Positions 1-64,000 of a stretch of 64,000 bases of DNA are shown one piece after another. The notes beneath the pieces are model-generated. The model saw only the letters and a program-made list of their open reading frames with translations. It made no database searches and had not been told where the DNA came from. The first letter of the stretch is position 1; every line of letters begins with the position of its first letter. The position numbers and the translations under genes were made by a program. The DNA lies in the NCBI GenBank assembly GCA_965208165.1, contig OZ242323.1, positions 1,364,078-1,428,077 on the forward strand. Reading direction: 5' to 3'. The stretch is from Vicinamibacterales bacterium (lineage in GTDB: Bacteria; Acidobacteriota; Vicinamibacteria; Vicinamibacterales; UBA8438).

Positions 1-1
1 G

Positions 2-286
2 GCGTCGACCCCGGACGGCGACGGCTCGCTGCTCGACAACTCGCTGCTGCTCTACGGCGCCTCGCTCAGCGACAGCAACAAGCACCTGCACTACGACCTG
101 CCGCTGATGCTCGTCGGCGGCAGCGGCGGGCACCTGAAGGGCGGGCGGCACCTGCGGTATCCGCGGGACACGCCGATGACGAACCTGCTCGTCAGCCAGC
201 TCGACAAGGCGGGGGTGCGGCTCGACGACGGGCTGGGCGACAGCACCGGGCGTCTCAAGGAGCTGGCGCCGCTGGCGGGGGTGTAG
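2..286 (+). CDS. DUF1552 domain protein, C-terminal fragment (5' end outside window)
   Basis: Frame-2 translation ...HLHYDLPLMLVGGSGGHLKGGRHLRYPRDTPMTNLLVSQLDKAGVRLDDGLGDSTGRLKELAPLAGV* matches the C-terminus of the complete DUF1552 protein at 52752..54086 (NLPILLAGGGAGTGGRHVKY...LSLLDKMGVPIEKLGHSNGRL). Not in the ORF track because it lacks a start. Confidence 0.7.
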   Translation, partial: ASTPDGDGSLLDNSLLLYGASLSDSNKHLHYDLPLMLVGGSGGHLKGGRHLRYPRDTPMTNLLVSQLDKAGVRLDDGLGDSTGRLKELAPLAGV

Positions 287-290
287 CGAG

Positions 291-1655
291 GTGCGGACGA
301 TGCACCATGGTCCGGCCCGCACGCGCCCGTGCGGCCTCGCCGGCGTCCTTGCGGTGATGCTCGGCTGGGCGGGAGCATCCGCGGCGCAGCCGGCAGACGA
401 TGCGACGCCGCTGCACCGGGCCGCGCACGCTGGCGACGGGGCAGCGGTCGCCCGGCTGCTGGACGCGGGCGGCGAGGCCGACGCCGCGACTCGCCACGGG
501 GTGACGCCGCTGGCGCTGGCGGCGGCCGGCGGCCATGACGCCGTCGTGGAGGCGCTGCTCGCGGCCGGGGCCGACGCCAACCGGGCGTCGCCGGACGGCG
601 AGTCGCCGCTGATGGCGGCGGCGCGGACCGGCGCCGTCGACAGCGTCGAGGCGTTGCTGCGGCACGGGGCCGCGGCGGGCGTGGACGCCCGCGAAGGGTG
701 GCGCGGGCAGACCGCGCTGATGTGGGCGGCGGCCGAGGGCCATGCAGCGGTCGTCGACCCGCTGGTAGCGGCGGGGGCGGACGTCGACGCCCGCTCCGAC
801 GCCGGGTTCACGCCGCTCGCATTCGCCGTCCGCGCCGGCCATGGCGCCGCCGTGGAGACTCTGCTCGCGGCCGGGGCCGACGTGAACCTCGCCCTGCCCG
901 ACGGCACCAGCCCCCTCCACCTCGCGGTCGTCAACGCCCAATACGACGTGGCGGTGCAGCTTCTGGAGCACGACGCCGACGCCGCAGCCGCCGGGCCGGG
1001 ATGGACACCGCTCCACCAGCTCGTCTGGACGCGCCGGCCGAACCGGCACTACAACAACCCGTCGGCGTTCCCGACCGGCGTTGTTAGCGATCTCGAGCTG
1101 GCCCGCGCCCTCGTCGCCCACGGCGCCGACGTCGACGCCCGCCAGACGGCGGAGCCGCGCGACGGCTACCGCAACCAGCTCAACCGCACCAGCGCGACCC
1201 CGTTCCTCCTCGCGGCCAAGGCCGTCGATCTCGACCTGATGCGTTTGCTCCTGGAGCTCGGCGCCGAACCGCTGACCGAGAACGAGGACGGCACCACCGC
1301 ACTGTTGGTGGCGGCCGGCGTAGGCATCTGGTCGTCGAGCGAGAGCCCCGGCAGCGCCGAGGAGGCGCTGGAGGCGGTGAAGCTGATGGTGGCGCTGGGC
1401 GACTCGGTCGCCACCGTCGACGCCAACGGCGACGCCGCCCTCCACGGCGCCGTCATGCGCGGCTCGCCCGAGCTCGTCCTCTACCTGCTCGAGCGCGGCG
1501 CGGCCCTGAACCCCGTCAACGAGAACGGGTGGACGCCCCTGACCATCGCCCAGGGCATCTTCTACGCCAACCTCGGCCGGCGCTGGCCCGACATGGAGGC
1601 GCTGCTCCTCGGTCTTGGGGCCACCTCGCCCACCGCGCCGGAGCCCCCGCGATAG
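291..1655 (+). CDS. secreted ankyrin-repeat protein
   Basis: Signal peptide, then more than 10 tandem ANK repeats (TPLHxAAxxGHxxVVxxLLxAGADVN). Starts 4 nt after the DUF1552 stop. Confidence 0.9.
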   Translation: MRTMHHGPARTRPCGLAGVLAVMLGWAGASAAQPADDATPLHRAAHAGDGAAVARLLDAGGEADAATRHGVTPLALAAAGGHDAVVEALLAAGADANRASPDGESPLMAAARTGAVDSVEALLRHGAAAGVDAREGWRGQTALMWAAAEGHAAVVDPLVAAGADVDARSDAGFTPLAFAVRAGHGAAVETLLAAGADVNLALPDGTSPLHLAVVNAQYDVAVQLLEHDADAAAAGPGWTPLHQLVWTRRPNRHYNNPSAFPTGVVSDLELARALVAHGADVDARQTAEPRDGYRNQLNRTSATPFLLAAKAVDLDLMRLLLELGAEPLTENEDGTTALLVAAGVGIWSSSESPGSAEEALEAVKLMVALGDSVATVDANGDAALHGAVMRGSPELVLYLLERGAALNPVNENGWTPLTIAQGIFYANLGRRWPDMEALLLGLGATSPTAPEPPR

Positions 1656-1792
1656 GCGCGGGACGCCTGCGCCGTTCCTTCAGGCCTGGGTGTCGCGGGC
1701 ACGTTCACGATCGACCGGCGTGCTCCGAAGGAGTTTCCCCAGGGCGCGCAACCCCCGCGCGAGAATGGGGTTCGGTTCCTGTTCCGGCCTCA

Positions 1793-2782
1793 TCACACCG
1801 TCGACCGCAGCCGTCGCCCCAGCACGGTCAGCCGGTACTTCTGGTTCCTGGCGTTGGGTGCGTCGGGGCGGGTCATCTCCACGTACCCGTCCTGCAGCGC
1901 GGGCGACAGGTAGCGTTCGCGCAGCGACTTGCGGTCGCTGAGGCCGAGAGCATGGAGGATGTCGCGCCGCGACATCTCGCCGGTCAGCACGGACAACAGG
2001 CGCCGGACTTGGGGGGTTATATGGGGGGCTTCCTGGGGGGTCCGGACCGCGGCGAGAATCGCGTCCAGCATGAAGGCGACGAAGCGCGTGCTCTCGCCCT
2101 CGGCGGAGCTCTCCCGGATGGCCTGGTAGTACTCGCTCTGCCGGGCGCGGACGAGGCTCTCGACGGGCACGGAGGCGAACAGGGTCTTCCAACGGGTCAG
2201 GATCAGCGTCTGCCAGAGCCGGCCCATCCGCCCGTTGCCGTCCTCGAAGGGATGGATGAACTCGAACTCGTAGTGGAAGACCGAGCTGGCGATCAACGGG
2301 TGCTCGTCGGTGCCGCCGAGCCACGCCAGCAGCTCGGCCATCAGCGACGGCACACGCGCTGCCGGCGGGCCCACGTGGTGGACCCGGTCCTGGCCCATCA
2401 CCGCCACACTGCCGCGACGATAGTGGCCGGGGGCATCCACGAGGCCGGTCATCAGGACCTCGTGGGCGTTCAGCAGGTCGGCCTCGCTGGCCGGGTCCCA
2501 CCGCTCGTAGCGATCGTAGGCCTTGATGGCGTTCCGGGCCTCCTGAACGTCCCTCAACGGGGCGACGACGGGCTTGCCGTCGAGAATCGTGGAGATCTGC
2601 TCCTCGGTGAGGATGTTGCCCTCGATGGCCAACGAACCCTGGATCGAGCGGATGCGGTTGATGCGCCGTAGTCGAAGATCCTGTGAGAGGCCACCCGCCT
2701 CGGTGCGGCCGACCGCTTCCGCGATCTGCGCGACCCGGGACAGTATGCCCGTGGTGATGCGGTAAGGCGGTTCGTGGCTCAT
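1793..2782 (-). CDS. Fic family protein (class II, AMPylation/filamentation domain)
   Basis: Fic active-site motif HPFEDGNGRMGR; N-terminal inhibitory S-x-x-x-E-G/N motif (SLAIEGN). Start MSHEPP at 2782; the longer track ORF has an unsupported 5' extension. Confidence 0.85.
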   Translation of the reverse strand: MSHEPPYRITTGILSRVAQIAEAVGRTEAGGLSQDLRLRRINRIRSIQGSLAIEGNILTEEQISTILDGKPVVAPLRDVQEARNAIKAYDRYERWDPASEADLLNAHEVLMTGLVDAPGHYRRGSVAVMGQDRVHHVGPPAARVPSLMAELLAWLGGTDEHPLIASSVFHYEFEFIHPFEDGNGRMGRLWQTLILTRWKTLFASVPVESLVRARQSEYYQAIRESSAEGESTRFVAFMLDAILAAVRTPQEAPHITPQVRRLLSVLTGEMSRRDILHALGLSDRKSLRERYLSPALQDGYVEMTRPDAPNARNQKYRLTVLGRRLRSTV

Positions 2783-2825
2783 GCTTCTCACCCGACTCAA
2801 CGGCGCGACGGTGGGTGATGCGCGG

Positions 2826-3203
2826 CTACGCCGCCATCGTACGGATGCCGTAGAGCGGAATCCGCGCATCGCGGGTGACGACCACCAGCCCCTCCACCTG
2901 CGCCTGCGCGACCAGCATCCGGTCGAACGGATCGCCATGATGGGGTGGAAGTGCGCCGGCCTGCTCCGCGTGCTGGAACGTAAGGTCCAGCGGGAGGAAA
3001 CCCTGCTGCCGGACGCCGGCTTCCAGATCGTCCGGGGCCTCGAGCTTGCCCAGCGCCCGCTTGATTGCGATCTCCCAGCCGCTGACCGCGCTGACGAAGA
3101 TGTCGTTGTGCGCATCAGCCAGCGCCGCGCGCGTCCCGCCGCTCAGCTTCCGCGGCTCGGTCAGCGACCAGAGCAGCGCGTGCGTGTCCAGCAGCAGGCG
3201 CAC
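2826..3203 (-). CDS. vapC: PIN-domain toxin VapC
   Basis: PIN N-terminus (V)RLLLDTHALLW...; GTG start overlaps the upstream antitoxin stop by 4 nt. Confidence 0.75.
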   Translation of the reverse strand: MRLLLDTHALLWSLTEPRKLSGGTRAALADAHNDIFVSAVSGWEIAIKRALGKLEAPDDLEAGVRQQGFLPLDLTFQHAEQAGALPPHHGDPFDRMLVAQAQVEGLVVVTRDARIPLYGIRTMAA

Positions 3204-3205
3204 GA

Positions 3206-3463
3206 CTACTCTTCCTCTTCGCCGGGGAATATTCTCGAGTTCCAGAACGCCTCGATCACGTCCGGCGGCGTCTCGTCGAAGTCCGGAGCCATCCAGATTT
3301 GGCCTTCCAGCGCCCCGAGCCTGCGCTTGGCCTTCGGTTCGCGGTAGGGGACCAGCCGCAGATACGGCTCGCCGGCCTTGGCGATCACGACGTCCTCCCC
3401 CGCCCACGCCGCCTTCGCAAGCCGCGAGAGCTGCGACTTCGCCTCGTGCATGTTCACCTTCAT
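3206..3463 (-). CDS. Phd/YefM-family antitoxin
   Basis: MKVNMHEAKSQLSRLAKAA..GEDVVIAKAGEPYLRLVP is typical of a prevent-host-death antitoxin. AAGGAG RBS upstream; 4-nt overlap with VapC. Confidence 0.7.
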   Translation of the reverse strand: MKVNMHEAKSQLSRLAKAAWAGEDVVIAKAGEPYLRLVPYREPKAKRRLGALEGQIWMAPDFDETPPDVIEAFWNSRIFPGEEEE

Positions 3464-3478
3464 CGGTCTCCTTCGCGC

Positions 3479-3498
3479 CCTAGCTAGACCTAGCTAGG
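3479..3498. promoter_or_regulatory. putative operator: CTAGCTAG-AC-CTAGCTAG double palindrome upstream of the Phd-VapC-Fic operon
   Basis: Two copies of the palindromic octamer CTAGCTAG, 2 nt apart, about 16 nt upstream of the antitoxin RBS. Typical position for an antitoxin autoregulatory site. Confidence 0.4.
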
Positions 3499-3555
3499 TT
3501 ACAGTCGCGCCATGGCCTCGTCAAGCGGGTGTTCCGGAGGGATGCCGGGCGAGCG

Positions 3556-3996
3556 CTATCCCGGCTGCGGCGGCGTGTGGACGATCTCGTACTTGATGCC
3601 CTCGGGGTCCTTGAAGAAGAGCGCGTAGTAGCCCGGCGGGACGTACTCGGGGAACTCGCGCGGCGGGATCACGATCGTGGCTCCGATCTCCTTCAGCTCG
3701 AGATGCAGCCGATCGACCTCGGCGCGCGACTCCGCCCTGAACGCGAGGTGATGCAGCGCGCCGGGCCTGCGGCGGTTGACGGCATCGCCCCGGAACGCGC
3801 TCCTCGGCGAGTTGATGGCGAAGCCCAGCCGCGGATGCAGGTACTCGACGACGTGCAGCTCGTGATCGTCCAGCACGGCGCTGTTCCTGCTCTCGAGATC
3901 GAAGCCGAGGAGCGGAAGCAGCTTGTCGTAGAAGGGCACCGCGACGCTCATGTCCTTCACGGTGATCTCGATGTGGTCGATCATCGGCTCCATCAC
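3556..3996 (-). CDS. VOC (glyoxalase/bleomycin-resistance/dioxygenase) family protein
   Basis: MIDHIEITVKDMSVAVPFYDKLLPLLGF...; size and pattern fit the VOC fold. Confidence 0.8.
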   Translation of the reverse strand: MMEPMIDHIEITVKDMSVAVPFYDKLLPLLGFDLESRNSAVLDDHELHVVEYLHPRLGFAINSPRSAFRGDAVNRRRPGALHHLAFRAESRAEVDRLHLELKEIGATIVIPPREFPEYVPPGYYALFFKDPEGIKYEIVHTPPQPG

Positions 3997-4023
3997 GCCA
4001 TCCCCTTCCTCGACTCGGTGGCT

Positions 4024-4416
4024 TCACGCCGGAGACTCGACATCGAGACCCGCCGCGACGGCGGCGGCGCGGAGCCGGAGGTCGTAGGTCACCAGGGCTT
4101 CGAGTCCGTCCAGCGACAGCGCGGTGGCGAGGTGAACGGCATCGAGGCTGCGCAGGGGGGCCGGTCCCAGTGCAGCGGCGTCATGCAGGATCGCTTCGTC
4201 CACGGCGACCAGGGCGATTCCCTCCAGGATCTGCTCCGCCCGGCGCGGCGCAGCCCGCGAGCGGCCGTGCGTGCGGCGCAGCGCCCGGAGCACCTCGACG
4301 CGGACGAGACCGCTGGCGACGCGGTCCTCATGGTCGGCGAGGAACCGGCGGAGTGCTTCCGACTCGGGCTCCGGTACGACGAGCTTGACGATGGCGGAGG
4401 AGTCGAGGTAGACCAC
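4024..4416 (-). CDS. vapC: PIN-domain toxin VapC (second copy)
   Basis: MVYLDSSAIVKLVVPEPESEAL...LDAVHLATAL is a classic VapC. Confidence 0.8.
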   Translation of the reverse strand: MVYLDSSAIVKLVVPEPESEALRRFLADHEDRVASGLVRVEVLRALRRTHGRSRAAPRRAEQILEGIALVAVDEAILHDAAALGPAPLRSLDAVHLATALSLDGLEALVTYDLRLRAAAVAAGLDVESPA

Positions 4417-4422
4417 GGCGGC

Positions 4423-4716
4423 TCAGAGCCGATCGTCGCGGTCGGCGACGAGCGCATCGCTCGCCGCCGTCGACGGTTCGCCCGGCGGCGACGGCAGGTC
4501 GAGAAGGTCCCGTGCCGGCATGCGTGCGCGCCCCTGCGCAACGAGCTTCTCGAGCGGCGACTGACTGCTGGCGAGCGGGATGAGCAGGGCCACCGGCCTG
4601 CCGCGGTCGGTGATCTCGAATCGTTCGCCGCCATCCAGGCGCCGCAGGTACACGCTCAGGTTCTGCCGCAGCTCGCGTATGCCCACTCGGGAGGTGCCGG
4701 CAACTGTCCGGGACAT
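4423..4716 (-). CDS. Phd/YefM-family antitoxin (second copy)
   Basis: MSRTVAGTSRVGIRELRQNLSVYLRRLDGGERFEITDRGRPVALLIP; ends 7 nt before VapC. Confidence 0.7.
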   Translation of the reverse strand: MSRTVAGTSRVGIRELRQNLSVYLRRLDGGERFEITDRGRPVALLIPLASSQSPLEKLVAQGRARMPARDLLDLPSPPGEPSTAASDALVADRDDRL

Positions 4717-4777
4717 CTTGACGCACATCGTAGCACATGGGCCGGCTGCACACGGATGGTCTTGGTCCGGCGGTCAA

Positions 4778-5791
4778 TCAGGGCTGGCGATCGTTCCCGA
4801 TGCGCGCGATCGCGGTCGTCGCCGCCAGGCCGGCAAGCATCAGGGCCAGCGCGGCGCCGACCTGGCCGGCGGAAGGGGCGAAGCGCGCGAGCGGCCAATC
4901 GGCCGGGTCGATGCCGGGGAGGGACGCCTCGGTGACGACCTGCCCCCCGACGATCGACCCCGGGGGCGGCTCGACCGGTTGCTGGAAGGGCCAGAGCCCG
5001 GCCACCGCGCCGAGCAGGAGCCCGAGCAGGGCGCCGAGCGTCGCCTGACGGTAGCGGTCGAGCAGCCAGCGCAGCAGGTTGGAGACGCCGACGATGCCGG
5101 CGGCAACACCGAGCCCGACCGGCAGCAGGAGCGCCGAGGCGTCGAGCAGCAGCCCGATGTCCACGTCGAGCAGCCCGGCCCTCAGCGTGTCGACGGCGCC
5201 GAGAATCGTCTCGTACTGGCCGAGCAGCAGCAGCAGGTAGCCGCCGCTGACGCCGGGCAGGATCATCGCCGAGGCGCCGGCCAGGCCCGACAGGAAGAGC
5301 AGGGGCCCGCTCGCCTCGCCGCCCGCGCTTCCGGCGCCGAGGCCGAGCTGCATGAGCAGCATCAGGAGGGCGGCGCCGACCGCGGCGGCGTAGACGGCCG
5401 GGGTGGCGGGTCGGGCGAGCCGCCACACGAGGGGCACGCCGCCGAGGGTGAGGCCGATGAACAGGCTGTACATGGACCAGCGCTGCTCGATCACGAGGCT
5501 GCGCATGGGTCCCGCGAGGAGCAGGATGGCCAGGGCCGCCGCCCCGCCGACGGCGCCGAGCATCACGAGGGTGCGCCGGTCGAACCGGAACGTGGTGACG
5601 TCGGCGATCGCGGCGATGAACGCGGGGTAGACGCCGGCCGCGAGCAGCATGGTGCCGCCGCTGATGCCGGGGACGAGATTGGCGAGGCCCATGAGGGCTC
5701 CGCCGATCGCACCGCGAATGGTGAGGGACGCGAGCGAGCCGGCGGCGGCCGGCTCCGCGGTGTCGGCGGTCATCGGAGGGCTGGCGGCCAT
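4778..5791 (-). CDS. polytopic membrane protein with internal duplication (two PG(I/V)SGG motifs); possibly DUF368-like
   Basis: Many TM helices; repeated VPGISGGTMLLAAG / LPGVSGGYLLLLLG motifs. The 5' extension in the track ORF runs through a tandem repeat and is unlikely to be coding. Family assignment is tentative. Confidence 0.65.
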   Translation of the reverse strand: MAASPPMTADTAEPAAAGSLASLTIRGAIGGALMGLANLVPGISGGTMLLAAGVYPAFIAAIADVTTFRFDRRTLVMLGAVGGAAALAILLLAGPMRSLVIEQRWSMYSLFIGLTLGGVPLVWRLARPATPAVYAAAVGAALLMLLMQLGLGAGSAGGEASGPLLFLSGLAGASAMILPGVSGGYLLLLLGQYETILGAVDTLRAGLLDVDIGLLLDASALLLPVGLGVAAGIVGVSNLLRWLLDRYRQATLGALLGLLLGAVAGLWPFQQPVEPPPGSIVGGQVVTEASLPGIDPADWPLARFAPSAGQVGAALALMLAGLAATTAIARIGNDRQP

Positions 5792-5924
5792 CAGGACGCC
5801 CGCGAGATCGGCGCGTGGCGCCGCCCCGCCGTGGCGTCGGCGGTCATCGGAGGGCTGGCGGCTGCTCCGGTCCGGCCGGCTCGTTGGTGCGGCGCGACAC
5901 CGGCGGCCGGTCCCTCGGGGACCG

Positions 5925-6136
5925 CGCCGCCGGGTCGAAGCGAGACGCCGCCGGGTCGAAGCGAGACGCCGCCGGGTCAAAGCGAGACGCCGCCGGGTCG
6001 AAGCGAGACGCCGCCGGGTCGCGAGAAGCCGGCCGGGTCAAAGCGAGACGCCGACCGGGTTGAAGCGAGACGCCGGCCGGGTCGAAGCGAGAAACCGGCC
6101 GGGTCGAAGCGAGAAGCCGGCCGAGTCGGAGCAGAG
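5925..6136. repeat. tandem repeat, 21-bp unit x about 10 (GCCGGGTCGAAGCGAGACGCC)
   Basis: Head-to-tail copies that degenerate toward the 3' side; intergenic. Confidence 0.85.
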
Positions 6137-6143
6137 GCGGCCG

Positions 6144-7151
6144 CTACTGCTGCGATTCCTCCTCGGCCGCGGCCCTGTCGTCCGCCCGCGCCCCGGACAG
6201 GATGCCCTCCATCGAGTAGTTCCCCTCGTGGCAGGCGTACTCGAACAACGGCGTGTCGGTCCGCTGCATGGGCATCGACGCCGTCCAGGGGACCGCCCAG
6301 GTGTCGAGGTCGTTCACCGTGAACGTGTACTCGAGGGTGTCGTCGTCCAGCCGGGTGAACCGCTCCACCAGGGTGAAGCTGTCGCTCGACGCCACGCCGG
6401 AGCCCCCCGAGGTCAGCGGGATCCACTGGCGCTGGTCGTTGAAGTTCGCCGACTCGATGACCAGCGTGTCGCCCTCCCAGTAGCCGCGCGAGTCGCCCGT
6501 CCACAGGCGGATGCCGTCGTCGAGGGCGGGGCGTCCGTCGAGGGGCACGATGCGCGAGGTGTGCACCATCTCGGTGTGGATGACCACGTGGTCGGGGGTC
6601 TGGAAGAGCTGCATGTTCTGGTTGTAGGCGAGCGGCGTGATGGGGGGGCCGGCGTTGAACCCCACGATGCACCGGTCGGACGTGTTGCGGTCGGTGTAGG
6701 TGTCGGCGGGGTGCTCGGCCATGTGCGCCCGCCGCGCCTCGGCGCGCTCGGCGCCGACCTCGGACAGCTCGGGGAACCGGCCGTTCGGAGGATCGGTGAT
6801 GAGCGACGTGCGCCGCGTCTCGATGGGCCGGGTGCCCCGGTCCATCCAGAAGTTGTTGTAGGCGCCGACGTTGCCGCCAGCCTCGGTCCTCTGCGCCTCG
6901 CGCTCCCAGAGCTCGATGTCGCGCTCCACGGCCTCCCGCTCGAGGGTCGCGGCCTCCTCCGGCGTATAGAACGCCTGGTCGCCCAGGTCTTCCGGCCGCT
7001 CCAGCGGGGTGATGGTGCGGAAGTCCCAGATGCCCTGCAGATCCGGCGCCCCCCACGGGGTCCGGGGCGCGTCCTGGGCCGCCGCCGGGGCCGCGGTCAG
7101 CCCCGCGATGGCGATCACGGCGAGCGCCGCGACGAGAGAACGATTGGTCAT
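6144..7151 (-). CDS. hypothetical secreted protein
   Basis: Signal peptide MTNRSLVAALAVIAIAGLTAAPAAAQ; long ORF in the correct-strand context; no recognised domain. Confidence 0.6.
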   Translation of the reverse strand: MTNRSLVAALAVIAIAGLTAAPAAAQDAPRTPWGAPDLQGIWDFRTITPLERPEDLGDQAFYTPEEAATLEREAVERDIELWEREAQRTEAGGNVGAYNNFWMDRGTRPIETRRTSLITDPPNGRFPELSEVGAERAEARRAHMAEHPADTYTDRNTSDRCIVGFNAGPPITPLAYNQNMQLFQTPDHVVIHTEMVHTSRIVPLDGRPALDDGIRLWTGDSRGYWEGDTLVIESANFNDQRQWIPLTSGGSGVASSDSFTLVERFTRLDDDTLEYTFTVNDLDTWAVPWTASMPMQRTDTPLFEYACHEGNYSMEGILSGARADDRAAAEEESQQ

Positions 7152-7405
7152 TGCATCCACCTCCTGGTGTCCCGGTCGTCTTTCCGTGTCCTGCCAATCA
7201 TCGATCCGGAGGGTGGTCGCGCGCAAGGACGGATCGGGCCGATCCTCGACACGGCGGTGTCCGCCGCCGGCGCACCACTGCCGACGGTACGGCCGCCCGG
7301 GACTCGGAGAGCCCGAGTCCGTGGCTGACCCCCCGCCGCATCATTCGATCTCCCTCACGTTCCCCGAGCCGGACGGGCGTGCAATGGCGGCGCGCGGCCG
7401 TATCC

Positions 7406-7781
7406 CTACTGGTCCTTGAAGTAGTGGTCCGTGTGGTCCAGCCAGTCCTGCCGCGGGGGGCTGAAGATGTCGACGTCGAGCGTCTCTTCGAGGGCCTCGG
7501 CCTTGTGCGGGACGTTCGACGGCAGGCGCAGGACCTCGCCCTCGGCGACGTCGAAGACCTGCGAGAGGTCGTCGCCCACCCAGAACCGGAGCTTGCCCTT
7601 GAGGATGTAGGCGAGCTGCTCGTTGTGGTGCGAGCTCGGGCACGATGGCGCCCTTCTCGAGGTAGACGTGGGCCACCATAGTGCTCGCGCCGGTCACGAT
7701 CCGGCGCTCGATGCGGTTGGTGACCCGCTCCCTGGGCATGTCGTTCCATGCGAACTTGGCGACGTCGGTCGGGTTGGCCAT
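7406..7781 (-). pseudogene. cupin-domain protein with +1 frameshift (pseudogene or sequencing error)
   Basis: N-terminus MANPTDVAKFAWNDMPRERVTNRIERRIVTGASTMVAHVYLEKGAIVP, then the cupin continues in another frame (SHHNEQLAYILKGKLRFWVGDDLSQVFDVAEGEVLRLPSNVPHKAEALEETLDVDIFSPP..DQ*) from about 7636. Total length is not a multiple of 3. Confidence 0.55.
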
Positions 7782-7934
7782 GGAGTCCAGTGTACGCGAG
7801 CTCGCGTCCGGGGAACCGTCGTCCTGGGGCGATTGGCGGAGTTGACACCCCGGGGGGCAGCGCCGATCATGGCGGCGAAACCGTCTTCCGCGCCGAGTGC
7901 GGGCCGCGCCGCAGCCCGGCGAACAGGAGCCGCG

Positions 7935-9734
7935 ATGCAGATGCAGTTTCGTGCTTCACGATGTGTTTCGGGGATCGCGCTCGCGGCCCTGACGCTGGCG
8001 TCGCCGCCCGGCAGCGCGTCGGCCCAGTCCGCGAACGAGTTCGTGCCGGTCACCGACGCGATGCTCCACGATCCGGCCCCCGAGGACTGGCTGACGTGGC
8101 GTCGCACCCTCGACGGGTGGGGCTACAGCCCGCTGGACCAGATCGACCGCGGCAGCGTGGGCCGGCTCCGCATGGTGTGGTCGCGCGGGCTCGCGACGGG
8201 GCGGCAGGAGGGCACGCCGCTCGCCTACCGGGGCGTCCTCTACATGCCGCAGTCGAGCGACGTCATCGAGGCGATCGACGCGGTGACCGGCGACCTGATC
8301 TGGCAGCACCGCCGCAACCTGCCCGACGACGTCTACGACTTCGTCGGCGGCAACGCCCGCAACAACCGCAACATCGCCATCTTCGACCGCTTCATCGTCA
8401 ACACCAGCGACGACGACTACTTCTTCGGGCTCGATGTCGAGACCGGGGAGATCGCGTGGGAGACGCAGATCTTCGACTACCAGGAGACGCCGGCCGGGCA
8501 CAGCTCGGGCCCCATCATCGCCGACGGCCGGGCCATCTCCGGCCGGAGCTGCCGTCCCCAGGGCGGTCCCGAGTCGTGCGTCATCGTGGCCCACGACGCG
8601 CGGACCGGCGAGGAGCTGTGGCGTCGGCGCACGGTGCCGGCCCCGGGCGAGCCGGGCGACGAGACGTGGGGCGACGTGCCCTACGAGGAGCGGGTGCACG
8701 TGGGCACGTGGATGCCGGCGAGCTACGACCCCGAGCTGCGGCTCATCTACCAGGGGACGTCGGTCACGTCGCCGGCCCCGAAGTTCATGCTGGGCGGGGT
8801 CGAGAACACGCACCTTTACCACAACTCGACGCTGGCCATCGACGTCGAGACCGGCGAGATCCGTTGGTACTACCAGCACCTGAACGACCACTGGGACCTC
8901 GACCACCCCTTCGAGCGTATCCTCGTCGACACCGCGGTGGCCCCCGACCCGTCCGAGGTGAGCTGGATCAACCCGCGCATCCAGCCCGGCGAGACGCGGC
9001 GGGTAGTGACCGGCATTCCCGGCAAGACCGGCGTCGTCTACACCCTCGACCGCGAGACCGGCGAGTTCCTGTGGGCCACCCCCACCGTCGCCCAGAACGT
9101 CATCAGCGGCATCGACGGGGCGACGGGCGCGGTGACCGAGAACGCGGAGGTGGTGTTCACCGCGGTAGGACAGCAGGTCTTCGCCTGCCCGACGTGGAAC
9201 GGCGGCAAGGACTGGGAGGCGGGCGCCTACAGCCCCCTCACCAACACCATGTACATGCCGCTGCGCAACACCTGCGCGCGCATGCTCGCGACGACCACTT
9301 TCCCCGACGACACCCCGGCCGCGCGCACGGAGAGCCGCTCGCGCACCTACGCCATCGCCTACCGCCACCAGCTCGCGCCGGGCAACGAGAACGCGGGCAC
9401 GGTGCGCGCGATCTCGGCCGAGACCGGCGAGACCCTGTGGCTCCACGAGCAGCGCGCGGCGACCATGTCGATGGTGGCGACGGGCGGGGGGCTGGTCTTC
9501 GGCGGCGACATCGCGGGGCGGTTCCGCGCCTTCGACCAGGAGACCGGCGAGGTGCTGTGGGAGATCAGCCTCGGCTCGCCGGTGAGCGGCTTCCCGATCA
9601 CCTATGCCGTCGACGGCCGGCAGTACCTCGCGGTGGGCACCGGAGCCGGGGGGACGGCGTCGCACTTCAGCGCCCTGACCCCGGAGATCCGGCCCGCCTC
9701 GGGCAATACCCTCTACGTGTTCGCTCTGCCTTGA
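7935..9734 (+). CDS. PQQ-dependent dehydrogenase, methanol/ethanol (quinoprotein ADH) family, secreted
   Basis: Signal peptide; DWLTWRRTLDGWGYSPLDQI; eight-bladed propeller W motifs throughout; AGGAG RBS before MQMQF. Confidence 0.9.
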   Translation: MQMQFRASRCVSGIALAALTLASPPGSASAQSANEFVPVTDAMLHDPAPEDWLTWRRTLDGWGYSPLDQIDRGSVGRLRMVWSRGLATGRQEGTPLAYRGVLYMPQSSDVIEAIDAVTGDLIWQHRRNLPDDVYDFVGGNARNNRNIAIFDRFIVNTSDDDYFFGLDVETGEIAWETQIFDYQETPAGHSSGPIIADGRAISGRSCRPQGGPESCVIVAHDARTGEELWRRRTVPAPGEPGDETWGDVPYEERVHVGTWMPASYDPELRLIYQGTSVTSPAPKFMLGGVENTHLYHNSTLAIDVETGEIRWYYQHLNDHWDLDHPFERILVDTAVAPDPSEVSWINPRIQPGETRRVVTGIPGKTGVVYTLDRETGEFLWATPTVAQNVISGIDGATGAVTENAEVVFTAVGQQVFACPTWNGGKDWEAGAYSPLTNTMYMPLRNTCARMLATTTFPDDTPAARTESRSRTYAIAYRHQLAPGNENAGTVRAISAETGETLWLHEQRAATMSMVATGGGLVFGGDIAGRFRAFDQETGEVLWEISLGSPVSGFPITYAVDGRQYLAVGTGAGGTASHFSALTPEIRPASGNTLYVFALP

Positions 9735-10088
9735 CACCCGCGGCTATTCCGGGGGGCGTCCGAAGCGGCGCGCCCGGCCCGTAGCCGGCGTGCCCGAGGG
9801 CGGCCGCGGGTCGGCATTCGCAAGGTCGACGACCCCGTCGTCACCCCGGGCGACCTCGTCATGGCAGCGCTCTTGCCCTACCTCGCTGCGACGAGCGTCG
9901 GAGCTTCGCCGTAGTCGACGCCGTCGACAGCTCAGGAAGCCGCCGGGACTGCGATGGCGGGATTCGGGAGCCTGGGTCCGGCCGGCAATTCCAGGAGCAG
10001 TGCGTGAACCCGCGTTTCCACGCGCGGGAGGACCTCGCGGGGCTTCGTCCCGGCGCCGCCGCGTGATAACTTTGGCGGGCAGGTCTGG

Positions 10089-10379
10089 ATGAGCAACGAC
10101 ACGAAGTGGATCGTCGGTACCGCCGTGGTGCTGACCGGATTGTTGTCGGCGCAGATCGCCGGCGTGAACGCCCGCGTCGACGACCTGCGAGCCGACCTGA
10201 CGGCGCAGCTGACGACGCAGATCGGCGCCGTGAACGCCCGAATCGACCGTATCGAGACGCGCCTGGACGGGCTCGACGAACGGCTGCGCAACGTCGGGAT
10301 CGCGCTCGGCAAGGTCGACCAGAGACTCCTCACCATCGAGCGCGTCGTCCTTCCGGCGCCCGAGCAGCAGGGCGGCTAA
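10089..10379 (+). CDS. small membrane-anchored coiled-coil protein (paralog family 1/3)
   Basis: N-terminal TM helix (IVGTAVVLTGLL) then a heptad-like coiled coil with NARVDDLRADL / NARIDRIETRLDGLDERL. Paralogs at 23898..24089 and 33188..33493. Confidence 0.5.
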   Translation: MSNDTKWIVGTAVVLTGLLSAQIAGVNARVDDLRADLTAQLTTQIGAVNARIDRIETRLDGLDERLRNVGIALGKVDQRLLTIERVVLPAPEQQGG

Positions 10380-10407
10380 CCGCGGCGAGGGTGGCGGCCG
10401 CGCCTGC

Positions 10408-11463
10408 TCATGCGGGTTCGGCGGCTACCTGGCGAGCCGCGGCAAGGGCGCGGTCGATGTCTGCGAGCGAGACGTCGAGGTGGGTGACGGCCCGGATCGC
10501 GCCGCCGGCCCCGCTCAGGCGGACGCCGGACGCGGCGAGGCGGTCGAGAAACTCCCGATTGCTCAAACCCAACCCGGTGGCGTCGAAGAACACCATGTTG
10601 GTGTCCGGCACCGAGGTGCGGACCTTGATGCCGTCGATCTCGGCCAGCCCGCGGGCGAGTCGGCGGGCGTTCTCGTGGTCCTCCACGAGACGGTCGACGT
10701 GGTGGTCAAGGGCGTACAGGCACCCCGCGGCGGCGATGCCCGCCTGCCGCATGGCGCCGCCGAAGAGCTGCTTGTAGCGGCGCGCGCGCGCGATGAACGC
10801 GGCCGTCCCCGCGAGCACGGCGCCGATGGGGGCGCCGAGCCCCTTGGTGAAGTCGATCCACAAGCTGTCCACCCGGGCCGCGACCGCGGCGGCGGGGACG
10901 CCGAGGGCCACGCAGGCGTTCAGCAGCCGCGCGCCGTCCATGTGCAGCGGCACGCGGCGCGCCCGCGCGCAGGCCGCGACGGCGTCGAGCGCCTCGAGCG
11001 GCCACACCGCGCCGCCGCCGAAGTTGTGAGTCTGCTCGACGCAGACGAGCCCCACGGGCTGGCCGTAGGGCTCGGGCACGGCGACGACCCGGTCCATCGC
11101 CGCCTCGAGCTCGGCCGCGGTGAAGATGCCGCGCTCGGTCCGGATTCCCTCCACGATGACCCCGGAGGCGAGGGCGGCCCCGCCCGACTCGGCGCGGATG
11201 ACGTGGGCCATCCAGTCGGCGACGAGGGCGTCGCCGGGCCGGGTGTGGGTCTTGACCGCCACGAGATTGCACATCGTGCCGGTGGGCAGCCACAGGGCCG
11301 CGTCCTTGCCGAGCAGCTCGGCCACGCGTGCCTGCAAACGGATGACGGTGGGGTCTTCTCCTTTCTGCTCGTCTCCGACCTCGGCCGCCGCGATGGCCGC
11401 GCGCATGCCGGGCGTGGGCCGGGTCTCGGTGTCGCTGAAGAGTGGAATGACGTGGTCGGACAT
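10408..11463 (-). CDS. ltaE: low-specificity L-threonine aldolase (PLP-dependent)
   Basis: MSDHVIPLFSDTETRPT...LPTGTMCNLVAVKTH...HMDGARLLNA matches threonine aldolase signature regions. Confidence 0.85.
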   Translation of the reverse strand: MSDHVIPLFSDTETRPTPGMRAAIAAAEVGDEQKGEDPTVIRLQARVAELLGKDAALWLPTGTMCNLVAVKTHTRPGDALVADWMAHVIRAESGGAALASGVIVEGIRTERGIFTAAELEAAMDRVVAVPEPYGQPVGLVCVEQTHNFGGGAVWPLEALDAVAACARARRVPLHMDGARLLNACVALGVPAAAVAARVDSLWIDFTKGLGAPIGAVLAGTAAFIARARRYKQLFGGAMRQAGIAAAGCLYALDHHVDRLVEDHENARRLARGLAEIDGIKVRTSVPDTNMVFFDATGLGLSNREFLDRLAASGVRLSGAGGAIRAVTHLDVSLADIDRALAAARQVAAEPA

Positions 11464-11653
11464 GGCGTGTCGCTTCGGGTTCCGTCCCCTGCGCGGAGGG
11501 ACGGCAGATTGGTCATGGTGCCTCGCGGCCAACGATGACAAACGGTCCTGGACATTCCGGCGGTTTCGCGGGGGACGGGGCGGGTGTGCGCTGATCCCCG
11601 GCCCCACCGCTCGCGTGGCGGAGCGATCGGTCGTCCGTGTGGTCCCGATTGGA

Positions 11654-11771
11654 GCTAGGAGTCTGCGCCGCAGGAAATTTTCGCCCCAACATGAAGTGGT
11701 TAATTCCAGTGCCAACCACAACATGCAGTAGCCGATCGGGCCCAAGACCGTTCCACGGCGCAGACTCCTAG
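11654..11771. repeat. 118-bp AT-rich element bounded by perfect 16-bp inverted repeats CTAGGAGTCTGCGCCG
   Basis: The IRs sit at 11654..11669 and 11756..11771; the interior is about 45% GC in a 70% GC genome. The element abuts the MITE-like copy A. Confidence 0.5.
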
Positions 11772-11879
11772 TGTCCCGCCACCGTGGTTCGAGGAACAAT
11801 CCTGTGCGGCACTACTTTAGTCTTGCAGGCAGTTACCGCGATCCAGAGCTTTCGCGAAACTTCACGGCCCCGACACTAG
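11768..11879 (+). mobile_element. MITE-like 112-bp element, copy A (TIR CTAGTGTC...GACACTAG)
   Basis: 8-bp perfect terminal inverted repeat. About 80% identical over its full length to 60489..60600, and in reverse to 60079..60185. Confidence 0.55.
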
Positions 11880-12460
11880 AAGATGGCGATCGGGTTCACC
11901 GGCGACCCCGTGCCGCCCGGCACCCGTAGCGGGGCCACCACCAGCAGGAACTCCCAGCGGTTGAGCCGGGCCGCGGTCTCGGCCGCCGCGTCGAGGTCGA
12001 TGTTGTCGAGCAGGTTCATCCCGCGCGCGACGATGGCGAAGCGGTGGATGGGGTTGACGCGCAGCCCCGGCACGCTGTCGGGCGCCTCGTGCACCGAGTC
12101 GGCCCCGAGCAGGGCGATGTCGCGCTCGGCCAGGAACGGGATGACCGAGGCGTCCCACCCCGACATCTCCCGCGTCGGCCCCACCGCCTCGCGGTAGGCC
12201 CAGCGGCCGGTGCGCAGCAGCAGCGCGTCGCCCGGCCCCAGCCGCACGCCGGCATACTCTTCCCACGCCTCGATGTCCTCGCGGTACAGCTTCGTGCCCG
12301 GCTCGAGGTACGGCACGCCCTTCAGCCGGGGCATGTCGACGAGCACCCCACGCGTCACCAGGCCGTCCCTCATCTGGGTGGTGTCCATCAGCGAGGGGTG
12401 CGGCTCTTTTTCATCGGCGATCGAGGGGTCCATGGGCTTCTGCGAGGAGCATGGCAAGAC

Positions 12461-14080
12461 CTACTTGATCCGTCGAAGGCGGGGTGAGGGTGGTGGGGGC
12501 GGCTCGGCGACGGGCGGTACTATCCCGTCGGCGTAGCGCTGGGCGTGGTTCCGTTCGTACTCGCGCGCTTCGTGGAAGGTCCAGTACGCATCGAAGTCGC
12601 CGCTGGCGCGCAGCGCCCGGAGCTTCAACACCGCCTCGGCCCCGACCAGGCGCCACCGGGCGCCGGTCAATTCCATCCGGTCGCGGACGAGGTGCCGGCA
12701 CGCCCCTTCGACAACGCCGGTGGCGATGGGATAGCCCGCCGCGAGGTAGCGGTCGTAGTGCAGATACGGTGCGTACTTCAGCAGGTAGTCCGCGCACGTA
12801 TCGACCGGCTTGCGGGTGTCGGGCGACAAGCCGGCGACGGTCGCCGCACGCCGCATCGACGACGCCACCTGGCGGGCCTTGCCCTCGAGAATGTCCCGCA
12901 CCCGCGTCCACGCCCAACACGCCAGCTCGGGGCTCCCCTCGCGATGGAATACGCGCGCCGCCTTCCAGACGTACTCGACCACGTGGATGATGTCCAGGAC
13001 CACCGTGACCTCCACCCCGAATTCTGCGGCGCCCGCTTCCACCAGGTCGAGCTGCGTCTCGGCCCCGTCGACGAGCACCACCCAGCGCTTGACGCGCTTC
13101 GGGTCGTGGCGCTCCGCTTCCAGCATCGCCTCGACGATCACCTCCCCGGGCTCCCGTTCGAGGCTCGCCCAGACCCGTTTCGCCACCGGGCGGGGCCGCA
13201 CCGCCGGGGGCGCGGCCTTCTTGCCCTTGCCCTTCTTGGTCTTGTCCCCCGGCTGTCGGGGCATCAAGCTCTGCAGGAACTCCTCCGCACTCCGCACGAA
13301 CGGCGCGACCGTGTAGACGGCGGCCACCGTCGCCATCCGCTTCGAGTGCTTCTTCTCCCCCGGCTTGAGGCGATTGAACGGGGAGAGCTGCTCCCGTTGC
13401 CGCCGACGCCGCTCGGCCTCCTTGCGCGTCGCCTCGCGCAGGTCCTCGCGATGCAGCACCACCCCCTTGCCGTCGAAGGTGAGCACGACAACCGACTCCT
13501 CCGGGGCCGGCTCGCCCGTCGCCGCACGGCGGGCTTCGTAGAACGCGTCGAAGTCCACGGCCGCGCGAGCCGCCAACTGCTCCGCCTGACGCTTCGGCAC
13601 CTCCGCGCCGGTACTCCGGGACAGATCGAACAACGCTTCGTCGAAAGACCGCGAGGCCGCCGCCTCCGCCACCCGCCGACGCACCTCCAGCGAGTAGCGC
13701 TCCACCGGCAGATTGAGCGACGCATCGAGCGGATGGAGACTATCGTGACCGGGGCGCGCATAGCCCACGCGACCGACATCCACCGTCCCGAAGACCGTCT
13801 CCACCGCGCGTTTGTGCACGCGCCGTTCCCGGCGCTCGACACCATCAGACCCCGCGACCGGACCCGCCGCCTCCCCAGGACTGCGTTGGTCGAGGTGACC
13901 TTGCAGCAGCTTCTGCATCAGCTCCTGGCCCCGCCGGTGCAGCTCCCGTTCGAGATCGCTCTCACTCATCTGCCGGGCCTCACGCGAAGAGAGGTAGGCT
14001 TTGGCCTCCGCAAAGGCCTCGTCCGCCGCCGCATACGGCGCCGGTGCGGATGCCGCGGCGGGGTGGGGAACAACTCGCAC
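12461..14080 (-). CDS. ISKra4-family transposase
   Basis: 539 aa; C-terminal GACRHLVRDRMELTGARWRLVGAEAVLKLRALRASGDFDAYWTFHEAREYERNH is characteristic of ISKra4-like transposases. Confidence 0.8.
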   Translation of the reverse strand: MRVVPHPAAASAPAPYAAADEAFAEAKAYLSSREARQMSESDLERELHRRGQELMQKLLQGHLDQRSPGEAAGPVAGSDGVERRERRVHKRAVETVFGTVDVGRVGYARPGHDSLHPLDASLNLPVERYSLEVRRRVAEAAASRSFDEALFDLSRSTGAEVPKRQAEQLAARAAVDFDAFYEARRAATGEPAPEESVVVLTFDGKGVVLHREDLREATRKEAERRRRQREQLSPFNRLKPGEKKHSKRMATVAAVYTVAPFVRSAEEFLQSLMPRQPGDKTKKGKGKKAAPPAVRPRPVAKRVWASLEREPGEVIVEAMLEAERHDPKRVKRWVVLVDGAETQLDLVEAGAAEFGVEVTVVLDIIHVVEYVWKAARVFHREGSPELACWAWTRVRDILEGKARQVASSMRRAATVAGLSPDTRKPVDTCADYLLKYAPYLHYDRYLAAGYPIATGVVEGACRHLVRDRMELTGARWRLVGAEAVLKLRALRASGDFDAYWTFHEAREYERNHAQRYADGIVPPVAEPPPPPSPRLRRIK

Positions 14081-14083
14081 GGC

Positions 14084-15001
14084 TCAACCCTCCCGAAGCC
14101 GCCGCTTCGCATCCCGGACCAAAGGATAGACCAGAACCGTCTTGGGCGCCTCGCCGACACGGCGGCCGTACCGGTCCATCCGCCCTCGACCGGCCGTGGC
14201 GCCCAACGCCACCCAGTTGGCGGCGCGATACGAACCGCCGTGGTGCCGGCTCGGGTCCACCAGCGTCTCCACGAGCCAGGGCTCGAGGCCGTAGCGGCGC
14301 GGCCAGTCGACCATCAAGTGCCCGAGCCCGCGCGACAGGACTGCGCTGGCCAGGTTCCTCACCCCGACCCACGGCAGCAGCAGGAAGCGGCTGTTGTTGA
14401 CCACGTGCTGGAGATTCCGCGCCCGAGTCGCGTCGTCCCAGCCGACCCAGCCATCCCGCGCCGCCATCCGCCACGCCGGGCTGGAGAACTGCAGGCAGCC
14501 GACCACCACCCGCTGAGGCCTCGCCGCGAACACCAGATAGCGCAGGTGGGCGCCGAAGGGGACCGTGTGCCCGAGGTAGTGGTAGCGGCCCACGAGCTCC
14601 CGGAACAGCAGGCGCTCGGCCGGCTCGCGTACCAGCTCGACATCCAGCGGCTCGACGTCGCGCACGCTGCCGACGAGCGGGCAACCCGGCTCTCCCGCCG
14701 CCGTCCGGGGCACGCGGGTGACCGAGCCGGGGGCGCGGCCCAGGCGCTTGTCCGGCAGCGCCACCGCACCCTCCGCGTCGAGCCGCTCCAGGAACTCGCG
14801 GCACTCGCGCGCCTTCAGCCTCCCGTTCGGGCGCCGCCACCGCAACAGCTCGCACACCGTGCGCGCCAGCTCCATCCGGCTCAAGCCCGGACAGTCCCGC
14901 ACGACCTCGCGGATCAGCGTCATCTCTCGCCCGCTGAAGGTGCGTCCCGAGAATCTCGTCGTCGCAGCCGCCATCGCAGGGGCTTTCCTTCCCCACGACA
15001 C
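14084..15001 (-). CDS. IS passenger protein (DUF4338-like)
   Basis: 305 aa; ends 4 nt before the transposase start; lies inside the IS inverted repeats; ...LVGRYHYLGHTVPFGAHLRYLVF...NLQHVVNNSRFLLLPWV. Family call from memory. Confidence 0.6.
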   Translation of the reverse strand: MSWGRKAPAMAAATTRFSGRTFSGREMTLIREVVRDCPGLSRMELARTVCELLRWRRPNGRLKARECREFLERLDAEGAVALPDKRLGRAPGSVTRVPRTAAGEPGCPLVGSVRDVEPLDVELVREPAERLLFRELVGRYHYLGHTVPFGAHLRYLVFAARPQRVVVGCLQFSSPAWRMAARDGWVGWDDATRARNLQHVVNNSRFLLLPWVGVRNLASAVLSRGLGHLMVDWPRRYGLEPWLVETLVDPSRHHGGSYRAANWVALGATAGRGRMDRYGRRVGEAPKTVLVYPLVRDAKRRLREG

Positions 15002-15748
15002 CGTACCAAAACGCCGCGCGAATGTCCAGAGGGAGCGCCGGACGGGAAGACCGGAGCGCGCCGGCGTCGTGATCAGGCCGGGCGAAGGCCCGAAAGCGGC
15101 GGGTGGAGACGCTGGCCGGAAGCTGTCCCCGGCCAGAGCGCACTAGCGAGCGCGGGCCCCGTGGGCATAACTCCTTATGAATGAGTGAGATAACATTCTA
15201 CGCAAAAGAGCCGCACCCATCAGCGAGCAGCCGTCCTCGGTGACCACGTCGCGGAAGTCGAGGCCGTTGTAGAGCCTGTCCTTGTAGAAGACGTGGCACA
15301 GCCCGTCGAGGTGGGAGTAGCTCACGCCGTGGAAATAGACCTCGACCCGGTCGCCCGAGTTCTGCCCCTCGGGATTGACGTTCATCTGCAGCACATAGGG
15401 CTCGGCCGCGTCGGGCGCTTCCTCGGTGAGGAAGTCGTGGGACAGCGACACGGTGGTGCCGGTCCGAACGAGGGCCGCCGCCTCGCGGCGCTTCTCGTCC
15501 GTCATCAGGTTGGCGGCGCCGATCTGGTCGTCGTCGCCCCACCGGCCCCAGTTCGACAGCTCGTCCATCCACCGGTCGAACTGCGCGATGCTGACCGGCT
15601 CGCGCTCGGGCGACTGGGCCGGTGCGTCGGCGGTCGACCCGACCAGGCCGAGTCCGGTGATGCCCGCCACGAGTATCGATGTTCTCCTCATGTTGCTCTC
15701 CCTGCGCCCGGTTCGGTGTTGGCCTGCTGGCGTCAGTGCGGTGAGATG

Positions 15749-16045
15749 TCACCAGCCGAGGAACTCCCAGCGCACGATGTGCGACGCCATGAAGACGAAG
15801 TCGCAGAAGACGTACATAACAGCCGTTCGCCGGAGGAGGAGCGGGTACCCGGACCGCAGGCAGACGGCCGAAGCGCACAGGAGCAGCCCCGCTGGCACGA
15901 CACCCTTGTGGAGGGTGTCGTCCGGGACCGGCCAGGTGGCCGCGACCACGAGAACGGCGAGCGGCGCCATTGCCCACGCCCGCCGCCGCAGAAACGCAAG
16001 GCCCTCCCGCAACCCCTCTCGCGCGTCGGGCTGCACCCACTTCAT
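15749..16045 (-). CDS. hypothetical small membrane protein
   Basis: 98-aa ORF with two hydrophobic segments in a locally lower-GC spacer; no homology recognised. Confidence 0.3.
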   Translation of the reverse strand: MKWVQPDAREGLREGLAFLRRRAWAMAPLAVLVVAATWPVPDDTLHKGVVPAGLLLCASAVCLRSGYPLLLRRTAVMYVFCDFVFMASHIVRWEFLGW

Positions 16046-16096
16046 CGCTCGACCTCCTCGGCCGATCCTGCGGTCGCCGGTCCCAAGGTGCGGTCC

Positions 16097-16470
16097 GGTT
16101 CACGCCAGTCCAAGCACCTCCTCCATCACCAGTCGCGGCCCGCGGTCGTGGTCCCGCACGACGTTGCGCGTCCGGTTTCACGCGAGTCCAAGCACGTCTT
16201 CCATGACCAGCCGCGGACCGCGGTCGTGGTCCCGTACGACGTTGCGCGTCCGGTCTCACGCGAGTCCAAGCACCTCCATGACCAGCCGCGGACCGCGGTC
16301 GTGGTCCCGTACGACGTTGCGCGTCCGGTTTCACGCGAGTCCAAGCACCTCCTCCATGACCAGCCGCGGACCGCGGTCGTGGTCCCGTACGACGTTGCGC
16401 GTCCGGTCTCACGCGAGTCCAAGCACCTCCTCCATGACCAGCCGCGGACCGCGGTCGTGGTCCCGCACGA
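16097..16470. repeat. tandem repeat: 75-bp unit x5 duplicating the 3' end plus stop codon of the carboxylesterase gene
   Basis: Unit GGT(Y)TCACGCGAGTCCAAGCACCTCCTCCATGACCAGCCGCGGACCGCGGTCGTGGTCCCGTACGACGTTGCGCGTCC; one copy is 72 bp. Each copy encodes ...RDHDRGPRLVMEEVLGLA* on the minus strand. The last copy is the genuine gene end. Confidence 0.85.
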
Positions 16471-18076
16471 TGAGGCTCTCGTTGTCGAAGATCATCGCCT
16501 GCCGGGTGTCCGCGGCGTAAACGGGCCAGTGCGGCAGGTCCCGGGTGTCGGGGTTCCCGGTGCGGGCGAACGCCGTCCACGCCGCGCTCATCCGGCCGGC
16601 GAGAACGCGCGCGGCCGGCGATCCGGGCAGATCGAACAGCCGCGTCTCGGTGTGGTCGACGTTGTCGAAGACGAAGCGAATCTCGAGGGCGTGGGGCGTC
16701 TTCATCTCGCCCCCCATGTCCCAGTCGAAGCGGTAGAGCCAGGCGGGGGCGCCGCCCTGCGCGGTCTTCCGCGCCGCGAGCTCGCGCGCGTACATGCCGC
16801 GCGGGTGGTCCGTGCAGATCAGGATGTAGAGGTCCCACGGGCGCGCGTCGGGGTAGGCGTCGCGATAGGCGGTGACGACGCGGCCGGCGTCGGCGTCGCT
16901 CCGCAGCCGTGCCGCCATGCGCCCCTGCAGGTCGGTCTCCGTCATGTCGAGCGGCATCTCGCGGCCCCGCCACCACAGCGTCTCCTCGGTGCGGTTGTAG
17001 CCGACGATCACCGGCACGTCTCTCGAAATCTCGGCCGCCGCCGGATCGAAGGGATGAACCGGGATGAAGCGGCCGTCGAGCACGGGGGTGCTGCCGGACA
17101 TGCCGACCACGTGCTCCTCCGGCTCGAAGTCGCCGGACACCTCGGTGAATGCCGCGAACAGCCGGTCGGTCGGGACCGCCTGCAGATCCCGCGCCTGGTC
17201 GGCGCGCAGCCCGAGCTTCGCGAGCAGCAGCTCCGCCTCGCGGGTCGCATCGGACGCATGGCGAACGCGCAGCACCGCGCCGCTCTGGATGATCGCGCGG
17301 TGGAAGAGGCCCTTGGCGTCGGGCATCGCGAGCAGGGTCGAGACCTTCCGTCCGCCGCCGGACTCTCCGAACACGGTCACCCGGCCCGGATCGCCGCCGA
17401 ACGCCTCGATGTTGTCGCGTACCCACTTGAGGGCGGCGACGACGTCGAGCATGCCCGTGCAGCCGGACGCCGCGAAGTCGTCGCCGGCCAGCTCGGCGAG
17501 GTACGCCGACCCGAAGATGTTGAGGCGGTGGTTGATGGTGACGACGACCACGTCGCTCCGGTTGCACAGGTTGACGCCGTCGTAGGTGGCCGAAGACCCG
17601 GAGCCGGAGCTGAAGCCGCCGCCGTGCAGCCAGACCATGACCGGCCGCCGGCCACCGTCGCCGAGCCCCCGCGTCCACACGTTGAGGAAAAGGCAGTCCT
17701 CGCTGGCGACGGGCTGGGAGCGACCCTGCGGCGCCGCCGCGCCGTAGTCCAGCGCGTCGCGCACGCCGGTCCACGGCGCCGGCGCCGCGGGCGGCATGAA
17801 CCGGTTCCGCCCCCCCGTCGGTGCGCCGTATCGAACCCCCTTGAAGACGTGGACGCCCGCGCGGACGGCGCCTCGGACGCGGCCCGCGGTTGTCTCGACC
17901 GTCGCGCCCGAGGCCGTCTCCTGGCCCCACGCGGAAACGGTCGCGGCCGGCTCGCCGTGCAGCAGCCGTGCCGCGCCGCCGGCGGCGGCGAGGCCCGACG
18001 CCCGGCGCAGGAACCCGCGTCGGCTCCAGAGGTCGTGGCGTGTGGTCGCGGAGCCGGCGTGATGCGTTGCTGTCAT
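16409..18076 (-). CDS. carboxylesterase/lipase type B family, Tat-secreted
   Basis: Tat motif SRRGFLRRASGLAAAGGAA; FGESGGG nucleophile elbow (GESAG-type); EDCLFLNVW. Confidence 0.9.
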   Translation of the reverse strand: MTATHHAGSATTRHDLWSRRGFLRRASGLAAAGGAARLLHGEPAATVSAWGQETASGATVETTAGRVRGAVRAGVHVFKGVRYGAPTGGRNRFMPPAAPAPWTGVRDALDYGAAAPQGRSQPVASEDCLFLNVWTRGLGDGGRRPVMVWLHGGGFSSGSGSSATYDGVNLCNRSDVVVVTINHRLNIFGSAYLAELAGDDFAASGCTGMLDVVAALKWVRDNIEAFGGDPGRVTVFGESGGGRKVSTLLAMPDAKGLFHRAIIQSGAVLRVRHASDATREAELLLAKLGLRADQARDLQAVPTDRLFAAFTEVSGDFEPEEHVVGMSGSTPVLDGRFIPVHPFDPAAAEISRDVPVIVGYNRTEETLWWRGREMPLDMTETDLQGRMAARLRSDADAGRVVTAYRDAYPDARPWDLYILICTDHPRGMYARELAARKTAQGGAPAWLYRFDWDMGGEMKTPHALEIRFVFDNVDHTETRLFDLPGSPAARVLAGRMSAAWTAFARTGNPDTRDLPHWPVYAADTRQAMIFDNESLIVRDHDRGPRLVMEEVLGLA

Positions 18077-18160
18077 ACTACAGGCCTCCTGTCATCGGGC
18101 TCTTCCGTTGCGTCTTCTCGGACGTCTACTACGTCGATTGTCACTGATGGAGTTGGAGTG

Positions 18161-18448
18161 GTGGCCTTGCAGAATCCGCCCCACCCGGGAGGAATCGTAC
18201 GGCGCCGATGCCTCGATCCGCTCGGGCTGTCGGTGACGGAGGCCGCGGCCGGTCTGGGGGTGACACGCCAGGCGCTGTCGGATCTCGTCAACGAGAAGAC
18301 CGGCGTTTCGGTGGAAATGGCGATCCGGCTGTCCAAGGCGTTCGGGTCGTCGCCCGCGACGTGGCTCGGCATGCAGATCGCGTACGACCTCTGGCAGATG
18401 CGCACGCGTACTCGTGAGATCGAGGTCCGGCGATTCAGCACCGAATAG
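18161..18448 (+). CDS. higA: HigA-family antitoxin / XRE-type HTH regulator (no cognate HigB seen)
   Basis: (V)ALQNPPHPGGIVRRRCLDPLGLSVTEAAAGLGVTRQALSDLVNEKTGVSVEMAIRLSKAFGSSPATWLGMQ is the canonical HigA HTH. It is the 3' tail of a long shadow ORF; GTG start. Confidence 0.7.
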   Translation: MALQNPPHPGGIVRRRCLDPLGLSVTEAAAGLGVTRQALSDLVNEKTGVSVEMAIRLSKAFGSSPATWLGMQIAYDLWQMRTRTREIEVRRFSTE

Positions 18449-18482
18449 CCGCAAGCGGGCGACCCTGTATCCGAGGGATCGT

Positions 18483-18971
18483 TCACGGCTCGCGCAGCTC
18501 CACGGGCTGACCGTGCGGGGTGTGGCGGTAGGCGTCGGCCCACGCCTCCTTGCGGGCGTGGAGGGCCGGCGCGTCGGTCAGGCCCTTGGCGGCGGCGAGG
18601 CGCTCGAGGGTGGCGACCCAGTGGTGGTAGTAGCGCGAGCCGTCGTCGGGCTCGCCCTGCGCGGCGGCGGCGCGAAGCTCGTCGGCGAGGGCGCCGGTCC
18701 ATTCCTTCCAGGTGAAGTGGCCCTGCTCGCTGAGGCTGACGGCGAGGGCGAACGCCTGCGCCTGCCACGGCTCCGCGAACACGGGTCCGTCCTCGTCGCG
18801 CGGCAGCGGAGGGAGGGCGGCGAGCCGTTCGGCGTCCAGCCGCGGCACGGCGGGCCGGGGCGCGCGGGGGGGTGGCTCAGCCGTCGGTCCGTCGGCCCGC
18901 GGCGCCGGGAGGGCGTCCGGCCTAGGGGCGCCGGGGCCCGGTGCGCGGGGCCCAGGGTCAGGCAGGTTCAA
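18483..18971 (-). CDS. nitrile hydratase accessory (activator/metallochaperone) protein
   Basis: ...PVFAEPWQAQAFALAVSLSEQGHFTWKEWTGAL...YYHHWVATLERLAAAKGL...TPHGQPVEL matches the NHase beta-homologue accessory family. Overlaps the nthB stop. Confidence 0.75.
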   Translation of the reverse strand: MNLPDPGPRAPGPGAPRPDALPAPRADGPTAEPPPRAPRPAVPRLDAERLAALPPLPRDEDGPVFAEPWQAQAFALAVSLSEQGHFTWKEWTGALADELRAAAAQGEPDDGSRYYHHWVATLERLAAAKGLTDAPALHARKEAWADAYRHTPHGQPVELREP

Positions 18972-19611
18972 GGTGGTCCTCCCAGAGATCGACGTAGACG
19001 GTGTCGCGCGCGGACGCGCGCTCTCCCCACAGGTCGCGCGCCGTGAAGCGCACGGTGTAGACGTGCTGGGGCGGGCGGTCGATCGCCTGCCCGGCTTCGT
19101 CGGTGTCCTGCAGGGCGTACACGCCGTTGTCCCGCTTGACGACGCCCGTCTTGCCGCGCGTGTAGCGCGGCAGCCGCGTGTGTCCCGGCGGATGCAGATT
19201 GCGCGCGCGCACGTCCTCGCCCGGTCGGAAGCGCGGTGGCACGTCGGCGTTCAGTCGCCCGGGGCCGGAGGGGCGCGCGACGGGCCCGGGGCGGAGAGCC
19301 AACCCCGCCGGTCCCGGCCCCGGCCGTCCCGTTTCGAGCTCGGCCCTCGTCACCAGGCCGCTGCGTAGGAGCCGGTCCATCGATATCGCGAACCAGCGCT
19401 CGTAGTACGACATGCGCAGGTAGTCGGCGGGGGGGATGCGCTCGAGGTCGTAGCGGAAGCTGCCCCAGCCCGGCACCCGGTCCTTGGGCCGGAGGGCGGC
19501 GCGGATGGCGAACACGCGGCCCTCCCAGGGGTGGTGGAAGACGGGCTCGTCGTCTTCGCGCTCGACGGGGCCGAATCCGTCCATGCCGCCCATGTCGTGG
19601 ACGCCGTTCAT
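18958..19611 (-). CDS. nthB: nitrile hydratase beta subunit
   Basis: MNGVHDMGGMDGFGPVEREDDEPVFHHPWEGRVFAI...; unsplit beta chain, so nitrile hydratase rather than thiocyanate hydrolase. Confidence 0.85.
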   Translation of the reverse strand: MNGVHDMGGMDGFGPVEREDDEPVFHHPWEGRVFAIRAALRPKDRVPGWGSFRYDLERIPPADYLRMSYYERWFAISMDRLLRSGLVTRAELETGRPGPGPAGLALRPGPVARPSGPGRLNADVPPRFRPGEDVRARNLHPPGHTRLPRYTRGKTGVVKRDNGVYALQDTDEAGQAIDRPPQHVYTVRFTARDLWGERASARDTVYVDLWEDHLEPA

Positions 19612-19745
19612 GTCGATCTCCCGCCGGTGGGGGGCGGCTCGACGGCGACTTCGCGCTCGACGGGGCCGAATCCGTCCATGCCGCTCATGTCGTGGACGCC
19701 GTTCATGCGGACCTCCCGCCGGCCGGCGGCGGCACGACGGCAACG
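19556..19745. repeat. 95-bp tandem duplication of the nthA-3' / nthB-5' junction
   Basis: ATG-to-ATG period is 95 bp. The proximal copy gives a 32-aa [35 protein letters not shown] whose stop overlaps the real nthB ATG (ATGA), just as its own ATG overlaps the nthA stop. Confidence 0.75.
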
Positions 19746-20386
19746 CCGATCATGGCGTCGCGCGAGACGAGACCGGCCAGCTCTTCCTCGGTCATTCCCT
19801 CCGTGCCGGCAGGTCGTGCGGGCAGCACCAGGTAGCGGATCTCCGCCGTGCTGTCCCACACCCGCACCTCGATGTCGTCGCCGACGTCGACGCCGAACTC
19901 GCGCAGCACCGCGCGCGGCTCGATGACGGCGCGCGCGCGGTAGGCGTTGGACTTGTACCAGACCGGGGGCAGCCCGAGGGTCGGCCACGGGTAGCAGGAG
20001 CAGAGGGTGCAGACGACGAGGTTGTGGACATCGGCGGTGTTCTCGACGACCACCATGTGCTCGCCCTGGGTGCCGCCGAACCCGATCTCGGCGATGGCCG
20101 CGGTCCCGTCGTCGAGCAGCCGCGTCTTGTAGGCGGGGTCGGCCCAGGCCCGGGCCACGACCTGGGCGCCGTTCCGGGGGCCGATGCGGTTCTCGTATGC
20201 GTCGACCACCGCGTCGAGGTCGGCGGGGTCGACCATCTTCTTGTCGACGAGAATCGACTCGAGCGCGCGCACGCGCAGCGCGATGTCGTCGGGCACGACC
20301 TGGTGGTCGTGGTGGTGCTCGTGTCCGCCCGGCTCGCCGCCGGCCGCCTGCCTTCCGCGGGCCGGGCCGTTCTCCGATTCTGTCAT
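19703..20386 (-). CDS. nthA: nitrile hydratase alpha subunit, cobalt type
   Basis: Metal-binding [10 protein letters not shown] (Co-type CTLCSC); AGGAG RBS before MTESENG. Confidence 0.9.
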
Positions 20387-20560
20387 CTCCTGGGCTCCCG
20401 ATCGTCTGTCGCCCGAGCCGTAACCTGGCGACGACAGGCCGGGCGACGCCACGTGCTCTCGCCGGTTCGTGGCCAACGCCGCCCGCGGAGGGGTCCGTAA
20501 GTCAAGCAGCCGTCGGGCGGGTATCGATCCGGCTACCGGCGCCGGACGCTCGCCGACCCC

Positions 20561-20764
20561 TTGGGACAGTGATCGACATAAGGTTGCCAACTGCAACTGG
20601 GCGCAACCCGTTTCTCACCGTTTCGGGCGCTTGGCGCGTGGCAAGGTAATTTCCGTCATTAGTTGGGACAGTGATCGACACAGGGTTGCCAACTGGACTC
20701 GGGCTCAGCCCGTATTCTACGGTTTCGCGCTCCAGGCAGACGGCAAGGCAATTCTCGTCAGTGT
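20561..20764. repeat. two tandem ~102-bp direct repeats upstream of nthA
   Basis: TTGGGACAGTGATCGACAyAgGGTTGCCAACTG... occurs twice head-to-tail between the NTF2-like gene stop and the nthA promoter region. Confidence 0.7.
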
Positions 20765-20766
20765 CC

Positions 20767-21219
20767 TCACTGCACCCGCGTGCTGTGCGCCGAGACGCAC
20801 TGCCAGCGGCCGTCGCGCCGTATCCAGACGTCGGTGTACCGCAATGTCAGCTCGGATTCCTGTCCCTGGCGCAGGCCGACGAGGTGCAGGGTGAACCACA
20901 CCACCGCGGTGTCCCCGTAGATCGCGACGCGGAAGTCGTCCTGGACGGCCGAGATCACCGCCTGGTTGAAGTTGGCGACGAGTTCCAGCTCCCGCGCCTT
21001 GTCGCCGCGGCTGCCGTCGTCGTAGGTGCCGCGGAACTCGTCGGCGAGCAGGCCCTCGATGACGTCCACGTCCCCCGTGTAGACCGCGTCGTTCCAGCTT
21101 CGCTCGAGCTCGATCAAGGTCTCCCGGGTGGACTGGGCCGATTGGGCGCCCGCCGTCGCCGCCACGGCGAGAAGGACGGCGGCAAGCATCCACGAGAAGG
21201 GTCGGCGGCAGGTTCGCAT
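20767..21219 (-). CDS. secreted NTF2-like / DUF4440 (SnoaL-like) protein
   Basis: Signal peptide; ...LIELERSWNDAVYTGDVDVIEGLLADEF...RDGRWQCVSAH is the NTF2 fold pattern. Confidence 0.7.
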   Translation of the reverse strand: MRTCRRPFSWMLAAVLLAVAATAGAQSAQSTRETLIELERSWNDAVYTGDVDVIEGLLADEFRGTYDDGSRGDKARELELVANFNQAVISAVQDDFRVAIYGDTAVVWFTLHLVGLRQGQESELTLRYTDVWIRRDGRWQCVSAHSTRVQ

Positions 21220-21406
21220 CGTTGGCGTTCCTTTCAAATGGCCGCGGCGTCGCTGCCGACGCTACGGGGCGGGGGCAACCGCGGGGCACTTGCCCACGCG
21301 CCCGTCGCCCGCAGAATCTCGCACTGCAACTCCGATGTCCGCATTGTCGAACCCCCGGGCGGCGTTATCGCCGTTGTCGGGGTGGCGCGGTCCCACGGCG
21401 CGGGCG

Positions 21407-22159
21407 CTACAGCTCGCGGACCCAGATGTTGCGGTAGCTCACATGGTTGCGGTGATCCTGGAGCATGAGCGGCAGCCGGTCGGCGTGGGCCTCGTAGCGG
21501 GGATCGCCGCGGAAGACGGTCGGGCCTTCCAGGGTCACGTGGTTCTGCACGAGCACGCCGTTGTGGAGCACCGTCACCGTGGCGGGGCTCTCCAGGTCGC
21601 CGTCCGGGGTGAACCGCGGAGCGGCGAAGATGATGTCGTAGGTCTGCCACTCGCCGGGCCCCCGCGAGGCGTTCACGAGGGGGATGTGCTGCTTGTAGAC
21701 GCTCGCCGCCTGCCCGTTGACGTAGGTGGGGTTCTGCCACGAGTCCAGCACCTGAACCTCGTAGAGCCCCATCAGGAACACCCCGCTGTTGCCGCGGCCC
21801 TGGCTCTCGCCGACGATCTCGGCGGGCGTGCGCCACTCGATGTGGAGCTGCACGTCGCCGAACCCCCGCTTCGTGGTCAGGTTCCCGGTGCCCGGGACCA
21901 CGGTCATGGCGCCGTCGGCCACCTTCCACCCGGGCTCGCCGCCGCGGCCCCGCCACTCGGACAGGCCGGTGCCGTCGAACAGGACGATGGCGTCGGCCGG
22001 CGCGTGGCCGGGCCGGCCGGGGTCCACGGCGGCGGGCGTGGGCTTCCACACCTCGGTCTTCTCGGGCGGCGGCAGTGCGCCGCGTTCCTGAGCCCCCGCC
22101 GCGACCGTCAGCACCGACACGATCAGCCCGCCCGCCATGAACCCTGTGTTGCGCAGCAT
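21407..22159 (-). CDS. DUF1080 / 3-keto-disaccharide hydrolase family, secreted
   Basis: NSGVFLMGLYEVQVLDSWQNPTYVNGQAASVYKQHIPLVNASRGPGEWQTYDIIF...VTVLHNGVLVQNH is a diagnostic DUF1080 block; GGAGAG RBS. Confidence 0.8.
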   Translation of the reverse strand: MLRNTGFMAGGLIVSVLTVAAGAQERGALPPPEKTEVWKPTPAAVDPGRPGHAPADAIVLFDGTGLSEWRGRGGEPGWKVADGAMTVVPGTGNLTTKRGFGDVQLHIEWRTPAEIVGESQGRGNSGVFLMGLYEVQVLDSWQNPTYVNGQAASVYKQHIPLVNASRGPGEWQTYDIIFAAPRFTPDGDLESPATVTVLHNGVLVQNHVTLEGPTVFRGDPRYEAHADRLPLMLQDHRNHVSYRNIWVREL

Positions 22160-22400
22160 GGTTGCGTCCTCTCCATCAACTCTTGTGTTCCGCGCAGACT
22201 CGGTTCCACCAGTCCTCGCAAGACTCACCGGTCTGCCCTTCGTGCCTGGTCCGGTAATGCCGGTCGATGCCGTCCCACCCATTGCCACGGAACGCATGGT
22301 CGCACAGGGGACAAATCCGTGGTCGCGACGTGGGCTGCCCCCAACACGGACAGCCCGGATGGCACTTGGCGCGCGGTATGTCGTCGGTCGCCTCGACTGA

Positions 22401-23765
22401 CTATACCTGCGGCAGCATCCAGGGCGCGCGGTACGGCGTCCGCAGCATCTTGTTGGCGGCACTGTCCGCCTCGCCCTCGAACATCTGCTTCCCGGCGTCC
22501 CACACCACCTTGCCGCCGGTGCGGAACGCGATGTTCCCGAGGTGGGCGTTCACCGCGGCGAGGCTCGCGACGTCGGCGTTGCAGACCGGCTGCTCACGCG
22601 ACCGCATGCACGCGATGAAGTTCTCGGTGTGCTGGTCGAGGCCTCGCTGGGCCGGGTTCGCCGCGACGCGCGGCCGGCCGGGCATCTTGTAGCCGACGGG
22701 GCGCCGGTTCTCGAGCTTCTCCTCGGGATAGAGCTCCCAGCCCTGGCGGTCGACGACCAGCGTGCCGTTGTTGCCGACGAATGCGACCCCGTGCGCCCGC
22801 TGGAAGGGGCCGAGCTCGATACCGGTGGCGTGCTCCCACGTCATCAGGAAGTCGTCGAACTCGTAGAGGGCGGTCATCGTGTCGGGGGTCTCCTGGTCGT
22901 CGTCGGGATAGGCGAACTTGCCCCCGCTCGCGACCACGCTGCGCGGCGCCTCGGCCTGCATGCCCCAGAGCACGATGTCGATGATGTGGACGCCCCAGTC
23001 GGTCATCAGGCCGCCCGCGTAGTCCCAGAACCACCGGAAGTTGAAGTGGAAGCGGTTGGGGTTGAACGGCCGCTTCGGGGCGGGGCCGAGCCACCGGTCG
23101 TAGTCGACGCCCTCGGGCGGCTCGCTGTCGGGCACGTCGGGCACCGGGGGCAGCCAGTTCATGTAGGCCCAGGCCCGCACGCTGCGGATGCGCCCCAGCG
23201 CCCCGCCGTGCACGAACTCGATGGCCTCGGCCCAGTGCGGTCCGCTGCGCTGCCACTGCCCGCACTGCACGACCCGGCCGTAGTGGCGGGCGGCGGTGGT
23301 CATGACCTGGCACTCGTAGATCGAGTTGGCCAGCGGCTTCTCCACGTACACGTCCTTGCCGGCCGCGCAGGCGTCGACCATCTGCAGGCAGTGCCAGTGG
23401 TCGGGGGTGCCGATGACCACCGCGTCGAGGTCGTCGTTCTCCAGCAACGCCCGGTGGTCGGCGTAGAGGGCCGGCCGCTTGCCGCCCATCGCCTCGACGT
23501 CGCCGGCCCGCCGCTCGAGCACGCCCGGGTCGACGTCGCAGAGGGCGGCGCACTCGACGCCCGGCTGCCGCAGCAGCGATCGCACGTTCGAGAACCCCAT
23601 GCCGTTGACGCCGATGGCGCCGATGACGATGCGGTCGCTCGGGGCCGTCGCCTGCCGGCCCGTGGCGTAGGCGGGCGGCGTCCACAGGGCGGCGCTCGCG
23701 CCCACGGCGCCGGTGGCGGAGGTTTGGAGGAAGCGGCGTCTCGACAGGCTCATGGCACTCTCCAT
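22401..23765 (-). CDS. Gfo/Idh/MocA-family oxidoreductase, Tat-secreted
   Basis: Tat motif SRRRFLQTSATGAVGASAA; Rossmann IGAIGVNGMG; family-typical GKDVYVEKP. Confidence 0.85.
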   Translation of the reverse strand: MESAMSLSRRRFLQTSATGAVGASAALWTPPAYATGRQATAPSDRIVIGAIGVNGMGFSNVRSLLRQPGVECAALCDVDPGVLERRAGDVEAMGGKRPALYADHRALLENDDLDAVVIGTPDHWHCLQMVDACAAGKDVYVEKPLANSIYECQVMTTAARHYGRVVQCGQWQRSGPHWAEAIEFVHGGALGRIRSVRAWAYMNWLPPVPDVPDSEPPEGVDYDRWLGPAPKRPFNPNRFHFNFRWFWDYAGGLMTDWGVHIIDIVLWGMQAEAPRSVVASGGKFAYPDDDQETPDTMTALYEFDDFLMTWEHATGIELGPFQRAHGVAFVGNNGTLVVDRQGWELYPEEKLENRRPVGYKMPGRPRVAANPAQRGLDQHTENFIACMRSREQPVCNADVASLAAVNAHLGNIAFRTGGKVVWDAGKQMFEGEADSAANKMLRTPYRAPWMLPQV

Positions 23766-23897
23766 CGTCGGCGGATCACGTCAGGGCGGATTGCGGCTCC
23801 AAGAATAATCCGGCGACCCGCGGCTTGTCATCCGCTGCGGGCCGCGGGCCACCCCCCGGGGTTGCCGGTACCGGCTGCCTTCGTCTACGTTGTGAGT

Positions 23898-24089
23898 ATG
23901 GACGTATTGCTCGACGCCCTTCCCGTACTCGCGGTCGGCGGCTTCCTCTGGCGCCAGATTTCCAGCCTGGATCGACGCCTGGGATCCGTCGAGCGAGGGT
24001 TGGGCGATGTCGCGCAGCGGCTCGCGCGCCTCGAAGGCCGCATCGAGGGCTGGCAGGATCGCCAGCATCCGCCGGTGGCGTCCGCCTGA
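23898..24089 (+). CDS. small membrane-anchored coiled-coil protein (paralog family 2/3)
   Basis: MDVLLDALPVLAVGGFLWRQISSLDRRLGSVERGLGDVAQRLARLEGRIEGW: TM helix then coiled coil. It is the tail of a long shadow ORF. Confidence 0.45.
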   Translation: MDVLLDALPVLAVGGFLWRQISSLDRRLGSVERGLGDVAQRLARLEGRIEGWQDRQHPPVASA

Positions 24090-24148
24090 AGCCGACCCCA
24101 GGGCTTCGTCGTCGTCTCCACTCTCGGCGACCACGCCGTCGCCCCCGG

Positions 24149-24232
24149 CTCAACTGAAGTACCAGCGCCGCCACCAGCAGCACGATCGCTGCCGACTGGA
24201 CGAGGTCTCCCGTCGTCAGGTCCGCTCGCGCC
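24149..24232. repeat. ~85-bp duplicated copy of the SSS-transporter gene 3' end (134-bp period)
   Basis: TCAACTGAAGTA..CACGATCGCTGCCGACTGGACGAGGTC.CCCGTCGTC.AGGTCCGCTCGCGC recurs 134 bp upstream of the genuine gene end (24283..) and includes the stop. Confidence 0.7.
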
Positions 24233-24284
24233 GCGATCCTCTGCCGCACCTCCGCTCCGGAGGACTACGCCGTTGCCTCTGGGA

Positions 24285-25886
24285 TCAACTGAAGTAGATC
24301 AGCACCCCCGCCACCAGCAACACGATCGCTGCCGACTGGACGAGGTCCCCCGTCGTCCAGGTCCGCTCGCGCGGCGCGTCTTCCGCCTCCGGGGCGCTGA
24401 ACGTCAGCCCCCGTAGTCGCGCCGGGTCCGGCCGTTCGGTGGCGAGGCTGACCGTGGCGAGGAGCAGCACGCAGACCACGAACAGGGCGAAGCCGAAGTA
24501 CAGGAAGTTCACGCCGGCCAGCCAGCCGAGGGGACCGGACAGCGCGTCGGCCCGCAGCTCGAGCAGCAGCTTCGCCATCCCGAGGACGAACCCCGCCACC
24601 AGGGTGGTGATGGCCCCGGTCGCGTTCACCCGGTTCCACAGCAGCCCCAGCAGGAACACCGCCGCGATGGGCGGGGCGATGTACGCCTGCACGTTCTGCA
24701 GGTAGGTGTAGAGCCCCGTCGCGAGGGCCTGCATGACGGGGATCCACGCGATGCCGAGCCCGACGACGGCGAGGGTGCCCCAGCGCCCCACCCGCACGAG
24801 CTCCGCCCCCGTTGCGGCGGGGCGCACCTTGCGGTAGACGTCCATCGTGAACAGGGTCGAGCACGAGTTGAAAACGGCGGCGAGCGAGCTCATCAGGGCC
24901 GCGAGCAGGCCGGCGGCGACGAGGCCGCGCAGGCCCACCGGCAGCACCGCGTTGACGAGCACGGGCAGGGCCTGGTCGGCCTCGGCGAGGTCGAGCCGGC
25001 CGCGGTTGGCGAGGCCCAGCGCGATCATCCCCGGCACGATGAAGAGGAACACCGCCGACAGCTTCAGCCACGCGCCCCAGATGGCGCCCCGGCGCGCGGT
25101 GGCCTCGTCCTCGGCGGCCAGCACCCGCTGCACGATGTACTGGTCGGTGCACCAGTACCAGAGGCCGACGATGGGCGGGGTCAGCACCATGCCGAGCCAG
25201 GGGAACTCGGGGTCGTCGAGGGGCTTCCACATGTCGAACAGGTCGCTCCCCACCGACGCGCGCAGCTCGCCCCAGCCGCCGATCTCCGCGAGCCCGAAGA
25301 AGGTCACCGCGGCCGAGCCCCCGACGAGGACGAACGCCTGCAGCGCCTCGGTGTAGACCACCGCGCGCAGGCCGCCGAGCACGGTGTAGACGCCGGTCAG
25401 CACGACCACCGCCGCCGCCCCCGTCCAGAAGTCGAGGCCCATCAGCCCCTGCAGCATGACGCCGCCCGCGTAGACGGTCACCGACACCTTGGTGAGGACG
25501 TAGCCCACCAGCATGACCACCGACAAGAACCAGCGGCTGCGGCCGTCGTAGCGCCGCTCGAGGAACTCGGGCATCGTGAAGACGCCGCTGCGCAGGTAGA
25601 ACGGCACGAACACCCAGCCCAGGAGCAGGATGATCCACGAGTGCAGCTCGTAGTGCCCCAGCACCATGCCGGTGCTGGCCCCCGAGCCGGCGAGCCCGAC
25701 CACGTGCTCGGAGCCGATGTTCGAGGCGAACAGCGACCCCCCGATGGCGAACCAGCCGACGTGCCGGCCCGCGAGAAAGTAGTCGGCGGCGGTCTGCTGG
25801 CGCCGGCGCGCGACCCACGCCGCGATGCCGAGCAGGGCCGCGAAGTACGCGCCGACGACGATCCAGTCCAGAGCGGCGAACCTCAT
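24285..25886 (-). CDS. sodium:solute symporter (SSS/SGLT family)
   Basis: 533 aa with 13-14 TM helices; N-terminus DWIVVGAYFAALLGIAAWVARRRQQTAADYFLAGRHVGWFAIGGSLFASNIGSEH is typical of SSF transporters. Confidence 0.9.
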   Translation of the reverse strand: MRFAALDWIVVGAYFAALLGIAAWVARRRQQTAADYFLAGRHVGWFAIGGSLFASNIGSEHVVGLAGSGASTGMVLGHYELHSWIILLLGWVFVPFYLRSGVFTMPEFLERRYDGRSRWFLSVVMLVGYVLTKVSVTVYAGGVMLQGLMGLDFWTGAAAVVVLTGVYTVLGGLRAVVYTEALQAFVLVGGSAAVTFFGLAEIGGWGELRASVGSDLFDMWKPLDDPEFPWLGMVLTPPIVGLWYWCTDQYIVQRVLAAEDEATARRGAIWGAWLKLSAVFLFIVPGMIALGLANRGRLDLAEADQALPVLVNAVLPVGLRGLVAAGLLAALMSSLAAVFNSCSTLFTMDVYRKVRPAATGAELVRVGRWGTLAVVGLGIAWIPVMQALATGLYTYLQNVQAYIAPPIAAVFLLGLLWNRVNATGAITTLVAGFVLGMAKLLLELRADALSGPLGWLAGVNFLYFGFALFVVCVLLLATVSLATERPDPARLRGLTFSAPEAEDAPRERTWTTGDLVQSAAIVLLVAGVLIYFS

Positions 25887-26188
25887 CAGGCGGTCTCCCT
25901 CCCGTGGTGGAGCGCGTCGATCTTACCGGGACCGGCTGCCGCCGACGATCCGGCCCCACTGCGGCCAGCGCGTCGGGGGGGGCTCCTCCGCGGGCGGGAC
26001 GCGTTGAGCCTTGCCCGAATCCGCCGCCACGGACGACTCCGGCTCCCGAACCTGCGAGGACGTTCGGCGGCCTCCCTGCGGCGGGCAGCAGGGCATTCGT
26101 CCGGCACGGATCGGCTGCCGCGGCGGCGCTTGTGATATGACAATGCCGCGCGGCGTTCCCGCCGCGACGGAAGGAGACGAGGCGAACG

Positions 26189-27178
26189 ATGGCGCGAAAG
26201 GTAACGCTGTTCACGGGACAATGGGCCGACCTGCCGCTCGCCGAGCTGGCCCCCAAGGCGAAGCAGTTCGGTTTCGACGGGCTGGAGCTGGCGTGCTGGG
26301 GAGACCACCTCGACGTCGCCCGCGCCGCCGTCGACCAGGACTACTGCGACGGGCGCCATGCCCTGCTGGCCGAGCACGGGCTCGGCTGCTGGGCGATCTC
26401 GCACCACCTCGCCGGCCAGCTCGTCTGCGACCCGAACGACGACCGGTCCGACGCGTTCGCCCCCGAGGCGGTTCACGGCGACCCCGAGGCGAAGCGGGCG
26501 TGGGCGGTCGAGACCATGAAGAACACCGCCCGCGCCGCCCGCAACCTCGGGCTGAAGGTGGTATGCGGGTTCACGGGGTCGCCCATCTGGCACCTGCTCT
26601 ACTCGTTCCCGCCGGTGTCCGAGGAGACCCTTGAGGTCGGCTACCGGCGGTTCGCCGAGCTGTGGCACCCGATTCTCGACGTGTTCGACGAGTGCGGGGT
26701 GCGGTTCGCCCTCGAGGTGCACCCCACCGAGATCGCGTTCGACATCGTCAGCGCCCACCGTGCCCTCGACGCCGTCGGCCGGCGCGAGGCGTTCGGCTTC
26801 AACTTCGACCCCAGCCACCTGCAGTGGCAGGGGATGGAGCCCGCCCGGTTCATCGGCGAGTTCTCCGACCGCATCTACCACGTGCACATGAAGGACGCTG
26901 CCGTCACCCTCGACGGCCGCACCGGCCTGCTCTCGTCCCACCTGCCGTTCGGGGCGGCCGACCGGGGCTGGGACTTCCGCTCGGTGGGCCGGGGCGACGT
27001 CGACTTCGAGGCGATCATCCGCGCCCTGAACCGCATCGGCTACGCGGGGCCGCTCTCGGTCGAATGGGAGGACTCGGGCATGGACCGCGAGCACGGCGCC
27101 CGCGAGTCGTGCGAGTACGTGAAGGACGCCGACTTCGAGCCGTCGACGGTGGCGTTCGACGCCGCGTTCGAGGAGTAG
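26189..27178 (+). CDS. sugar-phosphate isomerase/epimerase (xylose-isomerase-like TIM barrel)
   Basis: [16 protein letters not shown]...HPTEIAFD...[10 protein letters not shown]...HVHMKD contains the AP-endonuclease-2 / TIM-barrel family motifs. Confidence 0.85.
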
Positions 27179-27260
27179 GGGTGGAGGGCCGGCGACCGGC
27201 GCCCGGAACCGTGGTATAACGGTTGAACGTAGCGAAACGACGGCCCTCCAAGGGACTCGG

Positions 27261-28136
27261 ATGCGCATTCTCTTCTGGAATACCGGCAGGCGTCCCGTAG
27301 TAGACCTGCTCAGGGATGTATGCGGTCGCCGGGATCTGGACGTTCTCGTCCTGGCGGAGACGGTCGACCCCGTCGAACGTCTCGTCTCTCAATTGAACAG
27401 GGGAGCAGGACGGCTCTACTCTTCTGCGCCTGACCCGCTGGCGGGGTTGGTCAAGCGGCCGTTACGCGTGCTGACGCGCCTGCCCGAGAACCGTGTGAAG
27501 GCTGTTCATGACAGCGATGGCGTCACGGTGAGGCGAGTATTCCCTGTCATCGGACCGGACTTCACCATCGTCGCCGTGCACCTTCGCAGCAAGCTGTTTC
27601 GGGACCATGACGATCAGGTGTCCGAAGCCAAGGACGTCAACGCGGACATCGAATCGGCCGAGCGTCAAGTGGGCCACTGCAGAACCCTCGTCATCGGCGA
27701 CTTCAACATGAACCCCTTCGAGCGCGGGTTGGTGAATTTCGACTGTTTTCACGCGGTGATGTCGCGAGCTACGGCGCGCCGACGATTGCGCAGGTCCGAC
27801 CGCCGTGAACGGCGCTTTTTCTACAATCCGATGTGGAGTCACTTCGGCGACCGCAGTCCGGGTCCTCCCGGCTCCTACTATCGCAGCGGTTCCCGACAGA
27901 CCGAGTATTTCTGGCACCTGTTCGATCAGGTTCTGCTTCGACCGGAACTACTCGACTACTTCATGGATGATGGCCTGGAAGTCGTCACGCGGATCGGGCA
28001 GCGGTCGCTCGTGAATCGACGCGGAGTCCCCGATCGCAATACAGGATCTGATCATCTACCGTTGTTTCTCGACTTGTCGATAGAGGCGGGAGTTTTGCAT
28101 GGCAGCGCTCAACCCATGGCTCAAGCTGAAGGATGA
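27261..28136 (+). CDS. endonuclease/exonuclease/phosphatase (EEP) family protein
   Basis: EEP catalytic motifs in order: DVLVLAE, VAVHL, IGDFNMNP, GSDHLPL. Local GC about 58-60% against a 70% background, with distinct codon usage. Confidence 0.8.
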   Translation: MRILFWNTGRRPVVDLLRDVCGRRDLDVLVLAETVDPVERLVSQLNRGAGRLYSSAPDPLAGLVKRPLRVLTRLPENRVKAVHDSDGVTVRRVFPVIGPDFTIVAVHLRSKLFRDHDDQVSEAKDVNADIESAERQVGHCRTLVIGDFNMNPFERGLVNFDCFHAVMSRATARRRLRRSDRRERRFFYNPMWSHFGDRSPGPPGSYYRSGSRQTEYFWHLFDQVLLRPELLDYFMDDGLEVVTRIGQRSLVNRRGVPDRNTGSDHLPLFLDLSIEAGVLHGSAQPMAQAEG

Positions 28137-28512
28137 GGCGTCGAAGATCCGTACGCCTGTCCTGATTCTCAACAGGCAGGCGGATATGTTGAACGAGGCC
28201 ACCGATGGACTGATTAGAGGGAGTACCGACGTCGAGGGAGGACTTGGCCGTGCGGAAACGACCGTCGCCTTCTGCGCCTATGTCCCGACGCTGAACAACT
28301 ACGAGGTCCGCCTGTTTCGAGTGAGGCAACCGGTCACCCAGTATCCCGCACTACTGATTCCGGAATGGGGCGAGGGTATTCATCCGGTCACGTGCGAGAA
28401 CGACGAGCGGCTTGAAGCGGCCGTGGTCGACTATTGTGGGGGCCCTGACGTGCAGAAAATCGTCAGCGGTTTGTTGGCGCAGGCGCGTCACGCGATGGGT
28501 GAAGCCACGTGA
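28099..28512 (+). CDS. hypothetical protein in the low-GC islet
   Basis: 137-aa ORF (true start may be the internal Met at about 28186); overlaps EEP by 38 nt; its stop overlaps the GTG start of the downstream oxidoreductase (GTGA). Confidence 0.45.
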   Translation: MAALNPWLKLKDEASKIRTPVLILNRQADMLNEATDGLIRGSTDVEGGLGRAETTVAFCAYVPTLNNYEVRLFRVRQPVTQYPALLIPEWGEGIHPVTCENDERLEAAVVDYCGGPDVQKIVSGLLAQARHAMGEAT

Positions 28513-29699
28513 GCAGTACAGACATCGAGACGAAACGACGGCTGCGCATGGGCATGGTGGGGGGAGGCCCCGGGGCGTTCATCGGCGACGTCCACCGCCG
28601 GGCCGCGTGCATCGACGGGGACGTGGATCTGGTGGCGGGGGCGTTCGCGTCCGACGCCGCCCGGTCGCGGCAGAAGGGGGCCGAGCTGGGGCTGGACCCC
28701 GACCGCGCCTACGCCTCGTACGCCGCCATGGTCGACGGCGAACGCGCGATGCCCGCCGGCGAGCGCATCGACTTCGTGTCCATCGTCACCCCGAACCACG
28801 TCCACTTCCCCGTTGCCAAGGCGTTTCTCGAGGCCGGGTTCCACGTCGTCTGCGACAAGCCGATGACGTTCACGGTGGACGAGGCGCGCGAGTTGCGCCA
28901 GATCGTCCGCAAGAGCCGCCGCGTCTTCGCCCTCACCCACAACTACACCGGCTATCCGATGGTGAAGCTGGCCCGCGACCTCGTGCGGGCGGGCGACCTC
29001 GGCCGGCTCCGCAAGGTGGTCGTCGAGTACCCGCAGGGCTGGCTCGCCACCCGCCTCGAGCGGACCGGCATGAAGCAGGCCGAGTGGCGCACCGACCCCC
29101 GGCGCAGCGGCGGCGCCGGCTGCATGGGCGACATCGGCACCCACGCCGAGAACCTCGCCGAGTACGTCACCGGCCTGCGCATCGTCGAGCTGTGCGCCGA
29201 CCTGACGACCTTCGTTCGCGGGCGCCGCCTCGACGACGACGGCAACGTGCTGGTGCGGTTCCAGAAGGGCGCGCGGGGCGTGCTGCACGCCAGCCAGGTG
29301 TCGGTGGGGGAGGAGAACGCCCTCACCCTCCGGGTCTACGGCGAGGAGAAGGGTCTGGAGTGGCGGCAGGAGGCCCCGAACGCTCTCCGCGTCCGGTCGA
29401 ACGACGGGCCGGTCGAGATCTGGACCCGCGGCTCGGGCTACGTCGCCGCGAAGAGCCCCGCCGCGGCGCGGGCCACCCACCTGCCGGCGGGGCACCCCGA
29501 GGCGTTCCTCGGCGCCTTCGCCAACGTCTACCGCAACGCCGCCGACACCATCCGCGCCCGTCTCGCCAGCGTGAAGCCCGACCCGCTGGCCCTCGACTTC
29601 CCGACCGTCGACGACGGCCTGCGCGGCATGCTGTTCATCGAGGCCCTGCTCGAGAGCGCGCGGTCGGACCGGAAGTGGACGCGCGTGCCGGCGCGATGA
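28509..29699 (+). CDS. Gfo/Idh/MocA-family oxidoreductase (cytoplasmic)
   Basis: MGMVGGGPGAFIGDVHRRAA...VCDKPMTF...ALTHNYTGYP follows the family pattern. Confidence 0.9.
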   Translation: MSSTDIETKRRLRMGMVGGGPGAFIGDVHRRAACIDGDVDLVAGAFASDAARSRQKGAELGLDPDRAYASYAAMVDGERAMPAGERIDFVSIVTPNHVHFPVAKAFLEAGFHVVCDKPMTFTVDEARELRQIVRKSRRVFALTHNYTGYPMVKLARDLVRAGDLGRLRKVVVEYPQGWLATRLERTGMKQAEWRTDPRRSGGAGCMGDIGTHAENLAEYVTGLRIVELCADLTTFVRGRRLDDDGNVLVRFQKGARGVLHASQVSVGEENALTLRVYGEEKGLEWRQEAPNALRVRSNDGPVEIWTRGSGYVAAKSPAAARATHLPAGHPEAFLGAFANVYRNAADTIRARLASVKPDPLALDFPTVDDGLRGMLFIEALLESARSDRKWTRVPAR

Positions 29700-29928
29700 A
29701 GAACTGCGCCGGGGCGGCGCCGGCCGCGATGCGATCGACATCCCCGCGTGTCCGCACTACCGTCCGATTCACCGCTGTCTCGGAGAAAGTGGCGTCAACG
29801 GACCATTCTATGTGGACAAAAGTGGCAAGGCTCGCCCGATGATGTCGGCCCATCGGGCTTCATCTTCCACCGGGACGAACTCGGGAGAACAGCGTGGGAG
29901 CTTCCGACACGGATCTCCACGTTCGTCG

Positions 29929-30420
29929 CTACACGAAGCTCCGGAGGAACGGAATCGCCGGCTGCACGCGAATGCCGTCCGGGGTCCGGTAGTCGTCGGT
30001 GCCGGTCGCGCTGATCTGGGTCGCCTCGGCATCGGTGAAGCGGGCGTGCAGGTACCGCTGGGCCTTGTCCACAGGGCGGTCGCTCCACTTCACCTCGATC
30101 AGGTGGACCGGGACAGGTGGACCGGGACCTCCCGGTCGGTCACCACGAAGTCGACCTCGCGGCCGTCGACGTCGCGGAAGTACCGCAGGTCGAGGTCGCG
30201 CCCGCGGACGGGCGCAGCAGGTGGTAGCGCCCCTGCAGGGAGTCGCCGCCGTGGCGGTAGTAGTCGAGCCGGCCGCTACCGGTGACGAGAATGCGGGTCC
30301 CGTCCTGCCGGTCGTAGAGGCCCTTGAGGAAGCCGCGCCACCCGCGGAACTTGTGCAGCTCGTCGAAGACGAGCAACGAAGCGTTCGGCAGGCGGCCACG
30401 CAGGATCCTGCGGAGGGACC
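29929..30420 (-). pseudogene. remnant of an AAA+ ATPase (COG1373, DUF4143 C-terminal domain), 5'-truncated and frameshifted
   Basis: Fragments ...LLVFDELHKFRGWRGFLKGLYDRQDGTRILVTGS and ...PVHLIEVKWSDRPVDKAQRYL.. are in different frames. A 14-bp tandem duplication (AGGTGGACCGGGAC x2 at about 30101..30128) causes the shift. Confidence 0.5.
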
Positions 30421-30455
30421 CCAGCGTTCGGTCGGGTCGTGGTCGAAGCCTCTTG

Positions 30456-30481
30456 TAATTGTACCTATTGTCTAGTACAAC
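30456..30481. promoter_or_regulatory. putative GntR operator (TTGTAC-N10-GTACAA palindrome)
   Basis: TTGTAATTGTACCTATTGTCTAGTACAACAGG lies immediately upstream of the GntR gene's GTG start. Confidence 0.4.
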
Positions 30482-30488
30482 AGGGCAC

Positions 30489-30872
30489 GTGGATCTCGTC
30501 AGCGTCGACCCGCGGGACCGGACACCGATCTACGTGCAGCTGGAGCGCGGGTTGCGTGCCGCGATCGCGGCGGGACGCCTGCAGCCGGGCGATCGACTGC
30601 CGACCGTCCGGCAGCTCGCGGTCGATCTGCGCGTCAACGCGAACACTGTCGCGCGCGTGTACGGCGAGCTCGAGCGGCGCGGCGTCCTCGAGACGCGGCG
30701 GGGCGTCGGCTCGTTCGTCAGCGCCACCCCGGCGCAGGCTCGCCCACCGCGGGAACACCATCGCCGGCTGAACGCGTTCGTCACGCGCCTGCTGGCGGAT
30801 GCCGACTCGGCCGGTTTCACCATCGACGAGGTGACCGCGGCGCTTCGCGCGCGTCAGCACGGAGGATCATGA
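30489..30872 (+). CDS. GntR-family transcriptional regulator (HTH only, short)
   Basis: LPTVRQLAVDLRVNANTVARVYGELERRGVLETRRGVGSFV is the GntR wHTH; GTG start; its stop overlaps the next gene's ATG. Confidence 0.8.
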   Translation: MDLVSVDPRDRTPIYVQLERGLRAAIAAGRLQPGDRLPTVRQLAVDLRVNANTVARVYGELERRGVLETRRGVGSFVSATPAQARPPREHHRRLNAFVTRLLADADSAGFTIDEVTAALRARQHGGS

Positions 30873-31817
30873 TGGCCCACACAATCTTCGGAGAGCGTCC
30901 GGAATCCCGCCTCCGCCACGTCCGGCGCATCAACGTCGTGTCGGTCGCAATCCTGCTGGCCTGGTGCGCGATCGCGTTGTGGGGATGGGAGACCACGGGC
31001 AACCCCGCGCCGCCGGTCGCGGCCGTGTCGATCGGACTCGTGCTGATGCAGTCGCCGCGGATCGCGCACCAGTGGGAACGGAGCGTCGTGCTGCGGCTCG
31101 GACGGTTCGTCGGCTTGCGGGGGCCCGGGCTGTTCTGGGTCGTGCCGTTCGTCGACCGCGTATCCGCGTGGGTCGACCAGCGCACGGTCACGACCACCTT
31201 CGCGGCCGAGCAGACCCTGACCTCGGACACCGTGCCGGTGAACGTCGACGCGGTGCTGTTCTGGATGGTGCACGACGTCGAAAAGGCGGCGCTCGAGGTC
31301 CAGGACTACGCGCAGGCGGTGAGCTGGGCGGCGCAGACCGCATTGCGCGACATCATCGGCCGGACCACCCTCGCCGATCTCCTGCGCGGCCGGGAACGCA
31401 TCGAGGCCGAGCTGCAGCAGCTCATCGATCAGCGCTCGAATCCGTGGGGGGTGACCGTGTCGTCCGTCGAGATGCGGGACGTCGTGATACCCGACGCGCT
31501 CCAGGACGCCATGTCGCGTGAAGCACAGGCGGCCCGCGAGAAGCAGGCGCGCGTCATATTGGGCGAAGCCGAGATGGCCATCGCCAGCTCGTTCCAGGAA
31601 GCCGCCAAGGTATCAGGAGAACCCGACCGCCCTGCATCTGCGGGCGATGAACATGCTCTACGAGGGCCTGAAGGAGAAGGGCGCGCTGATGCTGGTCCCG
31701 AGCAGCGCCGTCGAGTCGATGGGCATGGGCGGCCTGATGGGCGCCGCGGCGTTGCGACAGTCCGGCCTGGTGGGCGGGAGCGACACGCACGGCGCCGCCG
31801 GCCGTCCGCCGGAGTGA
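30869..31817 (+). pseudogene. SPFH/band-7 (stomatin/slipin-like) protein with frameshift near 31610
   Basis: N-terminal two thirds are in frame (TM helix plus SPFH core ...TTLADLLRGRERIEAELQQL...). The C-terminus YQENPTALHLRAMNMLYEGLKEKGALMLVP is in a different frame (track ORF 31518..31817). A 1-2 nt deletion at ..AAKV|YQE.. Confidence 0.7.
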
Positions 31818-31829
31818 AGGACGTCACGG

Positions 31830-31966
31830 GTCGGGTACCGCGACGAACGACGGTTCGGGGGCGGGCATGGACCGGGGAGATGCGACGCCAAGTCCCCGGT
31901 CGGGTACCGCGACGAACGACGGTTCGGGGGGCGGCATGGATCGGGAGATGCGACGCCAAGTCCCCG
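31830..31966. repeat. tandem repeat, ~69-bp unit x2, containing a CGGGGA...TCCCCG hairpin
   Basis: GTCGGGTACCGCGACGAACGACGGTTCGGGGGCGGGCATGGACCGGGGAGATGCGACGCCAAGTCCCCG occurs twice head-to-tail in the intergenic leader of the next gene. Confidence 0.7.
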
Positions 31967-31987
31967 GCGCTTGGAAGGAGTCGTCAC

Positions 31988-33130
31988 ATGAGCAGGATCA
32001 CCGGTTCGCATGCGGGGCTGTTGGCTACGTTGCTTCTCGTGACGCCCGGCGCCGGTGGAGCCGCGGCCGGGCAGGCCCCGCCACGGCCGGCCACGCCGTT
32101 CGAGCCGATTGCCGCGATCCTCCTTGCTTTCGAGCGGCACGCGATAGTCGCCGTCGGCGACCCGCACGACAACGAGCAGGCCCACGAGTTCCGGCTCTCG
32201 CTGATTCGCGACCCCCGGTTCGCGGCGGCCGTCGACGACATCGTGGTGGAATGGGGGAACGCCCACTATCAAGGCGTCATGGACCGCTTCGTCGACGGCG
32301 ACGACGTCCCCGACGCCGAGTTGCGCCAGGTCTGGCAGAACACTACGCATCCCGGACTGGGCAACGATCGGCCGATCACGGAAGCGTTCTTCCGGGCGGT
32401 GCGCGAGGTCAACGCGTCGCTCCCGCCTGAGCGCCGGCTCCGGGTCCTGCTCGGCGACCCCCCGATCGACTGGGATGCGGTGGAGAGCCGGGAGGACCAC
32501 CAGAAGTGGATAGAGCTGCGCGACACGCACGCCGCCGCGCTGATTCGACGCGAGGTGATCGAGAAGGGCCGGCGCGCTCTCGTCGTCTACGGCAGCATGC
32601 ACCTGCAGCGGCGGAATCTGTTCTCCAACTACGAGCTCGTCGAAGACCCGAACCTCCACACGCTCGTCCAGCAGCTCGAGCGCGAGGGCGGCGCGCGCGT
32701 GTTCACCGTCTGGCCGACGGCCTGGTCGACGGCGGGCGTCGACCTGCAGGAAGCGCAGCCTGACGTGGCGTCATGGCGGGCTCCCAGCCTTGCCCTGGTG
32801 CGCGGCACCGTGCTCGGGGCGGCGGACTTCAGCGCGTTCTACCCGGCCGAGGTGCCCCGCGCGACGATCCGGGACGGCCGGATCGTGACGAGCCGGGACG
32901 GCCGGATCGTGCCGGTTCCCCCTGAAGAGTGGCGCTCGTTGCCCGCCGAAGAGCAGTTCGACGCCGTGCTGTATCTCGGGCCTCCGTCCGACATGACGAG
33001 GTCGTTGCTCTCTCCTGCGCTATGTCGCGACCCGGCCTACATGGACATGCGCCGGGAACGCCTGTCGCTCGTGGAGATGCAGCGCAACCTGGAGCAGCTG
33101 CAGCGGTACTGCGCGCGGGTCGCGCCGTAG
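31988..33130 (+). CDS. hypothetical secreted protein (possibly ChaN/Tiki-like)
   Basis: Signal peptide; AIVAVGDPHDNEQAHEFRLSLIRD resembles the GExH-type motif of the ChaN/Tiki family. Tentative. Confidence 0.6.
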   Translation: MSRITGSHAGLLATLLLVTPGAGGAAAGQAPPRPATPFEPIAAILLAFERHAIVAVGDPHDNEQAHEFRLSLIRDPRFAAAVDDIVVEWGNAHYQGVMDRFVDGDDVPDAELRQVWQNTTHPGLGNDRPITEAFFRAVREVNASLPPERRLRVLLGDPPIDWDAVESREDHQKWIELRDTHAAALIRREVIEKGRRALVVYGSMHLQRRNLFSNYELVEDPNLHTLVQQLEREGGARVFTVWPTAWSTAGVDLQEAQPDVASWRAPSLALVRGTVLGAADFSAFYPAEVPRATIRDGRIVTSRDGRIVPVPPEEWRSLPAEEQFDAVLYLGPPSDMTRSLLSPALCRDPAYMDMRRERLSLVEMQRNLEQLQRYCARVAP

Positions 33131-33187
33131 AGTAACCGCGGTCCGCCGGAAGCTCCCAGTCGGGACCGGCCGGAGCGCCAGGCCCGA

Positions 33188-33493
33188 CTACTGGGTGGGC
33201 TGATCGGACGCCACCGCGAGTTCGACCACGCGCAGACGATCGTCGATGCGGCGGATCTCGGTGCGGATTTCGGCGTGCTCGGCCCGAACCTCGGCGTTGA
33301 GCTCGCCGATGCGGGCGTTCGTGTCGCCGATGCGGGCGTTCACATCGGCGAATCGGGCGTTCATGTCGGCGCGGAGGTCATCGATCCGGCCGTTCGTCGA
33401 ACAGGAGCCGCCGATGATGGCGAGCACGACGGTGGCGCCGATGCCGATGACCGTCAGCCGGTCGGTCGTCGTCATGATCCGAGCCTGCCACAA
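33188..33493 (-). CDS. small membrane-anchored coiled-coil protein (paralog family 3/3)
   Basis: TM helix LTVIGIGATVVLAIIGG, then IDDLRADMNARFADVNARIGDTNARIGELNAEVRAEHAEIRTEIRRIDDRL. Starts 10 nt after the DUF3604 stop. Confidence 0.5.
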   Translation of the reverse strand: MWQARIMTTTDRLTVIGIGATVVLAIIGGSCSTNGRIDDLRADMNARFADVNARIGDTNARIGELNAEVRAEHAEIRTEIRRIDDRLRVVELAVASDQPTQ

Positions 33494-33503
33494 TTGAGTC
33501 GGG

Positions 33504-36134
33504 CTACCGCGACGGGTAGCCCCCCACCCAGACCGGGCTCGACCACGCCATCGCGTCGTTCACCTGCCGCACCCGCACGTAGTAGTAGTCGCCCTGCCGC
33601 GGGGTGTCCTCGTCGGTGTAGTCGAAGCTGACGTCGCGGGGGCCGTTGCGGATGAGGCGGCGCAGGGTGACGCGGTCGTCGGGGTAGTCGTCGATGGGCA
33701 TCGCGCGGGAGATGCCGCCGGCGTTGAGGGTCATCCGCACCCGGCTGGCGGGGATGACCGCGCGGGGCCGGTAGAAGGGCGGCGCCGAGCCGGTCTCGGT
33801 GGTCTCCTCGAGGTCGACGGTGACGGCCACGCTGGGGCGGATGCCCGACAGCGTGAGCCGCAGCGAGCTGCTGTCGCCGCGGGTGTGGGTGGCGAAGCGG
33901 GCGCCGTTGCCGGTCCGATCGAGGAACTGGGTGGTCGGGTTGACGAAGTCGGTGGCCGCGACCGCGACGACGTTGGCCCCCGTCACCCGCACCTCGCCTC
34001 GCCAGTGGCGCCAGCCCCTCGGGGCGTCGCCGGGATGGACGGGGGTCTCGCCGGACGAGAACGACAGCAGCCACTGCTCGGTGTCGGCGGGCCGGCCGCG
34101 GCCCACCGCGTACTCCTCGCTCCAGATGACCTCGTCGTTCTTCAGCAGTTCGACCGACCGGATGGGCGCGGTGCCGACGACCCGGCCCTCGACCTCGCGG
34201 ACGTCCGCGTACCCGGCCTCCTGCCCCATCGGGGTGCCGTTGACGGTGACGTCGAGGATGATGCGGTCGCCGGTCGTCGCATAGGTGCGCCGCTGCTTCA
34301 TGGCGTCGAAGATGGCGTCGCGCGAGCGCTCGGGGGCCATCACCGCGCCGAGGCCGCCGCGCTGGGCCAGCGAGTCGCGGTTGGGGGCGGAGTAGCCGGG
34401 GTGCGACAGGTGGTCGTCGGACGCGGCGATGAGCCCCACGCGGTGGCCGTGCGACAGGTACTGCCGGACGAACCAGTTGAAGGTGCCGTGCATCGACATC
34501 ATCTCGATGAGCGGCTCGAGCTGCGGGTCCGACTGGCGGTAGTCGCCGGGGTTGTGGGCGTGGGGGATGACGAGGACGTCGTCGGGGTCGTAGCGCGCGT
34601 GCAGGCCCTGGTAGAGCTCGGACAGGGTCGGGTACTCGACGGCGGACACCGGGGTGCGGTCGACGGTGTTCCGGTAGAGCACGTTGTGGTGACCGCCGAA
34701 CCGGGCCGGCCGCGTCCACTCCCAGCCGAGGTAGGGGATGAACCGGCCCGGGTCGTCGAACGCCTCGACCGCGCTCTTCGACAGCTCCCACTCGGCGTCG
34801 TCGAGCCAGACGTCGTGCTCGGAGTGGGTGACGAAGTCGAGCCGGGCGTCGTCGCGCGCGAAGGTCATGAAGAAGTCGATGGTGCCGATGCCCTCGGCGT
34901 AGCCCGAGTGGCCGTGGGTGTCGCCCCAGAAGATGCGCCGCTCGGGGTCCTCGACGACGAGGACCGGGTTGGCGTCGCCGGTGATCTCCCGGTCCTCGGA
35001 GCGGAGGGTGATCCAGTGCGGTCCCGGCTCGTCCAGCGTCAGCGGCACCACGGTGATGGCCTCCGTGCCGGCGGGGGTGGTGGCGCGCACGTCGCCGTCG
35101 ACCAGCACCTCGAAGGCGGGGATGTCGCCGGTGGCGCGGTTGAAGAACGCGTCCTCGGCCCGCACCGACAGCTCGAACGGCTCGCCCGGCTCGACGATGC
35201 TGGGGGCGAAGCCGTGCACGCCGGCCACCCGCGTGCCGCTGACGACGAAGGGCAGGATGGGCAGCGGCCGCCACTCGCCCGACGCGTCGAGGTCGACGTA
35301 GAGGGGCAGGGGCATGCGCGCGCTCGACGTGCCGGTCATGAGCAGCCCCGGGCCGCCGCCGCTGGTGTCGCCGTAGGTGATGGTGACCGTCTCGCCGGGG
35401 TCGAGCCGGCCCGAGGCGAGCCGGAAGACGAGGGCGGGCTCGGGCGCCCGGAACCCGCCGTGGGGGCCGCGCGCCATGTACACGTCGGGCTGGAACTCGG
35501 CGTCGCCGTCGCTGGTGGCGATGGTCACGTACCCCTCGCCGGCGGGGTCGTCGGTCTGGAAGGGGCCGTAGTTCATGTTGAAGTGCCGGGCCACCCAGAA
35601 GCCGCCGCCGGTCTCCACCGCGCGCGTTCCCGCCGTCCACGTCTGGCGGATGGTCTGGTGGCTGCGCGCCTCGAACGGGCCGAGCGACTCGGCCGCGAGC
35701 TCGCCGAGGGCGCCGGGCTCGTCGTGCAGGGTGAACTGGCGGACGAGCCGGTCGATGACGGCGCCCTGGTTCAGGGCCGCCTGGCCCCTCGGGGGCAGGG
35801 TCGCCTGCAGCCGCACGCGCGGGCCCTCCAGCCCGACCTCGCCGCCGCCGAGGGCGTAGGCGTCGACCCACTCGTCGAGGATGCGCGCGCGCTCGGCGAT
35901 GGTCGTCTCGTCGGTCGGGCTCGCCGCGACGTCGGCCTTGAGCTGCTCGACGGCGGTGCGGAGGGCCGGCGACAGGTAGTCGTCGCCGGCGCCGTCGCCG
36001 CCCGGCGCCCCGCAGGCGGCGGCCCAGCCGGCCAGCGCGAGGGCGGGAATCAAGCGAGGAATGGGGCGTGTCGTGGCTACGGATCGGCTGCGTGCTGCTC
36101 CGCGTCGTTCTCGGTCCGCTCTCCAGTCTGTCAT
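33504..36134 (-). CDS. DUF3604-domain protein (large secreted metal-dependent hydrolase-like), probable lipoprotein
   Basis: FWGDTHGHSGYAEG...THSEHD...PHAHNPGD blocks are typical of DUF3604; lipobox-like ALAGWAAAC. Start uncertain: ATT or TTG candidates lie nearer the signal. Confidence 0.7.
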   Translation of the reverse strand: MTDWRADRERRGAARSRSVATTRPIPRLIPALALAGWAAACGAPGGDGAGDDYLSPALRTAVEQLKADVAASPTDETTIAERARILDEWVDAYALGGGEVGLEGPRVRLQATLPPRGQAALNQGAVIDRLVRQFTLHDEPGALGELAAESLGPFEARSHQTIRQTWTAGTRAVETGGGFWVARHFNMNYGPFQTDDPAGEGYVTIATSDGDAEFQPDVYMARGPHGGFRAPEPALVFRLASGRLDPGETVTITYGDTSGGGPGLLMTGTSSARMPLPLYVDLDASGEWRPLPILPFVVSGTRVAGVHGFAPSIVEPGEPFELSVRAEDAFFNRATGDIPAFEVLVDGDVRATTPAGTEAITVVPLTLDEPGPHWITLRSEDREITGDANPVLVVEDPERRIFWGDTHGHSGYAEGIGTIDFFMTFARDDARLDFVTHSEHDVWLDDAEWELSKSAVEAFDDPGRFIPYLGWEWTRPARFGGHHNVLYRNTVDRTPVSAVEYPTLSELYQGLHARYDPDDVLVIPHAHNPGDYRQSDPQLEPLIEMMSMHGTFNWFVRQYLSHGHRVGLIAASDDHLSHPGYSAPNRDSLAQRGGLGAVMAPERSRDAIFDAMKQRRTYATTGDRIILDVTVNGTPMGQEAGYADVREVEGRVVGTAPIRSVELLKNDEVIWSEEYAVGRGRPADTEQWLLSFSSGETPVHPGDAPRGWRHWRGEVRVTGANVVAVAATDFVNPTTQFLDRTGNGARFATHTRGDSSSLRLTLSGIRPSVAVTVDLEETTETGSAPPFYRPRAVIPASRVRMTLNAGGISRAMPIDDYPDDRVTLRRLIRNGPRDVSFDYTDEDTPRQGDYYYVRVRQVNDAMAWSSPVWVGGYPSR

Positions 36135-36241
36135 CGACGTATCCAGCTTCCTCCGCCATGACGGCGCCACCAGAAGCGCCGCAGCCGGCATGTTCCGACG
36201 GCCCGGGAGCCCGCGGGGAGAGCTCCGCCCTCCGCCGCGTG

Positions 36242-37051
36242 ATGACGATGGACGCGCGGCTGTCCGCCGCCGTCGCCCAGCCGCGCGTCTCCTCGCTCTT
36301 CGTCGGCTTCTTCGCCGCCCTCGCGGTGATCCTCGCGGCGACGGGCCTCTACGGGCTGCTCAGCTACACCGTGTCGCAGCGGCGGCGGGAGATCGGCGTC
36401 CGCAGGACCGCCGCCGTCGCGAGGAGGCCGAGGGCCCCGCCGCCCGCGCTCAGCACCACACTCTCGGTCAGGAGCTGGCGGACGATGCGCCCGCGGGCCG
36501 CGCCCAGCGCGCCCCGCACCGCCAGCTCGCGCTGCCGCGCGATGCCGCGGGCGAGGAAGCAGGCCGGCTACGTTGACGCAGGCAATCAGCAGCACCAGCC
36601 CCGTCGCCGCGCTGAGCACCAGCAGCGCCGGCCGGTGGTCGCGGACCATCTCCTCCTGCAGCGGGACCACGCGCCCCACGAAGGCGGGGGCCGCGTTCGC
36701 TGCCCGCCCCGCGCCCGGCGCCGCGCCACCGATGTCCGGCTGCCGCAGTATCGCATCGACCTCGGCCGCGGCCTGCGCCGGCGACACGCCGGGCCCGAGG
36801 CGCCCGAGGGCCGAGAAGGCGAACGAGACCGTGAGCGTGCGGCCTCCGGCATTCTCGACCGGGGCGGAGGGCTGCATCACCATGGGGGTCCAGAGCTCGT
36901 CCTCGGGGCCGGGGAACGCGAACCCCTCGGCGAGCACCCCCACCACCGTGTACGGCTCGCCGTCGAGCTCGATCGGCGCCCCGGCGATGTCCGGATCGGC
37001 CGCGAAGCGGGTGGTCCACGCGCGGAAGCTCAGCAGCGGTTGGTGAGCCAC
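36242..37051 (-). pseudogene. remnants of an FtsX/MacB-type (ADOP-like) ABC permease: 5'-truncated, frameshifted, with an inverted 3' segment
   Basis: Minus strand 36421..37051 encodes the periplasmic domain plus TM2 (..GEPYTVVGVLAEGF...[12 protein letters not shown] / [41 protein letters not shown]), with a frameshift near 36550. The plus strand 36242..36404 encodes the pre-TM4 block [51 protein letters not shown] in the opposite orientation. No TM4 follows. Confidence 0.5.
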
Positions 37052-37127
37052 CCGATCGATTCGGGCTGGGCGGAGCGGCCGGCGTCGGACTGCGGCGCGG
37101 ACTCGCCGGCGCGAACACCCCGTGCGG

Positions 37128-37874
37128 TCAGTCCTGCAGCTCGAACAGGATCGCGCGCGGCGCGCCCTCGAGCACCTCGACCCGGTGCGCGCGGCCGGCC
37201 GGCCAGTAGTCGACGTCCTTGTAGGCGTAGGTCCGGTCTTCCCCGGCGCCGTCCTCGTCGATCGACCGGAGGGAGCCGCCTTCGAGAAAGACCACGGCGG
37301 TATCGGTCTCGTGGACGTGGAGCGGCAGGTCCTGCCCCTCGGTCAACGGGACGTCCCACACCTTCACGCGCGCGTGGTCCAGCATCAGGGTGGCCCCGTC
37401 CATCGGAACCGCGGGCGGGAGGTCGATCCGGGCCGCCGGCGCCGGCGGCGGATCGTCCTTCAGGTCGATCATGATCGAGTGCCGCTCGGGCTGCCCGATG
37501 CCTTCCTCCTTGTGGGTCACCCCCTTGGGGAGCAGGAACGTGCTCGGAATCTCGAACGGCGTCTCGCTGACGGTGAATGTACCGTCCGGCCGCGTCACCC
37601 GCAGCGGCCCCCAGCGCAGGAACACGCCGGTCATGTCGTAGCGGTGGCGGTGGTAGGGCTGCGGCAAGCCGTCGAGCCAGAGGACCTCCCACACGATTAC
37701 CCGGTCGTTCTCGAACCGCTTCGTGACCCCCTCGCGCGGATAGGCGTGGGGATAGTCGGGCTCTTCCCCCGCCGGCTGGGCCCGAGCCGGGCTCCCCCCG
37801 GCCGCCAGAAGGCCGGTGATCAGCAAGCCGCCGATCGCCGTGGCGGACCGCCGCGCCTGCATCGCAATCATCAT
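37128..37874 (-). CDS. secreted cupin-domain protein
   Basis: Signal peptide MMIAMQARRSATAIGGLLITGLLAAGG; two cupin-like segments (RVIVWEVLW..., ARVKVWDVPLTEG...HVHETDTAVVFLEGG). Confidence 0.65.
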   Translation of the reverse strand: MMIAMQARRSATAIGGLLITGLLAAGGSPARAQPAGEEPDYPHAYPREGVTKRFENDRVIVWEVLWLDGLPQPYHRHRYDMTGVFLRWGPLRVTRPDGTFTVSETPFEIPSTFLLPKGVTHKEEGIGQPERHSIMIDLKDDPPPAPAARIDLPPAVPMDGATLMLDHARVKVWDVPLTEGQDLPLHVHETDTAVVFLEGGSLRSIDEDGAGEDRTYAYKDVDYWPAGRAHRVEVLEGAPRAILFELQD

Positions 37875-38006
37875 CGCACTCCATTCGTGGATCGACACCA
37901 CCGCCGCCAACCGGGTATCGACCGGCTCCGCTTCGTTCACGGGACCGACACACAGCCCGGCCGCCCCTCGTCGGCAGCCCGCCCTCCGGGGTGCTGTCGA
38001 GTCCCG

Positions 38007-39089
38007 TCAGAACATCGCGATCGGGTTCGCGGGGCTGCCGGTGCCGCGCGCCACGTTGAGCGGCAGCAGCATGAACATGAACTCGTGCCGGCCCTCCTCG
38101 GCGCAGGCGTCGGCGATGGGCTCGAGCCGCGCGTTGTCGAGCAGGGCGACGCCGAAGTTGAAGAGCACCCCGTGGACGGGCCAGGGCAGCCCGTCCGCGC
38201 CCATGCGGGCGTCCATGAGATCCCAGCCCAGCAGCGCCACGTCGTGGTCGCGGATGAACTCGGCGCAGCTCGGGTGCAGGCCGGGGCGCCCCTGGCTGCC
38301 GTCGTCGCCGCTCTGCATGTACGACGCCCAGCCGCTGTGGACGAGGAGGGCGTCGCCCGGCTCGACGGTCACCCCCTGCGCGGCCGCGATCGCCTCGAGC
38401 TCGTCGCCGCGCACGGGACGGTCCGCCGTGACGTGGGGCTCGCCGCGGTGGCGGGGCACGTCGATCAGGACTCCCTTGGTGATGACGCCGCGGTTCCAGT
38501 GGGTGATGTCGCCGAAGTGGGCGCCCTGGGTGGTGATCTCGTCGTCGGGGTCGCGGCCCTGCCACATTCCGTCCTCGTCCCAGATGTGGCAGAGGGCGTC
38601 GATGTGGGTCACGGTCGAGCCGTGGTAGATGAAGCCCAGGTAGTCCATGACGTAGCCGCCGTTCCCGCCGAGCGAGTCCTTGGTGATGAAGTGCTGCGGC
38701 GGCTCGAAGACGCGGCTGAGCGAGACGGTGCGGCCGGTGCGGACGAGGCCGGCGGCGGCGGCGCGCTTCTCGGCGGTGATGAGGTTGATGGCGCCGACCT
38801 GGTCGTCGTCGCCCCAGCGGCCCCAGTTGCGCCGGTCGCGGTACATCGCCGCGTAGTCGGTGTCGGCGGCCTGTCCGGCCCGGACGGCGGGAGAGGCGGG
38901 CGCCGCCGCGGCCGATGCCGCCGCCCGGTTCCGGGCGGCCTGACGGGCGAGGAGCTCCGGGGGAGAGAAGGTCCCGGCGCCGGTGCGGGGGGCGCCCGCC
39001 GGCGAGGCCAGGGCCGAGGCGGGCCGGGCCAGCGCGGCGCTGCCCACGGCCGCCGCGTGCATCAGGAATCGTCGTCGTGATGAAGCCAT
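38007..39089 (-). CDS. cyclase-family protein (kynurenine-formamidase-like), Tat-secreted; intact paralog of the IS-disrupted gene
   Basis: Tat motif SRRRFLMHAAAVG; YHGSTVTHIDALCH (HxGTHxDxPxH-type); GGGAGGA RBS. Confidence 0.85.
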   Translation of the reverse strand: MASSRRRFLMHAAAVGSAALARPASALASPAGAPRTGAGTFSPPELLARQAARNRAAASAAAAPASPAVRAGQAADTDYAAMYRDRRNWGRWGDDDQVGAINLITAEKRAAAAGLVRTGRTVSLSRVFEPPQHFITKDSLGGNGGYVMDYLGFIYHGSTVTHIDALCHIWDEDGMWQGRDPDDEITTQGAHFGDITHWNRGVITKGVLIDVPRHRGEPHVTADRPVRGDELEAIAAAQGVTVEPGDALLVHSGWASYMQSGDDGSQGRPGLHPSCAEFIRDHDVALLGWDLMDARMGADGLPWPVHGVLFNFGVALLDNARLEPIADACAEEGRHEFMFMLLPLNVARGTGSPANPIAMF

Positions 39090-39290
39090 TGCGAGGTCCT
39101 CCCGCGGCCCCGGTCGGGGCATCTCCTGCCGGTTTCCGGCGGTGTCGTCGGTTCGCACGAACGGGATGGATTATAGCGTCAGGCGCCCCGGCCCGTTCCG
39201 CGTCGGGTAAACGGCTGACTGGATTGGACGTATGCTATGTAGCCGCGAGGTCGTGGCGAGATCGGGTTCCGTACTGATGAGGTCGTAAAC

Positions 39291-42200
39291 GTGGGAGCGA
39301 GACGTGTGCGTCGGGTGGGGCCGTCGTGGGCGGTACTGGCAGGCATGGCGCTGGCGGCGGTCCCGGTGTTCGGGCAGCCGGCCCCGGCACCCGTCGGCGG
39401 CCCGCTGCCCGGTACGGTGGCCATCGTCCCGTTCACCAACCTGACGGGCAGTGCGGTCGACGACTGGATGGGCCTGGGCATCGCCGAGGCGCTCGCGGCC
39501 GGGTTCCCGGCGGGGACGGCGGTCGTCGCGCGGCGGGACGGCACCGTTGCGGCCGATGAGGCGGCCGCCGCGCCGGTGTCGGCGGAGGATGCCGCCGGCG
39601 TGGGCCGCGCCCTCGACGTGCCGTTCGTGCTGGTCGGCGCCTATCAGCGGTTCGGCAGTCGGCTCCGCATCACCGCCCGGGTCGTGTCGGTGACCGCCGG
39701 CGGCATCGTCCGTTCCGCCATCGTCGATGGCGGCCCGCACGATCTGTTCGACCTGCAGGACCGCCTGGTGCTCGCGCTGTCGGCGGCCGAGGCGCCCGCC
39801 GGGGGAGCAGGCGCCCCGAGCGAGGGTCCCGCGGCCGGCGCGTCCGCTTCGCCGGTGGGCGCGGCCCCGTTCGCTGGGACCGCACCGTCGGGCGGCGCCG
39901 GCTCGTCCGGGAGGCCGCGACCGGCTCCGGTCCGGCCGCCGGCCCCGCGCGGTCCCGGCGAGGCGTCGACCGTCCCCCGGACGGCGCCATTCGCGGGGGG
40001 GGCGGCCGCGACGCCCGCCGGTCCGGCCGCCGAGGCGGGGACGGTGGCGCCCGGCGGCTTCCTGGCCGGCACTGCCGCGTCGCTCGCATCGCTCATCGAC
40101 GGACCGCCGGCCCCGGTCGCGCCCGAGGTGATGACGCGCGACGAGGAAGGGCGCACCACGGTCCGGGCGATCCGGTTGGCCGAGGGCATCCGCCTCGACG
40201 GGGTGCTCGACGAGGGGGTCTACGAGACCGTCCCCCCGATCACCGGGTTCATCCAGCAGGTGCCCGACATCGGCGCCCCCGCCACCGAGCGGACCGAGGC
40301 GTGGATCCTCTTCGACGAGATCAACGTCTACGTCTCCGCCCGGGTCTGGGACTCGGCCCCCGAGAGTCAGTGGGTCGCCAACGAGATGCGCCGCGACACC
40401 AGCCAGCTCCGCCAGAACGACACGTTCACCGCCTTCTTCGACACCTTCTACGATCGCCGCAACGGCTTCAACTTCTACACGAATCCCCTCGGGGCCCGCG
40501 CCGACCAGCAGTTCACGAACGAGGGCAATCCCAACAGTGACTGGAACCCGGTGTGGGACGTGCGCACCGGCCGCTTCGCCGGGGGCTGGACGGTCGAGAT
40601 GGAGATACCCTTCAAGACCCTCCGCTACCGCTCGGAACCGCCCCACATCTGGGGCATCCAGCTCCGCCGCGCCATCCGCCGCAAGAACGAGTGGGTCTAC
40701 CTGACCCGGCTGCCCATCTCCGCCGGCGGCGGCAGCGGCTCGGCCGGCATCTTCCGGGTCTCGGCGGCGGGGTCGCTGGTCGGCCTCGAGCCGCCCCCGG
40801 CGAGCCGCAACCTCGAGGTGAAGCCGTACGGCATCGGCGGCATCTCCACCGACATGACCGCGGATCCGGTGGTGAGCAACGAGCGGAGCGGCAACGGGGG
40901 CATCGACGTCAAGTACGGCATCACCCAGAACCTGACCGCGGACTTCACCTACAACACCGACTTCGCGCAGGTGGAGGTGGACGAGCGTCAGGTCAACCTG
41001 ACGCGGTTCCCGCTGTTCTTCCCCGAGAAGCGCGAGTTCTTCCTCGAGGGGCGGGGCATCTTCGGCTTCGCGCGCGGCGGCGTCACCGGTCGGTTCGGCG
41101 GGCCGGGGGGCGGTCCGGTGGGCGGGGTGTTCGGCGACGTGAACGTGCCGCAGCTCTTCTACAGCCGGAAGATCGGGCTCGAGCGGGGGCGTGTGGTCCC
41201 CATCGTCGGGGGCGCGCGGGTCACCGGAAAGATGGGACCGTTCGACGTCGGGGCGCTGAACATCCACGCCGGCGACGAGGTGGTCTCGGCCAGCGAGCCG
41301 ACCAACTTCACGGTGGTGCGGCTGCGCCGCGACGTCCTGCGGCGCAGCTCGATCGGTGGGATGTTCACCAACCGTTCCGTGTCGCGGGTGGCCCCGGGGG
41401 AGGCGAGCCAGGCCTACGGCGTCGACGGCACGTTCGCGTTCTTCGAGAACGTCAGCCTCATCAGCTACTTCGCCAAGACCCGGGTTCCGATCCCCGAGTA
41501 CGAGGGCAAGGACACGAGCTACCAGGGCAAGTTCGAGTACGCCGCCGACCGCTACGGCATGCAGGTCGACCACCTGCTGGTCGAGGACAACTTCCTGCCC
41601 GAGGTGGGGTTCCTCCGGCGCGACAACTTCCGGCGCACCTACGTGTCGGGGCGGTTCAGCCCGCGGCCCGCGTCCATCGAGAGCGTGCGTCAGTTCAGCC
41701 TGGAAGGGGCCGTCGACTACATCCTCATGGCCGACGTCACCCAGCTCGAGACGCGCCAGGGCCTCGTGTCGTTCCAGACCGAGTTCGAGTCGAGCGACCT
41801 GCTGACGTTCTCGGCGACCGACAACTACGAGCTGCTGCTGCAGCCGTTCACGCCGCCCGGCGCCGACTTCACGATCCCGGTGGGGGACTACAGCTTCGCC
41901 GACTACCAGGTGGCGTACGCCGTCGGGCAGCAGCGGCGCATCAACGGTCAGGTGGCGCTCCGCCGGGGCGACTACTTCGGGGGCCGGTTGACGAGCCTCG
42001 AGCTGAGCCAGGGGCGCATCGCGGTGCTGCCGCAGATGTCGGTGGAGCCGACGGTGTCGTTCAACTGGATAGACACGCCGTTCGGAAAGTTCCAGTCGAA
42101 CCTGGCGGTCACGCGGGTGAACTACGCGTTCAACCCGCGGATGTTCTTCAGCGGCCTGCTGCAGTACAACTCGGCCGGCAACTCGTTCAGCAGCAACCTG

Positions 42201-42350
42201 CGGCTGCGCTGGGAGTACAGCCCCGGCAGCGAGCTGTTCGTGGTCTACACCGACGACCGCGACGTCACCAACGGCTTCCGCCCCGACCGCGGCCTCGACC
42301 TCCGCAACCGCGGCTTCGTCGTCAAGTTCAACCGCCTGTTCCGGTTCTGA
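39291..42350 (+). CDS. large secreted protein: TolB-N-like / CBM9-like / DUF5916 outer-membrane-type domains
   Basis: Signal peptide; TVAIVPFTNLTGSAVDDWMGLGIAEAL (FlgO/TolB-N-like); Gly/Pro/Ala-rich linker; DUF5916-like barrel region with abundant aromatic-X-aromatic strands and terminal ..FVVKFNRLFRF. Confidence 0.7.
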   Translation: MGARRVRRVGPSWAVLAGMALAAVPVFGQPAPAPVGGPLPGTVAIVPFTNLTGSAVDDWMGLGIAEALAAGFPAGTAVVARRDGTVAADEAAAAPVSAEDAAGVGRALDVPFVLVGAYQRFGSRLRITARVVSVTAGGIVRSAIVDGGPHDLFDLQDRLVLALSAAEAPAGGAGAPSEGPAAGASASPVGAAPFAGTAPSGGAGSSGRPRPAPVRPPAPRGPGEASTVPRTAPFAGGAAATPAGPAAEAGTVAPGGFLAGTAASLASLIDGPPAPVAPEVMTRDEEGRTTVRAIRLAEGIRLDGVLDEGVYETVPPITGFIQQVPDIGAPATERTEAWILFDEINVYVSARVWDSAPESQWVANEMRRDTSQLRQNDTFTAFFDTFYDRRNGFNFYTNPLGARADQQFTNEGNPNSDWNPVWDVRTGRFAGGWTVEMEIPFKTLRYRSEPPHIWGIQLRRAIRRKNEWVYLTRLPISAGGGSGSAGIFRVSAAGSLVGLEPPPASRNLEVKPYGIGGISTDMTADPVVSNERSGNGGIDVKYGITQNLTADFTYNTDFAQVEVDERQVNLTRFPLFFPEKREFFLEGRGIFGFARGGVTGRFGGPGGGPVGGVFGDVNVPQLFYSRKIGLERGRVVPIVGGARVTGKMGPFDVGALNIHAGDEVVSASEPTNFTVVRLRRDVLRRSSIGGMFTNRSVSRVAPGEASQAYGVDGTFAFFENVSLISYFAKTRVPIPEYEGKDTSYQGKFEYAADRYGMQVDHLLVEDNFLPEVGFLRRDNFRRTYVSGRFSPRPASIESVRQFSLEGAVDYILMADVTQLETRQGLVSFQTEFESSDLLTFSATDNYELLLQPFTPPGADFTIPVGDYSFADYQVAYAVGQQRRINGQVALRRGDYFGGRLTSLELSQGRIAVLPQMSVEPTVSFNWIDTPFGKFQSNLAVTRVNYAFNPRMFFSGLLQYNSAGNSFSSNLRLRWEYSPGSELFVVYTDDRDVTNGFRPDRGLDLRNRGFVVKFNRLFRF

Positions 42351-42854
42351 AACGGGTGGCCGCCCGTCCGGCTGGAGGGCGGGCCGGGGCAGGATGACGC
42401 CGCCTGCGGACGCCGGACCGGGCGGCGCGGCGGGGACGCGGTTCCGGATGCGGCCGGGGCCAGCGGGCCGTACTCCACCGGATCGGGTGCCACCAGAGCC
42501 GGAATCAGGACTCTTCACCTTCCCTCGCTCGATGCCCTGTCGACGGGGACACCCTCACGAGCTGGTCGGCTGGGCCGATCGCGCCTGCCGCTTCCTCGAG
42601 GGGAACCGCGGTTACCGTCCCATCATGGCGTCGGTGGGGTTCGGCCGCCCTCGCCCGCGCACGCTGCCGTCGCCGTGCGTGCAGAACCGGCATGCTTTCG
42701 GCCGCCGTTCGGTCCGGGCGCCTCGCCGTTTCGTGCGGCGCGTACCGCGCCAGCACGCCGTTGCGGGGTGTCGAGGCGCGCGAGGCGGCGGACCCCCGGG
42801 GCGGCGGCGGACCCGCTACGCTGGCACGGGTTTCGCTACACAGGCGGTGATACG

Positions 42855-43418
42855 ATGGCGCCCATGGGCGATGTGCAGCCGCCGGTCAGCTACAGCGACC
42901 TGCTGGTCATGCCCGACGACGGGCGCCGGTACGAGATCCACGGGGGAGAGCTCGTCGTGGTCCCGTCGCCGATGCCCGCACACCAGATCGTCGCGGTGGA
43001 GATCCTCACGCTGCTGAACGACTACCGGCGGAGGTCCGGCGGGCTGGCTTTGGTGGCGCCGCTCGACATCGTCTTCGACGAGCACGACGTCGTCCAGCCG
43101 GACGTCGTGTTCTTCCGCGCCGAACGGCGCCGGCTCGTGCAGCCGTTCGCGGTGACGCGGGCGGCGCCGGACATCGCCGTGGAGGTGCTCTCGCCGTCGA
43201 CCGCGGCTGTCGACCGGGGGCGGAAGATGCGGATGTTCGCGCGCTACGGCGTGCCCGAGGTCTGGATCGTCGACCCCGTCGACGAGCAGATCGAAGTGCA
43301 CGTTCTCGCAGACGGTGCGTACCGGCGGGTGCAGACGGCGTCGGCGGGAGACACCGTGCGGTCGGTCTTGCTTCCGGACCTGACTTTCGACGCCGCCCGC
43401 GTCTTCACTTTCGCGTAG
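42855..43418 (+). CDS. Uma2-family (DUF820) putative restriction-endonuclease-like protein
   Basis: ...YEIHGGELVVVPSP...PDVVFFRAERR...APDIAVEVLSPST...D is the canonical Uma2 PD-(D/E)xK pattern. Confidence 0.85.
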   Translation: MAPMGDVQPPVSYSDLLVMPDDGRRYEIHGGELVVVPSPMPAHQIVAVEILTLLNDYRRRSGGLALVAPLDIVFDEHDVVQPDVVFFRAERRRLVQPFAVTRAAPDIAVEVLSPSTAAVDRGRKMRMFARYGVPEVWIVDPVDEQIEVHVLADGAYRRVQTASAGDTVRSVLLPDLTFDAARVFTFA

Positions 43419-43495
43419 CCGGCGCGAACGGCGAATCTGGCTCGAGTTGGTCGTGATCGTCGTCGGCGCGCGGTTCGGGGCACTACATCCAGTCG

Positions 43496-43612
43496 GCCAA
43501 ACCGCCGCATCAGGCTGGTCTTCCCAGTCTGGCGGGAGCACGTCAGCACCACCACCGGCCGCGTCGCCGCCCGCCACAGCAGAAGCGGCTCGATCTGACG
43601 ATCGATCCACAT
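43496..43612 (-). pseudogene. N-terminal 39-aa remnant of an AAA+ ATPase (COG1373; Walker A)
   Basis: MWIDRQIEPLLLWRAATRPVVVLTCSRQTGKTSLMRRFG is the P-loop region, then loses frame; abuts the Uma2 3' end. Confidence 0.4.
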
Positions 43613-43709
43613 CGTGCAAATCCTGCGATGTCATCGAACGATTTGCACGATGTGCGAAACCGGTAGGCTGCATGTGGGGCGAGAGTGTCGCCCCGGGACA
43701 CCGCCGCTG

Positions 43710-44966
43710 CTAGTCGGCCGCTTCCCGCACGACCGTGAAGTCGGTGGCCCACTCGTGGGGGCCCCAGTGGACGACGAGGCGGCCGCGGTCGTCTCCGGTG
43801 GGGACGAGGGTGGCGCCGAGGGGCCGGAAGGACCCGGCGGCCCGCGAGTACTCGACCGGGGTCTCCGCCGCGTCGAAGTCGGGGTCGTGCTGCGTGCCCC
43901 AGGAATCGGGCTCGTGGTTGAACACGAAACGCCAGCCGGCGCCGGCCCGCCGCAGCCAGACGCCGTAGGCCCCGGCGAATCCGGGGGCGAGGTTGCCGGT
44001 GGGGACGCCGGCGTCGCCGAATCGCAGCGACACGTCGGACTTGAGGCGGAGGACGGGGGCGCGGATCATCTCGACGACCGCCCCGTCGGGGGTCTCGGCC
44101 AGTGTCGGATAGTCCTCGTCCTCGACGTCGATGCCCTTCCAGTACAACATCGAGATGCGAGCGCCGTCCGGCAGCACGAGGGCCGTCTCGTTGCGCTCGT
44201 TGAGCATGTTGTTCCGGGCCGTCGGGCTGTTGTCGTCCGCGGCCTGGCGGGGGGTCCCGCGGCCCGAGACCCGGGGCCGGCGGGGCGGCGGCGGCAGCTC
44301 GTCGAAGCGGAAGTCGCTGCTCCAGGCCTGGCGTCCCCAGCGCAGCTCCAGCCGGCCCGTCTCGGCCGCGGTGGCGTGCACCGAGGCGGTGAACACCGGC
44401 GCCGAAGCGGCGGCCTCCCGATGCTGCAGCGGCACGACGTGGACGGTGCCGCCGTCGCCGTCGGCGTCGCCGGTGGTCCGGATCTCGAGGCGCCAGCCCT
44501 CGGCGTCCCTCGCGATCCACAGCTCGGGATCGGGGGGCTCGGCCGGCTCCGTCACGGCTTCGGCCGCCGTTTCATCGGACTCGTCCGCGGATTCGCCCTC
44601 GGCCGGCTCCTCCCGCGCGGGTGCGGCCTGCCGCCGCGCCTCGGCCTCCACCCGCGCCGCGGCCGCGGCGCGCTCCGCGGCCAGCGCCTCGAGGTCGGCC
44701 TCGAGCGTTCCGATCCTCAGGGCGCGATGCCCCTCGAAGGTGCCGAGGCGTACCGGGACGCCCGCGAGCAGCTCCGCGTAGGCCGGCTCGTTCGCGGCCA
44801 GGTCGGGCGGGAACGCGACGTCGATCTGCTGTCCTTCCAGCACGAGCGAAGCGTGCACGAGCCCGTCAGCTTCCTCGGTCGGCGGCGGTGTCTGCGCGCC
44901 CGCGTGGGTCGCCGCCAGGGCGGTCAGGCCGCAGGCGACCCCCGCGGCGAGGAAGGTGGCGCACAC
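43710..44966 (-). CDS. hypothetical secreted protein (acidic linker plus C-terminal beta-rich domain)
   Basis: Signal peptide ..CATFLAAGVACGLTALAATHAGAQ. Start placed at the in-frame GTG nearest the signal; the track's 5' extension to 45182 would translate tandem repeats. Confidence 0.5.
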   Translation of the reverse strand: MCATFLAAGVACGLTALAATHAGAQTPPPTEEADGLVHASLVLEGQQIDVAFPPDLAANEPAYAELLAGVPVRLGTFEGHRALRIGTLEADLEALAAERAAAAARVEAEARRQAAPAREEPAEGESADESDETAAEAVTEPAEPPDPELWIARDAEGWRLEIRTTGDADGDGGTVHVVPLQHREAAASAPVFTASVHATAAETGRLELRWGRQAWSSDFRFDELPPPPRRPRVSGRGTPRQAADDNSPTARNNMLNERNETALVLPDGARISMLYWKGIDVEDEDYPTLAETPDGAVVEMIRAPVLRLKSDVSLRFGDAGVPTGNLAPGFAGAYGVWLRRAGAGWRFVFNHEPDSWGTQHDPDFDAAETPVEYSRAAGSFRPLGATLVPTGDDRGRLVVHWGPHEWATDFTVVREAAD

Positions 44967-44980
44967 GCGCAGGGAGCCGC

Positions 44981-45105
44981 GACGGACCGCTGCTCCCCCT
45001 CGCCCGCCCTTGATATCACCGGCAAGCAGGCAGGGGCGCCGGGGTGGGAGAGCACCCCCGCCGCGACGAACCGCTGCCCCCCGCCCGCCCGCGACATCCC
45101 GGGCG
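44981..45105. repeat. ~82-bp tandem repeat x2 (coordinates approximate); also a 17-bp direct repeat CGATGTTCCCCGCAGAA x2 at about 45186..45262
   Basis: GCGACG(G/A)ACCGCTGC.CCCC.CGCCCGCCC..GA.AT.. occurs twice. The 17-mers are 59 bp apart, immediately upstream of the hypothetical gene. Confidence 0.5.
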
Positions 45106-45258
45106 GCGATGAGGGCCGGACGCACCGGCAGGGGGCCGCGCCGGCCGAGACCGGCAGGATGGTTGTCACCGATGGTCGGCATGTCGATGTTCCCCGCAGA
45201 ATCGTGACGTGTTCCGGAGGGTCGAGATGGTGCCCGCGGGGTCGCGATGTTCCCCGCA

Positions 45259-45296
45259 GAAAAAGCGAGGGCGGGACCGTTCGGCCCCGCCCTGCT
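45259..45296 (-). terminator. Rho-independent terminator (minus strand) after the cytochrome-c-domain gene
   Basis: Minus-strand reading CAGGGCGGGGCCGAACGGTCCCGCCCTCGCTTTTTCTG: an 8-9 bp GC stem, loop, then T5. Sits 30 nt downstream of the stop at 45325. Confidence 0.55.
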
Positions 45297-45324
45297 GTGA
45301 ACGTCGAACGGCGGTCGACGGCCG

Positions 45325-46644
45325 TCAGTCGTTGTCGGTGGTCGGCATCGCCGCGGGCTCGTCGATCTCGGCGTAGCCGATGAACCCGAGCGACATCTCG
45401 TCGTCGGTCCGCGGCCCGTAGCCGACGAAGCGGTTCGGGTCGAAGCTGCGCCGCGAGGCGCGCTCCGCGGTGTTGTCGTACCAGAAGTCGACGTCGATGC
45501 GGGTGCCCTTCGGGAGCAGCTTCGGCTCCTTGTACTTGTAGGTCACCTGCCAGCTCTGGTCGTAGTGCGGCACGTCGAGCAGCAGCTCCTCGGTGCCGTC
45601 GGGGTAGAACGCGGTGTAGCGCGCGGCGACGGCCCGCAGGTGAGCGTGCGGCCAGTAGGTCAGCACCAGCGTGTCCTTCTCGAGGACGCGCGACGACCCC
45701 ACGCGGTAGTTCGGATGGTTGGGCGGAATCTCGAACCCGCGGTTGTAGAGGGTGTCGTTGACGACCTTGTGCCGCACCGGCTCGTCGGCGACCCAGAACG
45801 CGACCTGCGGGTTGCTCCAGGCGGCCGAGCCCTCGGCCGGCTCCTTGTGGTAGTGCATGTTGAACGAGATGCTCGACCCCGTCTCGAGCAGCACCCCGAA
45901 GCCCTCGGGCAGCATGTCGGGCTCGCCGCCCTCGGCCACGCAGCTCAGGAGCTGGCTGCCGGCCGCGTCGGCGCCCTCGTCCTCCACCGCGCTCTCGGGG
46001 ATGAAGGCGCCGGGCGCGATCATCGACGAGCACATGTGGTGGGTGATCTTGTTGTCGCCGACCCGGAACTCCCACCCCTTGACCCAGGTGTCCTCGGGCA
46101 GGATGTCCTCGGTCAGCTTCGCATAGAAGGTGATGTTCAGGTCGTAGATGTCGTCCTCGACGAGGAACGGCTCGGGCATGTTGACCACGAAGTCGGGGGC
46201 GCCGAGGGTCCAGCCGTCGTTGGCGTCCTCCGCGAACTGCCTCGCCGGCGGGGCATCGGCCAGGTCACCCGCGGGGGCGCCGGCCTCGACCCAGCCGAGG
46301 ATGGTGTCGATCTCGCCGTCGGTCAGGCCGCGCTCGTTCTCGAACACGCCCTTGGGGGCCGAGGCGAACCACGGCGGCATCTCGCGCGACTCGACCTTGG
46401 CGGCGATGGCGCGGGCCCAGGGCCGCGTCTCGCGGTAGTCCATGAACGACATCGGGGCGACGAGCCCGCCGATGTTGGCCCCGGACGGCCGATGGCAGGT
46501 CTGGCAGTTCTCCTGCATGATCGGCAGCACGTCCTTGTAGTAGGTCACCGCGGCCTCGGCGCCGTTCTCGGCGTAGCCGGGGGCGGCGAACGTCGAAACC
46601 ATGCCGAACGCGAGAAGAGCGGCGAGAGTGCGCGTGAGCTTCAT
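45325..46644 (-). CDS. secreted c-type cytochrome-domain protein with a large C-terminal domain
   Basis: Signal peptide MKLTRTLAALLAFGMVSTFAAPGYA; haem-binding CQTCH in YYKDVLPIMQENCQTCHRPSG, typical of PSCyt-like N-termini. Confidence 0.7.
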   Translation of the reverse strand: MKLTRTLAALLAFGMVSTFAAPGYAENGAEAAVTYYKDVLPIMQENCQTCHRPSGANIGGLVAPMSFMDYRETRPWARAIAAKVESREMPPWFASAPKGVFENERGLTDGEIDTILGWVEAGAPAGDLADAPPARQFAEDANDGWTLGAPDFVVNMPEPFLVEDDIYDLNITFYAKLTEDILPEDTWVKGWEFRVGDNKITHHMCSSMIAPGAFIPESAVEDEGADAAGSQLLSCVAEGGEPDMLPEGFGVLLETGSSISFNMHYHKEPAEGSAAWSNPQVAFWVADEPVRHKVVNDTLYNRGFEIPPNHPNYRVGSSRVLEKDTLVLTYWPHAHLRAVAARYTAFYPDGTEELLLDVPHYDQSWQVTYKYKEPKLLPKGTRIDVDFWYDNTAERASRRSFDPNRFVGYGPRTDDEMSLGFIGYAEIDEPAAMPTTDND

Positions 46645-46998
46645 TCAAGATCTCCTTGGCGGCCCGGGTCGCGTGCGTGTGGGGACAGACGCCCCGACGA
46701 GTGCTTTTACCACAGTGCGGCACGGGCCGCAAGGAAAACGGGTGCACGACATTGTTGGATGCGGCCCCCGGCGCCGTCGGGCTCTCGATTCACGGGGAGC
46801 GGCTCGGGCCAAGACCCCCGCAACAGGCCAATCCCTGGGCTGCCGCGCCCGCACACGAGGTGGTGCCCGTCTTGCGTGACGGCGCACAACTTTCCCTGTC
46901 GTGCACCCAAGGGCAACGGCCCGGGAGGCGCCCGTGGTCGAGCCCGCGTTGCCCGCGATCGGGGGGCGGGTGGAGGGCGACGGGGGCGGAACGGGCAT

Positions 46999-49773
46999 TC
47001 AGGGGATTGGCACCCGCTCGGCGAGCTCAGTGAACCAGTTGGCGACGTAGACGAGATCCGTCGGTCCCTGGCGCGGGTCGTCGCCGGGCGCGTTTTCGTC
47101 TTCCTTGATCATGAGGAACCGGCCGCCGTCCGGCGCCACGTCCCACTGCCGGCTGGCCGCCGCCATCCAGATGTCCATGCGGCCAGACAGCTCGAACAGC
47201 CTCTCGGGGCGCGACCAGGTGAACGACGGGTCGCCGTCGTACTCGACCGCCATCATCGCCCTGCCGCCGGGAGCGGCGGCGACGTAGAAGAGCTCCCGGC
47301 TGTCTCGGGACCACGCCGGCGCGAGGCCGGGGCCCTGCGACACCTGCCACTTGCCGTCGCCGACGTCGGGGAACGGCCGCACGAAGACGGCGGGAGGACC
47401 CGACTCGTTCGACTGGTAGGCGATCCAGCGGCCGTCGGGGGAGACGGCCGGCAGCGCTTCCGCGAAGGCGGTCGCGATCAGCGGCTCCGAGACCCCGCCG
47501 TCGAGCGGCAGCCGGTGAATGTCCACGTCGGTCATGCCGGCCGCGTGCGAGAGCACGAGGGTGGCGGAGCTCTCCACCCACGCCGCCCCGGTCTGCATCG
47601 GTCCGGTCGAGGTCAGGCGCTCGGCCTGCCCCGTGCCGTCCGCCGCCTTCCGGAACAGGCCGAACCCGTCGGCACCGGCGGTCGTGTACACGACGCGACG
47701 GCCGTCCGGCGACCAGAGCGGATTGACGTTCCACCCCTCGAAGGTCAGGCGGTTCGACGCCTCGCGGGCGACGTCGTAGATGACGATGTCGGCGTCGCTG
47801 CCGTTGGCGGCGGTGACGGCCAGCGCGATGCGGCCGCCGTCGGGCGAGACGCGCGGCGTGCGGTACGCGCGCGGCGGCGCCGGCAGCGGCTCCTCGCCCC
47901 CCTCGCGGTCCACCCATGCCAGTGTCCGGCGGCTCTCGGCGGGATAGAAGGCGTCGACCTCGTAGACGAGCGTGCCGTCGCCGGCCCAGGCGCTGAGGCC
48001 CGCGTCCGGGACGACGGGGACCGTCGGGCCGGTCAGCTCGAGGCGCTCGGCGTCGAAGGGGGCGGCCATGAGCGTCGCGGTGGCGGGTCCGCGCCGGCTG
48101 GGCGCCTGGCGGACCTCGCGGAGCAGGAGGTGGCCCGTCGGCGCGTAGGTCGCCTCCGTGACCGCCGACGCCACGAGGCGCGGTTCCCCCGCCGGCAGGG
48201 TCACCGCCTTGAGTTGCAGCTCTCCGTCGGGCACGAACTCCACGAAGAGCAGCGCCGAGGAGCCCGGGAGCACGTGGGGCGCCATGCACGCGGCCAGCTC
48301 GGGGACCGCGCCGGCCGGCAGCACCGCCTCCGGCGTTCCGCCGTCGCCCGGCACGCGCAGCAGGCCGCCGAGGGCGCCGACGACGATGCGGTCGTCGTCC
48401 CCCCAGCTCGCGCCGATGGCGGGCACGTTCTCGGCGAGCGCCACCGGCGCCCCTCCGGCCCCGGGCACCTTCATCAGGGTCCAGCGGGGCTGGAGCCGTT
48501 CCGTCGGTCCCGCCGGTCCGCCGCCCGCGAAGAAGCCGATCCAGGCACCGTCGGGCGAGAAGAACGGGTCGAGCGCGCCTTCGGCGCCGGCCAGCGGCTG
48601 CGCGTCGGCCTGGTCCAGACGGCGGACCATCAGGCGCCGGCTCCGGCCGTCGCGGCCGACGTAGGCCAGGGTCGAGCCGTCCGGCGACAGCGCGAAGCTG
48701 GTGCCGCGCGCCATCGGAGACGGCAGGTCGAGAGAGAGGCGCCGGACGCCGGACGGCGCCGGCGGCGGCGCGAGGCTCCAGAGCGCCAGGCCCACCGCGG
48801 CCGCGCCGAGGGCCAGACCCGCGGCGGCCCACGCGGTCCGCTGCCGCCACCCGGGCGGGGGTGGTGGGGCGATCGCCGCGGTCCCGCCGCCGGAAGCCGT
48901 CACCTCCGGCTTCAGCGCCGCCTCGAGGTCGCTGATTGCCTCGCCCGCGTCCCGCATGCGCCGCCGCGGGTCGCGTTCGAGACACCGTCGCAGCACACGC
49001 CTGACGGGCGCGGGGGTGGACGGCGGCAGGTTCGACAGATCGAGCTCGCGGTCGAGCACCCGGGCCAGCACATGGGGCACCGTCTCGCCCCCGAACAGGC
49101 GTTCGCCGGCCAGCATCTCGTAGAGCAGGACGCCGAAGGACCAGAGATCGGTGCCGACATCGACGGCGGTGCCCGCGGCCTGCTCGGGCGACATGTAGGA
49201 CGGGGTCCCCATGATCACCCCCATGCGGGTGGCCGACGCGGTGAGGGTGAGCGACTGCGACACGTCCTCCTCGGGAGCCGGCTCCGGGTCGAGGGCCTTG
49301 GCGAGGCCGAAGTCCAGCACCTTGACGGTCCCGTCGTTCCGCACCTTGACGTTGGCCGGCTTGAGGTCCCGGTGCACCACGCCCGCTTCGTGCGCCGCCT
49401 GCAGGGCCGAGGCGATCTGCCACGCGACCTGAAGCGCGTCGTCGAGGGGAACGGGGCCGCGCTCGATGAGGTCGGCGAGGGTCGGGCCCTCGACCAGCTC
49501 GAGGACCAGCGCCCGCGTTTCCCCGCTCTCCTCGAAGCCGTAGATCTGCGCGATGTTGGGGTGGTTCAGCGAGGCCAGCACCCTGGCTTCGCGCTCGAAG
49601 CGCGCCTGCCGCTCGGGGTCGGCGCTGAACGCCTCGGGCAGCACCTTCAGCGCCACGTCGCGGTCGAGGGTGGTGTCGTGCGCGCGGTGCACCTCGCCCA
49701 TGCCCCCGGCGCCGAGCGAGCCGATGACCTCGTAGATGCCGATTCGCGTCCCGGGGGTGAGCGGCATGGCCAT
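46999..49773 (-). CDS. Ser/Thr protein kinase with TM segment and C-terminal TolB-like (PD40/WD40) beta-propeller
   Basis: Kinase subdomains GxGxxGxV...HRDLKPANV...DFGLAK; TM helix WAAAGLALGAAAVGLALW; repeated PD40-like blades. Confidence 0.9.
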   Translation of the reverse strand: MAMPLTPGTRIGIYEVIGSLGAGGMGEVHRAHDTTLDRDVALKVLPEAFSADPERQARFEREARVLASLNHPNIAQIYGFEESGETRALVLELVEGPTLADLIERGPVPLDDALQVAWQIASALQAAHEAGVVHRDLKPANVKVRNDGTVKVLDFGLAKALDPEPAPEEDVSQSLTLTASATRMGVIMGTPSYMSPEQAAGTAVDVGTDLWSFGVLLYEMLAGERLFGGETVPHVLARVLDRELDLSNLPPSTPAPVRRVLRRCLERDPRRRMRDAGEAISDLEAALKPEVTASGGGTAAIAPPPPPGWRQRTAWAAAGLALGAAAVGLALWSLAPPPAPSGVRRLSLDLPSPMARGTSFALSPDGSTLAYVGRDGRSRRLMVRRLDQADAQPLAGAEGALDPFFSPDGAWIGFFAGGGPAGPTERLQPRWTLMKVPGAGGAPVALAENVPAIGASWGDDDRIVVGALGGLLRVPGDGGTPEAVLPAGAVPELAACMAPHVLPGSSALLFVEFVPDGELQLKAVTLPAGEPRLVASAVTEATYAPTGHLLLREVRQAPSRRGPATATLMAAPFDAERLELTGPTVPVVPDAGLSAWAGDGTLVYEVDAFYPAESRRTLAWVDREGGEEPLPAPPRAYRTPRVSPDGGRIALAVTAANGSDADIVIYDVAREASNRLTFEGWNVNPLWSPDGRRVVYTTAGADGFGLFRKAADGTGQAERLTSTGPMQTGAAWVESSATLVLSHAAGMTDVDIHRLPLDGGVSEPLIATAFAEALPAVSPDGRWIAYQSNESGPPAVFVRPFPDVGDGKWQVSQGPGLAPAWSRDSRELFYVAAAPGGRAMMAVEYDGDPSFTWSRPERLFELSGRMDIWMAAASRQWDVAPDGGRFLMIKEDENAPGDDPRQGPTDLVYVANWFTELAERVPIP

Positions 49774-50292
49774 GAACCTCGATTGGCTTCGACACCGTAG
49801 ACCGCCGGCCGGCGCGGATTATGCCGCCGGGCCCGATATGCGCCCTCGCCGCGCCTCCTCGGGCGGGCGCCCCGGCATCCGCAGAGCGCTGGGGCGCGGT
49901 GCGAGGCCGGGCTTCACCACGGGCTCCTGGCGGTATGTCCGAGCCCGGCGCGCCCCCGGGAATGATATCCGCGGAGCGGCCGCCGGATCGCGCTCGATTG
50001 ACAGCGTGCGGGGGTTCGGCCAGACTATCAGCGAGTCGATCGGTGGCGATATCGCCGTTCCACAGTCACATCGACCGGAGTGCAGGGGCCTTCCTGACTG
50101 GCGTCACGCGCTCTACGCGCCCGCTCCCGTCCGGCGCCGTGTTGGCATGCCGGCGTGTCGCGGCACACCGGTTCAGGCGGATTCTCGGCGGCGTGCCAGG
50201 CGTCCGGGCCGTAGAACAGTAGACGGCTGGCAGGCTTGGCTGGGCGCCAAGCGGAGCCCGTAGGGCGACGGTTGGCGGGCTTTGGAGGGCTG

Positions 50293-52755
50293 ATGATGCT
50301 GGCTGTCTCGCCAGGTTTCCGTTTCCGGGCTGACGCGGTCGCCGCCGTGCTTCTCGCGCAGGCCCTCGCCGCCACCGGGGCGCTCGCCCAGCCCGCCGGC
50401 GGCGCCGACCTGCTCGCGGCCACCGTCGACCGCTACTGCCTGACCTGCCACAACGACCGGCTGCGCACCGCCGGCCTGAGCCTCGACGGCCAGGATCTCT
50501 CCTCCGTCGCCAGCCATGCGGAGCTGTGGGAGAAGGTGGTGGCGAAGCTGCGCACCCGCGCCATGCCGCCGGTCGGCCGCCCGAGGCCCGACGCCGGGAT
50601 CTACGACGGGGTCGCGGGGTGGCTGGAATCGGAGATCGACCGCGTCGCCCTCGGCGCGCCTGACCCGGGGCGCACGCAGGCCGTGCACCGCCTGAACCGC
50701 GCCGAGTACGCCAACGCCGTGCGCGACCTGCTGGCGGTGGACGTCGACGTCGACGACCTGCTGCCCGCCGACGACTTCGACGAGTACGGCTTCGACAACA
50801 ACGCCGACGTGCTGACCGTCTCGTCCGCCCTCATGGAGCGGTACCTGTCGGCCGCCCGGAAGATCGGGCGGACCGCCCTCGGCGAGGCCCCGCTGGGGCC
50901 GGCCGCGGAGACCTACAAGGTCCCCATCCTGCTGCTGCAGGACGACCGGATGAGCGAGGACCTGCCGTTCGGGTCACGCGGGGGCATCGCCATCCGGCAT
51001 GTCTTTCCCGTGGACGGCGAGTACGACCTGGAGATCCGCCTCCACCGCAACTACGTGAACTACGTGCGGGGCATGGGGTCGCGCCACGAGCTCGAGGTCC
51101 GGGTGGACGGCGAGCTCGTCCGCACGTTCGTCTTCGGCGGCGAGGAGCCGGAAGGGGTCCAGGCCCCGGCCAGCTACGGCGGCAACCAGTTCGGCGACCC
51201 CGAGTGGGAAGAGTACATGCTCTTCGCCGACGCCAACATGCGGGTGCGCTTCGAAGCCGAGGCCGGCCCGCGCGTCGTCGGGGTCTCGTTCGTGCGGCGG
51301 TTCACCGAGCCGGAAGGGGTGCTGCAACCCCGGCAGAGCGTGTTCGCGGTCGCCGTGAACGAGATGCGGGACGGCTACGCGGCGGTCGAGCACGTCGTCA
51401 TCGGCGGCCCCTACTCGTCGGCGGGCGGGCCGGGGGACACCCCGAGCCGCCGCGCCATCTTCACGTGCCGCCCCGACAGCGGAACGGCGGCCGACGAGGC
51501 GCGGTGCGCGCGCGAGATCCTCGGCTCGCTGGCCCGGCGCGCCTACCGCCGGCCCGTCGACGCGGGCGACCTCGACACCCTGATGCAGTTCTACCGGGCG
51601 GGCCGCGAGGGCGGCAGCTTCGACGCCGGCATCCAGCTCGCCCTCGAGCGCGTGCTCATCGCCCCCGACTTCCTGTTCCGGGTGGTGCGCGACCCCGTCG
51701 ACGCCGGCCCCGGGACCGCCTACGCCCTCAGCGACCTCGATCTGGCGTCGCGGCTCTCGTTCTTCCTGTGGTCGACCGGCCCCGACGACGAGCTGCTCGC
51801 CCTCGCCGAGGCGGGCCGGCTCGCCGACCCCGCGGTGCTCGAGGCTCAGGCGCGGCGCATGCTCGCCGATCCCCGGGCGACCGAGCTGGTGCGGAACTTC
51901 GCGGGCCAGTGGCTGTACCTGCGCAACCTGCGCAGCGTAGTGCCCGACGCCATCACCTTCCCCGAGTTCGACGAGAACCTGCGCGAGGCGTTCCGCGAGG
52001 AGACGGAGCTGTTCGTCGACAGCCTGCTGCGGGAGGACCGCAGCGTGCTCGACCTGCTCGGGGCCGACTACACGTTCGTCAACGAGCGGCTCGCCGACCA
52101 CTACGGCATCCCCAACGTCTACGGCAGCCACTTCCGGCGGGTGCGCCTGGACGACGAGCTGGCGGAACGGCGCGGCGGCATCTTCGGGCACGGCAGCGTG
52201 CTGACGGTGACGTCGTACCCGAACCGGACGTCGCCGGTGCTGCGCGGCAAGTGGATGCTGATCAACATCCTCGGGACGCCCCCGCCACCGCCCCCGGCCG
52301 ACGTCCCCGACCTGCCGGAGCGGGGCGAGGACGGCCGGGCCGCCACCGTGCGCGACCGGCTCGCCCGCCACCGCGAGAGCCCCGCCTGCTCGGTGTGCCA
52401 CGCCCCGATGGACCCCCTGGGGCTGGCCCTGGAGAACTACGACGCGGTGGGGCGCTGGCGCACCACCGGCACCGCCGGGCTGCCCATCGACTCGTCGGGG
52501 CAGCTGCCCGACGGCACCGCCTTCGACGGGCCGACCGGGCTGCGCTCGCTGCTGATGGAGCGGCGCCACCAGTTCGCCCAGACCTTGACCGAGAAGCTGC
52601 TGGCCTACGGGCTGGGGCGGGGGCCGGAGTACTACGACCGTCCCACCGTGCGGGCCATCACCCGCGAGGCGGCTTCCGACAACTACCGCTGGTCGTCTAT
52701 CATTGTCGGCATCGTCAAGAGCACACCGTTCCGGATGCGGAGGACCGAATCATGA
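50293..52755 (+). CDS. DUF1592/DUF1595/DUF1587/DUF1588/DUF1585 (PSD/PSCyt-type) protein with CxxCH
   Basis: DRYCLTCHNDRLRTAGLSLDG (planctomycete-type cytochrome-c domain), then the conserved DUF15xx blocks; GGAGGG RBS before MMLAV. Confidence 0.85.
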   Translation: MMLAVSPGFRFRADAVAAVLLAQALAATGALAQPAGGADLLAATVDRYCLTCHNDRLRTAGLSLDGQDLSSVASHAELWEKVVAKLRTRAMPPVGRPRPDAGIYDGVAGWLESEIDRVALGAPDPGRTQAVHRLNRAEYANAVRDLLAVDVDVDDLLPADDFDEYGFDNNADVLTVSSALMERYLSAARKIGRTALGEAPLGPAAETYKVPILLLQDDRMSEDLPFGSRGGIAIRHVFPVDGEYDLEIRLHRNYVNYVRGMGSRHELEVRVDGELVRTFVFGGEEPEGVQAPASYGGNQFGDPEWEEYMLFADANMRVRFEAEAGPRVVGVSFVRRFTEPEGVLQPRQSVFAVAVNEMRDGYAAVEHVVIGGPYSSAGGPGDTPSRRAIFTCRPDSGTAADEARCAREILGSLARRAYRRPVDAGDLDTLMQFYRAGREGGSFDAGIQLALERVLIAPDFLFRVVRDPVDAGPGTAYALSDLDLASRLSFFLWSTGPDDELLALAEAGRLADPAVLEAQARRMLADPRATELVRNFAGQWLYLRNLRSVVPDAITFPEFDENLREAFREETELFVDSLLREDRSVLDLLGADYTFVNERLADHYGIPNVYGSHFRRVRLDDELAERRGGIFGHGSVLTVTSYPNRTSPVLRGKWMLINILGTPPPPPPADVPDLPERGEDGRAATVRDRLARHRESPACSVCHAPMDPLGLALENYDAVGRWRTTGTAGLPIDSSGQLPDGTAFDGPTGLRSLLMERRHQFAQTLTEKLLAYGLGRGPEYYDRPTVRAITREAASDNYRWSSIIVGIVKSTPFRMRRTES

Positions 52756-54086
52756 TCGTCACCCAGAAGGCGCTTCCCCGTCGTACCGTGCTCCGAGGGC
52801 TCGGAGCCTCGCTCGCGTTGCCGCTGCTCGACGGGATGGTGCCGGCGTTCGCGGCCCTGCGCACCACCGCGGCGGCCCCGGTGCGCCGCCTCGGGGTGGT
52901 GTACGTCCCCAACGGGATGATGATGCCGCACTGGACGCCGCCCTCCGAGGGCGCCGGGTTCGAGTTCCCGACCATCCTCAAGCCCCTCGAGCCGTTCCGC
53001 TCGCACGTCCAGGTGCTGTCGGGCATGCACGGCGTCGAGAGCGAGGGGCCGCACGCCCGCTCCTCGACCCGGTTCCTCACCGGGGTGCCGTCGAAGCCGG
53101 ACGACGGGTCCGACCTGCGGGGCGGCGTGTCGATGGACCAGCTCGCAGGGCGCGTGCACGGCCGCGAGACGCAGCTCGCGACCCTCGAGCTCGCCCTCGA
53201 CGGGCGCGACTTCGCGGGGTCGTGCGACGACGGCTTCAGCTGCGCCTACACCAACACCATCACGTGGGCCAACGACGTGACCCCGCTGCCGATGGAGAAC
53301 AACCCCCGGGCGGTGTTCGAGCGCCTGTTCGGCGACACCGGCAGCACCGACCCCGCGATTCGCCGGGCGCGGCTCGCCAGGGACGCCAGCCTCCTCGACT
53401 CGGTGACGGACCGCGCCGCGCATCTGTCGCGCCAGCTCGGGGCCGGCGACCAAGCCAAGCTCGACCAGTACCTCGACGCGGTGCGCGACATCGAGCGCCG
53501 CATCCAGATGGCCGAGGCCCAGAGCGACCGCGAGCTCCCGGTGGTGGCCCAGCCCGCCGGCATTCCCGACAGCGTGGGCGAGCACGCGAAGCTGATGTTC
53601 GACCTGATGGCCCTCGCCTGGGAGACGGACCTCACGCGGGTCGTGACGTTCATGATGGGGCGGGAGATCACCGGCCGGACGTACGCCGAGATCGGCGTGC
53701 CCGACGCCCACCATCCGATCTCGCACCACCAGCGCGACCCCGAGAAGCTCGCCAAGCTGACGAAGATCAACCAGTACCACGTGCAGCTCTTCTCGGCCTT
53801 CGTCGACCGGCTGGCGAACACCCCCGACGGCGACGGCACGCTGCTCGACCGCTCGATGATCGTCTACGGCGCGGGCATGGGCGACAGCAACGCCCACGCC
53901 TCGTACAACCTGCCGATCCTCCTCGCCGGCGGCGGCGCGGGCACGGGCGGGCGCCACGTGAAGTATTCCGAGGACACGCCGCTGGCCAACCTGCACCTGA
54001 GCCTGCTCGACAAGATGGGGGTGCCCATCGAGAAGCTCGGCCACAGCAACGGCCGGCTGCCGCTCGAGCCGCTGTCCGGCGTGTAG
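52752..54086 (+). CDS. DUF1552 protein (Tat-type N-terminus), partner of the DUF1592 protein
   Basis: ATG overlaps the upstream stop (ATGA); RRTVLRGLGASLALPLLD...NLPILLAGGGAGTGGRHVKY...LSLLDKMGVPIEKLG. The track merges it into a wrong-frame 960-aa ORF. Confidence 0.9.
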   Translation: MIVTQKALPRRTVLRGLGASLALPLLDGMVPAFAALRTTAAAPVRRLGVVYVPNGMMMPHWTPPSEGAGFEFPTILKPLEPFRSHVQVLSGMHGVESEGPHARSSTRFLTGVPSKPDDGSDLRGGVSMDQLAGRVHGRETQLATLELALDGRDFAGSCDDGFSCAYTNTITWANDVTPLPMENNPRAVFERLFGDTGSTDPAIRRARLARDASLLDSVTDRAAHLSRQLGAGDQAKLDQYLDAVRDIERRIQMAEAQSDRELPVVAQPAGIPDSVGEHAKLMFDLMALAWETDLTRVVTFMMGREITGRTYAEIGVPDAHHPISHHQRDPEKLAKLTKINQYHVQLFSAFVDRLANTPDGDGTLLDRSMIVYGAGMGDSNAHASYNLPILLAGGGAGTGGRHVKYSEDTPLANLHLSLLDKMGVPIEKLGHSNGRLPLEPLSGV

Positions 54087-54090
54087 GGCC

Positions 54091-54483
54091 ATGCTCGGGC
54101 GCGTTGCGGCCGGCCTCGCCGCCTTGGCGATGCTGGCCGCGTTCGGGTGCGAGCGTGATGCCGGCGACGTGCGGGGCTCGCTGCTGGAGACCATTGCCGA
54201 TCTCGAAGCGATCGCCCGCGACGAGATCGCAATCCTGGACGAGCTGAGCGGCCTGCCGGACACGCGGTCTCGCCACGAGGTGTGGCGGCAGCGCCTGGAC
54301 GAGGCGCGGGACACCCTCGACGAGCTTGCGGCGTTGCGGGCGGAGATCGACGCTTCGACCGAGGCGGAGCTCGCCGGCGACGCCGGCCGGCGCGCGTTGT
54401 CCGTCGTGGAGGAGATTCGCCGCGCCACGGGCGAGCGCATTCAGCGCCTGCAGGTGGAGTTCGGTCGGCAGCGGATCACCTGA
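54091..54483 (+). CDS. hypothetical lipoprotein
   Basis: Lipobox LAAFGC; helical and acidic; starts 4 nt after the DUF1552 stop. Confidence 0.5.
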   Translation: MLGRVAAGLAALAMLAAFGCERDAGDVRGSLLETIADLEAIARDEIAILDELSGLPDTRSRHEVWRQRLDEARDTLDELAALRAEIDASTEAELAGDAGRRALSVVEEIRRATGERIQRLQVEFGRQRIT

Positions 54484-54523
54484 CGGCGGGGCCTTTCCCC
54501 GGCAGCGAGAGGAGACAGCCCCC

Positions 54524-56527
54524 ATGGGATTCATCACTGCAGGGCGCACGTCCCGACGGCATTCGTCCTGGACGGGCCGGGTGGTCTGGGCGCTGGTCGC
54601 GACCGCTATGGCTTCGGCGCCGGCGCCGGTACCGGCCCAGGAGGCGGAACGCAGCGCCGCCGCCGACTGGCCGACCTACAACCGGGACCTCGCCGGCACC
54701 CGCTACTCGCCCCTCGACCAGATCGACCCGTCGAACGTCGCCTCGCTCGAGGAGGTGTGGTCGTACCGGTTCCATCCCGAGGACGGGTTCATCGAGGGGC
54801 CGAGCCCGGCCGAGCTCTTCCAGCAGGTGACGCCGATCGTGGTCGACGGCGTGATGTACCTCGCGTCGGGCAACCGGGTCGTGGCCCTGCGGCCCGAGAC
54901 CGGCGAGGAGATCTGGCGGCACGAGCTGGCCGAGGGGCTGGCGTCGTTCCGCGGGGTCGCCTACGGCCCGGCCACCGACGACCACGAGGCCCGCATCTAC
55001 TTCACGAGCCTGTCGAAGGTCGTCGCCCTGAAGGCGGCGACCGGCGAGCCCGACCCCGCGTTCGGCGACGGGGGCGAGGCGGCCCTGCGCATCCCCTACA
55101 CCGGGGTGCCGGTGGTCTACGACGACACCCTGATCCTGGGCTCGAGCGCCTTCGGGCCGGGACAGCGGCACATCGCGCCCCACCTGAACCAGCCCCGGGG
55201 CGGGGGAGAGCCGGCCCGGGCCTGGCCGCGGGCCCTCGACGCGGTGACCGGCACCCTGCTCTGGGAGTTCCCGACCCTGCCCACCGAGAGCGACTTCGGC
55301 AGCGAGACCTGGGGCAACCAGAGCTGGCGCGACCGCATCGGGAACAACGTGTGGGCGTTCACCCTCACCGTCGACGAGGAGCGGGGTCTCGTCTACATGC
55401 CCGTCAGCAGCCCGGGGTCGAACTTCTACGGCGGCGACCGCCCCGGCGCCAACCTCTTCGCGAACTCGACCATCGCCATCGACATCGCCACCGGCGAGCT
55501 CGCCTGGTACTTCCAGAACATCCACCGCGAGCTGTGGGACTACAACCTGCCGCCGCCGCCCGGCCTGATGGACATCGAGCGCGACGGCGAGGTCATCCCC
55601 GCCCTCGCCCAGGTCGGCAAGTCGGGCTGGATGTTCATCCTCAACCGCGTGACCGGCGAGCCCGTCCACGGGGTCGAGGAGCGGCCGGTGCCCGTCGGCG
55701 ACGTGCCCGGCGAGCAGTACTCGCCGACCCAGCCGTTCCCCCTCGCGCCGCCCCCGGTGTCGCGGGTGAGCATCGGGCCCGACGACATCGTCACCGCCGG
55801 CGACACCACCCCCGAGCACGCCGCCGCCTGCCGCGAGCTGTGGGACACCGTGGGCTACTACAACGACGGGCCCTACACGCCCATCCGCTACCGGCAGGAG
55901 GGCACCCCGCCGTCGCTCGTGTTCCCCGGCACCGGAGGCGGCGTCAATTGGAACGGCACCGCCTACGACCCCGAGCTCGGCTACATCTTCGTCAACTCGA
56001 AGGACCAGCCCATCAGCGGCTGGCTGACGGAGAACGAGGAGTACGGCCCCGAGGTCGAGGACCAGGTGGCCTTCGTCCGCGAGGCGGGCCCGCCGTTCGA
56101 GGCCCCCGTCTTCGACGCCGACGGCGAGCGTCTCGGGGCCCTGCCCTGCTTCAAGCCGCCGTGGGCGCGTCTCGTCGCGGTCGAGGCGGCCACCGGCGCC
56201 ATCGCGTGGGAGGTGCCGCTGGGCATCGACGAGCTCCTGCCCGAGGGCAAGCAGCGCGTCGGCAGCCGCAACGTCGGCGGCGCCATCGCCACCGCGGGCG
56301 GCCTCGTGTTCATCGGGGCCACCGTCGACCGGCGTTTCCGGGCGTTCGACTCGCGCACCGGCGAGGAGCTGTGGTCGGCGGCGTTCGACTACAACGTCGA
56401 GGCCGTTCCCATCACCTACGCGGGCAGCGACGGCCGGCAGTACGTCGCGGCCAACGTCTCGGCCCCGGCGAGTGGCGAGCCGCGGGGGAACGAGCGGCTG
56501 GTGGTGTTCGCACTGCCGGGCGAGTAG
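54524..56527 (+). CDS. PQQ-dependent dehydrogenase (quinoprotein, glucose/sorbosone-DH-like propeller), secreted
   Basis: Signal peptide; DWPTYNRDLAGTRYSPLDQI; repeated propeller W motifs; GAGAGGAG RBS. Confidence 0.85.
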   Translation: MGFITAGRTSRRHSSWTGRVVWALVATAMASAPAPVPAQEAERSAAADWPTYNRDLAGTRYSPLDQIDPSNVASLEEVWSYRFHPEDGFIEGPSPAELFQQVTPIVVDGVMYLASGNRVVALRPETGEEIWRHELAEGLASFRGVAYGPATDDHEARIYFTSLSKVVALKAATGEPDPAFGDGGEAALRIPYTGVPVVYDDTLILGSSAFGPGQRHIAPHLNQPRGGGEPARAWPRALDAVTGTLLWEFPTLPTESDFGSETWGNQSWRDRIGNNVWAFTLTVDEERGLVYMPVSSPGSNFYGGDRPGANLFANSTIAIDIATGELAWYFQNIHRELWDYNLPPPPGLMDIERDGEVIPALAQVGKSGWMFILNRVTGEPVHGVEERPVPVGDVPGEQYSPTQPFPLAPPPVSRVSIGPDDIVTAGDTTPEHAAACRELWDTVGYYNDGPYTPIRYRQEGTPPSLVFPGTGGGVNWNGTAYDPELGYIFVNSKDQPISGWLTENEEYGPEVEDQVAFVREAGPPFEAPVFDADGERLGALPCFKPPWARLVAVEAATGAIAWEVPLGIDELLPEGKQRVGSRNVGGAIATAGGLVFIGATVDRRFRAFDSRTGEELWSAAFDYNVEAVPITYAGSDGRQYVAANVSAPASGEPRGNERLVVFALPGE

Positions 56528-56579
56528 GAGCTTGGGCGACCGCCGGCCGTGACACCTCGGCAACGGCCATACTCGAGGC

Positions 56580-56792
56580 ATGGCCCTTGCCGACTACAAG
56601 GTCGTCCTGTACCGCCAGCGCGACGGCGCGTGGGTCGCGGAAGTGCCGACCATCGGCGGCTGCTACGCACTGATGGACACCCGCGAAGCGGCACTGGCAG
56701 AGCTGCATCGCGTGTTTCGACTGATCGCGGAAGAGCACGCCGAGCGCGGTCAGGCCCTCCCCGTGGACACGACCCAGATCGTGCATGCCTAG
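56580..56792 (+). CDS. hicB: HicB-family antitoxin (UPF0150), apparently solo
   Basis: YKVVLYRQRDGAWVAEVPTIGGCYALMDTREAALAELHRVFRLIAEEH is the HicB RNase-H-like fold signature. No hicA within 100 bp on either side. Confidence 0.7.
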   Translation: MALADYKVVLYRQRDGAWVAEVPTIGGCYALMDTREAALAELHRVFRLIAEEHAERGQALPVDTTQIVHA

Positions 56793-56896
56793 CGCGACGG
56801 CCCGCGATTTCCGCTGTCAGGGGCTCGGGCGGTCCGTGCCAGCCCGCGGCCGCCGCATTCACTCCTCGGGCAGCGCGAACTGCCGTGCCCGCCGCA

Positions 56897-58708
56897 TCAC
56901 TCCTCCGCCAGCGCGAAGGTGACGATCATGTTGCTCCCCATCGGGGCCTCCAGCTCCGAGGCGTAGTTGTTCAGCTGGAAGATAGACGCGCCGCCCACCG
57001 GCACCGTCAGGTACTGGCGGCCGCCCGCGGTGTAGGTGACGGGGAAGCCCGTGATCTGGCTGCCGAGGATGGTCTCCCACAGCACGTCGCCGGTCTCGGC
57101 GTCGAAGGCGCGGTAGCGGCGGTTGAGGTCGCCGTGGAAGACGACGTTGCCGGCGGTGGCGAGGGTCGAGCCGGCGTTGGGGGCGCGCTGGGTGTAGCGC
57201 CACGCCTCGCGGCCGGTGGAGATGTCGATGGCCCGCACCTCGGTGAGGTGGCCGTCGACCTCGAAGCCGGGCTCGGGCTGGGTGAACCGGGGGCTCGCGC
57301 CCGAGACGGAGCGCTCGTTGGTCGTCTGGTTGAGGCACGAGCGGTTGATGGGGACATAGAGCATCCCGGTCTCGGGGCTGTACGACCACGACCACCAGCC
57401 CTTGACGTTGTGGCCGCAGATGATGAACTGCTGGCCGAGCTCGCGGGCGACCAGGTCCATGTTGATGAAGACCTGCCCGGTCGCGGGATCGATGTCGCTG
57501 ATGACGAAGCGCTCGGTGCTGTCGTAGGGGGTCGGGTGGCCCCACAGGAACTCGCCGGTCTCGCGGTCGAGGACGAAGAGGCCGCCGGGCTCGCCCATGG
57601 TGACGACGACCTTGCGCTCCTCGGCGGTGCCGGCGAGGTTGGGGTTGACCCACATCGCCGCCTCGGGGTCGGGGTCGATGACGGTGTCGATGAGGGTCCG
57701 CTCCTGCACGAAGTCCTGGTCCCAGTCGTCGCAGGGCAGGTGCTGGTAGTACCACTCCAGGGCCCCGTCGCCGACGGCAAGGGCCACCGTCGAGTTGGAG
57801 TACAGCTCGCACGGGGTGCTGTCGCCGACGTCCCAGGTGCCCCGGCGCACGATGCGCGGGTAGGGCAGGGGGACGGCGATGCCCCAGTAGATGAGCCCGA
57901 GCTCGGGGTCGTAGCTGCCGGGGGCGCCCCACGGCGACACGTGGACGCGGTCGGCGACGGGCAGCTCGCCCCACGTGCGGCCGCCGGGGTCGTCGGAGCC
58001 GGCCGCGGTGTACATGCGCCACAGCTCGGCCCCGGTGTCGGAGTCGTGGGCCGAGATGAAGCAGCGGGCCTCGACGCTCCGCGGGCTGCAGGTGCGGCCG
58101 GCGAGGACCCGGCCGTCGATGATCATCGCCCCGGTGGAGTGGGTGATGCCGTCGCGGTAGTCGGCCATCTCGGTGTCGAACGCCACCTCGCCGGTGGCCG
58201 CGTCGAGGGCGAGGAGGTGCGCGTCGGCGGTCAGGTGGTAGATGTGGTTGCCGTAGATGGCGAGGTTGCGGGTGCGGTTGCCGAGGGTGACGTACTGGCG
58301 CAGGTCCGGCGGCGACTCGCGCCGGTAGTCCCAGAGCATGTCGCCGGTGGTGGCGTCGAGGGCCTGGATGTGGTCGTCGTTGTGGGCGAGGTACATGACG
58401 CCGTCGTAGACCAGCGGCTGGGTCTGCTGCGGCCCGTCGTCCATCGCCCGCATCCACGCCACCTGCAACTGGTCGACGTTGTCGCGGTTGATCTGGTCCA
58501 GCGGGCTGTAGGCCTGGAAGTCGTACGTCCGGTGGGTCATCAGCCAATCGCCGGGGGCGGGGTCCCGCAGCATCTCGTCGGTGACGGGCACGAACGGCCG
58601 CGCCTCGCGGGTGATCGTCGTGCCCTCCTGGGCCCCCGCGAGGGGTGCGAGGGACAGGGCCGCGAGGGCGGCGAGCAGGCACGCGAGCGTCAGGGGTCGG
58701 TTCGGCAT
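56897..58708 (-). CDS. PQQ-dependent dehydrogenase, methanol/ethanol family (second copy), secreted
   Basis: Signal peptide MPNRPLTLACLLAALAALSLAPLAGAQ; DWLMTHRTYDFQAYSPLDQI; AGGAG RBS. The track fuses it with the upstream gene. Confidence 0.9.
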   Translation of the reverse strand: MPNRPLTLACLLAALAALSLAPLAGAQEGTTITREARPFVPVTDEMLRDPAPGDWLMTHRTYDFQAYSPLDQINRDNVDQLQVAWMRAMDDGPQQTQPLVYDGVMYLAHNDDHIQALDATTGDMLWDYRRESPPDLRQYVTLGNRTRNLAIYGNHIYHLTADAHLLALDAATGEVAFDTEMADYRDGITHSTGAMIIDGRVLAGRTCSPRSVEARCFISAHDSDTGAELWRMYTAAGSDDPGGRTWGELPVADRVHVSPWGAPGSYDPELGLIYWGIAVPLPYPRIVRRGTWDVGDSTPCELYSNSTVALAVGDGALEWYYQHLPCDDWDQDFVQERTLIDTVIDPDPEAAMWVNPNLAGTAEERKVVVTMGEPGGLFVLDRETGEFLWGHPTPYDSTERFVISDIDPATGQVFINMDLVARELGQQFIICGHNVKGWWSWSYSPETGMLYVPINRSCLNQTTNERSVSGASPRFTQPEPGFEVDGHLTEVRAIDISTGREAWRYTQRAPNAGSTLATAGNVVFHGDLNRRYRAFDAETGDVLWETILGSQITGFPVTYTAGGRQYLTVPVGGASIFQLNNYASELEAPMGSNMIVTFALAEE

Positions 58709-58758
58709 CGGTATCTCCTGAGTGCGACGGCCACCGGTCATCGGGGCCCGGCGAGGCC

Positions 58759-59865
58759 CTACCCGTTCTTCGGCACGAACGCGAGAAATCGCCGCGGGTT
58801 GTCGACCATGATCTTGCGGATGGTCTCCTCGGGCACGCCGGCGTAGCGCAGCTTCGGCAGGAAGATCGCCGTCACCGACGAGTACCCGGCCCCGCCGTTC
58901 GCCTTGAGCTCGGCCTCGCGGGCGAAGTCGGCCGACAGCAGCACCTGGTCTTCGTAGCCGGCGTCTATGCACGACACGATCATCCGCAGCTTCTCGGCGT
59001 CGCCCTGCGTGATCTGGTGGCCGACGGTGTCGAAGCCGAGGAACGCGCCGCGGCTCGCCAGCTCGCGGTGCAGCTCGGCCCGGGGGTCGCCGACGATGTC
59101 GGCGAGGTGGCCGATGCACACGAGCCGCGGGTCGACGCCCATGTCCTCGATGATGTCGAGCTGCTCGCGCGCGCACGAGGGGCAGCCCGCGTGCGGGGTG
59201 TGCGTGAACAGGGGCAGCCCGGTGCGCTGGTGCACGAGGCAGCTCGCGCGCAGCACCTTGCGCTCGTCGGCGTGCATGGTCATCGACGAGCCGATCTCGC
59301 CGATGGCCCCCCAACGCTCGGCCTCGGCGTCGCGCTGGAAGTCCGCCGCGACCTCCTCCTCGGTCTGTTGCGCGATCTCGGGCGGATAGCGCGGCTGCGT
59401 CCACAGCCCCCCGGCCATGACGATGTGCAGGTCGACGCGGCGGGCCAGCTCGACGAGCCGGTCGAAGTTCTGGCCGAGGTCGCGGGTGCCGCCGTTGACG
59501 ATGCACGCCACCCCCTCCTGCGCGGTCGCGTTCACCTCGTCGGCCATCAGGTCGAGGTCGGCGGTGAACGACGGCTGCGGGTTCTCGAGAGCGGGCAGCC
59601 AGGGGGGGCGCGGGTCGCCGATGGACAGGTGCTCGTGGAACAGCGTCTGCCCGCCCGCGAGCTCGTCGGGCGAGATGTCGCGAAGCACGGTGCGGATGAT
59701 GGCGCCGTCGGGGAATGTCACCCCGCTGGTCTGGCGCCGGCCCCCCGTCGACGGCAGGCCGACTGCCAGGCTCGGTGCGGCGACGATCCCGATGCCGGCG
59801 GCGCCGAGCCGGCGCAGGGCGCCACGGCGTGTCACGGACATGGACGGGTGCGGGTGCATGGGCAT
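58759..59865 (-). CDS. phosphotriesterase-family (PTE / aryldialkylphosphatase-related) metal-dependent hydrolase, Tat-secreted
   Basis: Tat motif TRRGALRRLGAAG; QTLFHEHLSI (HxH metal ligands) and the TIM-barrel PTE pattern; GGAGAG RBS. Confidence 0.85.
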   Translation of the reverse strand: MPMHPHPSMSVTRRGALRRLGAAGIGIVAAPSLAVGLPSTGGRRQTSGVTFPDGAIIRTVLRDISPDELAGGQTLFHEHLSIGDPRPPWLPALENPQPSFTADLDLMADEVNATAQEGVACIVNGGTRDLGQNFDRLVELARRVDLHIVMAGGLWTQPRYPPEIAQQTEEEVAADFQRDAEAERWGAIGEIGSSMTMHADERKVLRASCLVHQRTGLPLFTHTPHAGCPSCAREQLDIIEDMGVDPRLVCIGHLADIVGDPRAELHRELASRGAFLGFDTVGHQITQGDAEKLRMIVSCIDAGYEDQVLLSADFAREAELKANGGAGYSSVTAIFLPKLRYAGVPEETIRKIMVDNPRRFLAFVPKNG

Positions 59866-59968
59866 GGTTGCTCTCCAGGAAACGGATGGAACTTCGCAGG
59901 CGGCTGCGCCTCGTCGCGCGGACGGGCGGTGCCGCGCCACGGGTGCGGCACGACATCGCCCCGTCGCA

Positions 59969-60058
59969 CTACTCCGCCAGCGGATGCGGATGGACCTGGA
60001 AGCTCACTGTCTCGTTCGTCATCCGCTTGCCGCCCTCGTTGTGCCTGTTGGCAATCCC
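59969..60058. repeat. displaced ~90-bp copy (about 88% identity) of the 3' end plus stop of gene 60702..62864
   Basis: CTACTCCGCCAGCGGATGCGG..GGACCTGGAAGC..AC..TCTCG..CGTCATCC.CTTGCCGCCCTCGTTGTGCC.GTT matches 60702..60791; encodes ..NEGGKRMTNETVSFQVHPHPLAE* versus genuine ..NEGGKGMTSEIVRFQVRPHPLAE*. Confidence 0.75.
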
Positions 60059-60078
60059 GGCAGCTCCCCGTTGCGTTC

Positions 60079-60185
60079 CTATTGTCCCGGCCGTGAAGTT
60101 CGCGAAAGCGCCGGATCGCTGTAAATAACCGTAAACACAGAACAACTGCCGCGTAGAATTGTTCCGCGAACCACCGTTCGACACC
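60079..60185 (-). mobile_element. MITE-like element copy B (reverse orientation, one end degenerate)
   Basis: Reverse complement aligns with copies A and C (..GGCCGTGAAGTTCGCGAAAGC..GGATCGC.. / ..TTGTTCCGCGAACCACC..). Confidence 0.5.
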
Positions 60186-60285
60186 ACGCCAACGGTGCAC
60201 GGGTCGCAGCTCGCCTGCCCGGAAGCCGAGACAGCCGCGCCCGCGAGCAGCACCGTCGTCAGGAGTCGGGGCGGCCTCACCGTTC

Positions 60286-60474
60286 TCACCTGCGCCACAC
60301 CACGTTGGCCATGACGTGCAAGACGGCAATCGTGGCCACGACGCCCACCCCGAGCGATAGCGGCACAAGCGACACGACGGCTGCGTACAGGAGCAACGGC
60401 CCGAGGCCCCAGGCGGTCAGCAACAGCGCACCGAGCAGGACGAGGGCGAGAACGAAGAAAACGAACTCCCTCAT
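60286..60474 (-). CDS. hypothetical 62-aa two-TM membrane protein, bracketed by inverted MITE-like copies
   Basis: MREFVFFVLALVLLGALLLTAWGLGPLLLYAAVVSLVPLSLGVGVVATIAVLHVMANVVWRR; internal Met start chosen. The longer track ORF would run into MITE copy C. Confidence 0.4.
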   Translation of the reverse strand: MREFVFFVLALVLLGALLLTAWGLGPLLLYAAVVSLVPLSLGVGVVATIAVLHVMANVVWRR

Positions 60475-60488
60475 CACCACCGGCTCAT

Positions 60489-60600
60489 CTAGTGTCCCGC
60501 AACTGTGGTTCGTGGAACAGTCTTGAGCGGCATTACTTCTGTTTTTGCAGTCACTTACGGATACCAAAACCGCTCACGAACTTCACGGCCGGGACACTGG
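60489..60600 (+). mobile_element. MITE-like 112-bp element copy C (TIR CTAGTGTCCCG / CGGGACACTGG)
   Basis: Same length and orientation as copy A; 10 of 11 bp terminal inverted repeat. Confidence 0.55.
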
Positions 60601-60701
60601 ATCAGGTCTCGCGACGGGACCTCTCGTGCAGCCGGTGGCCGACCCCGCGCCACGCGGCGGGGCCGGCGCGCAGCATCGCCTCGTTGCCCTACTCCACCGG
60701 C

Positions 60702-62864
60702 CTACTCCGCCAGCGGATGCGGCCGGACCTGGAAGCGTACTATCTCGCTCGTCATCCCCTTGCCGCCCTCGTTGTGCCAGTTCGTCACCGAGTCGTAGCT
60801 GGCCCACACGCCGCGCCCCTTCCAGCCGGCGCCGGCGTCGTCGATGCGGCCGTCGAGGCCGCGGGTGTAGAAGCCGAGCGGATAGGGGACCCGCAGCGTG
60901 ACCCACTCGCCGGTTCCGGGCAGCAGCGCGAGTAGCGCATCCGAGCTGGTGCCGTTCGCGATGGGGACGTTCTCGCCGAGCCCCAGCGTGTCGAACTGGT
61001 CGACCCAGTTGTAGTAGTGGAAGTCGGCGCTGCCCGCCGCCTCCACGCCCTTCATCTGCGGGCCGGGGGTCGAGTACAGCGTCCACCCCTCGGGGCAGTG
61101 CTGCCCGGTGGCGGTGGGGCCGTTCAGCACCCCGCACTTGCCGCGGTCGAAGCTCGCGAGGTGGCCGCTGCCGCCTAGCGCGGTCCAGAGGACCCCGTTG
61201 CGGTCGACGTCGATGCCGCGGCCGCCGTGGCCCCACTGGCCCGGGTCGACGTCGGGGTTCTCGAACGGCGGCTCGTAGACCTCGGCGATGCAGGTCTCGG
61301 GCGGGTTGTCGCCGAGCTCGAGCCGGACGATGTTGCCCGGCACCGGCAGGCGCCGCGCGATCCAGATGGAGCCGTCGACGGGGTTGGGGATGACGCCGTA
61401 GGCGAACCCGTCGATGCGCATGTCCTTCGCGGGGTCGAGCGGCTCGCCGGGCTCGGTGTAGGCGCCGATGACGCCGTCGCCGCTGGTGTCGACGATGGTG
61501 GGGCACCAGCCCTGGGCCGCCTGCTCGTCGCCGGTCTCGTCGTAGAGCCGGGTGTTGAGCCACCCGACGACGTCCGTCGACCCGCTCAGCCAGAGGGTGT
61601 CGTCCTCGTCCTCGGCGAACTGCAGGTGGTGGGTCATGTAGCAGGTGTCGACGTGCACGAACTCGCCGCTCTCGACGTCGTAGTACGAGAGCTGCCGCTG
61701 ACTGCGGTCGATGGGGAAGTGCCGCGCCGAGGGATGGTCCGAGCCCGCCTTGCACCAGTCGGGGTTGTCGGACGGCCGGATGAGCTGGGTGATCCAGAGG
61801 CGCCCCTTGTCGTCCATCATCGGGTTGTGGGCGCTGAAGCCGCGCGCCGTCGAGCGCTCGTCGCCCCAGTACGGCGACGGTATGCGGGCGGCGGTGCCGG
61901 CGTAGGAGTCGCCGCGCTCCGCCATCGGCACGCGGGTCGTCATGTCCAGCCGCTCCGAGCGGTGGGTCACCGGGTCGGTGATGACGAGGCCGGCGCCGCC
62001 GACGCCGTAGACCGGGCCGTTGGCGTACAGGTGGGGGTTGCGCTTGTCGGTGGCGATCTCGTCGTGGACCATCGCGATGGGGTCGCCCCAGCCCCACATC
62101 GTCAGCACCAGGTTGCGTTCCTGCCCCTGCGGGCGGGGCGGCGCCGGCGGGACCTCGCCGGCCGCGATGCGGTCGGTCCAGTCGGCGAACAGGCCCAGCG
62201 CGCGCTCGCGCCCCATGCGGTTGAGCCCGGCGTTCATGCTCGGGCCGCTACGCCCCACCTGCACCCGGTGGTCCCACGCGTCGAGGGTCGAGTCGAAGTC
62301 GTCGATGTCCAGCATGGGCATCTCGCGGGTGGCCACGTTGCCCATCTGGTGGCAGAGCTGACAGCCGTCCTTCAGCCGGTCGACCCACTCGGCCTGGTGC
62401 CGCATGGCCCGGCCGATGCCGTTGCCGTTCGGGCCGGTGCCCGGGAACTCGCTCGCCGCCGGCACCTCGAGCAGCGAGTACCAGTAGTTGGCGGGGTAGA
62501 TGCGCGCCGCCTCCTGCGGGGTGGCCGCCGCGGTCACCGTCAGGGTCACCTCGTCCCCGGGCCGCGCCGCCTGCTTCCCGGAGTCGACGAGGCCGTAGCC
62601 GCGCACCCAGAGCTCGTAGCCGGCGTCCGGCAGGTCGGGCACGAGAAACCGGCCGTCGTCGCCGGTGACGACGATCTTGCGGAACGTGGTCTCGAGGTCG
62701 CCGGTCTCGGCGATCACCCATACCCCGGCCTCGCCGCCGCCGGCGCCCCGCACGACGCCGCTGATGTCCTCGTCGGCCGCCGCCGCGCCGCCGCCGGTCA
62801 GCAACAGGACGACGCCGGCCAGGAGCAGAGCCCCCGGGAATCCGATCCGCGATGTCACGCGCAT
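60702..62864 (-). CDS. large secreted protein: N-terminal CarboxypepD_reg-like domain plus CxxCH motif
   Basis: Signal peptide MRVTSRIGFPGALLLAGVVLLL; GVVRGAGGGEAGVWVIAETGD...FRKIVVTGDDGRFLVPDL (carboxypeptidase-regulatory-like fold); CQLCH haem motif; strong AAGGAGG RBS. The track ORF has a 376-codon false 5' extension. Confidence 0.7.
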   Translation of the reverse strand: MRVTSRIGFPGALLLAGVVLLLTGGGAAAADEDISGVVRGAGGGEAGVWVIAETGDLETTFRKIVVTGDDGRFLVPDLPDAGYELWVRGYGLVDSGKQAARPGDEVTLTVTAAATPQEAARIYPANYWYSLLEVPAASEFPGTGPNGNGIGRAMRHQAEWVDRLKDGCQLCHQMGNVATREMPMLDIDDFDSTLDAWDHRVQVGRSGPSMNAGLNRMGRERALGLFADWTDRIAAGEVPPAPPRPQGQERNLVLTMWGWGDPIAMVHDEIATDKRNPHLYANGPVYGVGGAGLVITDPVTHRSERLDMTTRVPMAERGDSYAGTAARIPSPYWGDERSTARGFSAHNPMMDDKGRLWITQLIRPSDNPDWCKAGSDHPSARHFPIDRSQRQLSYYDVESGEFVHVDTCYMTHHLQFAEDEDDTLWLSGSTDVVGWLNTRLYDETGDEQAAQGWCPTIVDTSGDGVIGAYTEPGEPLDPAKDMRIDGFAYGVIPNPVDGSIWIARRLPVPGNIVRLELGDNPPETCIAEVYEPPFENPDVDPGQWGHGGRGIDVDRNGVLWTALGGSGHLASFDRGKCGVLNGPTATGQHCPEGWTLYSTPGPQMKGVEAAGSADFHYYNWVDQFDTLGLGENVPIANGTSSDALLALLPGTGEWVTLRVPYPLGFYTRGLDGRIDDAGAGWKGRGVWASYDSVTNWHNEGGKGMTSEIVRFQVRPHPLAE

Positions 62865-63055
62865 GTCGACCTCCTTGAGCAACCGGGTCCACGTCGATGG
62901 CGTACAGTGTATGTCGCCGTGAGGGAAAGTGGCACCGTCGATGTGGTGCGCGCGGCGAGGAACACCGAACTGCGTCTTCGATGCCCCGCCCGCTGGCGGC
63001 GAGGCGAGACCTCGCGTTGCACCGAGAGCCGCGGGGCGGCTAGCGGGCCGAAGGG

Positions 63056-63128
63056 CGCCGTGGGCGGAGAGCGCCGTGGGCGGAGAGCGCTCGTGGGCGG
63101 AGAGCGCCCGGGGCGGAGAGCGCCCGTG
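63056..63128. repeat. tandem repeat, 16-17-bp unit x4 (GGGCGGAGAGCGCYCGT) in a divergent promoter region
   Basis: CGTGGGCGGAGAGCGCCGTGGGCGGAGAGCGCTCGTGGGCGGAGAGCGCCCGGGGCGGAGAGCGCCCGTG. Confidence 0.7.
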
Positions 63129-63257
63129 CCTCATCGCGGGCGACGAGGGAGACTGCTCGGGGTATTGACCGCCCACGTGCAACGCGGCCCGGCGGGATGC
63201 ATCGCCGCTCGCATGCGGGGGTGACTCCTCGCCACGGGCTGGCGGGGGAGACAGCTC

Positions 63258-64000
63258 ATGCGTTCGTCGCCGACTCCGGGTTTTCGCCTTGGCGGGGCTG
63301 TGGTCGTGATGCTGACCGCCTGCTCCGCCGCGGCGGGTGGGCAGACCTCTGGAGGCGGAGAGCAGGCGCGCCTCCGCGTCGAGGTCCGCTACGCCGCCGG
63401 TCTCCACGACGGCCCCCTCACCGGCCGCCTCTTCCTGGCCCTGGCCCCGACCGCGGAGCCCGAGCCGCGCATCGCCGCCTACAACTCGGCGAGGCAGCGC
63501 GACGGGCGCGTGCCGTTCTTCGCGGCCGACGTGGCCGGCGTCGACCCGGGCGAGGCGATGGTCATCGACGCCGCCGCCGACGGCTATCCCTACGCACGCC
63601 TGGGCGAGCTGCCGCCGGGCGAGTACTGGCTGCAGGCGCTGATCCACGTTTACGCCGAGTTCCGCCGGCAGGACGGCCACGTCATCCGGGCGCCCCAGGA
63701 TCAGTGGGAAGGGCAGCGGTGGGCGTTCTCGCCGGGCAACCTCGTCAGCGCCCCGCGGCGGGTCCGCGTGGACCCCGCTTCGGACGAGCCGATTCGCCTC
63801 GAGCTGGCGGACGTCATCCCACCCGTCGAGGTGCCCCCGGACACCGAGTGGGTCAGGCGCGTGAAGATCCGGAGCCGCATCCTCAGCGAGTGGTGGGGGC
63901 ACCCGATGTACCTGGGGGCGGTCGTCCTGCTGCCCCGGGGCTACGACGACGATTCCGACCTGCGCTACCCCGTCGTCTTCGAGGCCGACCACTTCCGGCT
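63258..64000 (+). CDS. hypothetical lipoprotein, 3' end outside window (possible esterase-like C-terminal region)
   Basis: GGGGAG RBS; lipobox VVVMLTACS; long open frame to the window end (...HPMYLGAVVLLPRGYDDDSDLRYPVVFEADHFR...). Not in the ORF track because it lacks a stop. Confidence 0.6.
   Translation, partial: MRSSPTPGFRLGGAVVVMLTACSAAAGGQTSGGGEQARLRVEVRYAAGLHDGPLTGRLFLALAPTAEPEPRIAAYNSARQRDGRVPFFAADVAGVDPGEAMVIDAAADGYPYARLGELPPGEYWLQALIHVYAEFRRQDGHVIRAPQDQWEGQRWAFSPGNLVSAPRRVRVDPASDEPIRLELADVIPPVEVPPDTEWVRRVKIRSRILSEWWGHPMYLGAVVLLPRGYDDDSDLRYPVVFEADHFR

What the first reader, a model, noticed from the sequence alone, without database searches (positions are those of the whole stretch)
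16097..16470. Five tandem 75-bp copies of a gene's last 25 codons plus stop codon, downstream of the carboxylesterase
Each unit re-encodes ..RDHDRGPRLVMEEVLGLA* and ends with TGA, so the array is a string of stop-terminated gene tails. Copy-number change cannot alter the protein, but it could alter 3'UTR structure and termination. Other 3'-end duplications in this window (SSS transporter at 24149, gene 60702) suggest a recurring mechanism that acts on gene termini.
Basis: seen in the sequence. Interest (0 to 1): 0.6.

Follow-up and report, generated by a model that had tools for sequence, protein, structure and literature searches.

The report
Gene-tail minisatellite after an esterase gene
The last 19 codons, stop codon and 18 following bases of a carboxylesterase gene are repeated five times head to tail; related soil bacteria carry 1, 2 or 5 copies, so it is an ordinary variable-number tandem repeat with no sign of a function.

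Summary
The array is real. It lies on the minus strand at window 16089-16470. The period is 78 bp, not 75 (units of 78, 78, 75 and 78 bp, plus a last unit that runs into the native downstream sequence). Each unit holds the last 19 codons of a 555-aa COesterase gene, TGA, and an 18-nt spacer.

It is not an assembly artefact. Two independent long metagenome contigs (99.7% and 98.4% identical) also carry five units. Two other relatives carry two units, and seven carry one.

It has no terminator, no unusual RNA or DNA fold, no Rfam match and no promoter-like site. It is not a DGR and it is not dispersed elsewhere in the window.

This lineage (probably Acidobacteriota, 71% GC) has at least ten times more 59-140-bp tandem duplications than 80 control loci. 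All of them lie in intergenic DNA or straddle gene ends. Two more, independent, tail duplications occur at this same stop codon in other relatives.

A placement simulation shows that purifying selection against duplications inside genes explains the location. No mechanism that targets gene ends is needed.

Verdict: a near-neutral VNTR, most like Mycobacterium tuberculosis ETR/VNTR loci. The lineage-wide tendency to duplicate is the more interesting result.

The parts
16409..18076 (-). Carboxylesterase gene (555 aa). Its last 19 codons and its stop codon form unit 1 of the array.
   Evidence: ORF list. Pfam PF00135 COesterase, E = 2.5e-92. GC3 = 0.93. Orthologues at 89-100% identity.
16391..16468 (-). 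Unit 1 (78 nt): the functional gene tail GTG CGG ... GCG, TGA at 16409-16411, then the 18-nt spacer GACCGGACGCGCAACGTC.
16313..16390 (-). Unit 2 (78 nt): the same 19 codons (the first codon is GTA instead of GTG), TGA at 16331-16333, then the spacer AACCGGACGCGCAACGTC.
16238..16312 (-). Unit 3 (75 nt): lacks one GAG codon; TGA at 16256-16258. In the 99.7%-identical strain L132 this unit is a full 78 nt.
16160..16237 (-). Unit 4 (78 nt): has GAA GAC (…MEDVLGLA); TGA at 16178-16180. Apart from its first codon (GTA here, GTG there) it is identical to the functional tail of L112 over the coding part and spacer; its coding part also matches the second copy of L081 apart from L081's TGG second codon.
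16100..16159 (-). Unit 5 (19 codons plus TGA at 16100-16102): the most diverged unit, with 4 synonymous third-position changes. It is joined to the native downstream sequence, as in the single-copy relative L085.
16046..16099 (-). Native intergenic sequence (ACCGGACCGCACCTTGGGACC...GGAGGTCGAGCG) with the ribosome-binding site of the next gene. It is orthologous to the 60-nt spacer of the single-copy relatives L085 and L086.
15749..16045 (-). Co-directional 98-aa hydrophobic ORF downstream of the array. It has no Pfam hit and is conserved in L085, L112, L132 and L133.

Best explanation
The array is a near-neutral minisatellite (a variable-number tandem repeat, VNTR).

Origin (inferred): a short tandem duplication of about 78-79 bp happened to straddle the stop codon of the carboxylesterase gene.

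Why it persists (inferred): such a duplication is harmless. The first copy still ends the gene correctly, and the last copy keeps the native junction with the next gene, so selection does not remove it.

Expansion: once two units existed, unequal homologous recombination or replication slippage between units raised the number from 2 to 5 in this lineage. That copy number differs between strains is shown. The mechanism of the change is inferred.

Sequence exchange (shown by one chimeric unit): homologous recombination with other strains' alleles has moved sequence into and between units. This explains why the units differ only at the third-codon sites that are also polymorphic among functional alleles.

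Context: the array is one of many such duplications in a lineage that makes 59-140-bp tandem duplications unusually often. They are seen only between genes or across gene ends, because copies inside genes are removed by selection.
For: The array and its anatomy:
- Shown: Copy number across relatives:
- 5 units: the window and the independent long contigs L132 (99.7% nt identity) and L133 (98.4%).
- 2 units: L112, whose units match window units 4 and 5 at 99%, and L081, whose period is 79.
- 1 unit: L082, L083, L084, L085/L086, L128 and L131.

Unit 5 plus its flank is orthologous to the single-copy arrangement in L085.

No coding constraint on the extra copies:
- L081's 79-nt period breaks the frame, and its second copy has Arg->Trp.
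- The second copy in L129 is frameshifted.

Recombination:
- L081 unit 1 is a chimera of an L085-like 5' part and the array-specific CTC plus spacer.
- Window versus L112 identity is 94.1% in the gene body and 97.9% downstream.

Lineage-wide excess:
- Tandem repeats with period >= 40 occur at 6.25 per 100 kb in the window and 13.4 per 100 kb in close relatives. In 972 kb of control loci the rate is 0.51 per 100 kb, and none of those reaches 85% identity.

Selection filter:
- Simulation gives 75% expected inside coding sequence, 0 of about 13 observed, P about 1e-8.

No functional signal:
- No terminator or promoter-like site.
- Fold z-scores near 0.
- No Rfam family.
Against: - All 7 substitutions among the five units fall at third codon positions. 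By my arithmetic (1/3)^7 = 4.6e-4. Simple neutral decay of the non-coding copies does not predict this. I attribute it to exchange with functional alleles, but only one chimeric unit (L081 unit 1) shows that directly.
- Five copies are kept in three strains that differ by up to 1.6%, so the array is not highly unstable.
- Three independent duplications hit this one stop codon among the lineages sampled. That is somewhat more than the about 1 per gene boundary seen elsewhere, and could hint at a local hotspot.
- No expression data exist, so a regulatory effect on the downstream 98-aa gene cannot be excluded.
Confidence: 0.8

Rival explanations
1. The array is a regulatory spacer. By lengthening the gap between the esterase stop codon and the 98-aa gene from about 60 to 363 nt, copy number tunes co-transcription, translational coupling or mRNA stability. 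This has been claimed for the ETR-F/VNTR3239 array between rnc and fpg1 in M. tuberculosis.
For: - The array sits between two co-directional genes that are only 60 nt apart in the single-copy relatives L085/L086.
- Five copies are conserved in three strains.
- Precedent: the length of an intergenic VNTR correlates with downstream mRNA level in M. tuberculosis (PMC2734929).
Against: - No terminator-like or promoter-like site.
- No fold beyond shuffles.
- The transcript strand is G-rich, so it is not Rho-loading-like.
- No Rfam match.
- Relatives with 1, 2 and 5 copies all keep both genes intact, and other relatives lack the 98-aa gene altogether.
- The same lineage makes many similar duplications at unrelated loci.
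Confidence: 0.12
2. The first duplication was not an intrachromosomal slip. It arose when DNA from a diverged strain recombined with one homologous crossover inside the gene and an illegitimate join at the start of the resident tail. On this view unit B plus the spacer came from the donor allele, and unit 5 is the resident tail. This is a variant account of the origin only. The array would still be a VNTR afterwards.
For: - Unit 4/B and unit 5 differ at 6 third-codon positions, in 57 nt: GGT/GGG, CGG/CGA, GTC/GTG, GAA GAC/GAG GAG (two adjacent third positions) and CTC/CTG. All of these are polymorphic among functional alleles of relatives.
- The spacer is a diverged version of the native post-stop sequence (AACCGGACGCGCAA versus A-CCGGAC-CGCACC).
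- Mosaic identity between the window and L112.
- L081 unit 1 is a chimera.
Against: - The same pattern arises if an ordinary tandem duplication came first and the gene plus unit 1 was later replaced by homologous recombination.
- The second copy in L129 sits in a diverged copy of its own downstream context, as expected for an in-situ duplication.
- No donor allele carrying exactly the spacer sequence after a single tail was found.
Confidence: 0.25
3. A dedicated mechanism targets gene 3' termini, for example a recombinase or a replication-transcription conflict at stop codons, and generates the tail duplications.
For: - 6 of about 12 independent duplications in this lineage include a stop codon: the esterase three times, SSF, cyclase and 3keto-disac_hyd.
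- Two of the esterase events start within 10 nt of each other, near GGGACCACGACC.
Against: - Expectation after a pure selection filter is already 24% stop-spanning.
- The excess (binomial P about 0.04, my arithmetic) disappears once the esterase events, which I went looking for, are discounted.
- Unit lengths (59-140 bp), end points and junctions all differ. Junction microhomology is only 0-2 nt, with no shared motif.
- Purely intergenic, start-spanning and stop/start-junction duplications also occur.
- The DNA hairpin potential of the tail is not unusual.
Confidence: 0.06
4. The array is an assembly artefact, or a known repeat-based system such as a DGR template/variable repeat pair, an intrinsic terminator array, or a stop-codon readthrough extension.
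For: A gene's 3' end copied just downstream is the classic layout of a DGR. All five units keep the reading frame (78 or 75 nt).
Against: - Artefact: two independent assemblies from other samples carry five units, and the units carry distinct variants.
- DGR: the mismatches are not adenine-specific (T/G, C/G and G/A all occur). The tail is highly conserved among orthologues. No reverse transcriptase was found among the 36 window proteins scanned.
- Terminator: none found.
- Readthrough: L081's period is 79, and later copies carry a nonsynonymous change or frameshifts.
Confidence: 0.02

Closest known systems
Locus-specific VNTR / exact tandem repeat (ETR) loci of Mycobacterium tuberculosis, e.g. 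ETR-F/VNTR3239 between rnc and fpg1 (PMC2734929, read)
   Same: - Head-to-tail units of tens of base pairs in a GC-rich genome.
- Located between co-directional genes whose spacing is only a few to tens of bp in relatives without the array.
- Copy number differs between strains.
- The unit is specific to the locus.
   Different: - The unit here is a copy of the upstream gene's own last 19 codons plus its stop codon.
- The organism is a probable Acidobacteriota soil bacterium.
- No expression effect has been tested.
- The units differ only at synonymous sites that are also polymorphic among functional alleles.
MIRU (mycobacterial interspersed repetitive units; Supply et al. 1997, as summarised in PMC2734929 and PMC12548453)
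   Same: - Tandem units of 40-100 bp in intergenic regions of operons.
- Copy-number polymorphism.
- The neighbouring NHase alpha/beta array in this window (19548-19737) does resemble MIRUs in carrying mini-ORFs joined to the flanking genes by ATGA overlaps.
   Different: - MIRUs are one dispersed family at 41 loci and are thought to be mobile. This unit is made from local sequence and occurs only at this locus.
- The esterase units carry a stop codon but no start codon, so they form no coupled ORF.
Microhomology-mediated tandem duplications (MTDs; PMC8639346)
   Same: - Short tandem duplications (55-92 bp in the cited alleles) that arise spontaneously and can revert.
- GC-rich microhomology favours them.
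- They are depleted where deleterious.
   Different: - MTDs were described mainly in yeasts and were detected about 20 times less often in E. coli.
- They are defined by 5-8-bp microhomology at both ends. Here the young duplications show only 0-2 nt, and the esterase junction is ambiguous (a possible CCGCA).
- This array has also expanded beyond two copies.
Diversity-generating retroelement TR/VR pairs
   Same: A copy of a gene's 3' end lies just downstream of the gene.
   Different: - No adenine-specific mismatches.
- No reverse transcriptase found.
- The C-terminus is conserved, not hypervariable.
- There are five head-to-tail copies rather than one spaced template repeat.

Membership tests
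Bacterial minisatellite / VNTR | Head-to-tail repeats with a unit of about 10-100+ bp and high identity between units | tested here: met
   Period 78, 5.0 copies, 93% matches, score 659. Spacings of 78, 75, 78 and 78.
Bacterial minisatellite / VNTR | Copy number differs between strains at the same locus | tested here: met
   5 copies in the window, L132 and L133; 2 copies in L112 and L081; 1 copy in L082-L086, L128 and L131.
Bacterial minisatellite / VNTR | Real in the genome rather than created by assembly | tested here: met
   Independent long contigs from samples ERZ21861969 and ERZ24894576 carry the same five units. Read-level data were not available.
MIRU | Member of a dispersed family of related units at many loci | tested here: not met
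   The unit and junction patterns match only this locus in the 64-kb window. In the fetched loci only esterase tails match. The whole genome was not available.
MIRU | The unit contains a small ORF whose ends overlap the stop and start of the flanking genes (translational coupling) | tested here: not met
   Each unit has the TGA followed by an 18-nt spacer and no start codon. The NHase alpha/beta array at 19548-19737 does meet this feature.
MIRU | Located in the intergenic region of co-directional genes | tested here: met
   It lies between the esterase stop (16409) and the 98-aa gene start (16045), both on the minus strand.
Microhomology-mediated tandem duplication | The same microhomology of 5 bp or more at the start of the unit, at the junction and after the last unit | tested here: inconclusive
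   A candidate CCGCA is present both in the gene (GCCGCATCGTG) and in the native flank (ACCGCACCTT), but the observed junction (CGCAACGTCGT, or CGCAAACATCGT in L081) does not match it exactly. Young duplications in relatives have 0-2 nt.
Diversity-generating retroelement (TR/VR) | Mismatches between repeats confined to adenines of the template repeat | tested here: not met
   The differences are T/G, G/A, C/G, G/C and a 3-nt deletion.
Diversity-generating retroelement (TR/VR) | A reverse transcriptase gene nearby | tested here: not met
   No RT domain among the 36 predicted proteins of the window that were scanned. About 8 ORFs beyond 50 kb were not scanned.
Intrinsic (Rho-independent) terminator | A GC-rich hairpin followed by a U-tract | tested here: not met
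   0 terminator-like sites in 15600-16700. Fold z-scores from -0.68 to +1.08.

The most novel reading that the evidence does not exclude
This Acidobacteriota lineage may have an unusually active process of short (59-140 bp) tandem duplication with little junction microhomology. Fill-in and end-joining at staggered breaks is one possible cause.

If so, it would seed minisatellites at gene boundaries across the whole genome. Some of these would be kept and expanded because they tune operon expression. The esterase-tail array and the translationally coupled 32-aa mini-ORF array between the NHase alpha and beta genes (1, 2 or 4 units) would be examples.

That would amount to a MIRU-VNTR-like landscape generated in situ from local sequence, in a phylum where nothing of the kind has been described.
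Probability: 0.3. Interest if true: 0.5.

Novelty: new member of a known kind. Interest (0 to 1): 0.25.

Why it matters
The array alone matters little. It is a harmless tandem repeat whose only practical use is as a strain-typing marker. It also shows that a 'string of stop-terminated gene tails' needs no special mechanism.

The wider pattern is more useful. About 110 kb of this uncultured soil lineage holds a dozen independent 59-140-bp tandem duplications. All lie at or between gene ends, and several vary in copy number between near-identical strains.

If that holds across the genome, it would be a clear natural example of how selection filters structural mutations. It would also point to a lineage-specific mutational process, and it would offer VNTR markers for tracking Acidobacteriota strains in metagenomes.

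The NHase junction array shows that a duplication across an ATGA stop/start overlap automatically creates chained, translationally coupled mini-ORFs. That is a simple route to MIRU-like structures.

Tried and rejected
- Source and orthologue searches. An exact-protein look-up of the window esterase found nothing. Orthologous loci came instead from the large protein search and from cluster members.
- Metagenome junction-pattern scan. It gave 41 hits, of which 40 were chance matches. Only L112 was relevant.
- Terminator or attenuator. Rejected.
- Known RNA family. None at gathering score. The only hit was malK-III at E = 0.66 and 17 bits against a gathering score of 50, which I treat as chance.
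- DGR. Rejected: mismatches are not A-specific, the tail is conserved, and no RT was found.
- TGA readthrough, or translation of the array in frame. Rejected: L081's period is 79, L081 copy 2 has R->W, and L129 copy 2 is frameshifted.
- The 98-aa alternative-frame ORF inside the array (16126..16422). No Pfam hit. It is a by-product of the repeats.
- Replication-stalling hairpin at GACCGCGGTC/CCGCGGTCCGCGG. The DNA fold is not different from shuffles.
- Dispersed or mobile unit. Rejected.
- Hotspot at this stop codon. Three independent events among the lineages sampled, against about 1 per boundary elsewhere. This is not significant, and I had looked at this site specifically.
- Literature. Searches for tandem repeats in Vicinamibacter or Acidobacteria found nothing specific. 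One search failed on a term that was too short.

Full report
**What is there**

The window is 71.2% G+C. On the minus strand, ORF 16409..18076 encodes a 555-aa protein that matches Pfam COesterase (PF00135, E = 2.5e-92).

Tandem Repeats Finder reports an array at 16089-16470 with period 78, 5.0 copies, 93% matches and score 659. The repeat finder gives start-to-start spacings of 78, 75, 78 and 78.

Read on the coding strand, each unit has three parts:
- 19 codons: GTR CGG GAC CAC GAC CGC GGN CCG CGN CTG GTS ATG GAG GAG GTG CTT GGA CTS GCG, which encode VRDHDRGPRLVMEEVLGLA
- TGA
- an 18-nt spacer, (A/G)ACCGGACGCGCAACGTC

Unit 1 (16391-16468) is the true gene end. Units 2-4 occupy 16313-16390, 16238-16312 (75 nt, lacking one GAG) and 16160-16237 (GAA GAC, giving MEDVLGLA). 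Unit 5 (16100-16159) is followed by the native downstream sequence and, 54 nt later, by a co-directional 98-aa ORF (15749..16045).

The junction pattern occurs four times against 0.00 expected, and the unit occurs nowhere else in the window.

The period (78, not 75), the number of codons per unit (19 plus stop plus an 18-nt spacer, not 25) and the strand need correcting.

**Comparative evidence**

The species-representative genome scan found only relatives at 50% identity or less. The large protein search found many orthologues at 75-97% identity from metagenome assemblies. A member of the closest 90% cluster is named 'Acidobacteria bacterium', and 75%-identical homologues are named Vicinamibacterales. 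The taxonomic assignment is therefore an inference.

All orthologues end in ...VRDHDRGPRLVME[ED]VLGLA, so the tail is conserved coding sequence.

I read the DNA downstream of the stop codon in fourteen syntenic loci (two of them, L085 and L086, are the same arrangement):

| Copies | Loci | Notes |
|---|---|---|
| 5 | L132, L133 | 99.7% and 98.4% nt identity to the window over 4.5 kb. Independent long contigs from other samples. All five units are 78 nt, otherwise nearly identical to the window's. |
| 2 | L112 | Soil metagenome contig. Its two units correspond to window units 4 and 5 (99% identity), with the same 98-aa gene downstream. |
| 2 | L081 | 97% aa identity, 1.3-Mb contig. Period 79. 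|
| 1 | L082, L083, L084, L085/L086, L128, L131 | 88-92% aa identity. |
| own duplication | L129, L130 | See below. |

L085/L086 show the ancestral arrangement. The tail, TGA, ACCGACCGCACCTTGGGACC... and the 98-aa gene follow one another with 60 nt between the genes. This is what follows unit 5 in the window.

The array is therefore genuine, varies between strains (1, 2 or 5 copies), and was built on the proximal side of the native tail.

Two further relatives carry different, independent tail duplications at the same stop codon:
- L129 has a decayed, frameshifted second tail about 98-117 nt downstream, inside a diverged copy of its own downstream context.
- L130 has a 107-bp unit that begins six codons before the stop.

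**Tests for function**

- There are no promoter-like or terminator-like sites in 15600-16700.
- The 366-nt inter-cistronic RNA and the single units fold no better than dinucleotide shuffles, with z from -0.68 to +1.08.
- The tail as single-stranded DNA is also unremarkable, with z of -0.33 and +0.42.
- The transcript strand is G-rich (plus-strand GC skew -0.10 to -0.23), which is unlike a Rho-loading site.
- No Rfam family matches.
- A DGR reading fails. The mismatches are not adenine-specific, the C-terminus is conserved, and no reverse transcriptase was found among 36 scanned proteins.
- Readthrough or translation of the extra units is contradicted by L081's 79-nt period, an Arg->Trp change in its second copy, and the frameshifts in L129's second copy.

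**The one odd feature**

All seven substitutions among the window's five units lie at third codon positions. Six are synonymous and one changes E to D. By my arithmetic (1/3)^7 = 4.6e-4.

The unit table shows that these are the same sites that are polymorphic among the functional tails of the orthologues (GGN, CGN, GTC/GTG, GAG/GAA, GAG/GAC, CTC/CTG).

Two observations point to recombination:
- L081's first unit is a visible chimera. It has an L085-like allele up to codon 17, followed by the array-specific CTC codon and the spacer.
- Window and L112 are 94.1% identical in the gene body but 97.9% identical from unit 4 onward.

I infer that homologous recombination with functional alleles of other strains has repeatedly written into the array. 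Alternatively, the first duplication itself joined tails from two alleles. These two origins cannot be separated with the present data.

**The wider pattern**

The window has further tandem duplications at gene boundaries:
- 140 bp x 2 across the stop of the sodium:solute symporter gene (24163-24357). The second copy is decayed, and the duplication is absent from L081.
- 95 bp x 2 across the nitrile hydratase alpha-stop/beta-start overlap (19548-19737).
- 102 bp x 2 (20561-20760) and 69 bp x 2 (31823-31967) in intergenic DNA.
- A 21/22-nt x 10 array that abuts a stop codon (5918-6143).

Relatives add these:
- 64 bp x 2 across the cyclase stop (L083)
- 84 bp x 2 across the 3keto-disac_hyd stop (L085)
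- 59 bp x 2 just after the cyclase stop (L081)

Repeats with period >= 40 occur at 6.25 per 100 kb in the window and 13.4 per 100 kb in the close relatives. In 972 kb of 80 unrelated bacterial loci the rate is 0.51 per 100 kb, and none of those reaches 85% identity.

None of about 13 events lies wholly inside a gene. A uniform-placement simulation on the annotated part of the window expects 75% inside genes (P about 1e-8). Among the remainder it expects 42% intergenic, 26% start-spanning, 24% stop-spanning and 8% junction-spanning.

The observed share of stop-spanning events (6 of about 12) is only marginally above that expectation, and it is inflated because I looked specifically at the esterase stop codon. 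Junctions of the young duplications show 0-2 nt of microhomology and no common motif.

So the 'recurring mechanism at gene termini' is best read as a high lineage-wide rate of short tandem duplication combined with selection against copies inside genes.

**Comparison with known systems**

The closest known things are the locus-specific VNTR/ETR loci of M. tuberculosis. One example is ETR-F between rnc and fpg1, where a gap of 6-20 bp in other mycobacteria has become 279-358 bp of repeats, and repeat length was reported to correlate with downstream expression (PMC2734929).

MIRUs share the operon-intergenic location. They differ in being a dispersed, possibly mobile family with coupled mini-ORFs (PMC12548453). 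The esterase array fails both of those features.

Microhomology-mediated tandem duplications (PMC8639346) are a plausible birth mechanism, but the microhomology criterion is not clearly met here.

I file the array as a new member of a known kind: a bacterial minisatellite/VNTR.

**Verdict**

The array is real, variable between strains and ordinary. Interest is 0.25. The lineage-wide tendency to duplicate, and the NHase mini-ORF array, are the parts worth following up.

Noticed in passing
window 19548-19737 (minus strand); also L084, L085, L129 (2 units), L132 1146-1523 and L133 1143-1523 (4 units): A 95-bp VNTR spans the nitrile hydratase alpha-stop/beta-start ATGA overlap. Each extra unit is a 32-aa mini-ORF (beta's first 19 codons fused to alpha's last 13) chained to its neighbours by ATGA overlaps, at 19706 and 19611 in the window. 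This keeps translational coupling and is MIRU-like. Copy number is 1 in L081, L083, L128 and L130; 2 in the window, L084, L085 and L129; and 4 in L132 and L133, which are 98.4-99.7% identical to the window.
   Followed up: partly
window 24163-24357 (minus strand): A 140-bp tandem duplication covers the last ~30 codons, the stop codon and ~45 nt downstream of the sodium:solute symporter gene (24285..25886). The second copy is decayed (1-nt and 3-nt deletions, nonsynonymous changes). Relative L081 has a single copy.
   Followed up: yes
window 12396-15217: A 2.82-kb IS-like insertion splits the cyclase gene into 15143..15691 and 11876..12457. It has a 10-bp target-site duplication, CATCAGCGAG (12386-12395 and 15218-15227), and ~14-bp terminal inverted repeats (GGTGCGGCTCTTTT). 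It carries a 539-aa transposase-like ORF with no Pfam hit (12461..14080) and a DruA-domain ORF (14084..15001, PF14236, E = 1.7e-49). It is absent from the 99.7%-identical L132 and from L133, so it is recent.
   Followed up: partly
L129 4168-4400; L130 4150-4390: Two further, independent tandem duplications include the same esterase stop codon. L129 has a decayed, frameshifted second tail. L130 has a 107-bp unit that starts six codons before the stop.
   Followed up: partly
L083 5713-5837; L085 117-284; L081 9039-9158; L081 7750-7960: Young tandem duplications (95-98% identity) in relatives: 64 bp x 2 across the cyclase stop, 84 bp x 2 across the 3keto-disac_hyd stop, and 59 bp x 2 just after the cyclase stop. 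L081 also has a threefold GCTTGCGGCCGG-containing repeat in the esterase-cyclase spacer. Junction microhomology is only 0-2 nt.
   Followed up: partly
window 5918-6143: About ten copies of a 21/22-nt unit (CGCCGGCCGGGTCGAAGCGAGA) directly abut the stop codon of gene 6144..7226 (minus strand) and lie upstream of a VCA0040-like gene.
   Followed up: no
window 20561-20760: A 102-bp x 2 repeat (76-79% identity) of lower G+C lies in the intergenic region between the DUF4440 gene and NHase alpha. It may be a duplicated promoter or operator region. No Rfam match.
   Followed up: no
   Followed up: no
downstream of the esterase stop in window, L081-L085, L128-L131: The DNA right after the esterase stop codon varies between strains. 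It holds a 98-aa membrane ORF (window, L085, L112, L132, L133, probably L128), a higBA-like toxin-antitoxin pair (L084), or leads directly to the cyclase gene (L081, L082, L083, L129, L130). In L131 the cyclase gene is missing. The conserved gene tail may serve as a crossover site for swapping this segment.
   Followed up: partly

Follow-up and report, generated by a model that had tools for sequence, protein, structure and literature searches.

A cobalt-type nitrile hydratase operon in Vicinamibacterales with tandem units at the alpha/beta junction, a repeated 105-nt element and a higBA remnant

The nitrile hydratase operon and its neighbours

The window, which is the whole 64-kb stretch of DNA analysed here, comes from a soil bacterium of the Acidobacteriota, order Vicinamibacterales, and carries the genes of a nitrile hydratase (NHase) together with several repeats and a convergent higA gene (Table 1). 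The product of nthA matches Pfam NHase_alpha (1.1e-89) and lies above the NHase-alpha equivalog cut-off (TIGR01323, 308 bits against 249.85). The beta subunit reaches 200 bits against a cut-off of 152 (TIGR03888), and the accessory protein, itself beta-like by Pfam, reaches 93.6 bits against 46 (TIGR03889). Metal-binding motifs of the Co type contain Thr and Tyr where those of the Fe type have Ser and Thr, and the alpha translation presents V-C-T-L-C-S-C-Y. The best solved structure for the alpha subunit is 3qxe (2e-91), labelled as a Co-type NHase alpha subunit, and its best solved-structure matches all carry Co-type labels. Thiocyanate hydrolase, raised in the first-pass annotation as the competing affiliation, is rejected for nthA, the gamma model TIGR03887 giving 176 bits, below its cut-off of 291.45. 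Judged by the three TIGR models and the VCTLCSCY motif, the genes encode a bona fide Co-type NHase, as that annotation had proposed, and not a thiocyanate hydrolase.

Table 1. Coordinates of the features at the NHase locus (window positions)
Feature	Position	Strand	Description
Type-B carboxylesterase gene	16409..18076	minus	Pfam COesterase 2.5e-92; downstream neighbour of the NHase genes
higB remnant	18122..18147	plus	last 8 codons plus stop (DVYYVDCH*)
higA antitoxin gene	18167-18448	plus	convergent with the operon; TIGR02607 HigA 106.5 bits (cut-off 47.7); Pfam HTH_3
Accessory (activator) gene	18483-18971	minus	nitrile hydratase accessory protein; start codon uncertain
nthB	18958-19611	minus	nitrile hydratase beta subunit, one polypeptide; Pfam NHase_beta_N and NHase_beta_C
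95-nt tandem units	19548-19642 / 19643-19737	minus	89% identical; TRF period 95, 2.0 copies
Mini-ORF, 32 codons	19608..19706	minus	ATG overlaps nthA stop, TGA overlaps nthB start (ATGA at both)
nthA	19703-20386	minus	Co-type nitrile hydratase alpha subunit; VCTLCSCY; His-rich N-terminus HEHHHDH
nthA-proximal spacer	20387..20553	minus	Shine-Dalgarno AGGAG 5 nt ahead of nthA ATG
Proximal element copy	20554..20660	minus	same family as distal copy, other subfamily, 5' end damaged; nhmmer E = 2.2e-29
Distal element copy	20660..20764	minus	~105 nt, inverted-repeat ends; nhmmer E = 1.8e-28
DUF4440/SnoaL-like gene	20767..21219	minus	Pfam DUF4440 1.6e-19; predicted signal peptide (judged by eye)

The DUF4440 gene lies directly upstream of nthA on the same strand and is syntenic in ~14 species. 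It is probably the first cistron of the NHase operon, the make-up of which is most likely DUF4440-nthA-nthB-activator, with DUF4440 presumably co-transcribed. On the downstream side, the carboxylesterase gene is syntenic in the window and in the fetched loci L001, L005, L008, L010, L012-L014, and L016, and the whole locus sits in a Vicinamibacterales synteny block common to ~15 species. One genome scan returned 311 relatives, including ~15 Vicinamibacterales species with an alpha identity of 84-94% and many Gemmatimonadota and Acidobacteriota MAGs. The Acidobacteriota background given in the first-pass annotation stands, whereas its view that an NHase is unusual there does not.

Compared with Co-type NHase operons of the PDB 3QXE type, the window shares the gene order alpha-beta-accessory, the cobalt motif, the His-rich alpha N-terminus and the single-chain beta subunit. 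It differs in its host (Acidobacteriota, Vicinamibacterales), in the possession of mini-ORFs between alpha and beta, and in its neighbourhood, where a predicted secreted DUF4440 protein is encoded upstream and a carboxylesterase and a cyclase-family hydrolase downstream, and where no amidase, AmiC/MarR/AraC-type regulator or cobalt transporter was found. ORFs were called by a codon-position GC filter and then scanned, the scan covering part of the 64-kb window; among the ORFs scanned there was no amidase, aldoxime dehydratase or cobalt transporter, in line with the lack of an amidase remarked on earlier.

In the case of higA, the start codon is TTG in the window and ATG in the relatives L008, L010, and L014, where higA is preceded by an intact HigB ORF of 92-95 aa in the canonical higB-then-higA order. 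DNA homology to these intact modules sets in only from about 18122 onward, and no complete higB was found upstream of the window higA. From this comparison, the window gene is the leftover of a higBA module whose higB was deleted: its product still passes TIGR02607 as in other higBA modules, but the module has decayed, with higB cut to eight codons and TTG in place of ATG as the higA start, and a link to the NHase is undemonstrated. Direct adjacency of higA to the accessory gene is confined to the window species, L008, and L009; in L010 and L014 the esterase gene comes between higA and the operon, and the DNA fetched around the operon of L005, L012, L013, and L016 has no higA.

The 105-nt element between DUF4440 and nthA

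Two ~102-bp direct repeats upstream of nthA, reported in the first-pass annotation, are present at 20561-20658 and 20663-20760, with 76-78% identity (BLAST E about 5e-16), and are the only copies in the 64-kb window. They are located between two co-oriented genes, not at the head of the operon, and form the bulk of two ~105-nt elements that share 72% identity. The distal copy begins right behind the DUF4440 stop codon (TGA followed by GGACACTGACG), and the proximal copy is 88% identical (93% by BLAST) to that of L092, a metagenome contig on which the element lies between FKBP and PQQ genes. Both ends of the element are formed by conserved, imperfect inverted repeats (5' AAGGACAGTGACGGGAAT.ACCTTGCC ... 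GGCA.....TATCGATCACTGTCCCAA 3'). The 5' end GGACAGTGA-CG agrees with the reverse complement of the 3' end, GGGACAGTGATCG, and similarity between the terminal inverted repeats reaches ~30 nt, through TTGCCA. The centre of ~45 nt is variable and unconserved between subfamilies, and there is no conserved ORF inside the element.

Beyond this spacer, nhmmer placed single copies between DUF1080 and DUF4440 in L005 (inverted), L010, L011, and L015, and between GFO and DUF1080 in L007, with three different spacers near the NHase operon occupied and both orientations represented. Metagenome contigs supply at least four other contexts, namely AMP-ligase, cyclase, FKBP/PQQ and an unannotated ORF, and the copies of L085, L086, L089, and L005, at four different loci, are 83-95% identical. 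As to a target-site duplication, AA stands on both flanks of nearly all copies, the inverted one included, and the comparison of filled and empty sites is ambiguous (TAG/G against TAA/GGAC...CCC/AAGG). The terminal 14-mer of the element has no further match in the window, where no cognate transposase turned up either; the ends of the IS-like insertion at about 12.4-15.2 kb are different.

The DUF4440-nthA spacer itself ranges from 1 to 380 nt across species. A single nucleotide separates the DUF4440 stop from the nthA start (TGAcATG) in L006, L012, L013, and L016, and L010, L011, and L015 retain a 29-nt remnant of the element 5' arm at the site of the distal copy. Only the nthA-proximal part of the spacer is common to relatives (spacer positions 241-380 against L005/L008, 72-75% identity), and neither a sigma-70-like promoter nor a terminator was found in this part (20387..20553, minus strand).

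ERIC, Correia/NEMIS, RUP, and REP-BIME are MITE-like or imperfect-palindrome intergenic repeats of bacteria. The present element resembles them in its length of ~105 nt, its non-coding and intergenic nature and its imperfect terminal inverted repeats, and likewise in its occurrence in both orientations and at unrelated loci, in subfamilies of near-identical copies and often behind a stop codon inside operons; it differs in having no sequence similarity to any Rfam family. Going by the dispersal of the element, the two upstream repeats are probably separate insertions of a ~105-nt non-coding dispersed sequence, putatively mobile like a MITE or ERIC, which seems to represent a hitherto undescribed Vicinamibacterales family. 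The older, distal copy would have inserted straight behind the DUF4440 stop and the younger, proximal copy then beside it, each insertion extending the intercistronic spacer. Any effect on nthA expression, e.g., through an mRNA hairpin, would be incidental and is unproven.

The first-pass annotation had instead placed the repeats in the promoter or leader of nthA and had seen in HigA the only regulator candidate nearby. A cis-regulatory device specific to nthA, either an operator array for HigA acting as the NHase regulator or a tandem riboswitch or leader RNA, agrees with the location of the units on the sense strand, 175-375 nt ahead of nthA, with the inverted repeats of the TTGCC...GGCAA type in each unit and with the DNA binding of HigA-family proteins (TIGR02607). 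However, most relatives have either nothing or the 29-nt remnant at this position, so that the absence in close relatives named in that annotation as a counter-indication largely holds here, and the element recurs in further spacers, in reverse orientation and next to unrelated genes. The two window copies also fall in different subfamilies, which argues against this reading. As for a leader RNA, Rfam gave no match at the gathering threshold in the window and none even at E <= 10 in 20300-20900, the fold z-scores of the units were -1.6 to +1.0, with no stability beyond shuffles, and RNAalifold gave 1-2 compensated pairs and covariation terms of -0.49 and -0.38 kcal/mol. Simultaneously, the regulatory part assigned to HigA is opposed by its relocation within, or absence from, the DNA fetched around many syntenic operons and by the intact HigB partner in relatives, although a HigA-family protein without HigB was correctly recognised. 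A switch specific to nthA is thus largely refuted by the unconserved position, the unrelated contexts and the lack of Rfam, fold or covariation support, and this reading is very improbable.

A functional RNA of a more general kind deserves separate weighing. The element could be a REP/ERIC-like intercistronic hairpin that sets the stability of mRNA segments, or a small RNA family, uncoupling DUF4440 from nthA. In its predicted common fold, both ends pair in a long closing stem and CCUUGCC/GGCAAGG forms an inner one, several one-sided changes can form G-U pairs in the sense strand but not in the opposite strand, and the element of L092 is 93% identical to that of the window while the flanking coding DNA is about 70% identical. 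Furthermore, roughly 8 of 10 copies (6 of 8 if only independent copies are counted) read in the sense direction and have co-directional genes on either side, and they often abut the upstream stop. The sense bias and the stop-codon adjacency hint at a role at the RNA level, but with n=8 independent copies the orientation bias is not statistically significant, and at the same site L005 carries its copy in inverted orientation. Covariation contributes only -0.4 to -0.5 kcal/mol and no more than 1-2 compensated pairs, the fold energies do not improve on those of shuffles, and the centre differs between subfamilies. We consider such an RNA module rather unlikely, and retain the dispersed element as the preferred reading of the repeats.

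Tandem 95-nt units at the alpha/beta junction

Across the junction of nthA and nthB lies a 95-nt tandem duplication, a feature absent from the first-pass annotation. Each unit is composed of the C-terminal tail codons of alpha, the Shine-Dalgarno sequence GGCGGGAG, an ATG and the first 19 codons of beta. Because 95 equals 3n-1 and the genes overlap by ATGA, each added unit becomes a self-contained ORF of 32 codons. Residues 1-19 of this mini-ORF match Pfam NHase_beta_N, and it is annotated as a gene on the public contigs L001-L004.

By BLAST, the 95-nt unit matches only NHase alpha/beta junctions, in the window and in all fetched loci, and only this Vicinamibacterales clade has it in multiple copies. 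The 95-nt period and the identical junction recur in L001, L005, L010, L012, L013, L015, and L016, and the complete short units (those of the window, L002, and the seven loci just named) are all spaced by 95 nt, comprise 32 codons and have ATGA at both ends. One to three mini-ORFs are present in 8 of 16 species, leaving half of the related species without the peptide, and the unit count per species is 1 to 4. The window, L002, L003, and L004 have two units each, whereas L001, with an identical alpha protein and from the same species, has four (three mini-ORFs), arranged as a 190-nt higher-order repeat with 99% identity. In an NJ tree, 7 of the 9 species in one clade, the coding divergence of which is about 8-9%, have units, against 0 of 3 outgroups. 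Derived states are shared as well, with GAA at the junction codon in all extra units and V16A in the units of L010-L016.

Among 13 distinct units, the Shine-Dalgarno sequence, the ATG, the first 10 codons and the stop are conserved, while residues 11-32 vary freely. Variability at the three codon positions is 47/42/39, with no excess at the third. The stop/start overlap is invariant and the neighbouring tail codons are the most variable part of the unit. Despite ~138 differences from the inferred parent sequence, these units contain no length change at all. The sole indel in the unbiased genome sample, in L011, preserves the chain. In addition, three indel variants (P0001-P0003, loci L093-L096) have two units fused in frame with the -4 overlaps to alpha and beta kept; these come from a length-biased protein database from which very short ORFs seem to be missing, as no 32-residue mini-ORF was returned, and in which broken chains would therefore be invisible. 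Simulation of substitutions alone gave each unit a probability of 0.23-0.71 of remaining intact, and the product over 11 units, 5e-5, is an upper bound on significance that overstates it, as the units share ancestry.

Readings of the junction array

Taken together, the locus is probably a standard Co-type NHase operon remodelled by three lineage-specific kinds of repeat or mobile DNA, none of which is a dedicated NHase regulator. For the junction array, the following course is proposed as the likely one. Duplication of the 95-nt junction of alpha stop and beta start would have arisen once, in the ancestor of the clade, and the array would since have grown and shrunk to give 1-4 units. Each mini-ORF, with its own Shine-Dalgarno sequence, begins at the stop codon of the ORF before it and ends at the start codon of the ORF after it, and ribosomes would be handed from alpha via the mini-ORF or mini-ORFs to beta by termination-reinitiation. 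Variants that break the relay would lower beta synthesis and be purged by selection, which may account for conserved signals alongside an unconserved peptide. Unit copy number may modestly tune the alpha:beta ratio. A stronger reading, in which the array is a heritable, copy-number-variable translational relay that sets alpha:beta (and activator) output, with every unit kept translatable by selection, is put forward tentatively and is rather improbable. The Shine-Dalgarno sequence of each unit itself allows independent initiation at beta, in which case selection on the relay would be weak.

Neutral units are the reading to be set beside this course, and they are rather unlikely, though with some plausibility: the frames would be intact through youth, gene conversion and the rarity of stop codons at 71% GC, with no effect on expression. 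Tandem arrays with periods of 49-140 nt are common in the clade, at about 25 rows in 300 kb of partly homologous loci, the peptide has no codon-position signature, and the per-unit odds of intactness under substitutions alone are not small. Moreover, the first 30 nt of the mini-ORF are near-identical to the true beta start, as would be expected under gene conversion; copying from the functional flanks, or simply a recent origin, could explain why units are intact. Youth is contradicted by the shared junction and derived states across 7 of 9 species at about 8-9% divergence, which indicate that the units are old. Neutrality in general has against it the identity of the junction in all species, the constant length of the 13 distinct units through all their substitutions, the preserved chain in L011 and in the three fused variants (from the length-biased search), and an overlap that stays invariant while the adjoining tail codons vary most.

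A function of the 32-residue peptide itself, e.g., binding to apo-alpha in imitation of the beta N-terminal arm while cobalt is inserted or subunits are swapped, would suit its first 19 residues, which are those of beta, and the beta-like character of the NHase accessory protein. The freedom of residues 11-32 to vary, equally across the three codon positions, and the absence of the peptide from half of the related species make such a function extremely improbable.

Mycobacterial interspersed repetitive units (MIRU), reportedly described by Supply et al. in 1997, are the closest analogue of the 95-nt units. MIRU arrays lie inside operons such as senX3-regX3 and differ in copy number between strains. 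They are intergenic tandem repeats of tens of bases with a short ORF running along the flanking genes and a -4 nt (NTGA) coupling to the downstream gene (PMC12548453). The 95-nt units are similarly placed in tandem between genes, have ATGA (-4) overlaps and vary in copy number, as between the window and L001. However, they are not interspersed, being made from the flanking genes' own ends and confined to the NHase alpha/beta junction; they occur in Acidobacteriota and not in Actinobacteria, and their spread over about eight species looks like descent from one event and not like repeated insertion. To our knowledge, nothing of the relay kind has been described in this phylum. If the relay reading is true, it would be a MIRU-like device born de novo from the coupling junction itself.

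Nitrile hydratase operon, neighbouring genes and HigA

The assignment of the window genes to a Co-type nitrile hydratase (NHase), made in the first-pass annotation, is borne out by the NCBIfam model scores, by the motif VCTLCSCY in the translated alpha chain and by the best solved relative of this chain, the Co-type NHase alpha subunit in 3qxe (2e-91). Among solved structures, the Fe-type enzymes and the thiocyanate hydrolase gamma chain rank far lower than 3qxe, and the alpha chain reaches 176 bits on the SCNase model, under the cut-off of 291, which argues against a place among the thiocyanate hydrolases.

Coordinates of the features in the window
Feature	Position	Strand	Basis
nthA	19703-20386	minus	Pfam NHase_alpha 1.1e-89; NCBIfam TIGR01323 308 bits, cut-off 250
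nthB	18958-19611	minus	TIGR03888 200 bits
NHase accessory gene	18483-18971	minus	TIGR03889 94 bits
higA (93 aa), convergent with the NHase genes	18167-18448	plus	HigA equivalog model 106.5 bits
Mini-ORF, 32 codons	19608-19706	minus	sequence and translation
95-nt tandem duplication	19548-19737		repeat search (TRF), 89-91% identity
~102-bp direct repeat, proximal	20561-20658		76-78% identity to distal repeat, BLAST E ~5e-16
~102-bp direct repeat, distal	20663-20760
nthA-proximal spacer	20387-20553
DUF4440/SnoaL-like gene	20767-21219
78-nt x 5 tandem array	16089-16470		93% matches
21-22-nt x 10 tandem array	5925-6143
69-nt x 2 tandem array	31829-31967
IS-like insertion, ~2.7 kb	~12461-15142
DruA/DUF4338-like gene in the insertion	14084-15001		Pfam DruA 1.7e-49
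Split cyclase-family gene (PF04199)	11876-12460 and 15143-15691

An identical alpha protein is encoded on four public metagenome contigs (L001-L004), and its closest genome relatives are ~15 species-level Vicinamibacterales MAGs (84-94% identity), across which the order GFO/IDH oxidoreductase, DUF1080, DUF4440, nthA, nthB, accessory gene, (HigA) and carboxylesterase is syntenic. Homologues of 64-79% identity are plentiful in other Acidobacteriota, Gemmatimonadota and Proteobacteria MAGs; hence, the taxonomic setting is unremarkable, and the unusual host background suggested earlier does not hold. The window NHase, and the NHase finding as first submitted when taken alone, is ordinary.

No match to an amidase, CN-hydrolase, aldoxime dehydratase or cobalt transporter exists among the scanned window ORFs, those passing a codon-position GC filter that gives partial coverage of the window, and within this scope the reported lack of a nearby amidase is upheld. 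Downstream, the conserved genes encode a type-B carboxylesterase, a member of the cyclase family, to which arylformamidases belong, and a beta-eliminating lyase. One downstream hydrolase, of the carboxylesterase or cyclase family, may replace the usual amidase. The cyclase-family gene is split in the window by an IS-like insertion, whose ends are inverted AAAAGAGCCGCACCC, and the same-species contig L001 carries it unbroken (327 aa). In addition, the DUF4440/SnoaL-like protein carries an apparent Sec signal peptide, MRTCRRPFSWMLAAVLLAVAATAGAQS, and its gene abuts nthA at 1-nt spacing in four relatives; it is odd for a secreted protein to share an operon with a cytoplasmic enzyme. At the more distant NHase locus L018, also of Vicinamibacterales, a second beta-like gene (7751-8395), 58% identical to the window nthB, lies downstream of the accessory gene.

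The convergent HigA-family gene had been described as lacking HigB, which is correct, and named as a candidate NHase regulator, for which the relatives give no support. In L008, L010 and L014, an intact 92-95-aa HigB ORF (MVRSFRHRGLEALYEG...DVDYVDYH) precedes the orthologous higA. Homology of the window to these higBA modules starts only at ~18122 in the DNA alignment, leaving the last eight codons of higB (DVYYVDCH and the stop), a remnant too short for detection by tblastn; the higA start codon is TTG in the window versus ATG in the three relatives. In the window, L008 and L009, the accessory gene and the esterase flank the module; in L010 and L014 it is found on the far side of the esterase, and the fetched DNA of L005, L012, L013 and L016 does not contain it. 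The window HigA is thus toxin-antitoxin debris, part of a decaying, positionally unstable module and no conserved regulator of the NHase.

A dispersed 105-nt element in the DUF4440-nthA spacer

The two ~102-bp direct repeats noticed before are real, and they are the only copies within the window. A profile built from both units finds single copies in the relatives, none of them upstream of nthA. One copy is located directly 3' of the DUF1080 stop codon in L010, L011 and L015, an inverted copy occupies the same site in L005, and in L007 the copy lies between GFO and DUF1080. Further copies, found by pattern scan on metagenome contigs, are neighbours of an AMP-dependent ligase or of a cyclase-family gene, or separate an FKBP isomerase gene from a PQQ dehydrogenase gene. 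One such contig, L090, is palindromic, with 3.4 kb between the two arms of a perfect 2373-nt inverted self-duplication (1-2373 and 5748-8120) that most likely arose in assembly; both of its element copies are counted as one locus.

The ends of the element are conserved, 5' AAGGACAGTGACGGGAAT.ACCTTGCC and GGCA.....TATCGATCACTGTCCCAA 3', and form imperfect inverted repeats of one another around a variable centre of ~45 nt. The subfamilies cut across loci, so the two window units represent two insertions: the proximal copy matches the one between FKBP and PQQ at 88% identity (93% by BLAST) and its distal neighbour at only 72%, which rules out local tandem duplication as their origin, and the copies in L085, L086, L089 and L005 share 83-95% identity at four different sites. 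The IS-like insertion of the window was considered as an autonomous partner and rejected, as its ends differ. The element very often starts directly after a stop codon (TGA|GGAC, TAA|GGAC or TAA|GCAC in the window, L010, L011, L015, L005 and the metagenome contig L092), and the stop codon is TAA at filled sites versus TAG at empty orthologous sites. This contrast points to a preference of the element for rare A-rich targets, or to a stop codon that is partly furnished by the element.

The spacer between DUF4440 and nthA is itself variable, with 1 nt (TGAcATG) in L006, L012, L013 and L016, 49-72 nt in L007, L009, L010, L011, L015 and L017, 166-185 nt in L005, L008, L014 and L019, and 380 nt in the window. 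A 29-nt remnant of the 5' arm of the element follows the DUF4440 stop in L010, L011 and L015; hence, the distal insertion predates the split of these lineages. The window spacer is common to L005 and L008 only in the nthA-proximal ~140-170 nt (L005 and L008 5838-6000), where GC-rich hairpins are predicted from three sequences, too few to evaluate. One of them is a conserved 9-bp stem, CCGCCCGCUGC…GCGGGCGG, and another lies just 5' of the SD with apparently compensated changes.

The repeats had been read as an nthA promoter, leader or regulatory element, which is not supported by their placement in the relatives or by the scans. No sigma-70-like promoter and no minus-strand intrinsic terminator was detected in 18000-21400. 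Most copies are sense-oriented between co-directional genes and many adjoin stop codons, which hints weakly at a role at the RNA level; however, such a role is unlikely, since Rfam gives no match in the whole window, nor permissively in 20300-20900, the two units (either strand) and four relatives, each folded singly, have energies like those of shuffles, and covariation among 12 and 7 element copies (RNAalifold) is negligible. The only RNAalifold stems are the terminal stem and TTGCC/GGCAA, essentially invariant or changed on one side, and a structured RNA was rejected in the absence of excess stability or covariation beyond these inverted-end stems. A MIRU-like coupled ORF within the element was likewise rejected; the GTG overlaps the DUF4440 stop, and the ORF ends after 17 codons. 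It is concluded that the element is a MITE/ERIC-like dispersed intergenic repeat, by chance present twice in the first intercistronic spacer of the operon. It apparently constitutes an undescribed small repeat family of Vicinamibacterales, and annotating it as a control element of nthA is unwarranted.

Mini-ORF array at the nthA-nthB junction

A 95-nt tandem duplication, missed in the first-pass annotation, straddles the boundary of nthA and nthB. The true nthA and nthB genes overlap as ATGA, and because 95 = 3 x 32 - 1, the extra unit is a 32-codon ORF, in which 13 alpha-tail codons continue the frame of 19 beta-head codons. The ATG of the mini-ORF overlaps the nthA stop, its TGA overlaps the nthB ATG, and each 95-nt unit contains an SD, GGCGGGAG. 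One extra mini-ORF is present in the window, L002, L003, L004, L010, L013 and L015, two in L005 and L016, and three in L012 and in L001, which shares species and alpha sequence with the window; none is present in L006-L009, L014, L017 and L019. The exact 95-nt spacing and the ATGA overlap at both ends are retained in all these loci with mini-ORFs. The array of L001 contains a 190-nt higher-order repeat with 99% identity, so its expansion is recent.

On a neighbour-joining tree of four concatenated genes, arrays occur in 7/9 species of one clade and in 0/3 outgroups. The extra units share derived states, namely the junction codon GAA in all and V16A in the L010-L016 units. Most simply, the array would date from a single ancient duplication and would since have expanded, contracted and twice been lost. 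The SD and AUG lie within the structures predicted for the alpha/beta junction units, whose energies are no better than those of shuffles. No prior description emerged from literature searches that combined nitrile hydratase with tandem repeats, with translational coupling or with Vicinamibacter.

The 13 distinct units hardly differ in the SD, the ATG, codons 1-10 and the TGA/ATGA overlap, and codons 11-32 vary freely, with equal variability by codon position (47/42/39); thus, constraint acts on the translation signals and the frame and not on the peptide. In a substitutions-only simulation, the per-unit probability of retaining the start, the open frame and the overlapping stop is 0.23-0.71, and the product over 11 units, 5e-5, overstates significance because the units share ancestry. 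No length change occurs in the 13 units despite ~138 differences from the inferred parent sequence. Indel variants are two units fused in frame with the -4 overlaps with alpha and beta retained; the L011 MAG (L093/L094) has +1 nt at the overlap, L095 a 90-nt period and L096 an internal frameshift. The latter examples form a length-biased sample, as the protein search with a concatenated peptide query returned only fused variants of at least 44 residues and no 32-residue mini-ORFs, the database apparently containing no very short ORFs.

Proposed translational relay and comparison with MIRU

Among spacings for translational coupling, the -4 nt start/stop overlap occurs most often and works best; ribosome reinitiation and RNA-unfolding models of the coupling are both current, and the MIRU architecture keeps damage to expression minimal (PMC12548453, which cites Supply et al. 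1997 for the last point). The array at the NHase junction resembles MIRU in architecture and variable copy number, but it is a duplicate of the operon's own junction, confined to one locus, and its host belongs to Acidobacteriota. Any 3n-1 duplication over an ATGA junction would automatically yield a relay-competent mini-ORF. TRF gives ~25 rows of 49-140-nt period in 300 kb of fetched, partly homologous loci, so these genomes often undergo such duplication. Where the relay is kept, a duplication may be tolerated or mildly useful, and relay-breaking variants would be purged; the copy number could possibly tune the alpha:beta ratio.

Tandem duplications are also found at other sites. The 78-nt unit of the window comprises the last ~20 carboxylesterase codons (…VRDHDRGPRLVMEEVLGLA), the stop codon and 15 nt beyond, so the array places four extra copies of the gene end in the 3' untranslated region; it also exists in L001 (14107-14491). 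The 21-22-nt array extends into a VCA0040-like membrane protein gene at its 5' end. In L007, an in-frame 102-nt duplication in nthB (6909-7113, 96% identical) extends beta to 251 aa versus 217 aa. The duplicated 84-nt unit of L011 (5193-5355) joins the DUF1080 3' end to the first ~30 nt of the 105-nt element, and L012 has a 66-nt unit in two tandem copies (5307-5438) between DUF1080 and DUF4440. These arrays suggest that the clade is unusually prone to tandem duplication of 50-140 nt.

The junction array is MIRU-like and the repeat family is MITE-like, without a new category. For the finding as submitted, the value of these results is mostly corrective; the mini-ORF array and the small repeat family lift the interest of the locus to moderate. 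The array is a natural, evolutionarily persistent case outside mycobacteria of tandem repeats made harmless or useful through stop/start-overlapped mini-ORFs. The series of 0 to 3 units is ready-made for examining the effect of termination-reinitiation chains on subunit stoichiometry, a question relevant to heterologous expression of nitrile hydratases, which are used industrially. Furthermore, the arrays could act as strain markers (VNTR loci) for an abundant, poorly cultured soil lineage.

Follow-up and report, generated by a model that had tools for sequence, protein, structure and literature searches.

The nthA/nthB junction in the window

The window analysed here, by which we mean the whole 64-kb stretch of DNA, carries on its minus strand the genes for the alpha subunit, the beta subunit and an accessory protein of a nitrile hydratase (NHase), in that order (Table 1), which is the alpha-beta-accessory gene type of Co-type NHases. 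All three products score above the cut-offs of their protein family models: nthA reaches 308 bits against TIGR01323 (cut-off 249.85), nthB 200 bits against TIGR03888 (cut-off 152.2), and the accessory protein 93.6 bits against TIGR03889 (cut-off 46). The best solved relative of both subunits is 3qxe, a Co-type NHase, and a CTLCSCY metal motif can be read directly in the nthA translation. We take this to be the cobalt-type metal-binding motif V-C-T-L-C-S-C-Y; in Fe-type NHases the two variable positions of this motif are occupied by S and T. The operon is assigned to the Co-type, alpha-beta-accessory NHases, with the metal predicted from sequence. The accessory gene overlaps the end of nthB by 14 nt, the gene is called over the same extent in the related contig L162, and its protein is homologous to the N-domain of the beta subunit.

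Table 1. Features of the nitrile hydratase locus, in window coordinates
Feature	Position	Strand	Basis
nthA, Co-type nitrile hydratase alpha subunit, 227 aa	19703..20386	-	TIGR01323 E=1.9e-92; 3qxe_A E=2e-91
nthB, nitrile hydratase beta subunit, 217 aa	18958..19611	-	TIGR03888 E=4.2e-59; 3qxe_B E=4.9e-52
NHase accessory gene (activator, P14K-like)	18483..18971	-	TIGR03889 E=5.4e-27
Repeat unit 1: genuine nthA 3' tail and decoy nthB codons 1-19	19650..19744	-	Period-95 register; Tandem Repeats Finder
Repeat unit 2: decoy nthA tail (VAVEPPPTGGRST*) and genuine nthB codons 1-19	19555..19649	-	Period-95 register
32-codon relay mini-ORF, stop included	19608..19706	-	ORF list and chain check
ATGA overlap 1: nthA stop / mini-ORF start	19703..19706	-	Read directly
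ATGA overlap 2: mini-ORF stop / nthB start	19608..19611	-	Read directly
Shine-Dalgarno-like GGGAGG, 5 nt before the mini-ORF ATG, within the nthA tail	19712..19717	-	Read directly
Shine-Dalgarno-like GGGAGA before the genuine nthB ATG, within the mini-ORF	19617..19622	-	Read directly; table of tails

The junction between nthA and nthB is duplicated in tandem. Tandem Repeats Finder reports a repeat at 19554-19741 with a period of 95, 2.0 copies, 91% matches, 0% indels and a score of 320, and a self-comparison of the minus strand gives 133 matches out of 246 at an offset of 95 versus 58-92 at the neighbouring offsets between 90 and 100. The two methods agree on a 95-bp duplication that a preliminary description of this DNA had placed at 19556-19745, which is right to within one or two bases. 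Each unit joins 38 nt from the 3' end of nthA, in which a Shine-Dalgarno sequence lies, to 57 nt from the 5' end of nthB, and takes in the ATGA overlap between them. The two units are identical at 86 of 95 positions, and their nine mismatches are unevenly spread, with 1/57 falling in the nthB-derived part versus 8/38 in the nthA-derived tail (Fisher p=0.0025). An origin of the decoy tail from the nthB codons that follow, which corresponds to an offset of 92, was rejected, as this offset gives 92 matches versus 133 at 95 and the tail matches that of nthA at 30/38 positions. No match to the 95-bp unit was found in the 64-kb window beyond its own locus, so that within the window it is not interspersed in the manner of the mycobacterial MIRU repeats.

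As the preliminary description had also pointed out, the period is not divisible by three (95 = 3x31+2), and the duplication creates a 32-aa ORF joined through ATGA to both the nthA stop and the nthB start; the ORF list, the chain check described below and direct reading concur on this. The Shine-Dalgarno-like sequences lie 5-6 nt upstream of their respective ATGs. At both ATGA sites an NTGA overlap thus goes together with a Shine-Dalgarno sequence that lies in the preceding ORF, the combination that defines the -4 coupling motif (PMC12548453). With the Shine-Dalgarno sequence that it retains, the genuine nthB could also be translated on its own. Residues 1-19 of the mini-ORF give a weak match to NHase_beta_N.

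Duplications of similar size occur elsewhere in the window and in one relative. The 3' end of a carboxylesterase gene is present in five 78/75-bp copies at 16089-16470, each with a stop codon; two 102-bp copies lie upstream of nthA at 20561-20760; a 69-bp duplication is found inside a 753-aa ORF; and the nthB of one relative (P0008) contains an in-frame duplication of 34 aa.

Distribution and history of the array

NthB was used to scan one genome per species, and a contig look-up for close NthB clusters added further cases; the closest relatives are Vicinamibacterales MAGs. At NthB identities of 83% or more these form a clade in which single-copy junctions and arrays are mixed. Comparison of orthologous operons, which the preliminary description had proposed as a check, turned up the array in at least 11 other independent assemblies of this Vicinamibacterales clade of soil Acidobacteria, with 2-4 units in each (Table 2). 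Arrays of the 95-bp type are carried by L001, L004, L003/L171/L172, L162, L167, L170, L173, L174, L175 and L176, which represent different samples and both long-read and short-read assemblies. Approximately 60% of the sampled clade lineages bear an array, and the relay ORFs are annotated as genes in L162, L175 and L176.

Table 2. State of the nthA/nthB junction in related contigs
Contig	Junction
L001, L004	Two 95-bp units each
L003	At least 3 units; contig begins inside the array
L162	4 units, seen as three called 32-aa genes in a row
L167	At least 3 units
L170	30-aa ORF, 89-nt spacer (-6 deletion)
L171	Spans the L003-type array; 64-aa fused ORF (+1 insertion at the internal ATG)
L173	62-aa fused ORF (-5 deletion)
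L174	64-aa fused ORF (+1 insertion)
L175	One 32-aa ORF
L176	Two separate (unfused) 32-aa ORFs; 7.0-Mb contig labelled 71x
L002, L005, L006, L007, L163-L166, L169, L177	Single-copy junction

In approximately 160 NHase loci outside the clade (Acidobacteriota, Gemmatimonadota and others), no second copy of the nthB start was found within 600-700 nt upstream. Of 173 beta starts in the loci retrieved, 135 overlap the TGA that closes an ORF of 150 aa or more. A metagenome-contig scan with NthB returned a single close relative (L081), which is truncated before the junction. A 64-aa concatenate was also used as a protein query; the collection searched contains nearly no proteins shorter than about 35 aa, so this query could recover only fused double decoys (P0121-P0124) and gives no measure of how common the arrays are. 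The other short matches, from P0125 onward, were not counted as decoys because they are truncated or frameshifted beta genes from unrelated lineages. Longer tblastn ranges in L002, L004-L007 and others were likewise not counted as extra copies, since they correspond to the accessory gene with its homology to the beta N-domain. L035, with an 80-nt spacer and a 27-aa ORF, might be taken for a third independent type of array; it has frameshifts in both nthA and nthB and is not firm evidence. Finally, a 307-aa "extended beta" (L161/P0024) was discounted, as it comes from a contig of 1.3x coverage with compensating frameshifts inside nthB.

This distribution bears on whether the duplication in the window could be an error of assembly or sequencing. 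The repeat clearly troubles assemblers, since several short-read contigs from relatives end within or at the array (L003, L167 and L168, the last exactly at the nthB ATG). The two copies in the window nevertheless differ at 9/95 positions, the same two unit types recur in the independent 1.3-Mb contig L162, and a diverged array is present in many other assemblies, including the 7.0-Mb contig in Table 2. With independent long-read and short-read assemblies both carrying the array, an artefact is very unlikely, to the point that we give it next to no weight.

The number of units is 1, 2, 3 or 4 in close relatives, and it is changing now. The flanks of the L162 array are 100% identical to those of the window downstream (2284 nt) and 99.78% identical upstream (1374 nt), and yet L162 has four units versus two in the window. 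Units 1 and 3 of L162, and likewise units 2 and 4, are identical at 94/95 positions, while units 1 and 2 match at 85/95, which implies that the two-unit block of the window was re-duplicated as a 190-bp piece. A second case is provided by contigs encoding the identical beta protein P0007 at 98.3% DNA identity, of which L163-L166 have one unit versus at least three in L167. Contraction has also left a probable trace in L169, which has a single unit and a chimeric alpha tail ending in the decoy-type ...GGRST, the apparent footprint of a collapse by recombination between two tails.

The array as such is older than these changes. In all carriers of the 95-bp type the joint is the same, with nthB codon 19 (GAA) joined to GTCGCC. 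Their decoy tails have specific states that are absent from the genuine copies, namely GAG for GTG and CCCC(G/C)ACC for CCGCCGGCC, and codon 16 of the decoy nthB part reads GCC for GTC in most lineages. These carriers differ from one another by 10-15% in nthB DNA. Because the derived decoy substitutions and the joint are common across lineages, we assign the 95-bp type a single origin; by this evidence it is old, arose once, and has since expanded, contracted and sometimes been lost. On the nthB tree, carriers and single-copy relatives are intermingled; the nodes of the clade have bootstrap values of 8-72%, and the number of losses is uncertain as a result of these weak nodes. In the lineage of the window, the states peculiar to that lineage are found in the decoy nthB part as well as in the genuine copy, whereas the old decoy states persist in the tail, a pattern indicative of gene conversion in one part of the unit. 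The "recent slippage event" offered as one possibility in the preliminary description therefore fits only in part: the 95-bp type is not recent, having decoy substitutions common to lineages 10-15% apart, and what is recent is the change in copy number between genomes with near-identical flanks.

A different array is found in L178, a member of the same clade whose NthB is 85% identical. It consists of four nearly identical 77-nt units, bounded so as to contain the last 59 nt of nthA and the first 18 nt of nthB, and forms three 26-aa ORFs, all with ATGA-ATGA overlaps. This is a second, independent duplication of the nthA/nthB junction, with boundaries of its own, and its period is again 2 mod 3.

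The preliminary description had suggested that the relay could tune the alpha:beta stoichiometry. Extended to the relatives, this becomes the proposal that the array has been selected as an adaptive rheostat, a way of adjusting alpha:beta:activator stoichiometry through the number of relay ORFs, and hence of ribosomes reaching nthB and the accessory gene relative to nthA, that would be heritable and reversible by unequal recombination. Several of the observations above would fit such a role, namely the copy number differences between near-identical genomes, the frequency of arrays in the clade, and the duplication of the same junction on two independent occasions. There is also a plausible demand for such control, as Co-type NHases with alpha, beta and activator genes mature through an alpha-activator complex (PMC3511329), so that subunit ratios could matter; alpha may be needed in excess of beta, as it enters this complex besides the alpha2beta2 enzyme. 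The direction of any effect is nonetheless unpredictable, since ribosomes may be lost at every hand-over, which would lower nthB translation, and each decoy also adds a Shine-Dalgarno sequence and an ATG able to load extra ribosomes, which would raise it. Moreover, the other tandem arrays of 69-102 bp in the window, at gene ends and within genes, indicate that a mutational tendency combined with tolerance would suffice without any benefit. We consider selection for tuning rather unlikely on balance.

Evidence on constraint in the chain and the peptide

In order to follow the relay chain we used an automated walk that starts at the ATG on the nthA stop, passes from the stop of each ORF to the overlapping start, and repeats this step up to nthB. 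Of 13 arrays, 12 have a chain that ends precisely at the nthB ATG; the one that does not is in the L161 contig, whose 1.3x coverage is accompanied by indel errors. The walk arrives at this ATG in the unfused two-ORF chain of L176 and also in arrays that have been altered by indels (-6 in L170, +1 in L171, -5 in L173, +1 in L174). In the two-decoy arrays L171, L173 and L174 each indel leaves the total spacer at 2 mod 3 and merges the ORFs into one, and with a possible -15 indel in the low-quality L035 the final ORF also stops at the nthB ATGA. An indel of any other class would either extend the beta subunit at its N-terminus or let an ORF read into nthB out of frame; no extended beta was found among 35 close NthB clusters except for L161. 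The Shine-Dalgarno-like GGGAG is kept before almost every array ATG in the relatives. The relay-ORF reading of the preliminary description thus gains comparative support, extending to indel-changed arrays and to the 77-bp duplication.

These results also bear on a reading in which the array is a purely neutral passenger, with nthB translated from its own Shine-Dalgarno sequence and the ORF chain incidental and unselected. Much about the array could be had without selection: a Shine-Dalgarno sequence and an ATG come with every unit, ORFs this short remain free of stops by chance in a GC-rich genome where stops are rare, and in-register recombination keeps the 95 period for free, so that the informative events come down to the two origins plus four or five small indels. 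The indels of L173 and L174 carry an ascertainment bias, as they come from the search that returned only fused ORFs of at least 35-40 aa or so. Neutrality would, on the other hand, leave it to chance (1/9) that the periods of both origins, 95 and 77, are 2 mod 3, and it would not account for all informative indels keeping the chain end on the nthB ATGA or for the scarcity of extended beta proteins. RNA folding is in keeping with a passenger insofar as no special occlusion of a ribosome-binding site is seen: the single-copy junction and each of the window units fold no more stably than shuffled sequences (z = -0.63, +1.13 and +0.88), and nothing in these folds speaks positively for a structured element or for sequestration of the nthB ribosome-binding site. 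RNA secondary structure, whether as occlusion of the ribosome-binding site or as a structured repeat element, was set aside as an explanation for want of such support. We regard the evidence for constraint on the architecture of the chain as suggestive and not conclusive, and consider a wholly neutral array unlikely.

The peptide itself is less constrained than genuine beta. The pN/pS ratio between decoy and genuine nthB 5' parts is 0.53, compared with 0.23 among genuine copies, and over the invariant motif codons 2-14 the corresponding values are 0.43 and 0.10. Residues that are invariant in beta (G3, H5, D6, G8, G9, F13 and G14) are replaced in several decoys, and the 77-bp-type ORF of L178 retains only six beta residues. 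The decoy peptide thus looks like a by-product evolving under relaxed constraint; the features retained are the GGGAG sequence, the ATGA overlaps and the frame, and not the peptide. We also considered whether the 32-aa product might have a target of its own in the alpha subunit or the activator, perhaps by mimicking the N-terminal arm of beta. Such a function would be in line with the NHase_beta_N match of residues 1-19 and with the retention of MNGVHDMGGMDGFGP in several decoys. The constraint is nevertheless weaker than in genuine beta, invariant motif residues are missing in L001, L004, L170 and L174, and the independent array of L178 has no more than the six beta residues; gene conversion best accounts for the resemblance of the window peptide to genuine beta, as reflected in the uneven spread of mismatches between the units. 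A functional peptide is accordingly highly unlikely.

A proposed account: a tolerated minisatellite between coupled genes

Taken together, the data are probably best accounted for by a junction minisatellite that is tolerated and filtered because it preserves translational coupling, with a single origin of the 95-bp type, a retained chain, and a peptide that is a by-product. Translation of the mini-ORFs and the importance of coupling at the nthA/nthB junction are the parts of this account that we infer. A tandem duplication copied the junction of the nthA stop and nthB start together with the Shine-Dalgarno sequence, the ATGA and the 5' end of nthB. Since the period is 2 mod 3 and the overlap is of the -4 type, each extra unit is automatically an ORF that runs from the preceding stop to the following start. 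Ribosomes ending nthA, or loading on the duplicated Shine-Dalgarno sequence, would translate one to three relay ORFs, and would either reinitiate at the overlapping ATG or hold the mRNA open for new loading at the adjacent Shine-Dalgarno sequence. This hand-over would be repeated at every ATGA until the genuine nthB ATG is reached, so that coupling of the subunits is retained. Coupling efficiency has been reported to drop quickly with distance (PMC12548453); on that basis, an untranslated spacer of 95-285 nt ought to break the coupling between the genes, and a chain of -4 overlaps ought to leave it in place. The net effect of the chain on the yield of beta may be small.

Under the tolerated-minisatellite account, the array, born once in the ancestor of the clade, would change size by unequal recombination or slippage, would be partly homogenised by gene conversion, and would sometimes collapse to one copy. 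Selection would act on the architecture, as the chain must land on the nthB ATGA, and not on the peptide. Duplications of 70-100 bp seem to arise readily in these genomes, and those that survive would be the ones that sit where they are harmless, which at a -4 junction means a period of 2 mod 3.

If this account holds, a duplication of a gene junction can persist for a long time, and with varying copy number, provided that its period keeps the stop/start overlaps in register. The persistence of the array would also be indirect evidence of selection for coupling between the NHase subunits in this group of uncultured soil bacteria. The clade offers a natural allelic series, with 1-4 units and thus 0-3 relay ORFs, fused or unfused, of the 95-bp or 77-bp type, for measuring hand-over across successive -4 overlaps, and such a series could separate reinitiation from RNA-unfolding models of translational coupling. 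Should the rheostat be real after all, populations would tune ribosome flow from nthA to nthB and the activator gene, thereby adjusting the stoichiometry of the subunits and chaperone of a metalloenzyme. There is also a practical aspect, as gene callers skip or mishandle ORFs of 26-32 aa and short-read assemblies break at the array.

Literature searches on translational coupling in NHases, on VNTRs associated with translationally coupled operons, and on Vicinamibacter NHase returned nothing relevant, and they brought up no account of such arrays for NHase operons or for Vicinamibacterales. The operon resembles that of the Co-type NHase of Pseudomonas putida NRRL-18668 (gene type per PMC3511329), sharing the order alpha-beta-accessory and having the P. 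putida enzyme as the best solved relative. It departs from ordinary -4 coupling in NHase operons in that the overlap in the window is split into two, 95 nt apart, by the inserted ORF. As in contingency loci, repeat number shifts by slippage or recombination between near-identical strains at a site able to affect translation; unlike in contingency loci, the units are 77-95 bp rather than 1-8 bp, there is no on/off switch of the frame, and all alleles observed keep the genes intact. The central element of the bicistronic design is a leader ORF that encloses the Shine-Dalgarno sequence for the next gene and overlaps that gene's start codon at its end; its sole role is to drive or de-structure downstream initiation (PMC12548453). 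The nth mini-ORF is similar to this and to natural leader ORFs, as it contains the nthB Shine-Dalgarno sequence and ends on the nthB start. While the bicistronic design is engineered and uses a single leader, the nth leader is a natural duplicate of the junction, is itself coupled upstream, and is chained up to three times.

The closest parallel is found in the MIRU-VNTR loci of mycobacteria. According to the account of Supply et al. 1997 given in PMC12548453, the ORF of each MIRU unit is linked at -4 spacing to the neighbouring gene, an arrangement interpreted as minimising the impact on downstream expression. The array in the senX3-regX3 intergenic region is built of 77-bp and 53-bp MIRU units (PMC4213456), lengths that by our own arithmetic are also 2 mod 3. 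Both systems thus have tandem units of tens of bp between co-transcribed genes, a strain-variable number of units, and a short ORF per unit at -4 spacing. They differ in that MIRU elements are dispersed, apparently mobile, and present at many mycobacterial loci, whereas the nth unit was copied from the ends of the adjacent genes, is found in Acidobacteriota, and has at least two origins with different boundaries. The principle seen in MIRU, that of a VNTR made harmless through coupled mini-ORFs, would thereby extend to another phylum, to repeats derived from the flanking genes, and to two origins at one junction. The nth array works like a MIRU array while standing outside the MIRU family, and sequence homology between the two is not to be expected given the local origin of its units.

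Tandem repeats elsewhere in the window

Tandem repeats were identified at four further sites in the window.

Additional tandem repeats in the window
Repeat	Matches	Window position	Strand	Location
Five tandem copies, 78/75 bp	93%	16089-16470	minus	Carboxylesterase gene 3' end
102-bp tandem duplication	79%	20561-20760		Upstream of nthA, between SnoaL-like gene and nthA
69-bp tandem duplication, 2.0 copies	94%	31829-31967		Within 753-aa ORF (30869..33130, plus strand)
21/22-bp period array, ~10 copies	86-88%	5925-6143		Under several long overlapping ORFs

The carboxylesterase gene ends at 16409, inside the repeat, whose unit comprises the final ~60 nt of the gene and ~18 nt beyond its stop; every copy carries ...RDHDRGPRLVMEEVLGLA followed by TGA. 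This is a second gene-end minisatellite in the window, just 3 kb from the array of 95-bp repeats at the nthA/nthB junction.

The 102-bp duplication is most conserved over a core motif of ~33 nt, which on the sense strand of nthA reads CAGTTGGCAACC(C/T)T(G/A)TGTCGATCACTGTCCCAA; it may reflect duplication of an operator or promoter element. In the relative L163 this stretch upstream of nthA has a different length. The 69-bp duplication is presumably an in-frame repeat of 23 aa.

The junction array in relatives

In the relative L169 the junction is present in single copy (1120-1195), and the C-terminus of the alpha subunit is chimeric, VAVVPPPGGGRST, ending in the decoy type, that is, as in the extra copy of the nthA tail. 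Collapse of the array therefore rewrites the C-terminal residues of NthA. The alpha tail lies outside the part aligned to solved structures, where the query match stops at residue 221 of 227.

Short-read contigs of array-bearing relatives (L003, L167, and L168) each start, at position 1, within or exactly at the array, indicating that the repeat breaks short-read assemblies; for this reason, the frequency of the array is probably underestimated in such data.

Further observations on nthB in relatives

The NthB protein P0008 (251 aa), encoded by a relative on a 4.4-Mb contig, contains an in-frame tandem duplication of 34 aa (102 nt) in the inter-domain linker, AVDRLVRNGLVTNDEIETGRPEPGPPGPILRPGP x2. 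P0008 shows that the same type of duplication also occurs within a coding region where the frame stays intact.

In some more distant Vicinamibacterales loci, which lack the nthA/nthB overlap, the beta gene is followed ~1.1 kb downstream by another, beta-like gene (L014, at 3001 and 4109; L009, at ~4060), so that each is a locus with two nitrile hydratase beta paralogues.

Follow-up and report, generated by a model that had tools for sequence, protein, structure and literature searches.

A widespread two-gene cassette of an EEP-fold enzyme and a small acidic partner, possibly a toxin and its inhibitor, inserted in a Vicinamibacterales sugar operon

Between the isomerase and oxidoreductase genes of a sugar operon in a Vicinamibacterales bacterium (Acidobacteriota) lies a stretch of low GC content that carries two overlapping genes. 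This raises the question of what the insert is, how it came to reside in the operon and what its two products might do together. We studied the locus within the window, by which we mean the whole 64 kb stretch of DNA that was analysed; other contigs and loci carry handles beginning with L. The insert occupies positions 27230-28512 of the window and holds the gene for an EEP-fold (endonuclease/exonuclease/phosphatase) enzyme and a gene for a protein of 137 aa. The features of the region are as follows.

26189-27178, + strand: isomerase-like host gene upstream of the insert; 329 aa, xylose-isomerase-like TIM barrel (Pfam PF01261 AP_endonuc_2, E = 1.6e-45)
27179-27260, + strand: isomerase-EEP spacer; 82 nt, from the isomerase stop to the EEP start
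27261-28136, + strand: EEP-fold enzyme, putative toxin; 291 aa (PF03372)
28099-28512, + strand: partner protein, putative inhibitor or immunity protein; 137 aa, acidic, predicted alpha/beta sandwich of unknown family
28509-29699, + strand: Gfo/Idh/MocA oxidoreductase, host gene downstream of the insert; 396 aa (Pfam PF01408, PF22725, PF02894)

Two coupled genes of low GC in a sugar operon

The insert has a GC content of 0.60 against 0.71 for the 64 kb. In 1283-nt sliding windows it forms the global GC minimum (z = -4.5; mean 0.712, sd 0.024) and is the only stretch that falls below 0.66. An initial sequence-only reading of this DNA had reported a drop in GC and a change in codon usage between the two host genes, and both are borne out gene by gene: the EEP and partner genes have GC contents of 0.598 and 0.599, versus 0.705 for the isomerase and 0.725 for the oxidoreductase, and their GC3 is about 0.70 (0.688 and 0.71) versus 0.96 (0.958 and 0.96). 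The ORF map and the sequence agree with that reading on the layout as well. The EEP and partner ORFs overlap by 38 nt, and the TGA stop of the partner overlaps the GTG start of the oxidoreductase as GTGA (28509-28512), a type of overlap that recurs in L007 and L008. The N-terminal length of the oxidoreductase is consistent with that of orthologues at sites lacking the insert. Among homologues both genes evolve under purifying selection, with dN/dS of about 0.2 for the EEP gene and 0.3-0.4 for the partner gene, and both ORFs are therefore real genes. The wider context in the window is in keeping with a sugar-catabolic locus, with a sodium:solute symporter, a TAT-signal Gfo/Idh/MocA protein and a GntR regulator.

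The 82-nt spacer ahead of the EEP gene contains a 9-bp inverted repeat (27183-27191 and 27241-27249) around the palindrome AACCGTGGTATAACGGTT (27207-27224). Its CCGTGG.ATA...ACGG core is common to the other copies of the cassette in sugar operons and is missing from two copies in other contexts, L005 and L006. The (A/T)CCGT...ACGG(T/A) arms are retained in L003, L004 and L008 with differing loops, and the repeat may form a hairpin in RNA or bind a protein. A search of positions 26900-28800 against Rfam gave no match, and no sigma-70-like promoter was found ahead of the EEP gene on the + strand of the window. Across the loci the cassette usually lies co-directionally just 3' of a host gene and is thus probably transcribed by read-through from the host operons, which here would be the isomerase-oxidoreductase sugar operon.

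History of the cassette at this site

In the outgroup contigs L088-L091, whose isomerase is 75-86% identical, the isomerase gene leads straight on to that of the oxidoreductase, roughly 10-100 nt away. Because the two host genes are adjacent there, the cassette is an insertion into the operon spacer. Equally low-GC copies occupy the same site in at least six other Vicinamibacterales-type contigs (L001, L003, L004, L007, L008 and L168), where the flanking genes are 91-99% identical to those of the window or to each other. The sequence-only reading had proposed a horizontally acquired module and had held that syntenic, similarly low-GC copies in the same operon across the lineage would instead indicate an old operon component. 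Such copies do exist, but the outgroups still identify an insertion. What survives of the proposal is a discrete two-gene insertion that is also found in unrelated contexts and phyla; what does not is a recent acquisition, given the old copies in relatives.

The isomerase-EEP spacers of the sugar-operon copies are homologous to one another and unlike the regions upstream of the cassette in L005 and L006, which argues for a single ancestral insertion. It would have taken place once, in an ancestor of the Vicinamibacterales clade to which the window belongs. In related metagenomes the cassette, with the same 38-nt overlap, is also found in other contexts, among restriction-modification and toxin-antitoxin genes in L005 and adjoining a SUF operon in L006. 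On a larger scale the cassette may have spread horizontally over long times and then been inherited vertically inside housekeeping operons.

Low GC is not peculiar to this copy. The cassette is AT-richer than its flanks by more than 3 points in 67 of 72 loci and GC-richer in none (median difference -7.5 points), and its GC content tracks that of the host (r = 0.86, slope 0.87). As the low GC is family-wide and the insertion is common to several relatives, the GC dip does not date the transfer, and we rejected low GC as a mark of recent transfer on these two grounds.

Within allele group A (the window, L007 and L001) the cassette and its flanks have diverged alike, with dS of 0.10-0.16 and 0.10-0.18, respectively. 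Between allele groups the cassette dS is 0.35-0.80 against 0.13-0.26 for the flanks, so that the cassette alleles coalesce deeper than the surrounding genes. In the few genomes compared, this deeper coalescence suggests allele exchange, re-invasion or the upkeep of old alleles. We rejected uniformly faster evolution of the cassette as the only cause of the high divergence between alleles, since cassette and flank dS agree within group A.

Could the cassette have placed itself here? In a selfish element resembling a free-standing homing endonuclease, the EEP enzyme would cut spacer alleles that lack the cassette and recombinational repair would copy the cassette in. The cassette shares with such endonucleases a place between conserved genes that is empty in relatives (L088-L091); it sits exactly in the short spacer of conserved co-directional genes, its boundaries coincide with ORF boundaries, degenerate copies occur, and the excess divergence between allele groups, though absent within group A, would also fit. 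The homology of the EEP-upstream spacer in all sugar-operon copies points instead to one ancestral insertion followed by long-term vertical inheritance, a homing element would leave the universally conserved partner without a role, and to our knowledge EEP is not a recognised homing-endonuclease fold. We consider this explanation very improbable.

Several further observations concern the sugar operon and its surroundings. In a more distant relative (L092:2982-3272) the spacer between isomerase and oxidoreductase is taken up by another insert, about 290 nt of short tandem repeats with GGACTGAGTGCTGA-like and GTCCGAC-like units, and insertions may recur in this spacer. On the downstream side of the sugar operon, L001:11021-16414 and L003:11289-16328 carry a giant ORF (1,679 to more than 2,000 aa) whose only match is a weak one to AAA_22, together with a 360-aa protein without a domain match; the corresponding region of the window differs, with the GntR regulator and an SPFH/Band 7 protein. 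A DDE transposase lies inside the sodium:solute symporter gene of L168 (1222-2601), and the downstream Gfo/Idh/MocA gene of L004 (9253-10444) is apparently truncated or fragmented.

An EEP-fold enzyme and its partner across phyla

The EEP assignment made in the sequence-only reading held up against Pfam. The window protein matches PF03372 (Exo_endo_phos) over residues 6-265 with 26.8 bits against a cut-off of 24.5 (E = 5e-6), and 73 of 75 family members match the same model. Seven residues, N7, E33, H107, D147, N149, D264 and H265, are invariant in 75 homologues and D222 is nearly so. By analogy with DNase I and APE1 we take these eight to be the full EEP catalytic and metal-binding set. A protein collection clustered at 90% identity contains 1384 homologues, and the closest solved structures by sequence profile are, weakly, ExoIII-type nucleases (best PDB E = 0.007). 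In PHROGs there was a weak match to phrog_24714, of unknown function. Judged from its sequence, the protein is a member of the EEP superfamily and we conclude that it is an active phosphodiesterase; it is probably a nuclease. It shares with the superfamily (PF03372: ExoIII/APE1, DNase I, CdtB, sphingomyelinases, CCR4/nocturnin and inositol 5-phosphatases) a Pfam score above the gathering threshold and the catalytic set, including D147/N149 in a GDFN motif and D264/H265 in an SDH motif. It differs in belonging to a very divergent clade, marked by its own FFYNPMW motif and a basic loop, and in being consistently paired with a dedicated small protein.

That small protein is, as the sequence-only reading had it, without a recognisable domain: no Pfam domain was found among 147 partner sequences, and the partner had no match in Pfam, NCBIfam, PADLOC or PHROGs. 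It has 23 close homologues by sequence, and its profile retrieves 1986 clusters from a library at 50% identity, nearly all of them stand-alone proteins of 125-140 aa. The family is acidic (median pI 5.2), and its invariant or near-invariant residues are W7, R18-T19-P20, a VPTLNNY motif and Q81-Y82-P83, among others. The partner profile gave chance-level hits only against PDB sequences, and Foldseek searches with the partner models returned nothing significant (first model against the PDB, better model against BFVD). The predicted fold is a generic protein-binding alpha/beta sandwich, with no HTH, RHH, AbrB or other DNA-binding element.

The two genes travel together. A scan with the EEP alignment, at one genome per species, yielded relatives in at least 591 genomes spread over many phyla. 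The best 80 of these loci fall in Acidobacteriota, Cyanobacteria, Planctomycetota, Desulfobacterota, Methylococcales, Chloroflexota, Nitrospirota, Gemmatimonadota, Verrucomicrobiota, Bacteroidota, Bacillota, Myxococcota and several candidate phyla; another Vicinamibacterales MAG (OZ242003.1) encodes an EEP relative with 97% identity. We looked for the pair as a conserved neighbourhood in other genomes, and of 86 loci, which come from unrelated contexts and phyla, 84 have a homologue by the partner profile immediately 3' of the EEP gene; at the other two the contig runs out no more than about 140 nt from the EEP match. At nearly all loci the two genes overlap by up to 50 nt or are separated by up to 22 nt, and a search for a third conserved gene at these loci found none.

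Mobile elements carry the pair unevenly. At least 18 of 19 IMG/VR (viral or prophage) contigs have it; plasmids seldom do (3 of 72,556 records), and no copy was found in 50,697 phage genomes. A Bacillus cereus megaplasmid has the pair beside a DUF4365 protein and an integrase, with both genes labelled 'hypothetical protein'; across all copies the public names recovered were that label or a generic EEP label. In a Desulfobacterales genome (L028:2768-4175) a single EEP gene is followed by three tandem partner paralogues (2768-3178, 3160-3609 and 3633-4175), a row that resembles an immunity-gene array. No account of an EEP-type pair acting as toxin and antitoxin or in defence turned up in full-text literature searches, and the sole item joining 'EEP' with phage defence uses EEP as the name of a phage. 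The insert represents one of many copies of a two-gene cassette, widespread and unnamed, that lies outside every named toxin-antitoxin, immunity and defence family in the libraries searched.

Loss of the enzyme gene, neighbouring genes and a toxin-inhibitor reading

In a small sample with partly biased ascertainment, six loci (L001/L002, L003, L168, L169, L170 and L055) have a disrupted EEP gene next to an intact partner ORF, and no case of an intact EEP gene without its partner was seen among the loci examined. The EEP gene is almost wholly deleted in L001/L002, has lost residues 49-161 through an internal deletion in L003 and contains an in-frame stop in L055, while L168 and L169 have frameshifts, both in low-coverage long-read assemblies. 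In L170 (3887-6732) an IS66-family transposase splits the gene, leaving residues 1-49 at 3887-4033 and 42-291 at 5980-6732. Under a null proportional to gene length, all six disruptions would fall in the longer gene with P of about 0.1, and the partner of the sugar operon might be kept only because the oxidoreductase start overlaps its gene. Decay of the EEP gene alone, with the partner surviving, favours a toxin with a protective partner. A toxin-immunity pair had already been suggested in the sequence-only reading and fits this asymmetry, the reverse of which was never seen; the function itself is one that we infer.

We propose that the cassette is a toxin and protein-inhibitor pair, of a type II toxin-antitoxin-like or toxin-immunity-like kind, and put the chances of this at about even. 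The first gene would encode an EEP-fold phosphodiesterase that depends on Mg2+ and has its catalytic residues intact; it is probably a nuclease and would be toxic when free. The second, tightly coupled to the first, would encode a small acidic alpha/beta protein that binds the EEP enzyme and silences it, perhaps until some trigger intervenes. The cassette has no recognisable regulator or DNA-binding domain of its own.

The genes around the cassette bear on what else it might be. Among 118 immediate neighbours, taken as the nearest gene on each side, most are housekeeping genes, including Met-, Val-, Leu- and Gly-tRNA synthetases, CarA/CarB, PhnJ, G6PD, nitrilases and ABC transporters. By heuristic gene calls, 51 of 58 loci have an upstream gene that points the same way as the cassette, often less than 50 nt away, and synteny around the pair is stable within families. 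Such surroundings would suit a non-toxic, two-subunit cellular enzyme, in which the partner, as a subunit, would lend specificity to the EEP phosphodiesterase, target it or activate it, and the complex would act in cell physiology, for instance in repairing or turning over nucleic acids or in hydrolysing a phosphorylated metabolite. The overwhelmingly housekeeping or metabolic neighbours, the shared orientation and stable synteny, the absence of defence or toxin-antitoxin domains and a set of invariant polar residues in the partner (R18, T19, P20, N66, N67, Y68, Q81 and Y82) beyond what a simple plug would likely need are all in keeping with it. The distribution of the cassette is patchy, however, its neighbours vary between families and hence offer no common pathway, and it is consistently AT-richer than the host; repeated loss has hit the enzyme gene only, and orphan partners and tandem partner copies exist (L001, L028). 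A two-subunit enzyme of this kind seems to us unlikely.

The sequence-only reading had also raised a minimal defence module, and this found no support. PADLOC-DB v2.0.0 gave no hits at E <= 1 for the EEP and partner proteins of the window, none for 75 EEP homologues and three chance-level hits (E > 0.001) for 147 partners. A few of the 118 neighbours match Mokosh, Uma2 or methyltransferase models; as the neighbours are mostly housekeeping genes, a role in defence islands is unsupported. The cassette thereby differs from the defence systems of that database, with no HMM match and no co-localisation with defence genes when the nearest gene on each side is scored. One context is clearly defence-island-like, the only such context seen: L005:1-16876 holds a 72%-identical copy of the pair with type I restriction-modification genes (HsdR, HsdM) and Phd/YefM and Unstab_antitox antitoxins nearby, as well as an HTH-peptidase M78 gene and a UvrD-like helicase.

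It is possible to keep the toxin-inhibitor architecture and take anti-phage abortive infection as the selected function, with infection releasing or activating the EEP nuclease. Many toxin-antitoxin-like pairs have turned out to be defence systems, and the L005 copy among type I restriction-modification, Phd/YefM and HTH-M78 genes, the B. cereus plasmid copy beside DUF4365 and an integrase, the Mokosh and Uma2 matches and the copies on viral or prophage contigs would all be expected of one. The lack of any PADLOC-DB v2 match for either family, the mere handful of defence-like genes among the immediate neighbours and the usual position inside housekeeping operons speak against it, and we regard defence as an improbable primary function.

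How closely the proposed toxin and inhibitor would resemble known systems can be judged from their arrangement. Like type II toxin-antitoxin systems with the toxin gene first (of the higBA, mqsRA and hicAB type), the cassette consists of two small, coupled or overlapping, co-oriented genes that are adjacent in nearly all loci. It also shares with them a patchy, horizontally spread distribution, a faster-evolving second gene and, in the six loci of the small and partly biased sample above, decay of the presumed toxin gene with survival of the presumed antitoxin. In contrast to those systems, the partner has no DNA-binding domain (HTH, RHH or AbrB) and no match to any antitoxin family, and the cassette in the window has no evident promoter of its own. 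We know of no EEP fold among the established toxin families of toxin-antitoxin systems, and none appeared in the literature searched. The pair has no sequence homology to nuclease or toxin and immunity pairs such as barnase-barstar, NucA-NuiA, colicin DNase-Im and Rhs TreTu-TriTu. Unlike polymorphic toxins (Rhs, CDI, T6SS and T7SS), the EEP proteins have no secretion, trafficking or delivery domain, being 270-291 aa long with a catalytic core that begins at residue 1-7.

A broader and more tentative idea, which we hold to be possible but doubtful, is that these loci form a phylum-spanning family of toxin-inhibitor addiction modules with an EEP toxin. Lacking a promoter and regulator of their own, they would be embedded co-directionally in housekeeping operons, with translation of the downstream host gene coupled to the second gene so that the module is hard to lose, and they might possibly serve in abortive-infection defence too. 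If so, residence inside housekeeping operons by a cassette AT-richer than its host would be an unusual strategy of persistence.

For genome annotation, the history of this locus means that a sharp dip in GC need not signal recent transfer. The partner family comprises about 2,000 clusters at 50% identity whose genome records are all labelled 'hypothetical', and at least 591 species genomes carry the family, among them those of Acidobacteriota, Cyanobacteria, Planctomycetota, methanotrophs and cable bacteria. Should the cassette prove to be a toxin and its inhibitor, EEP would be new among the toxin folds, and the partner a new family among the inhibitor folds, of bacterial toxin-antitoxin and immunity systems, and a small protein inhibitor specific to EEP enzymes could serve as a tool.
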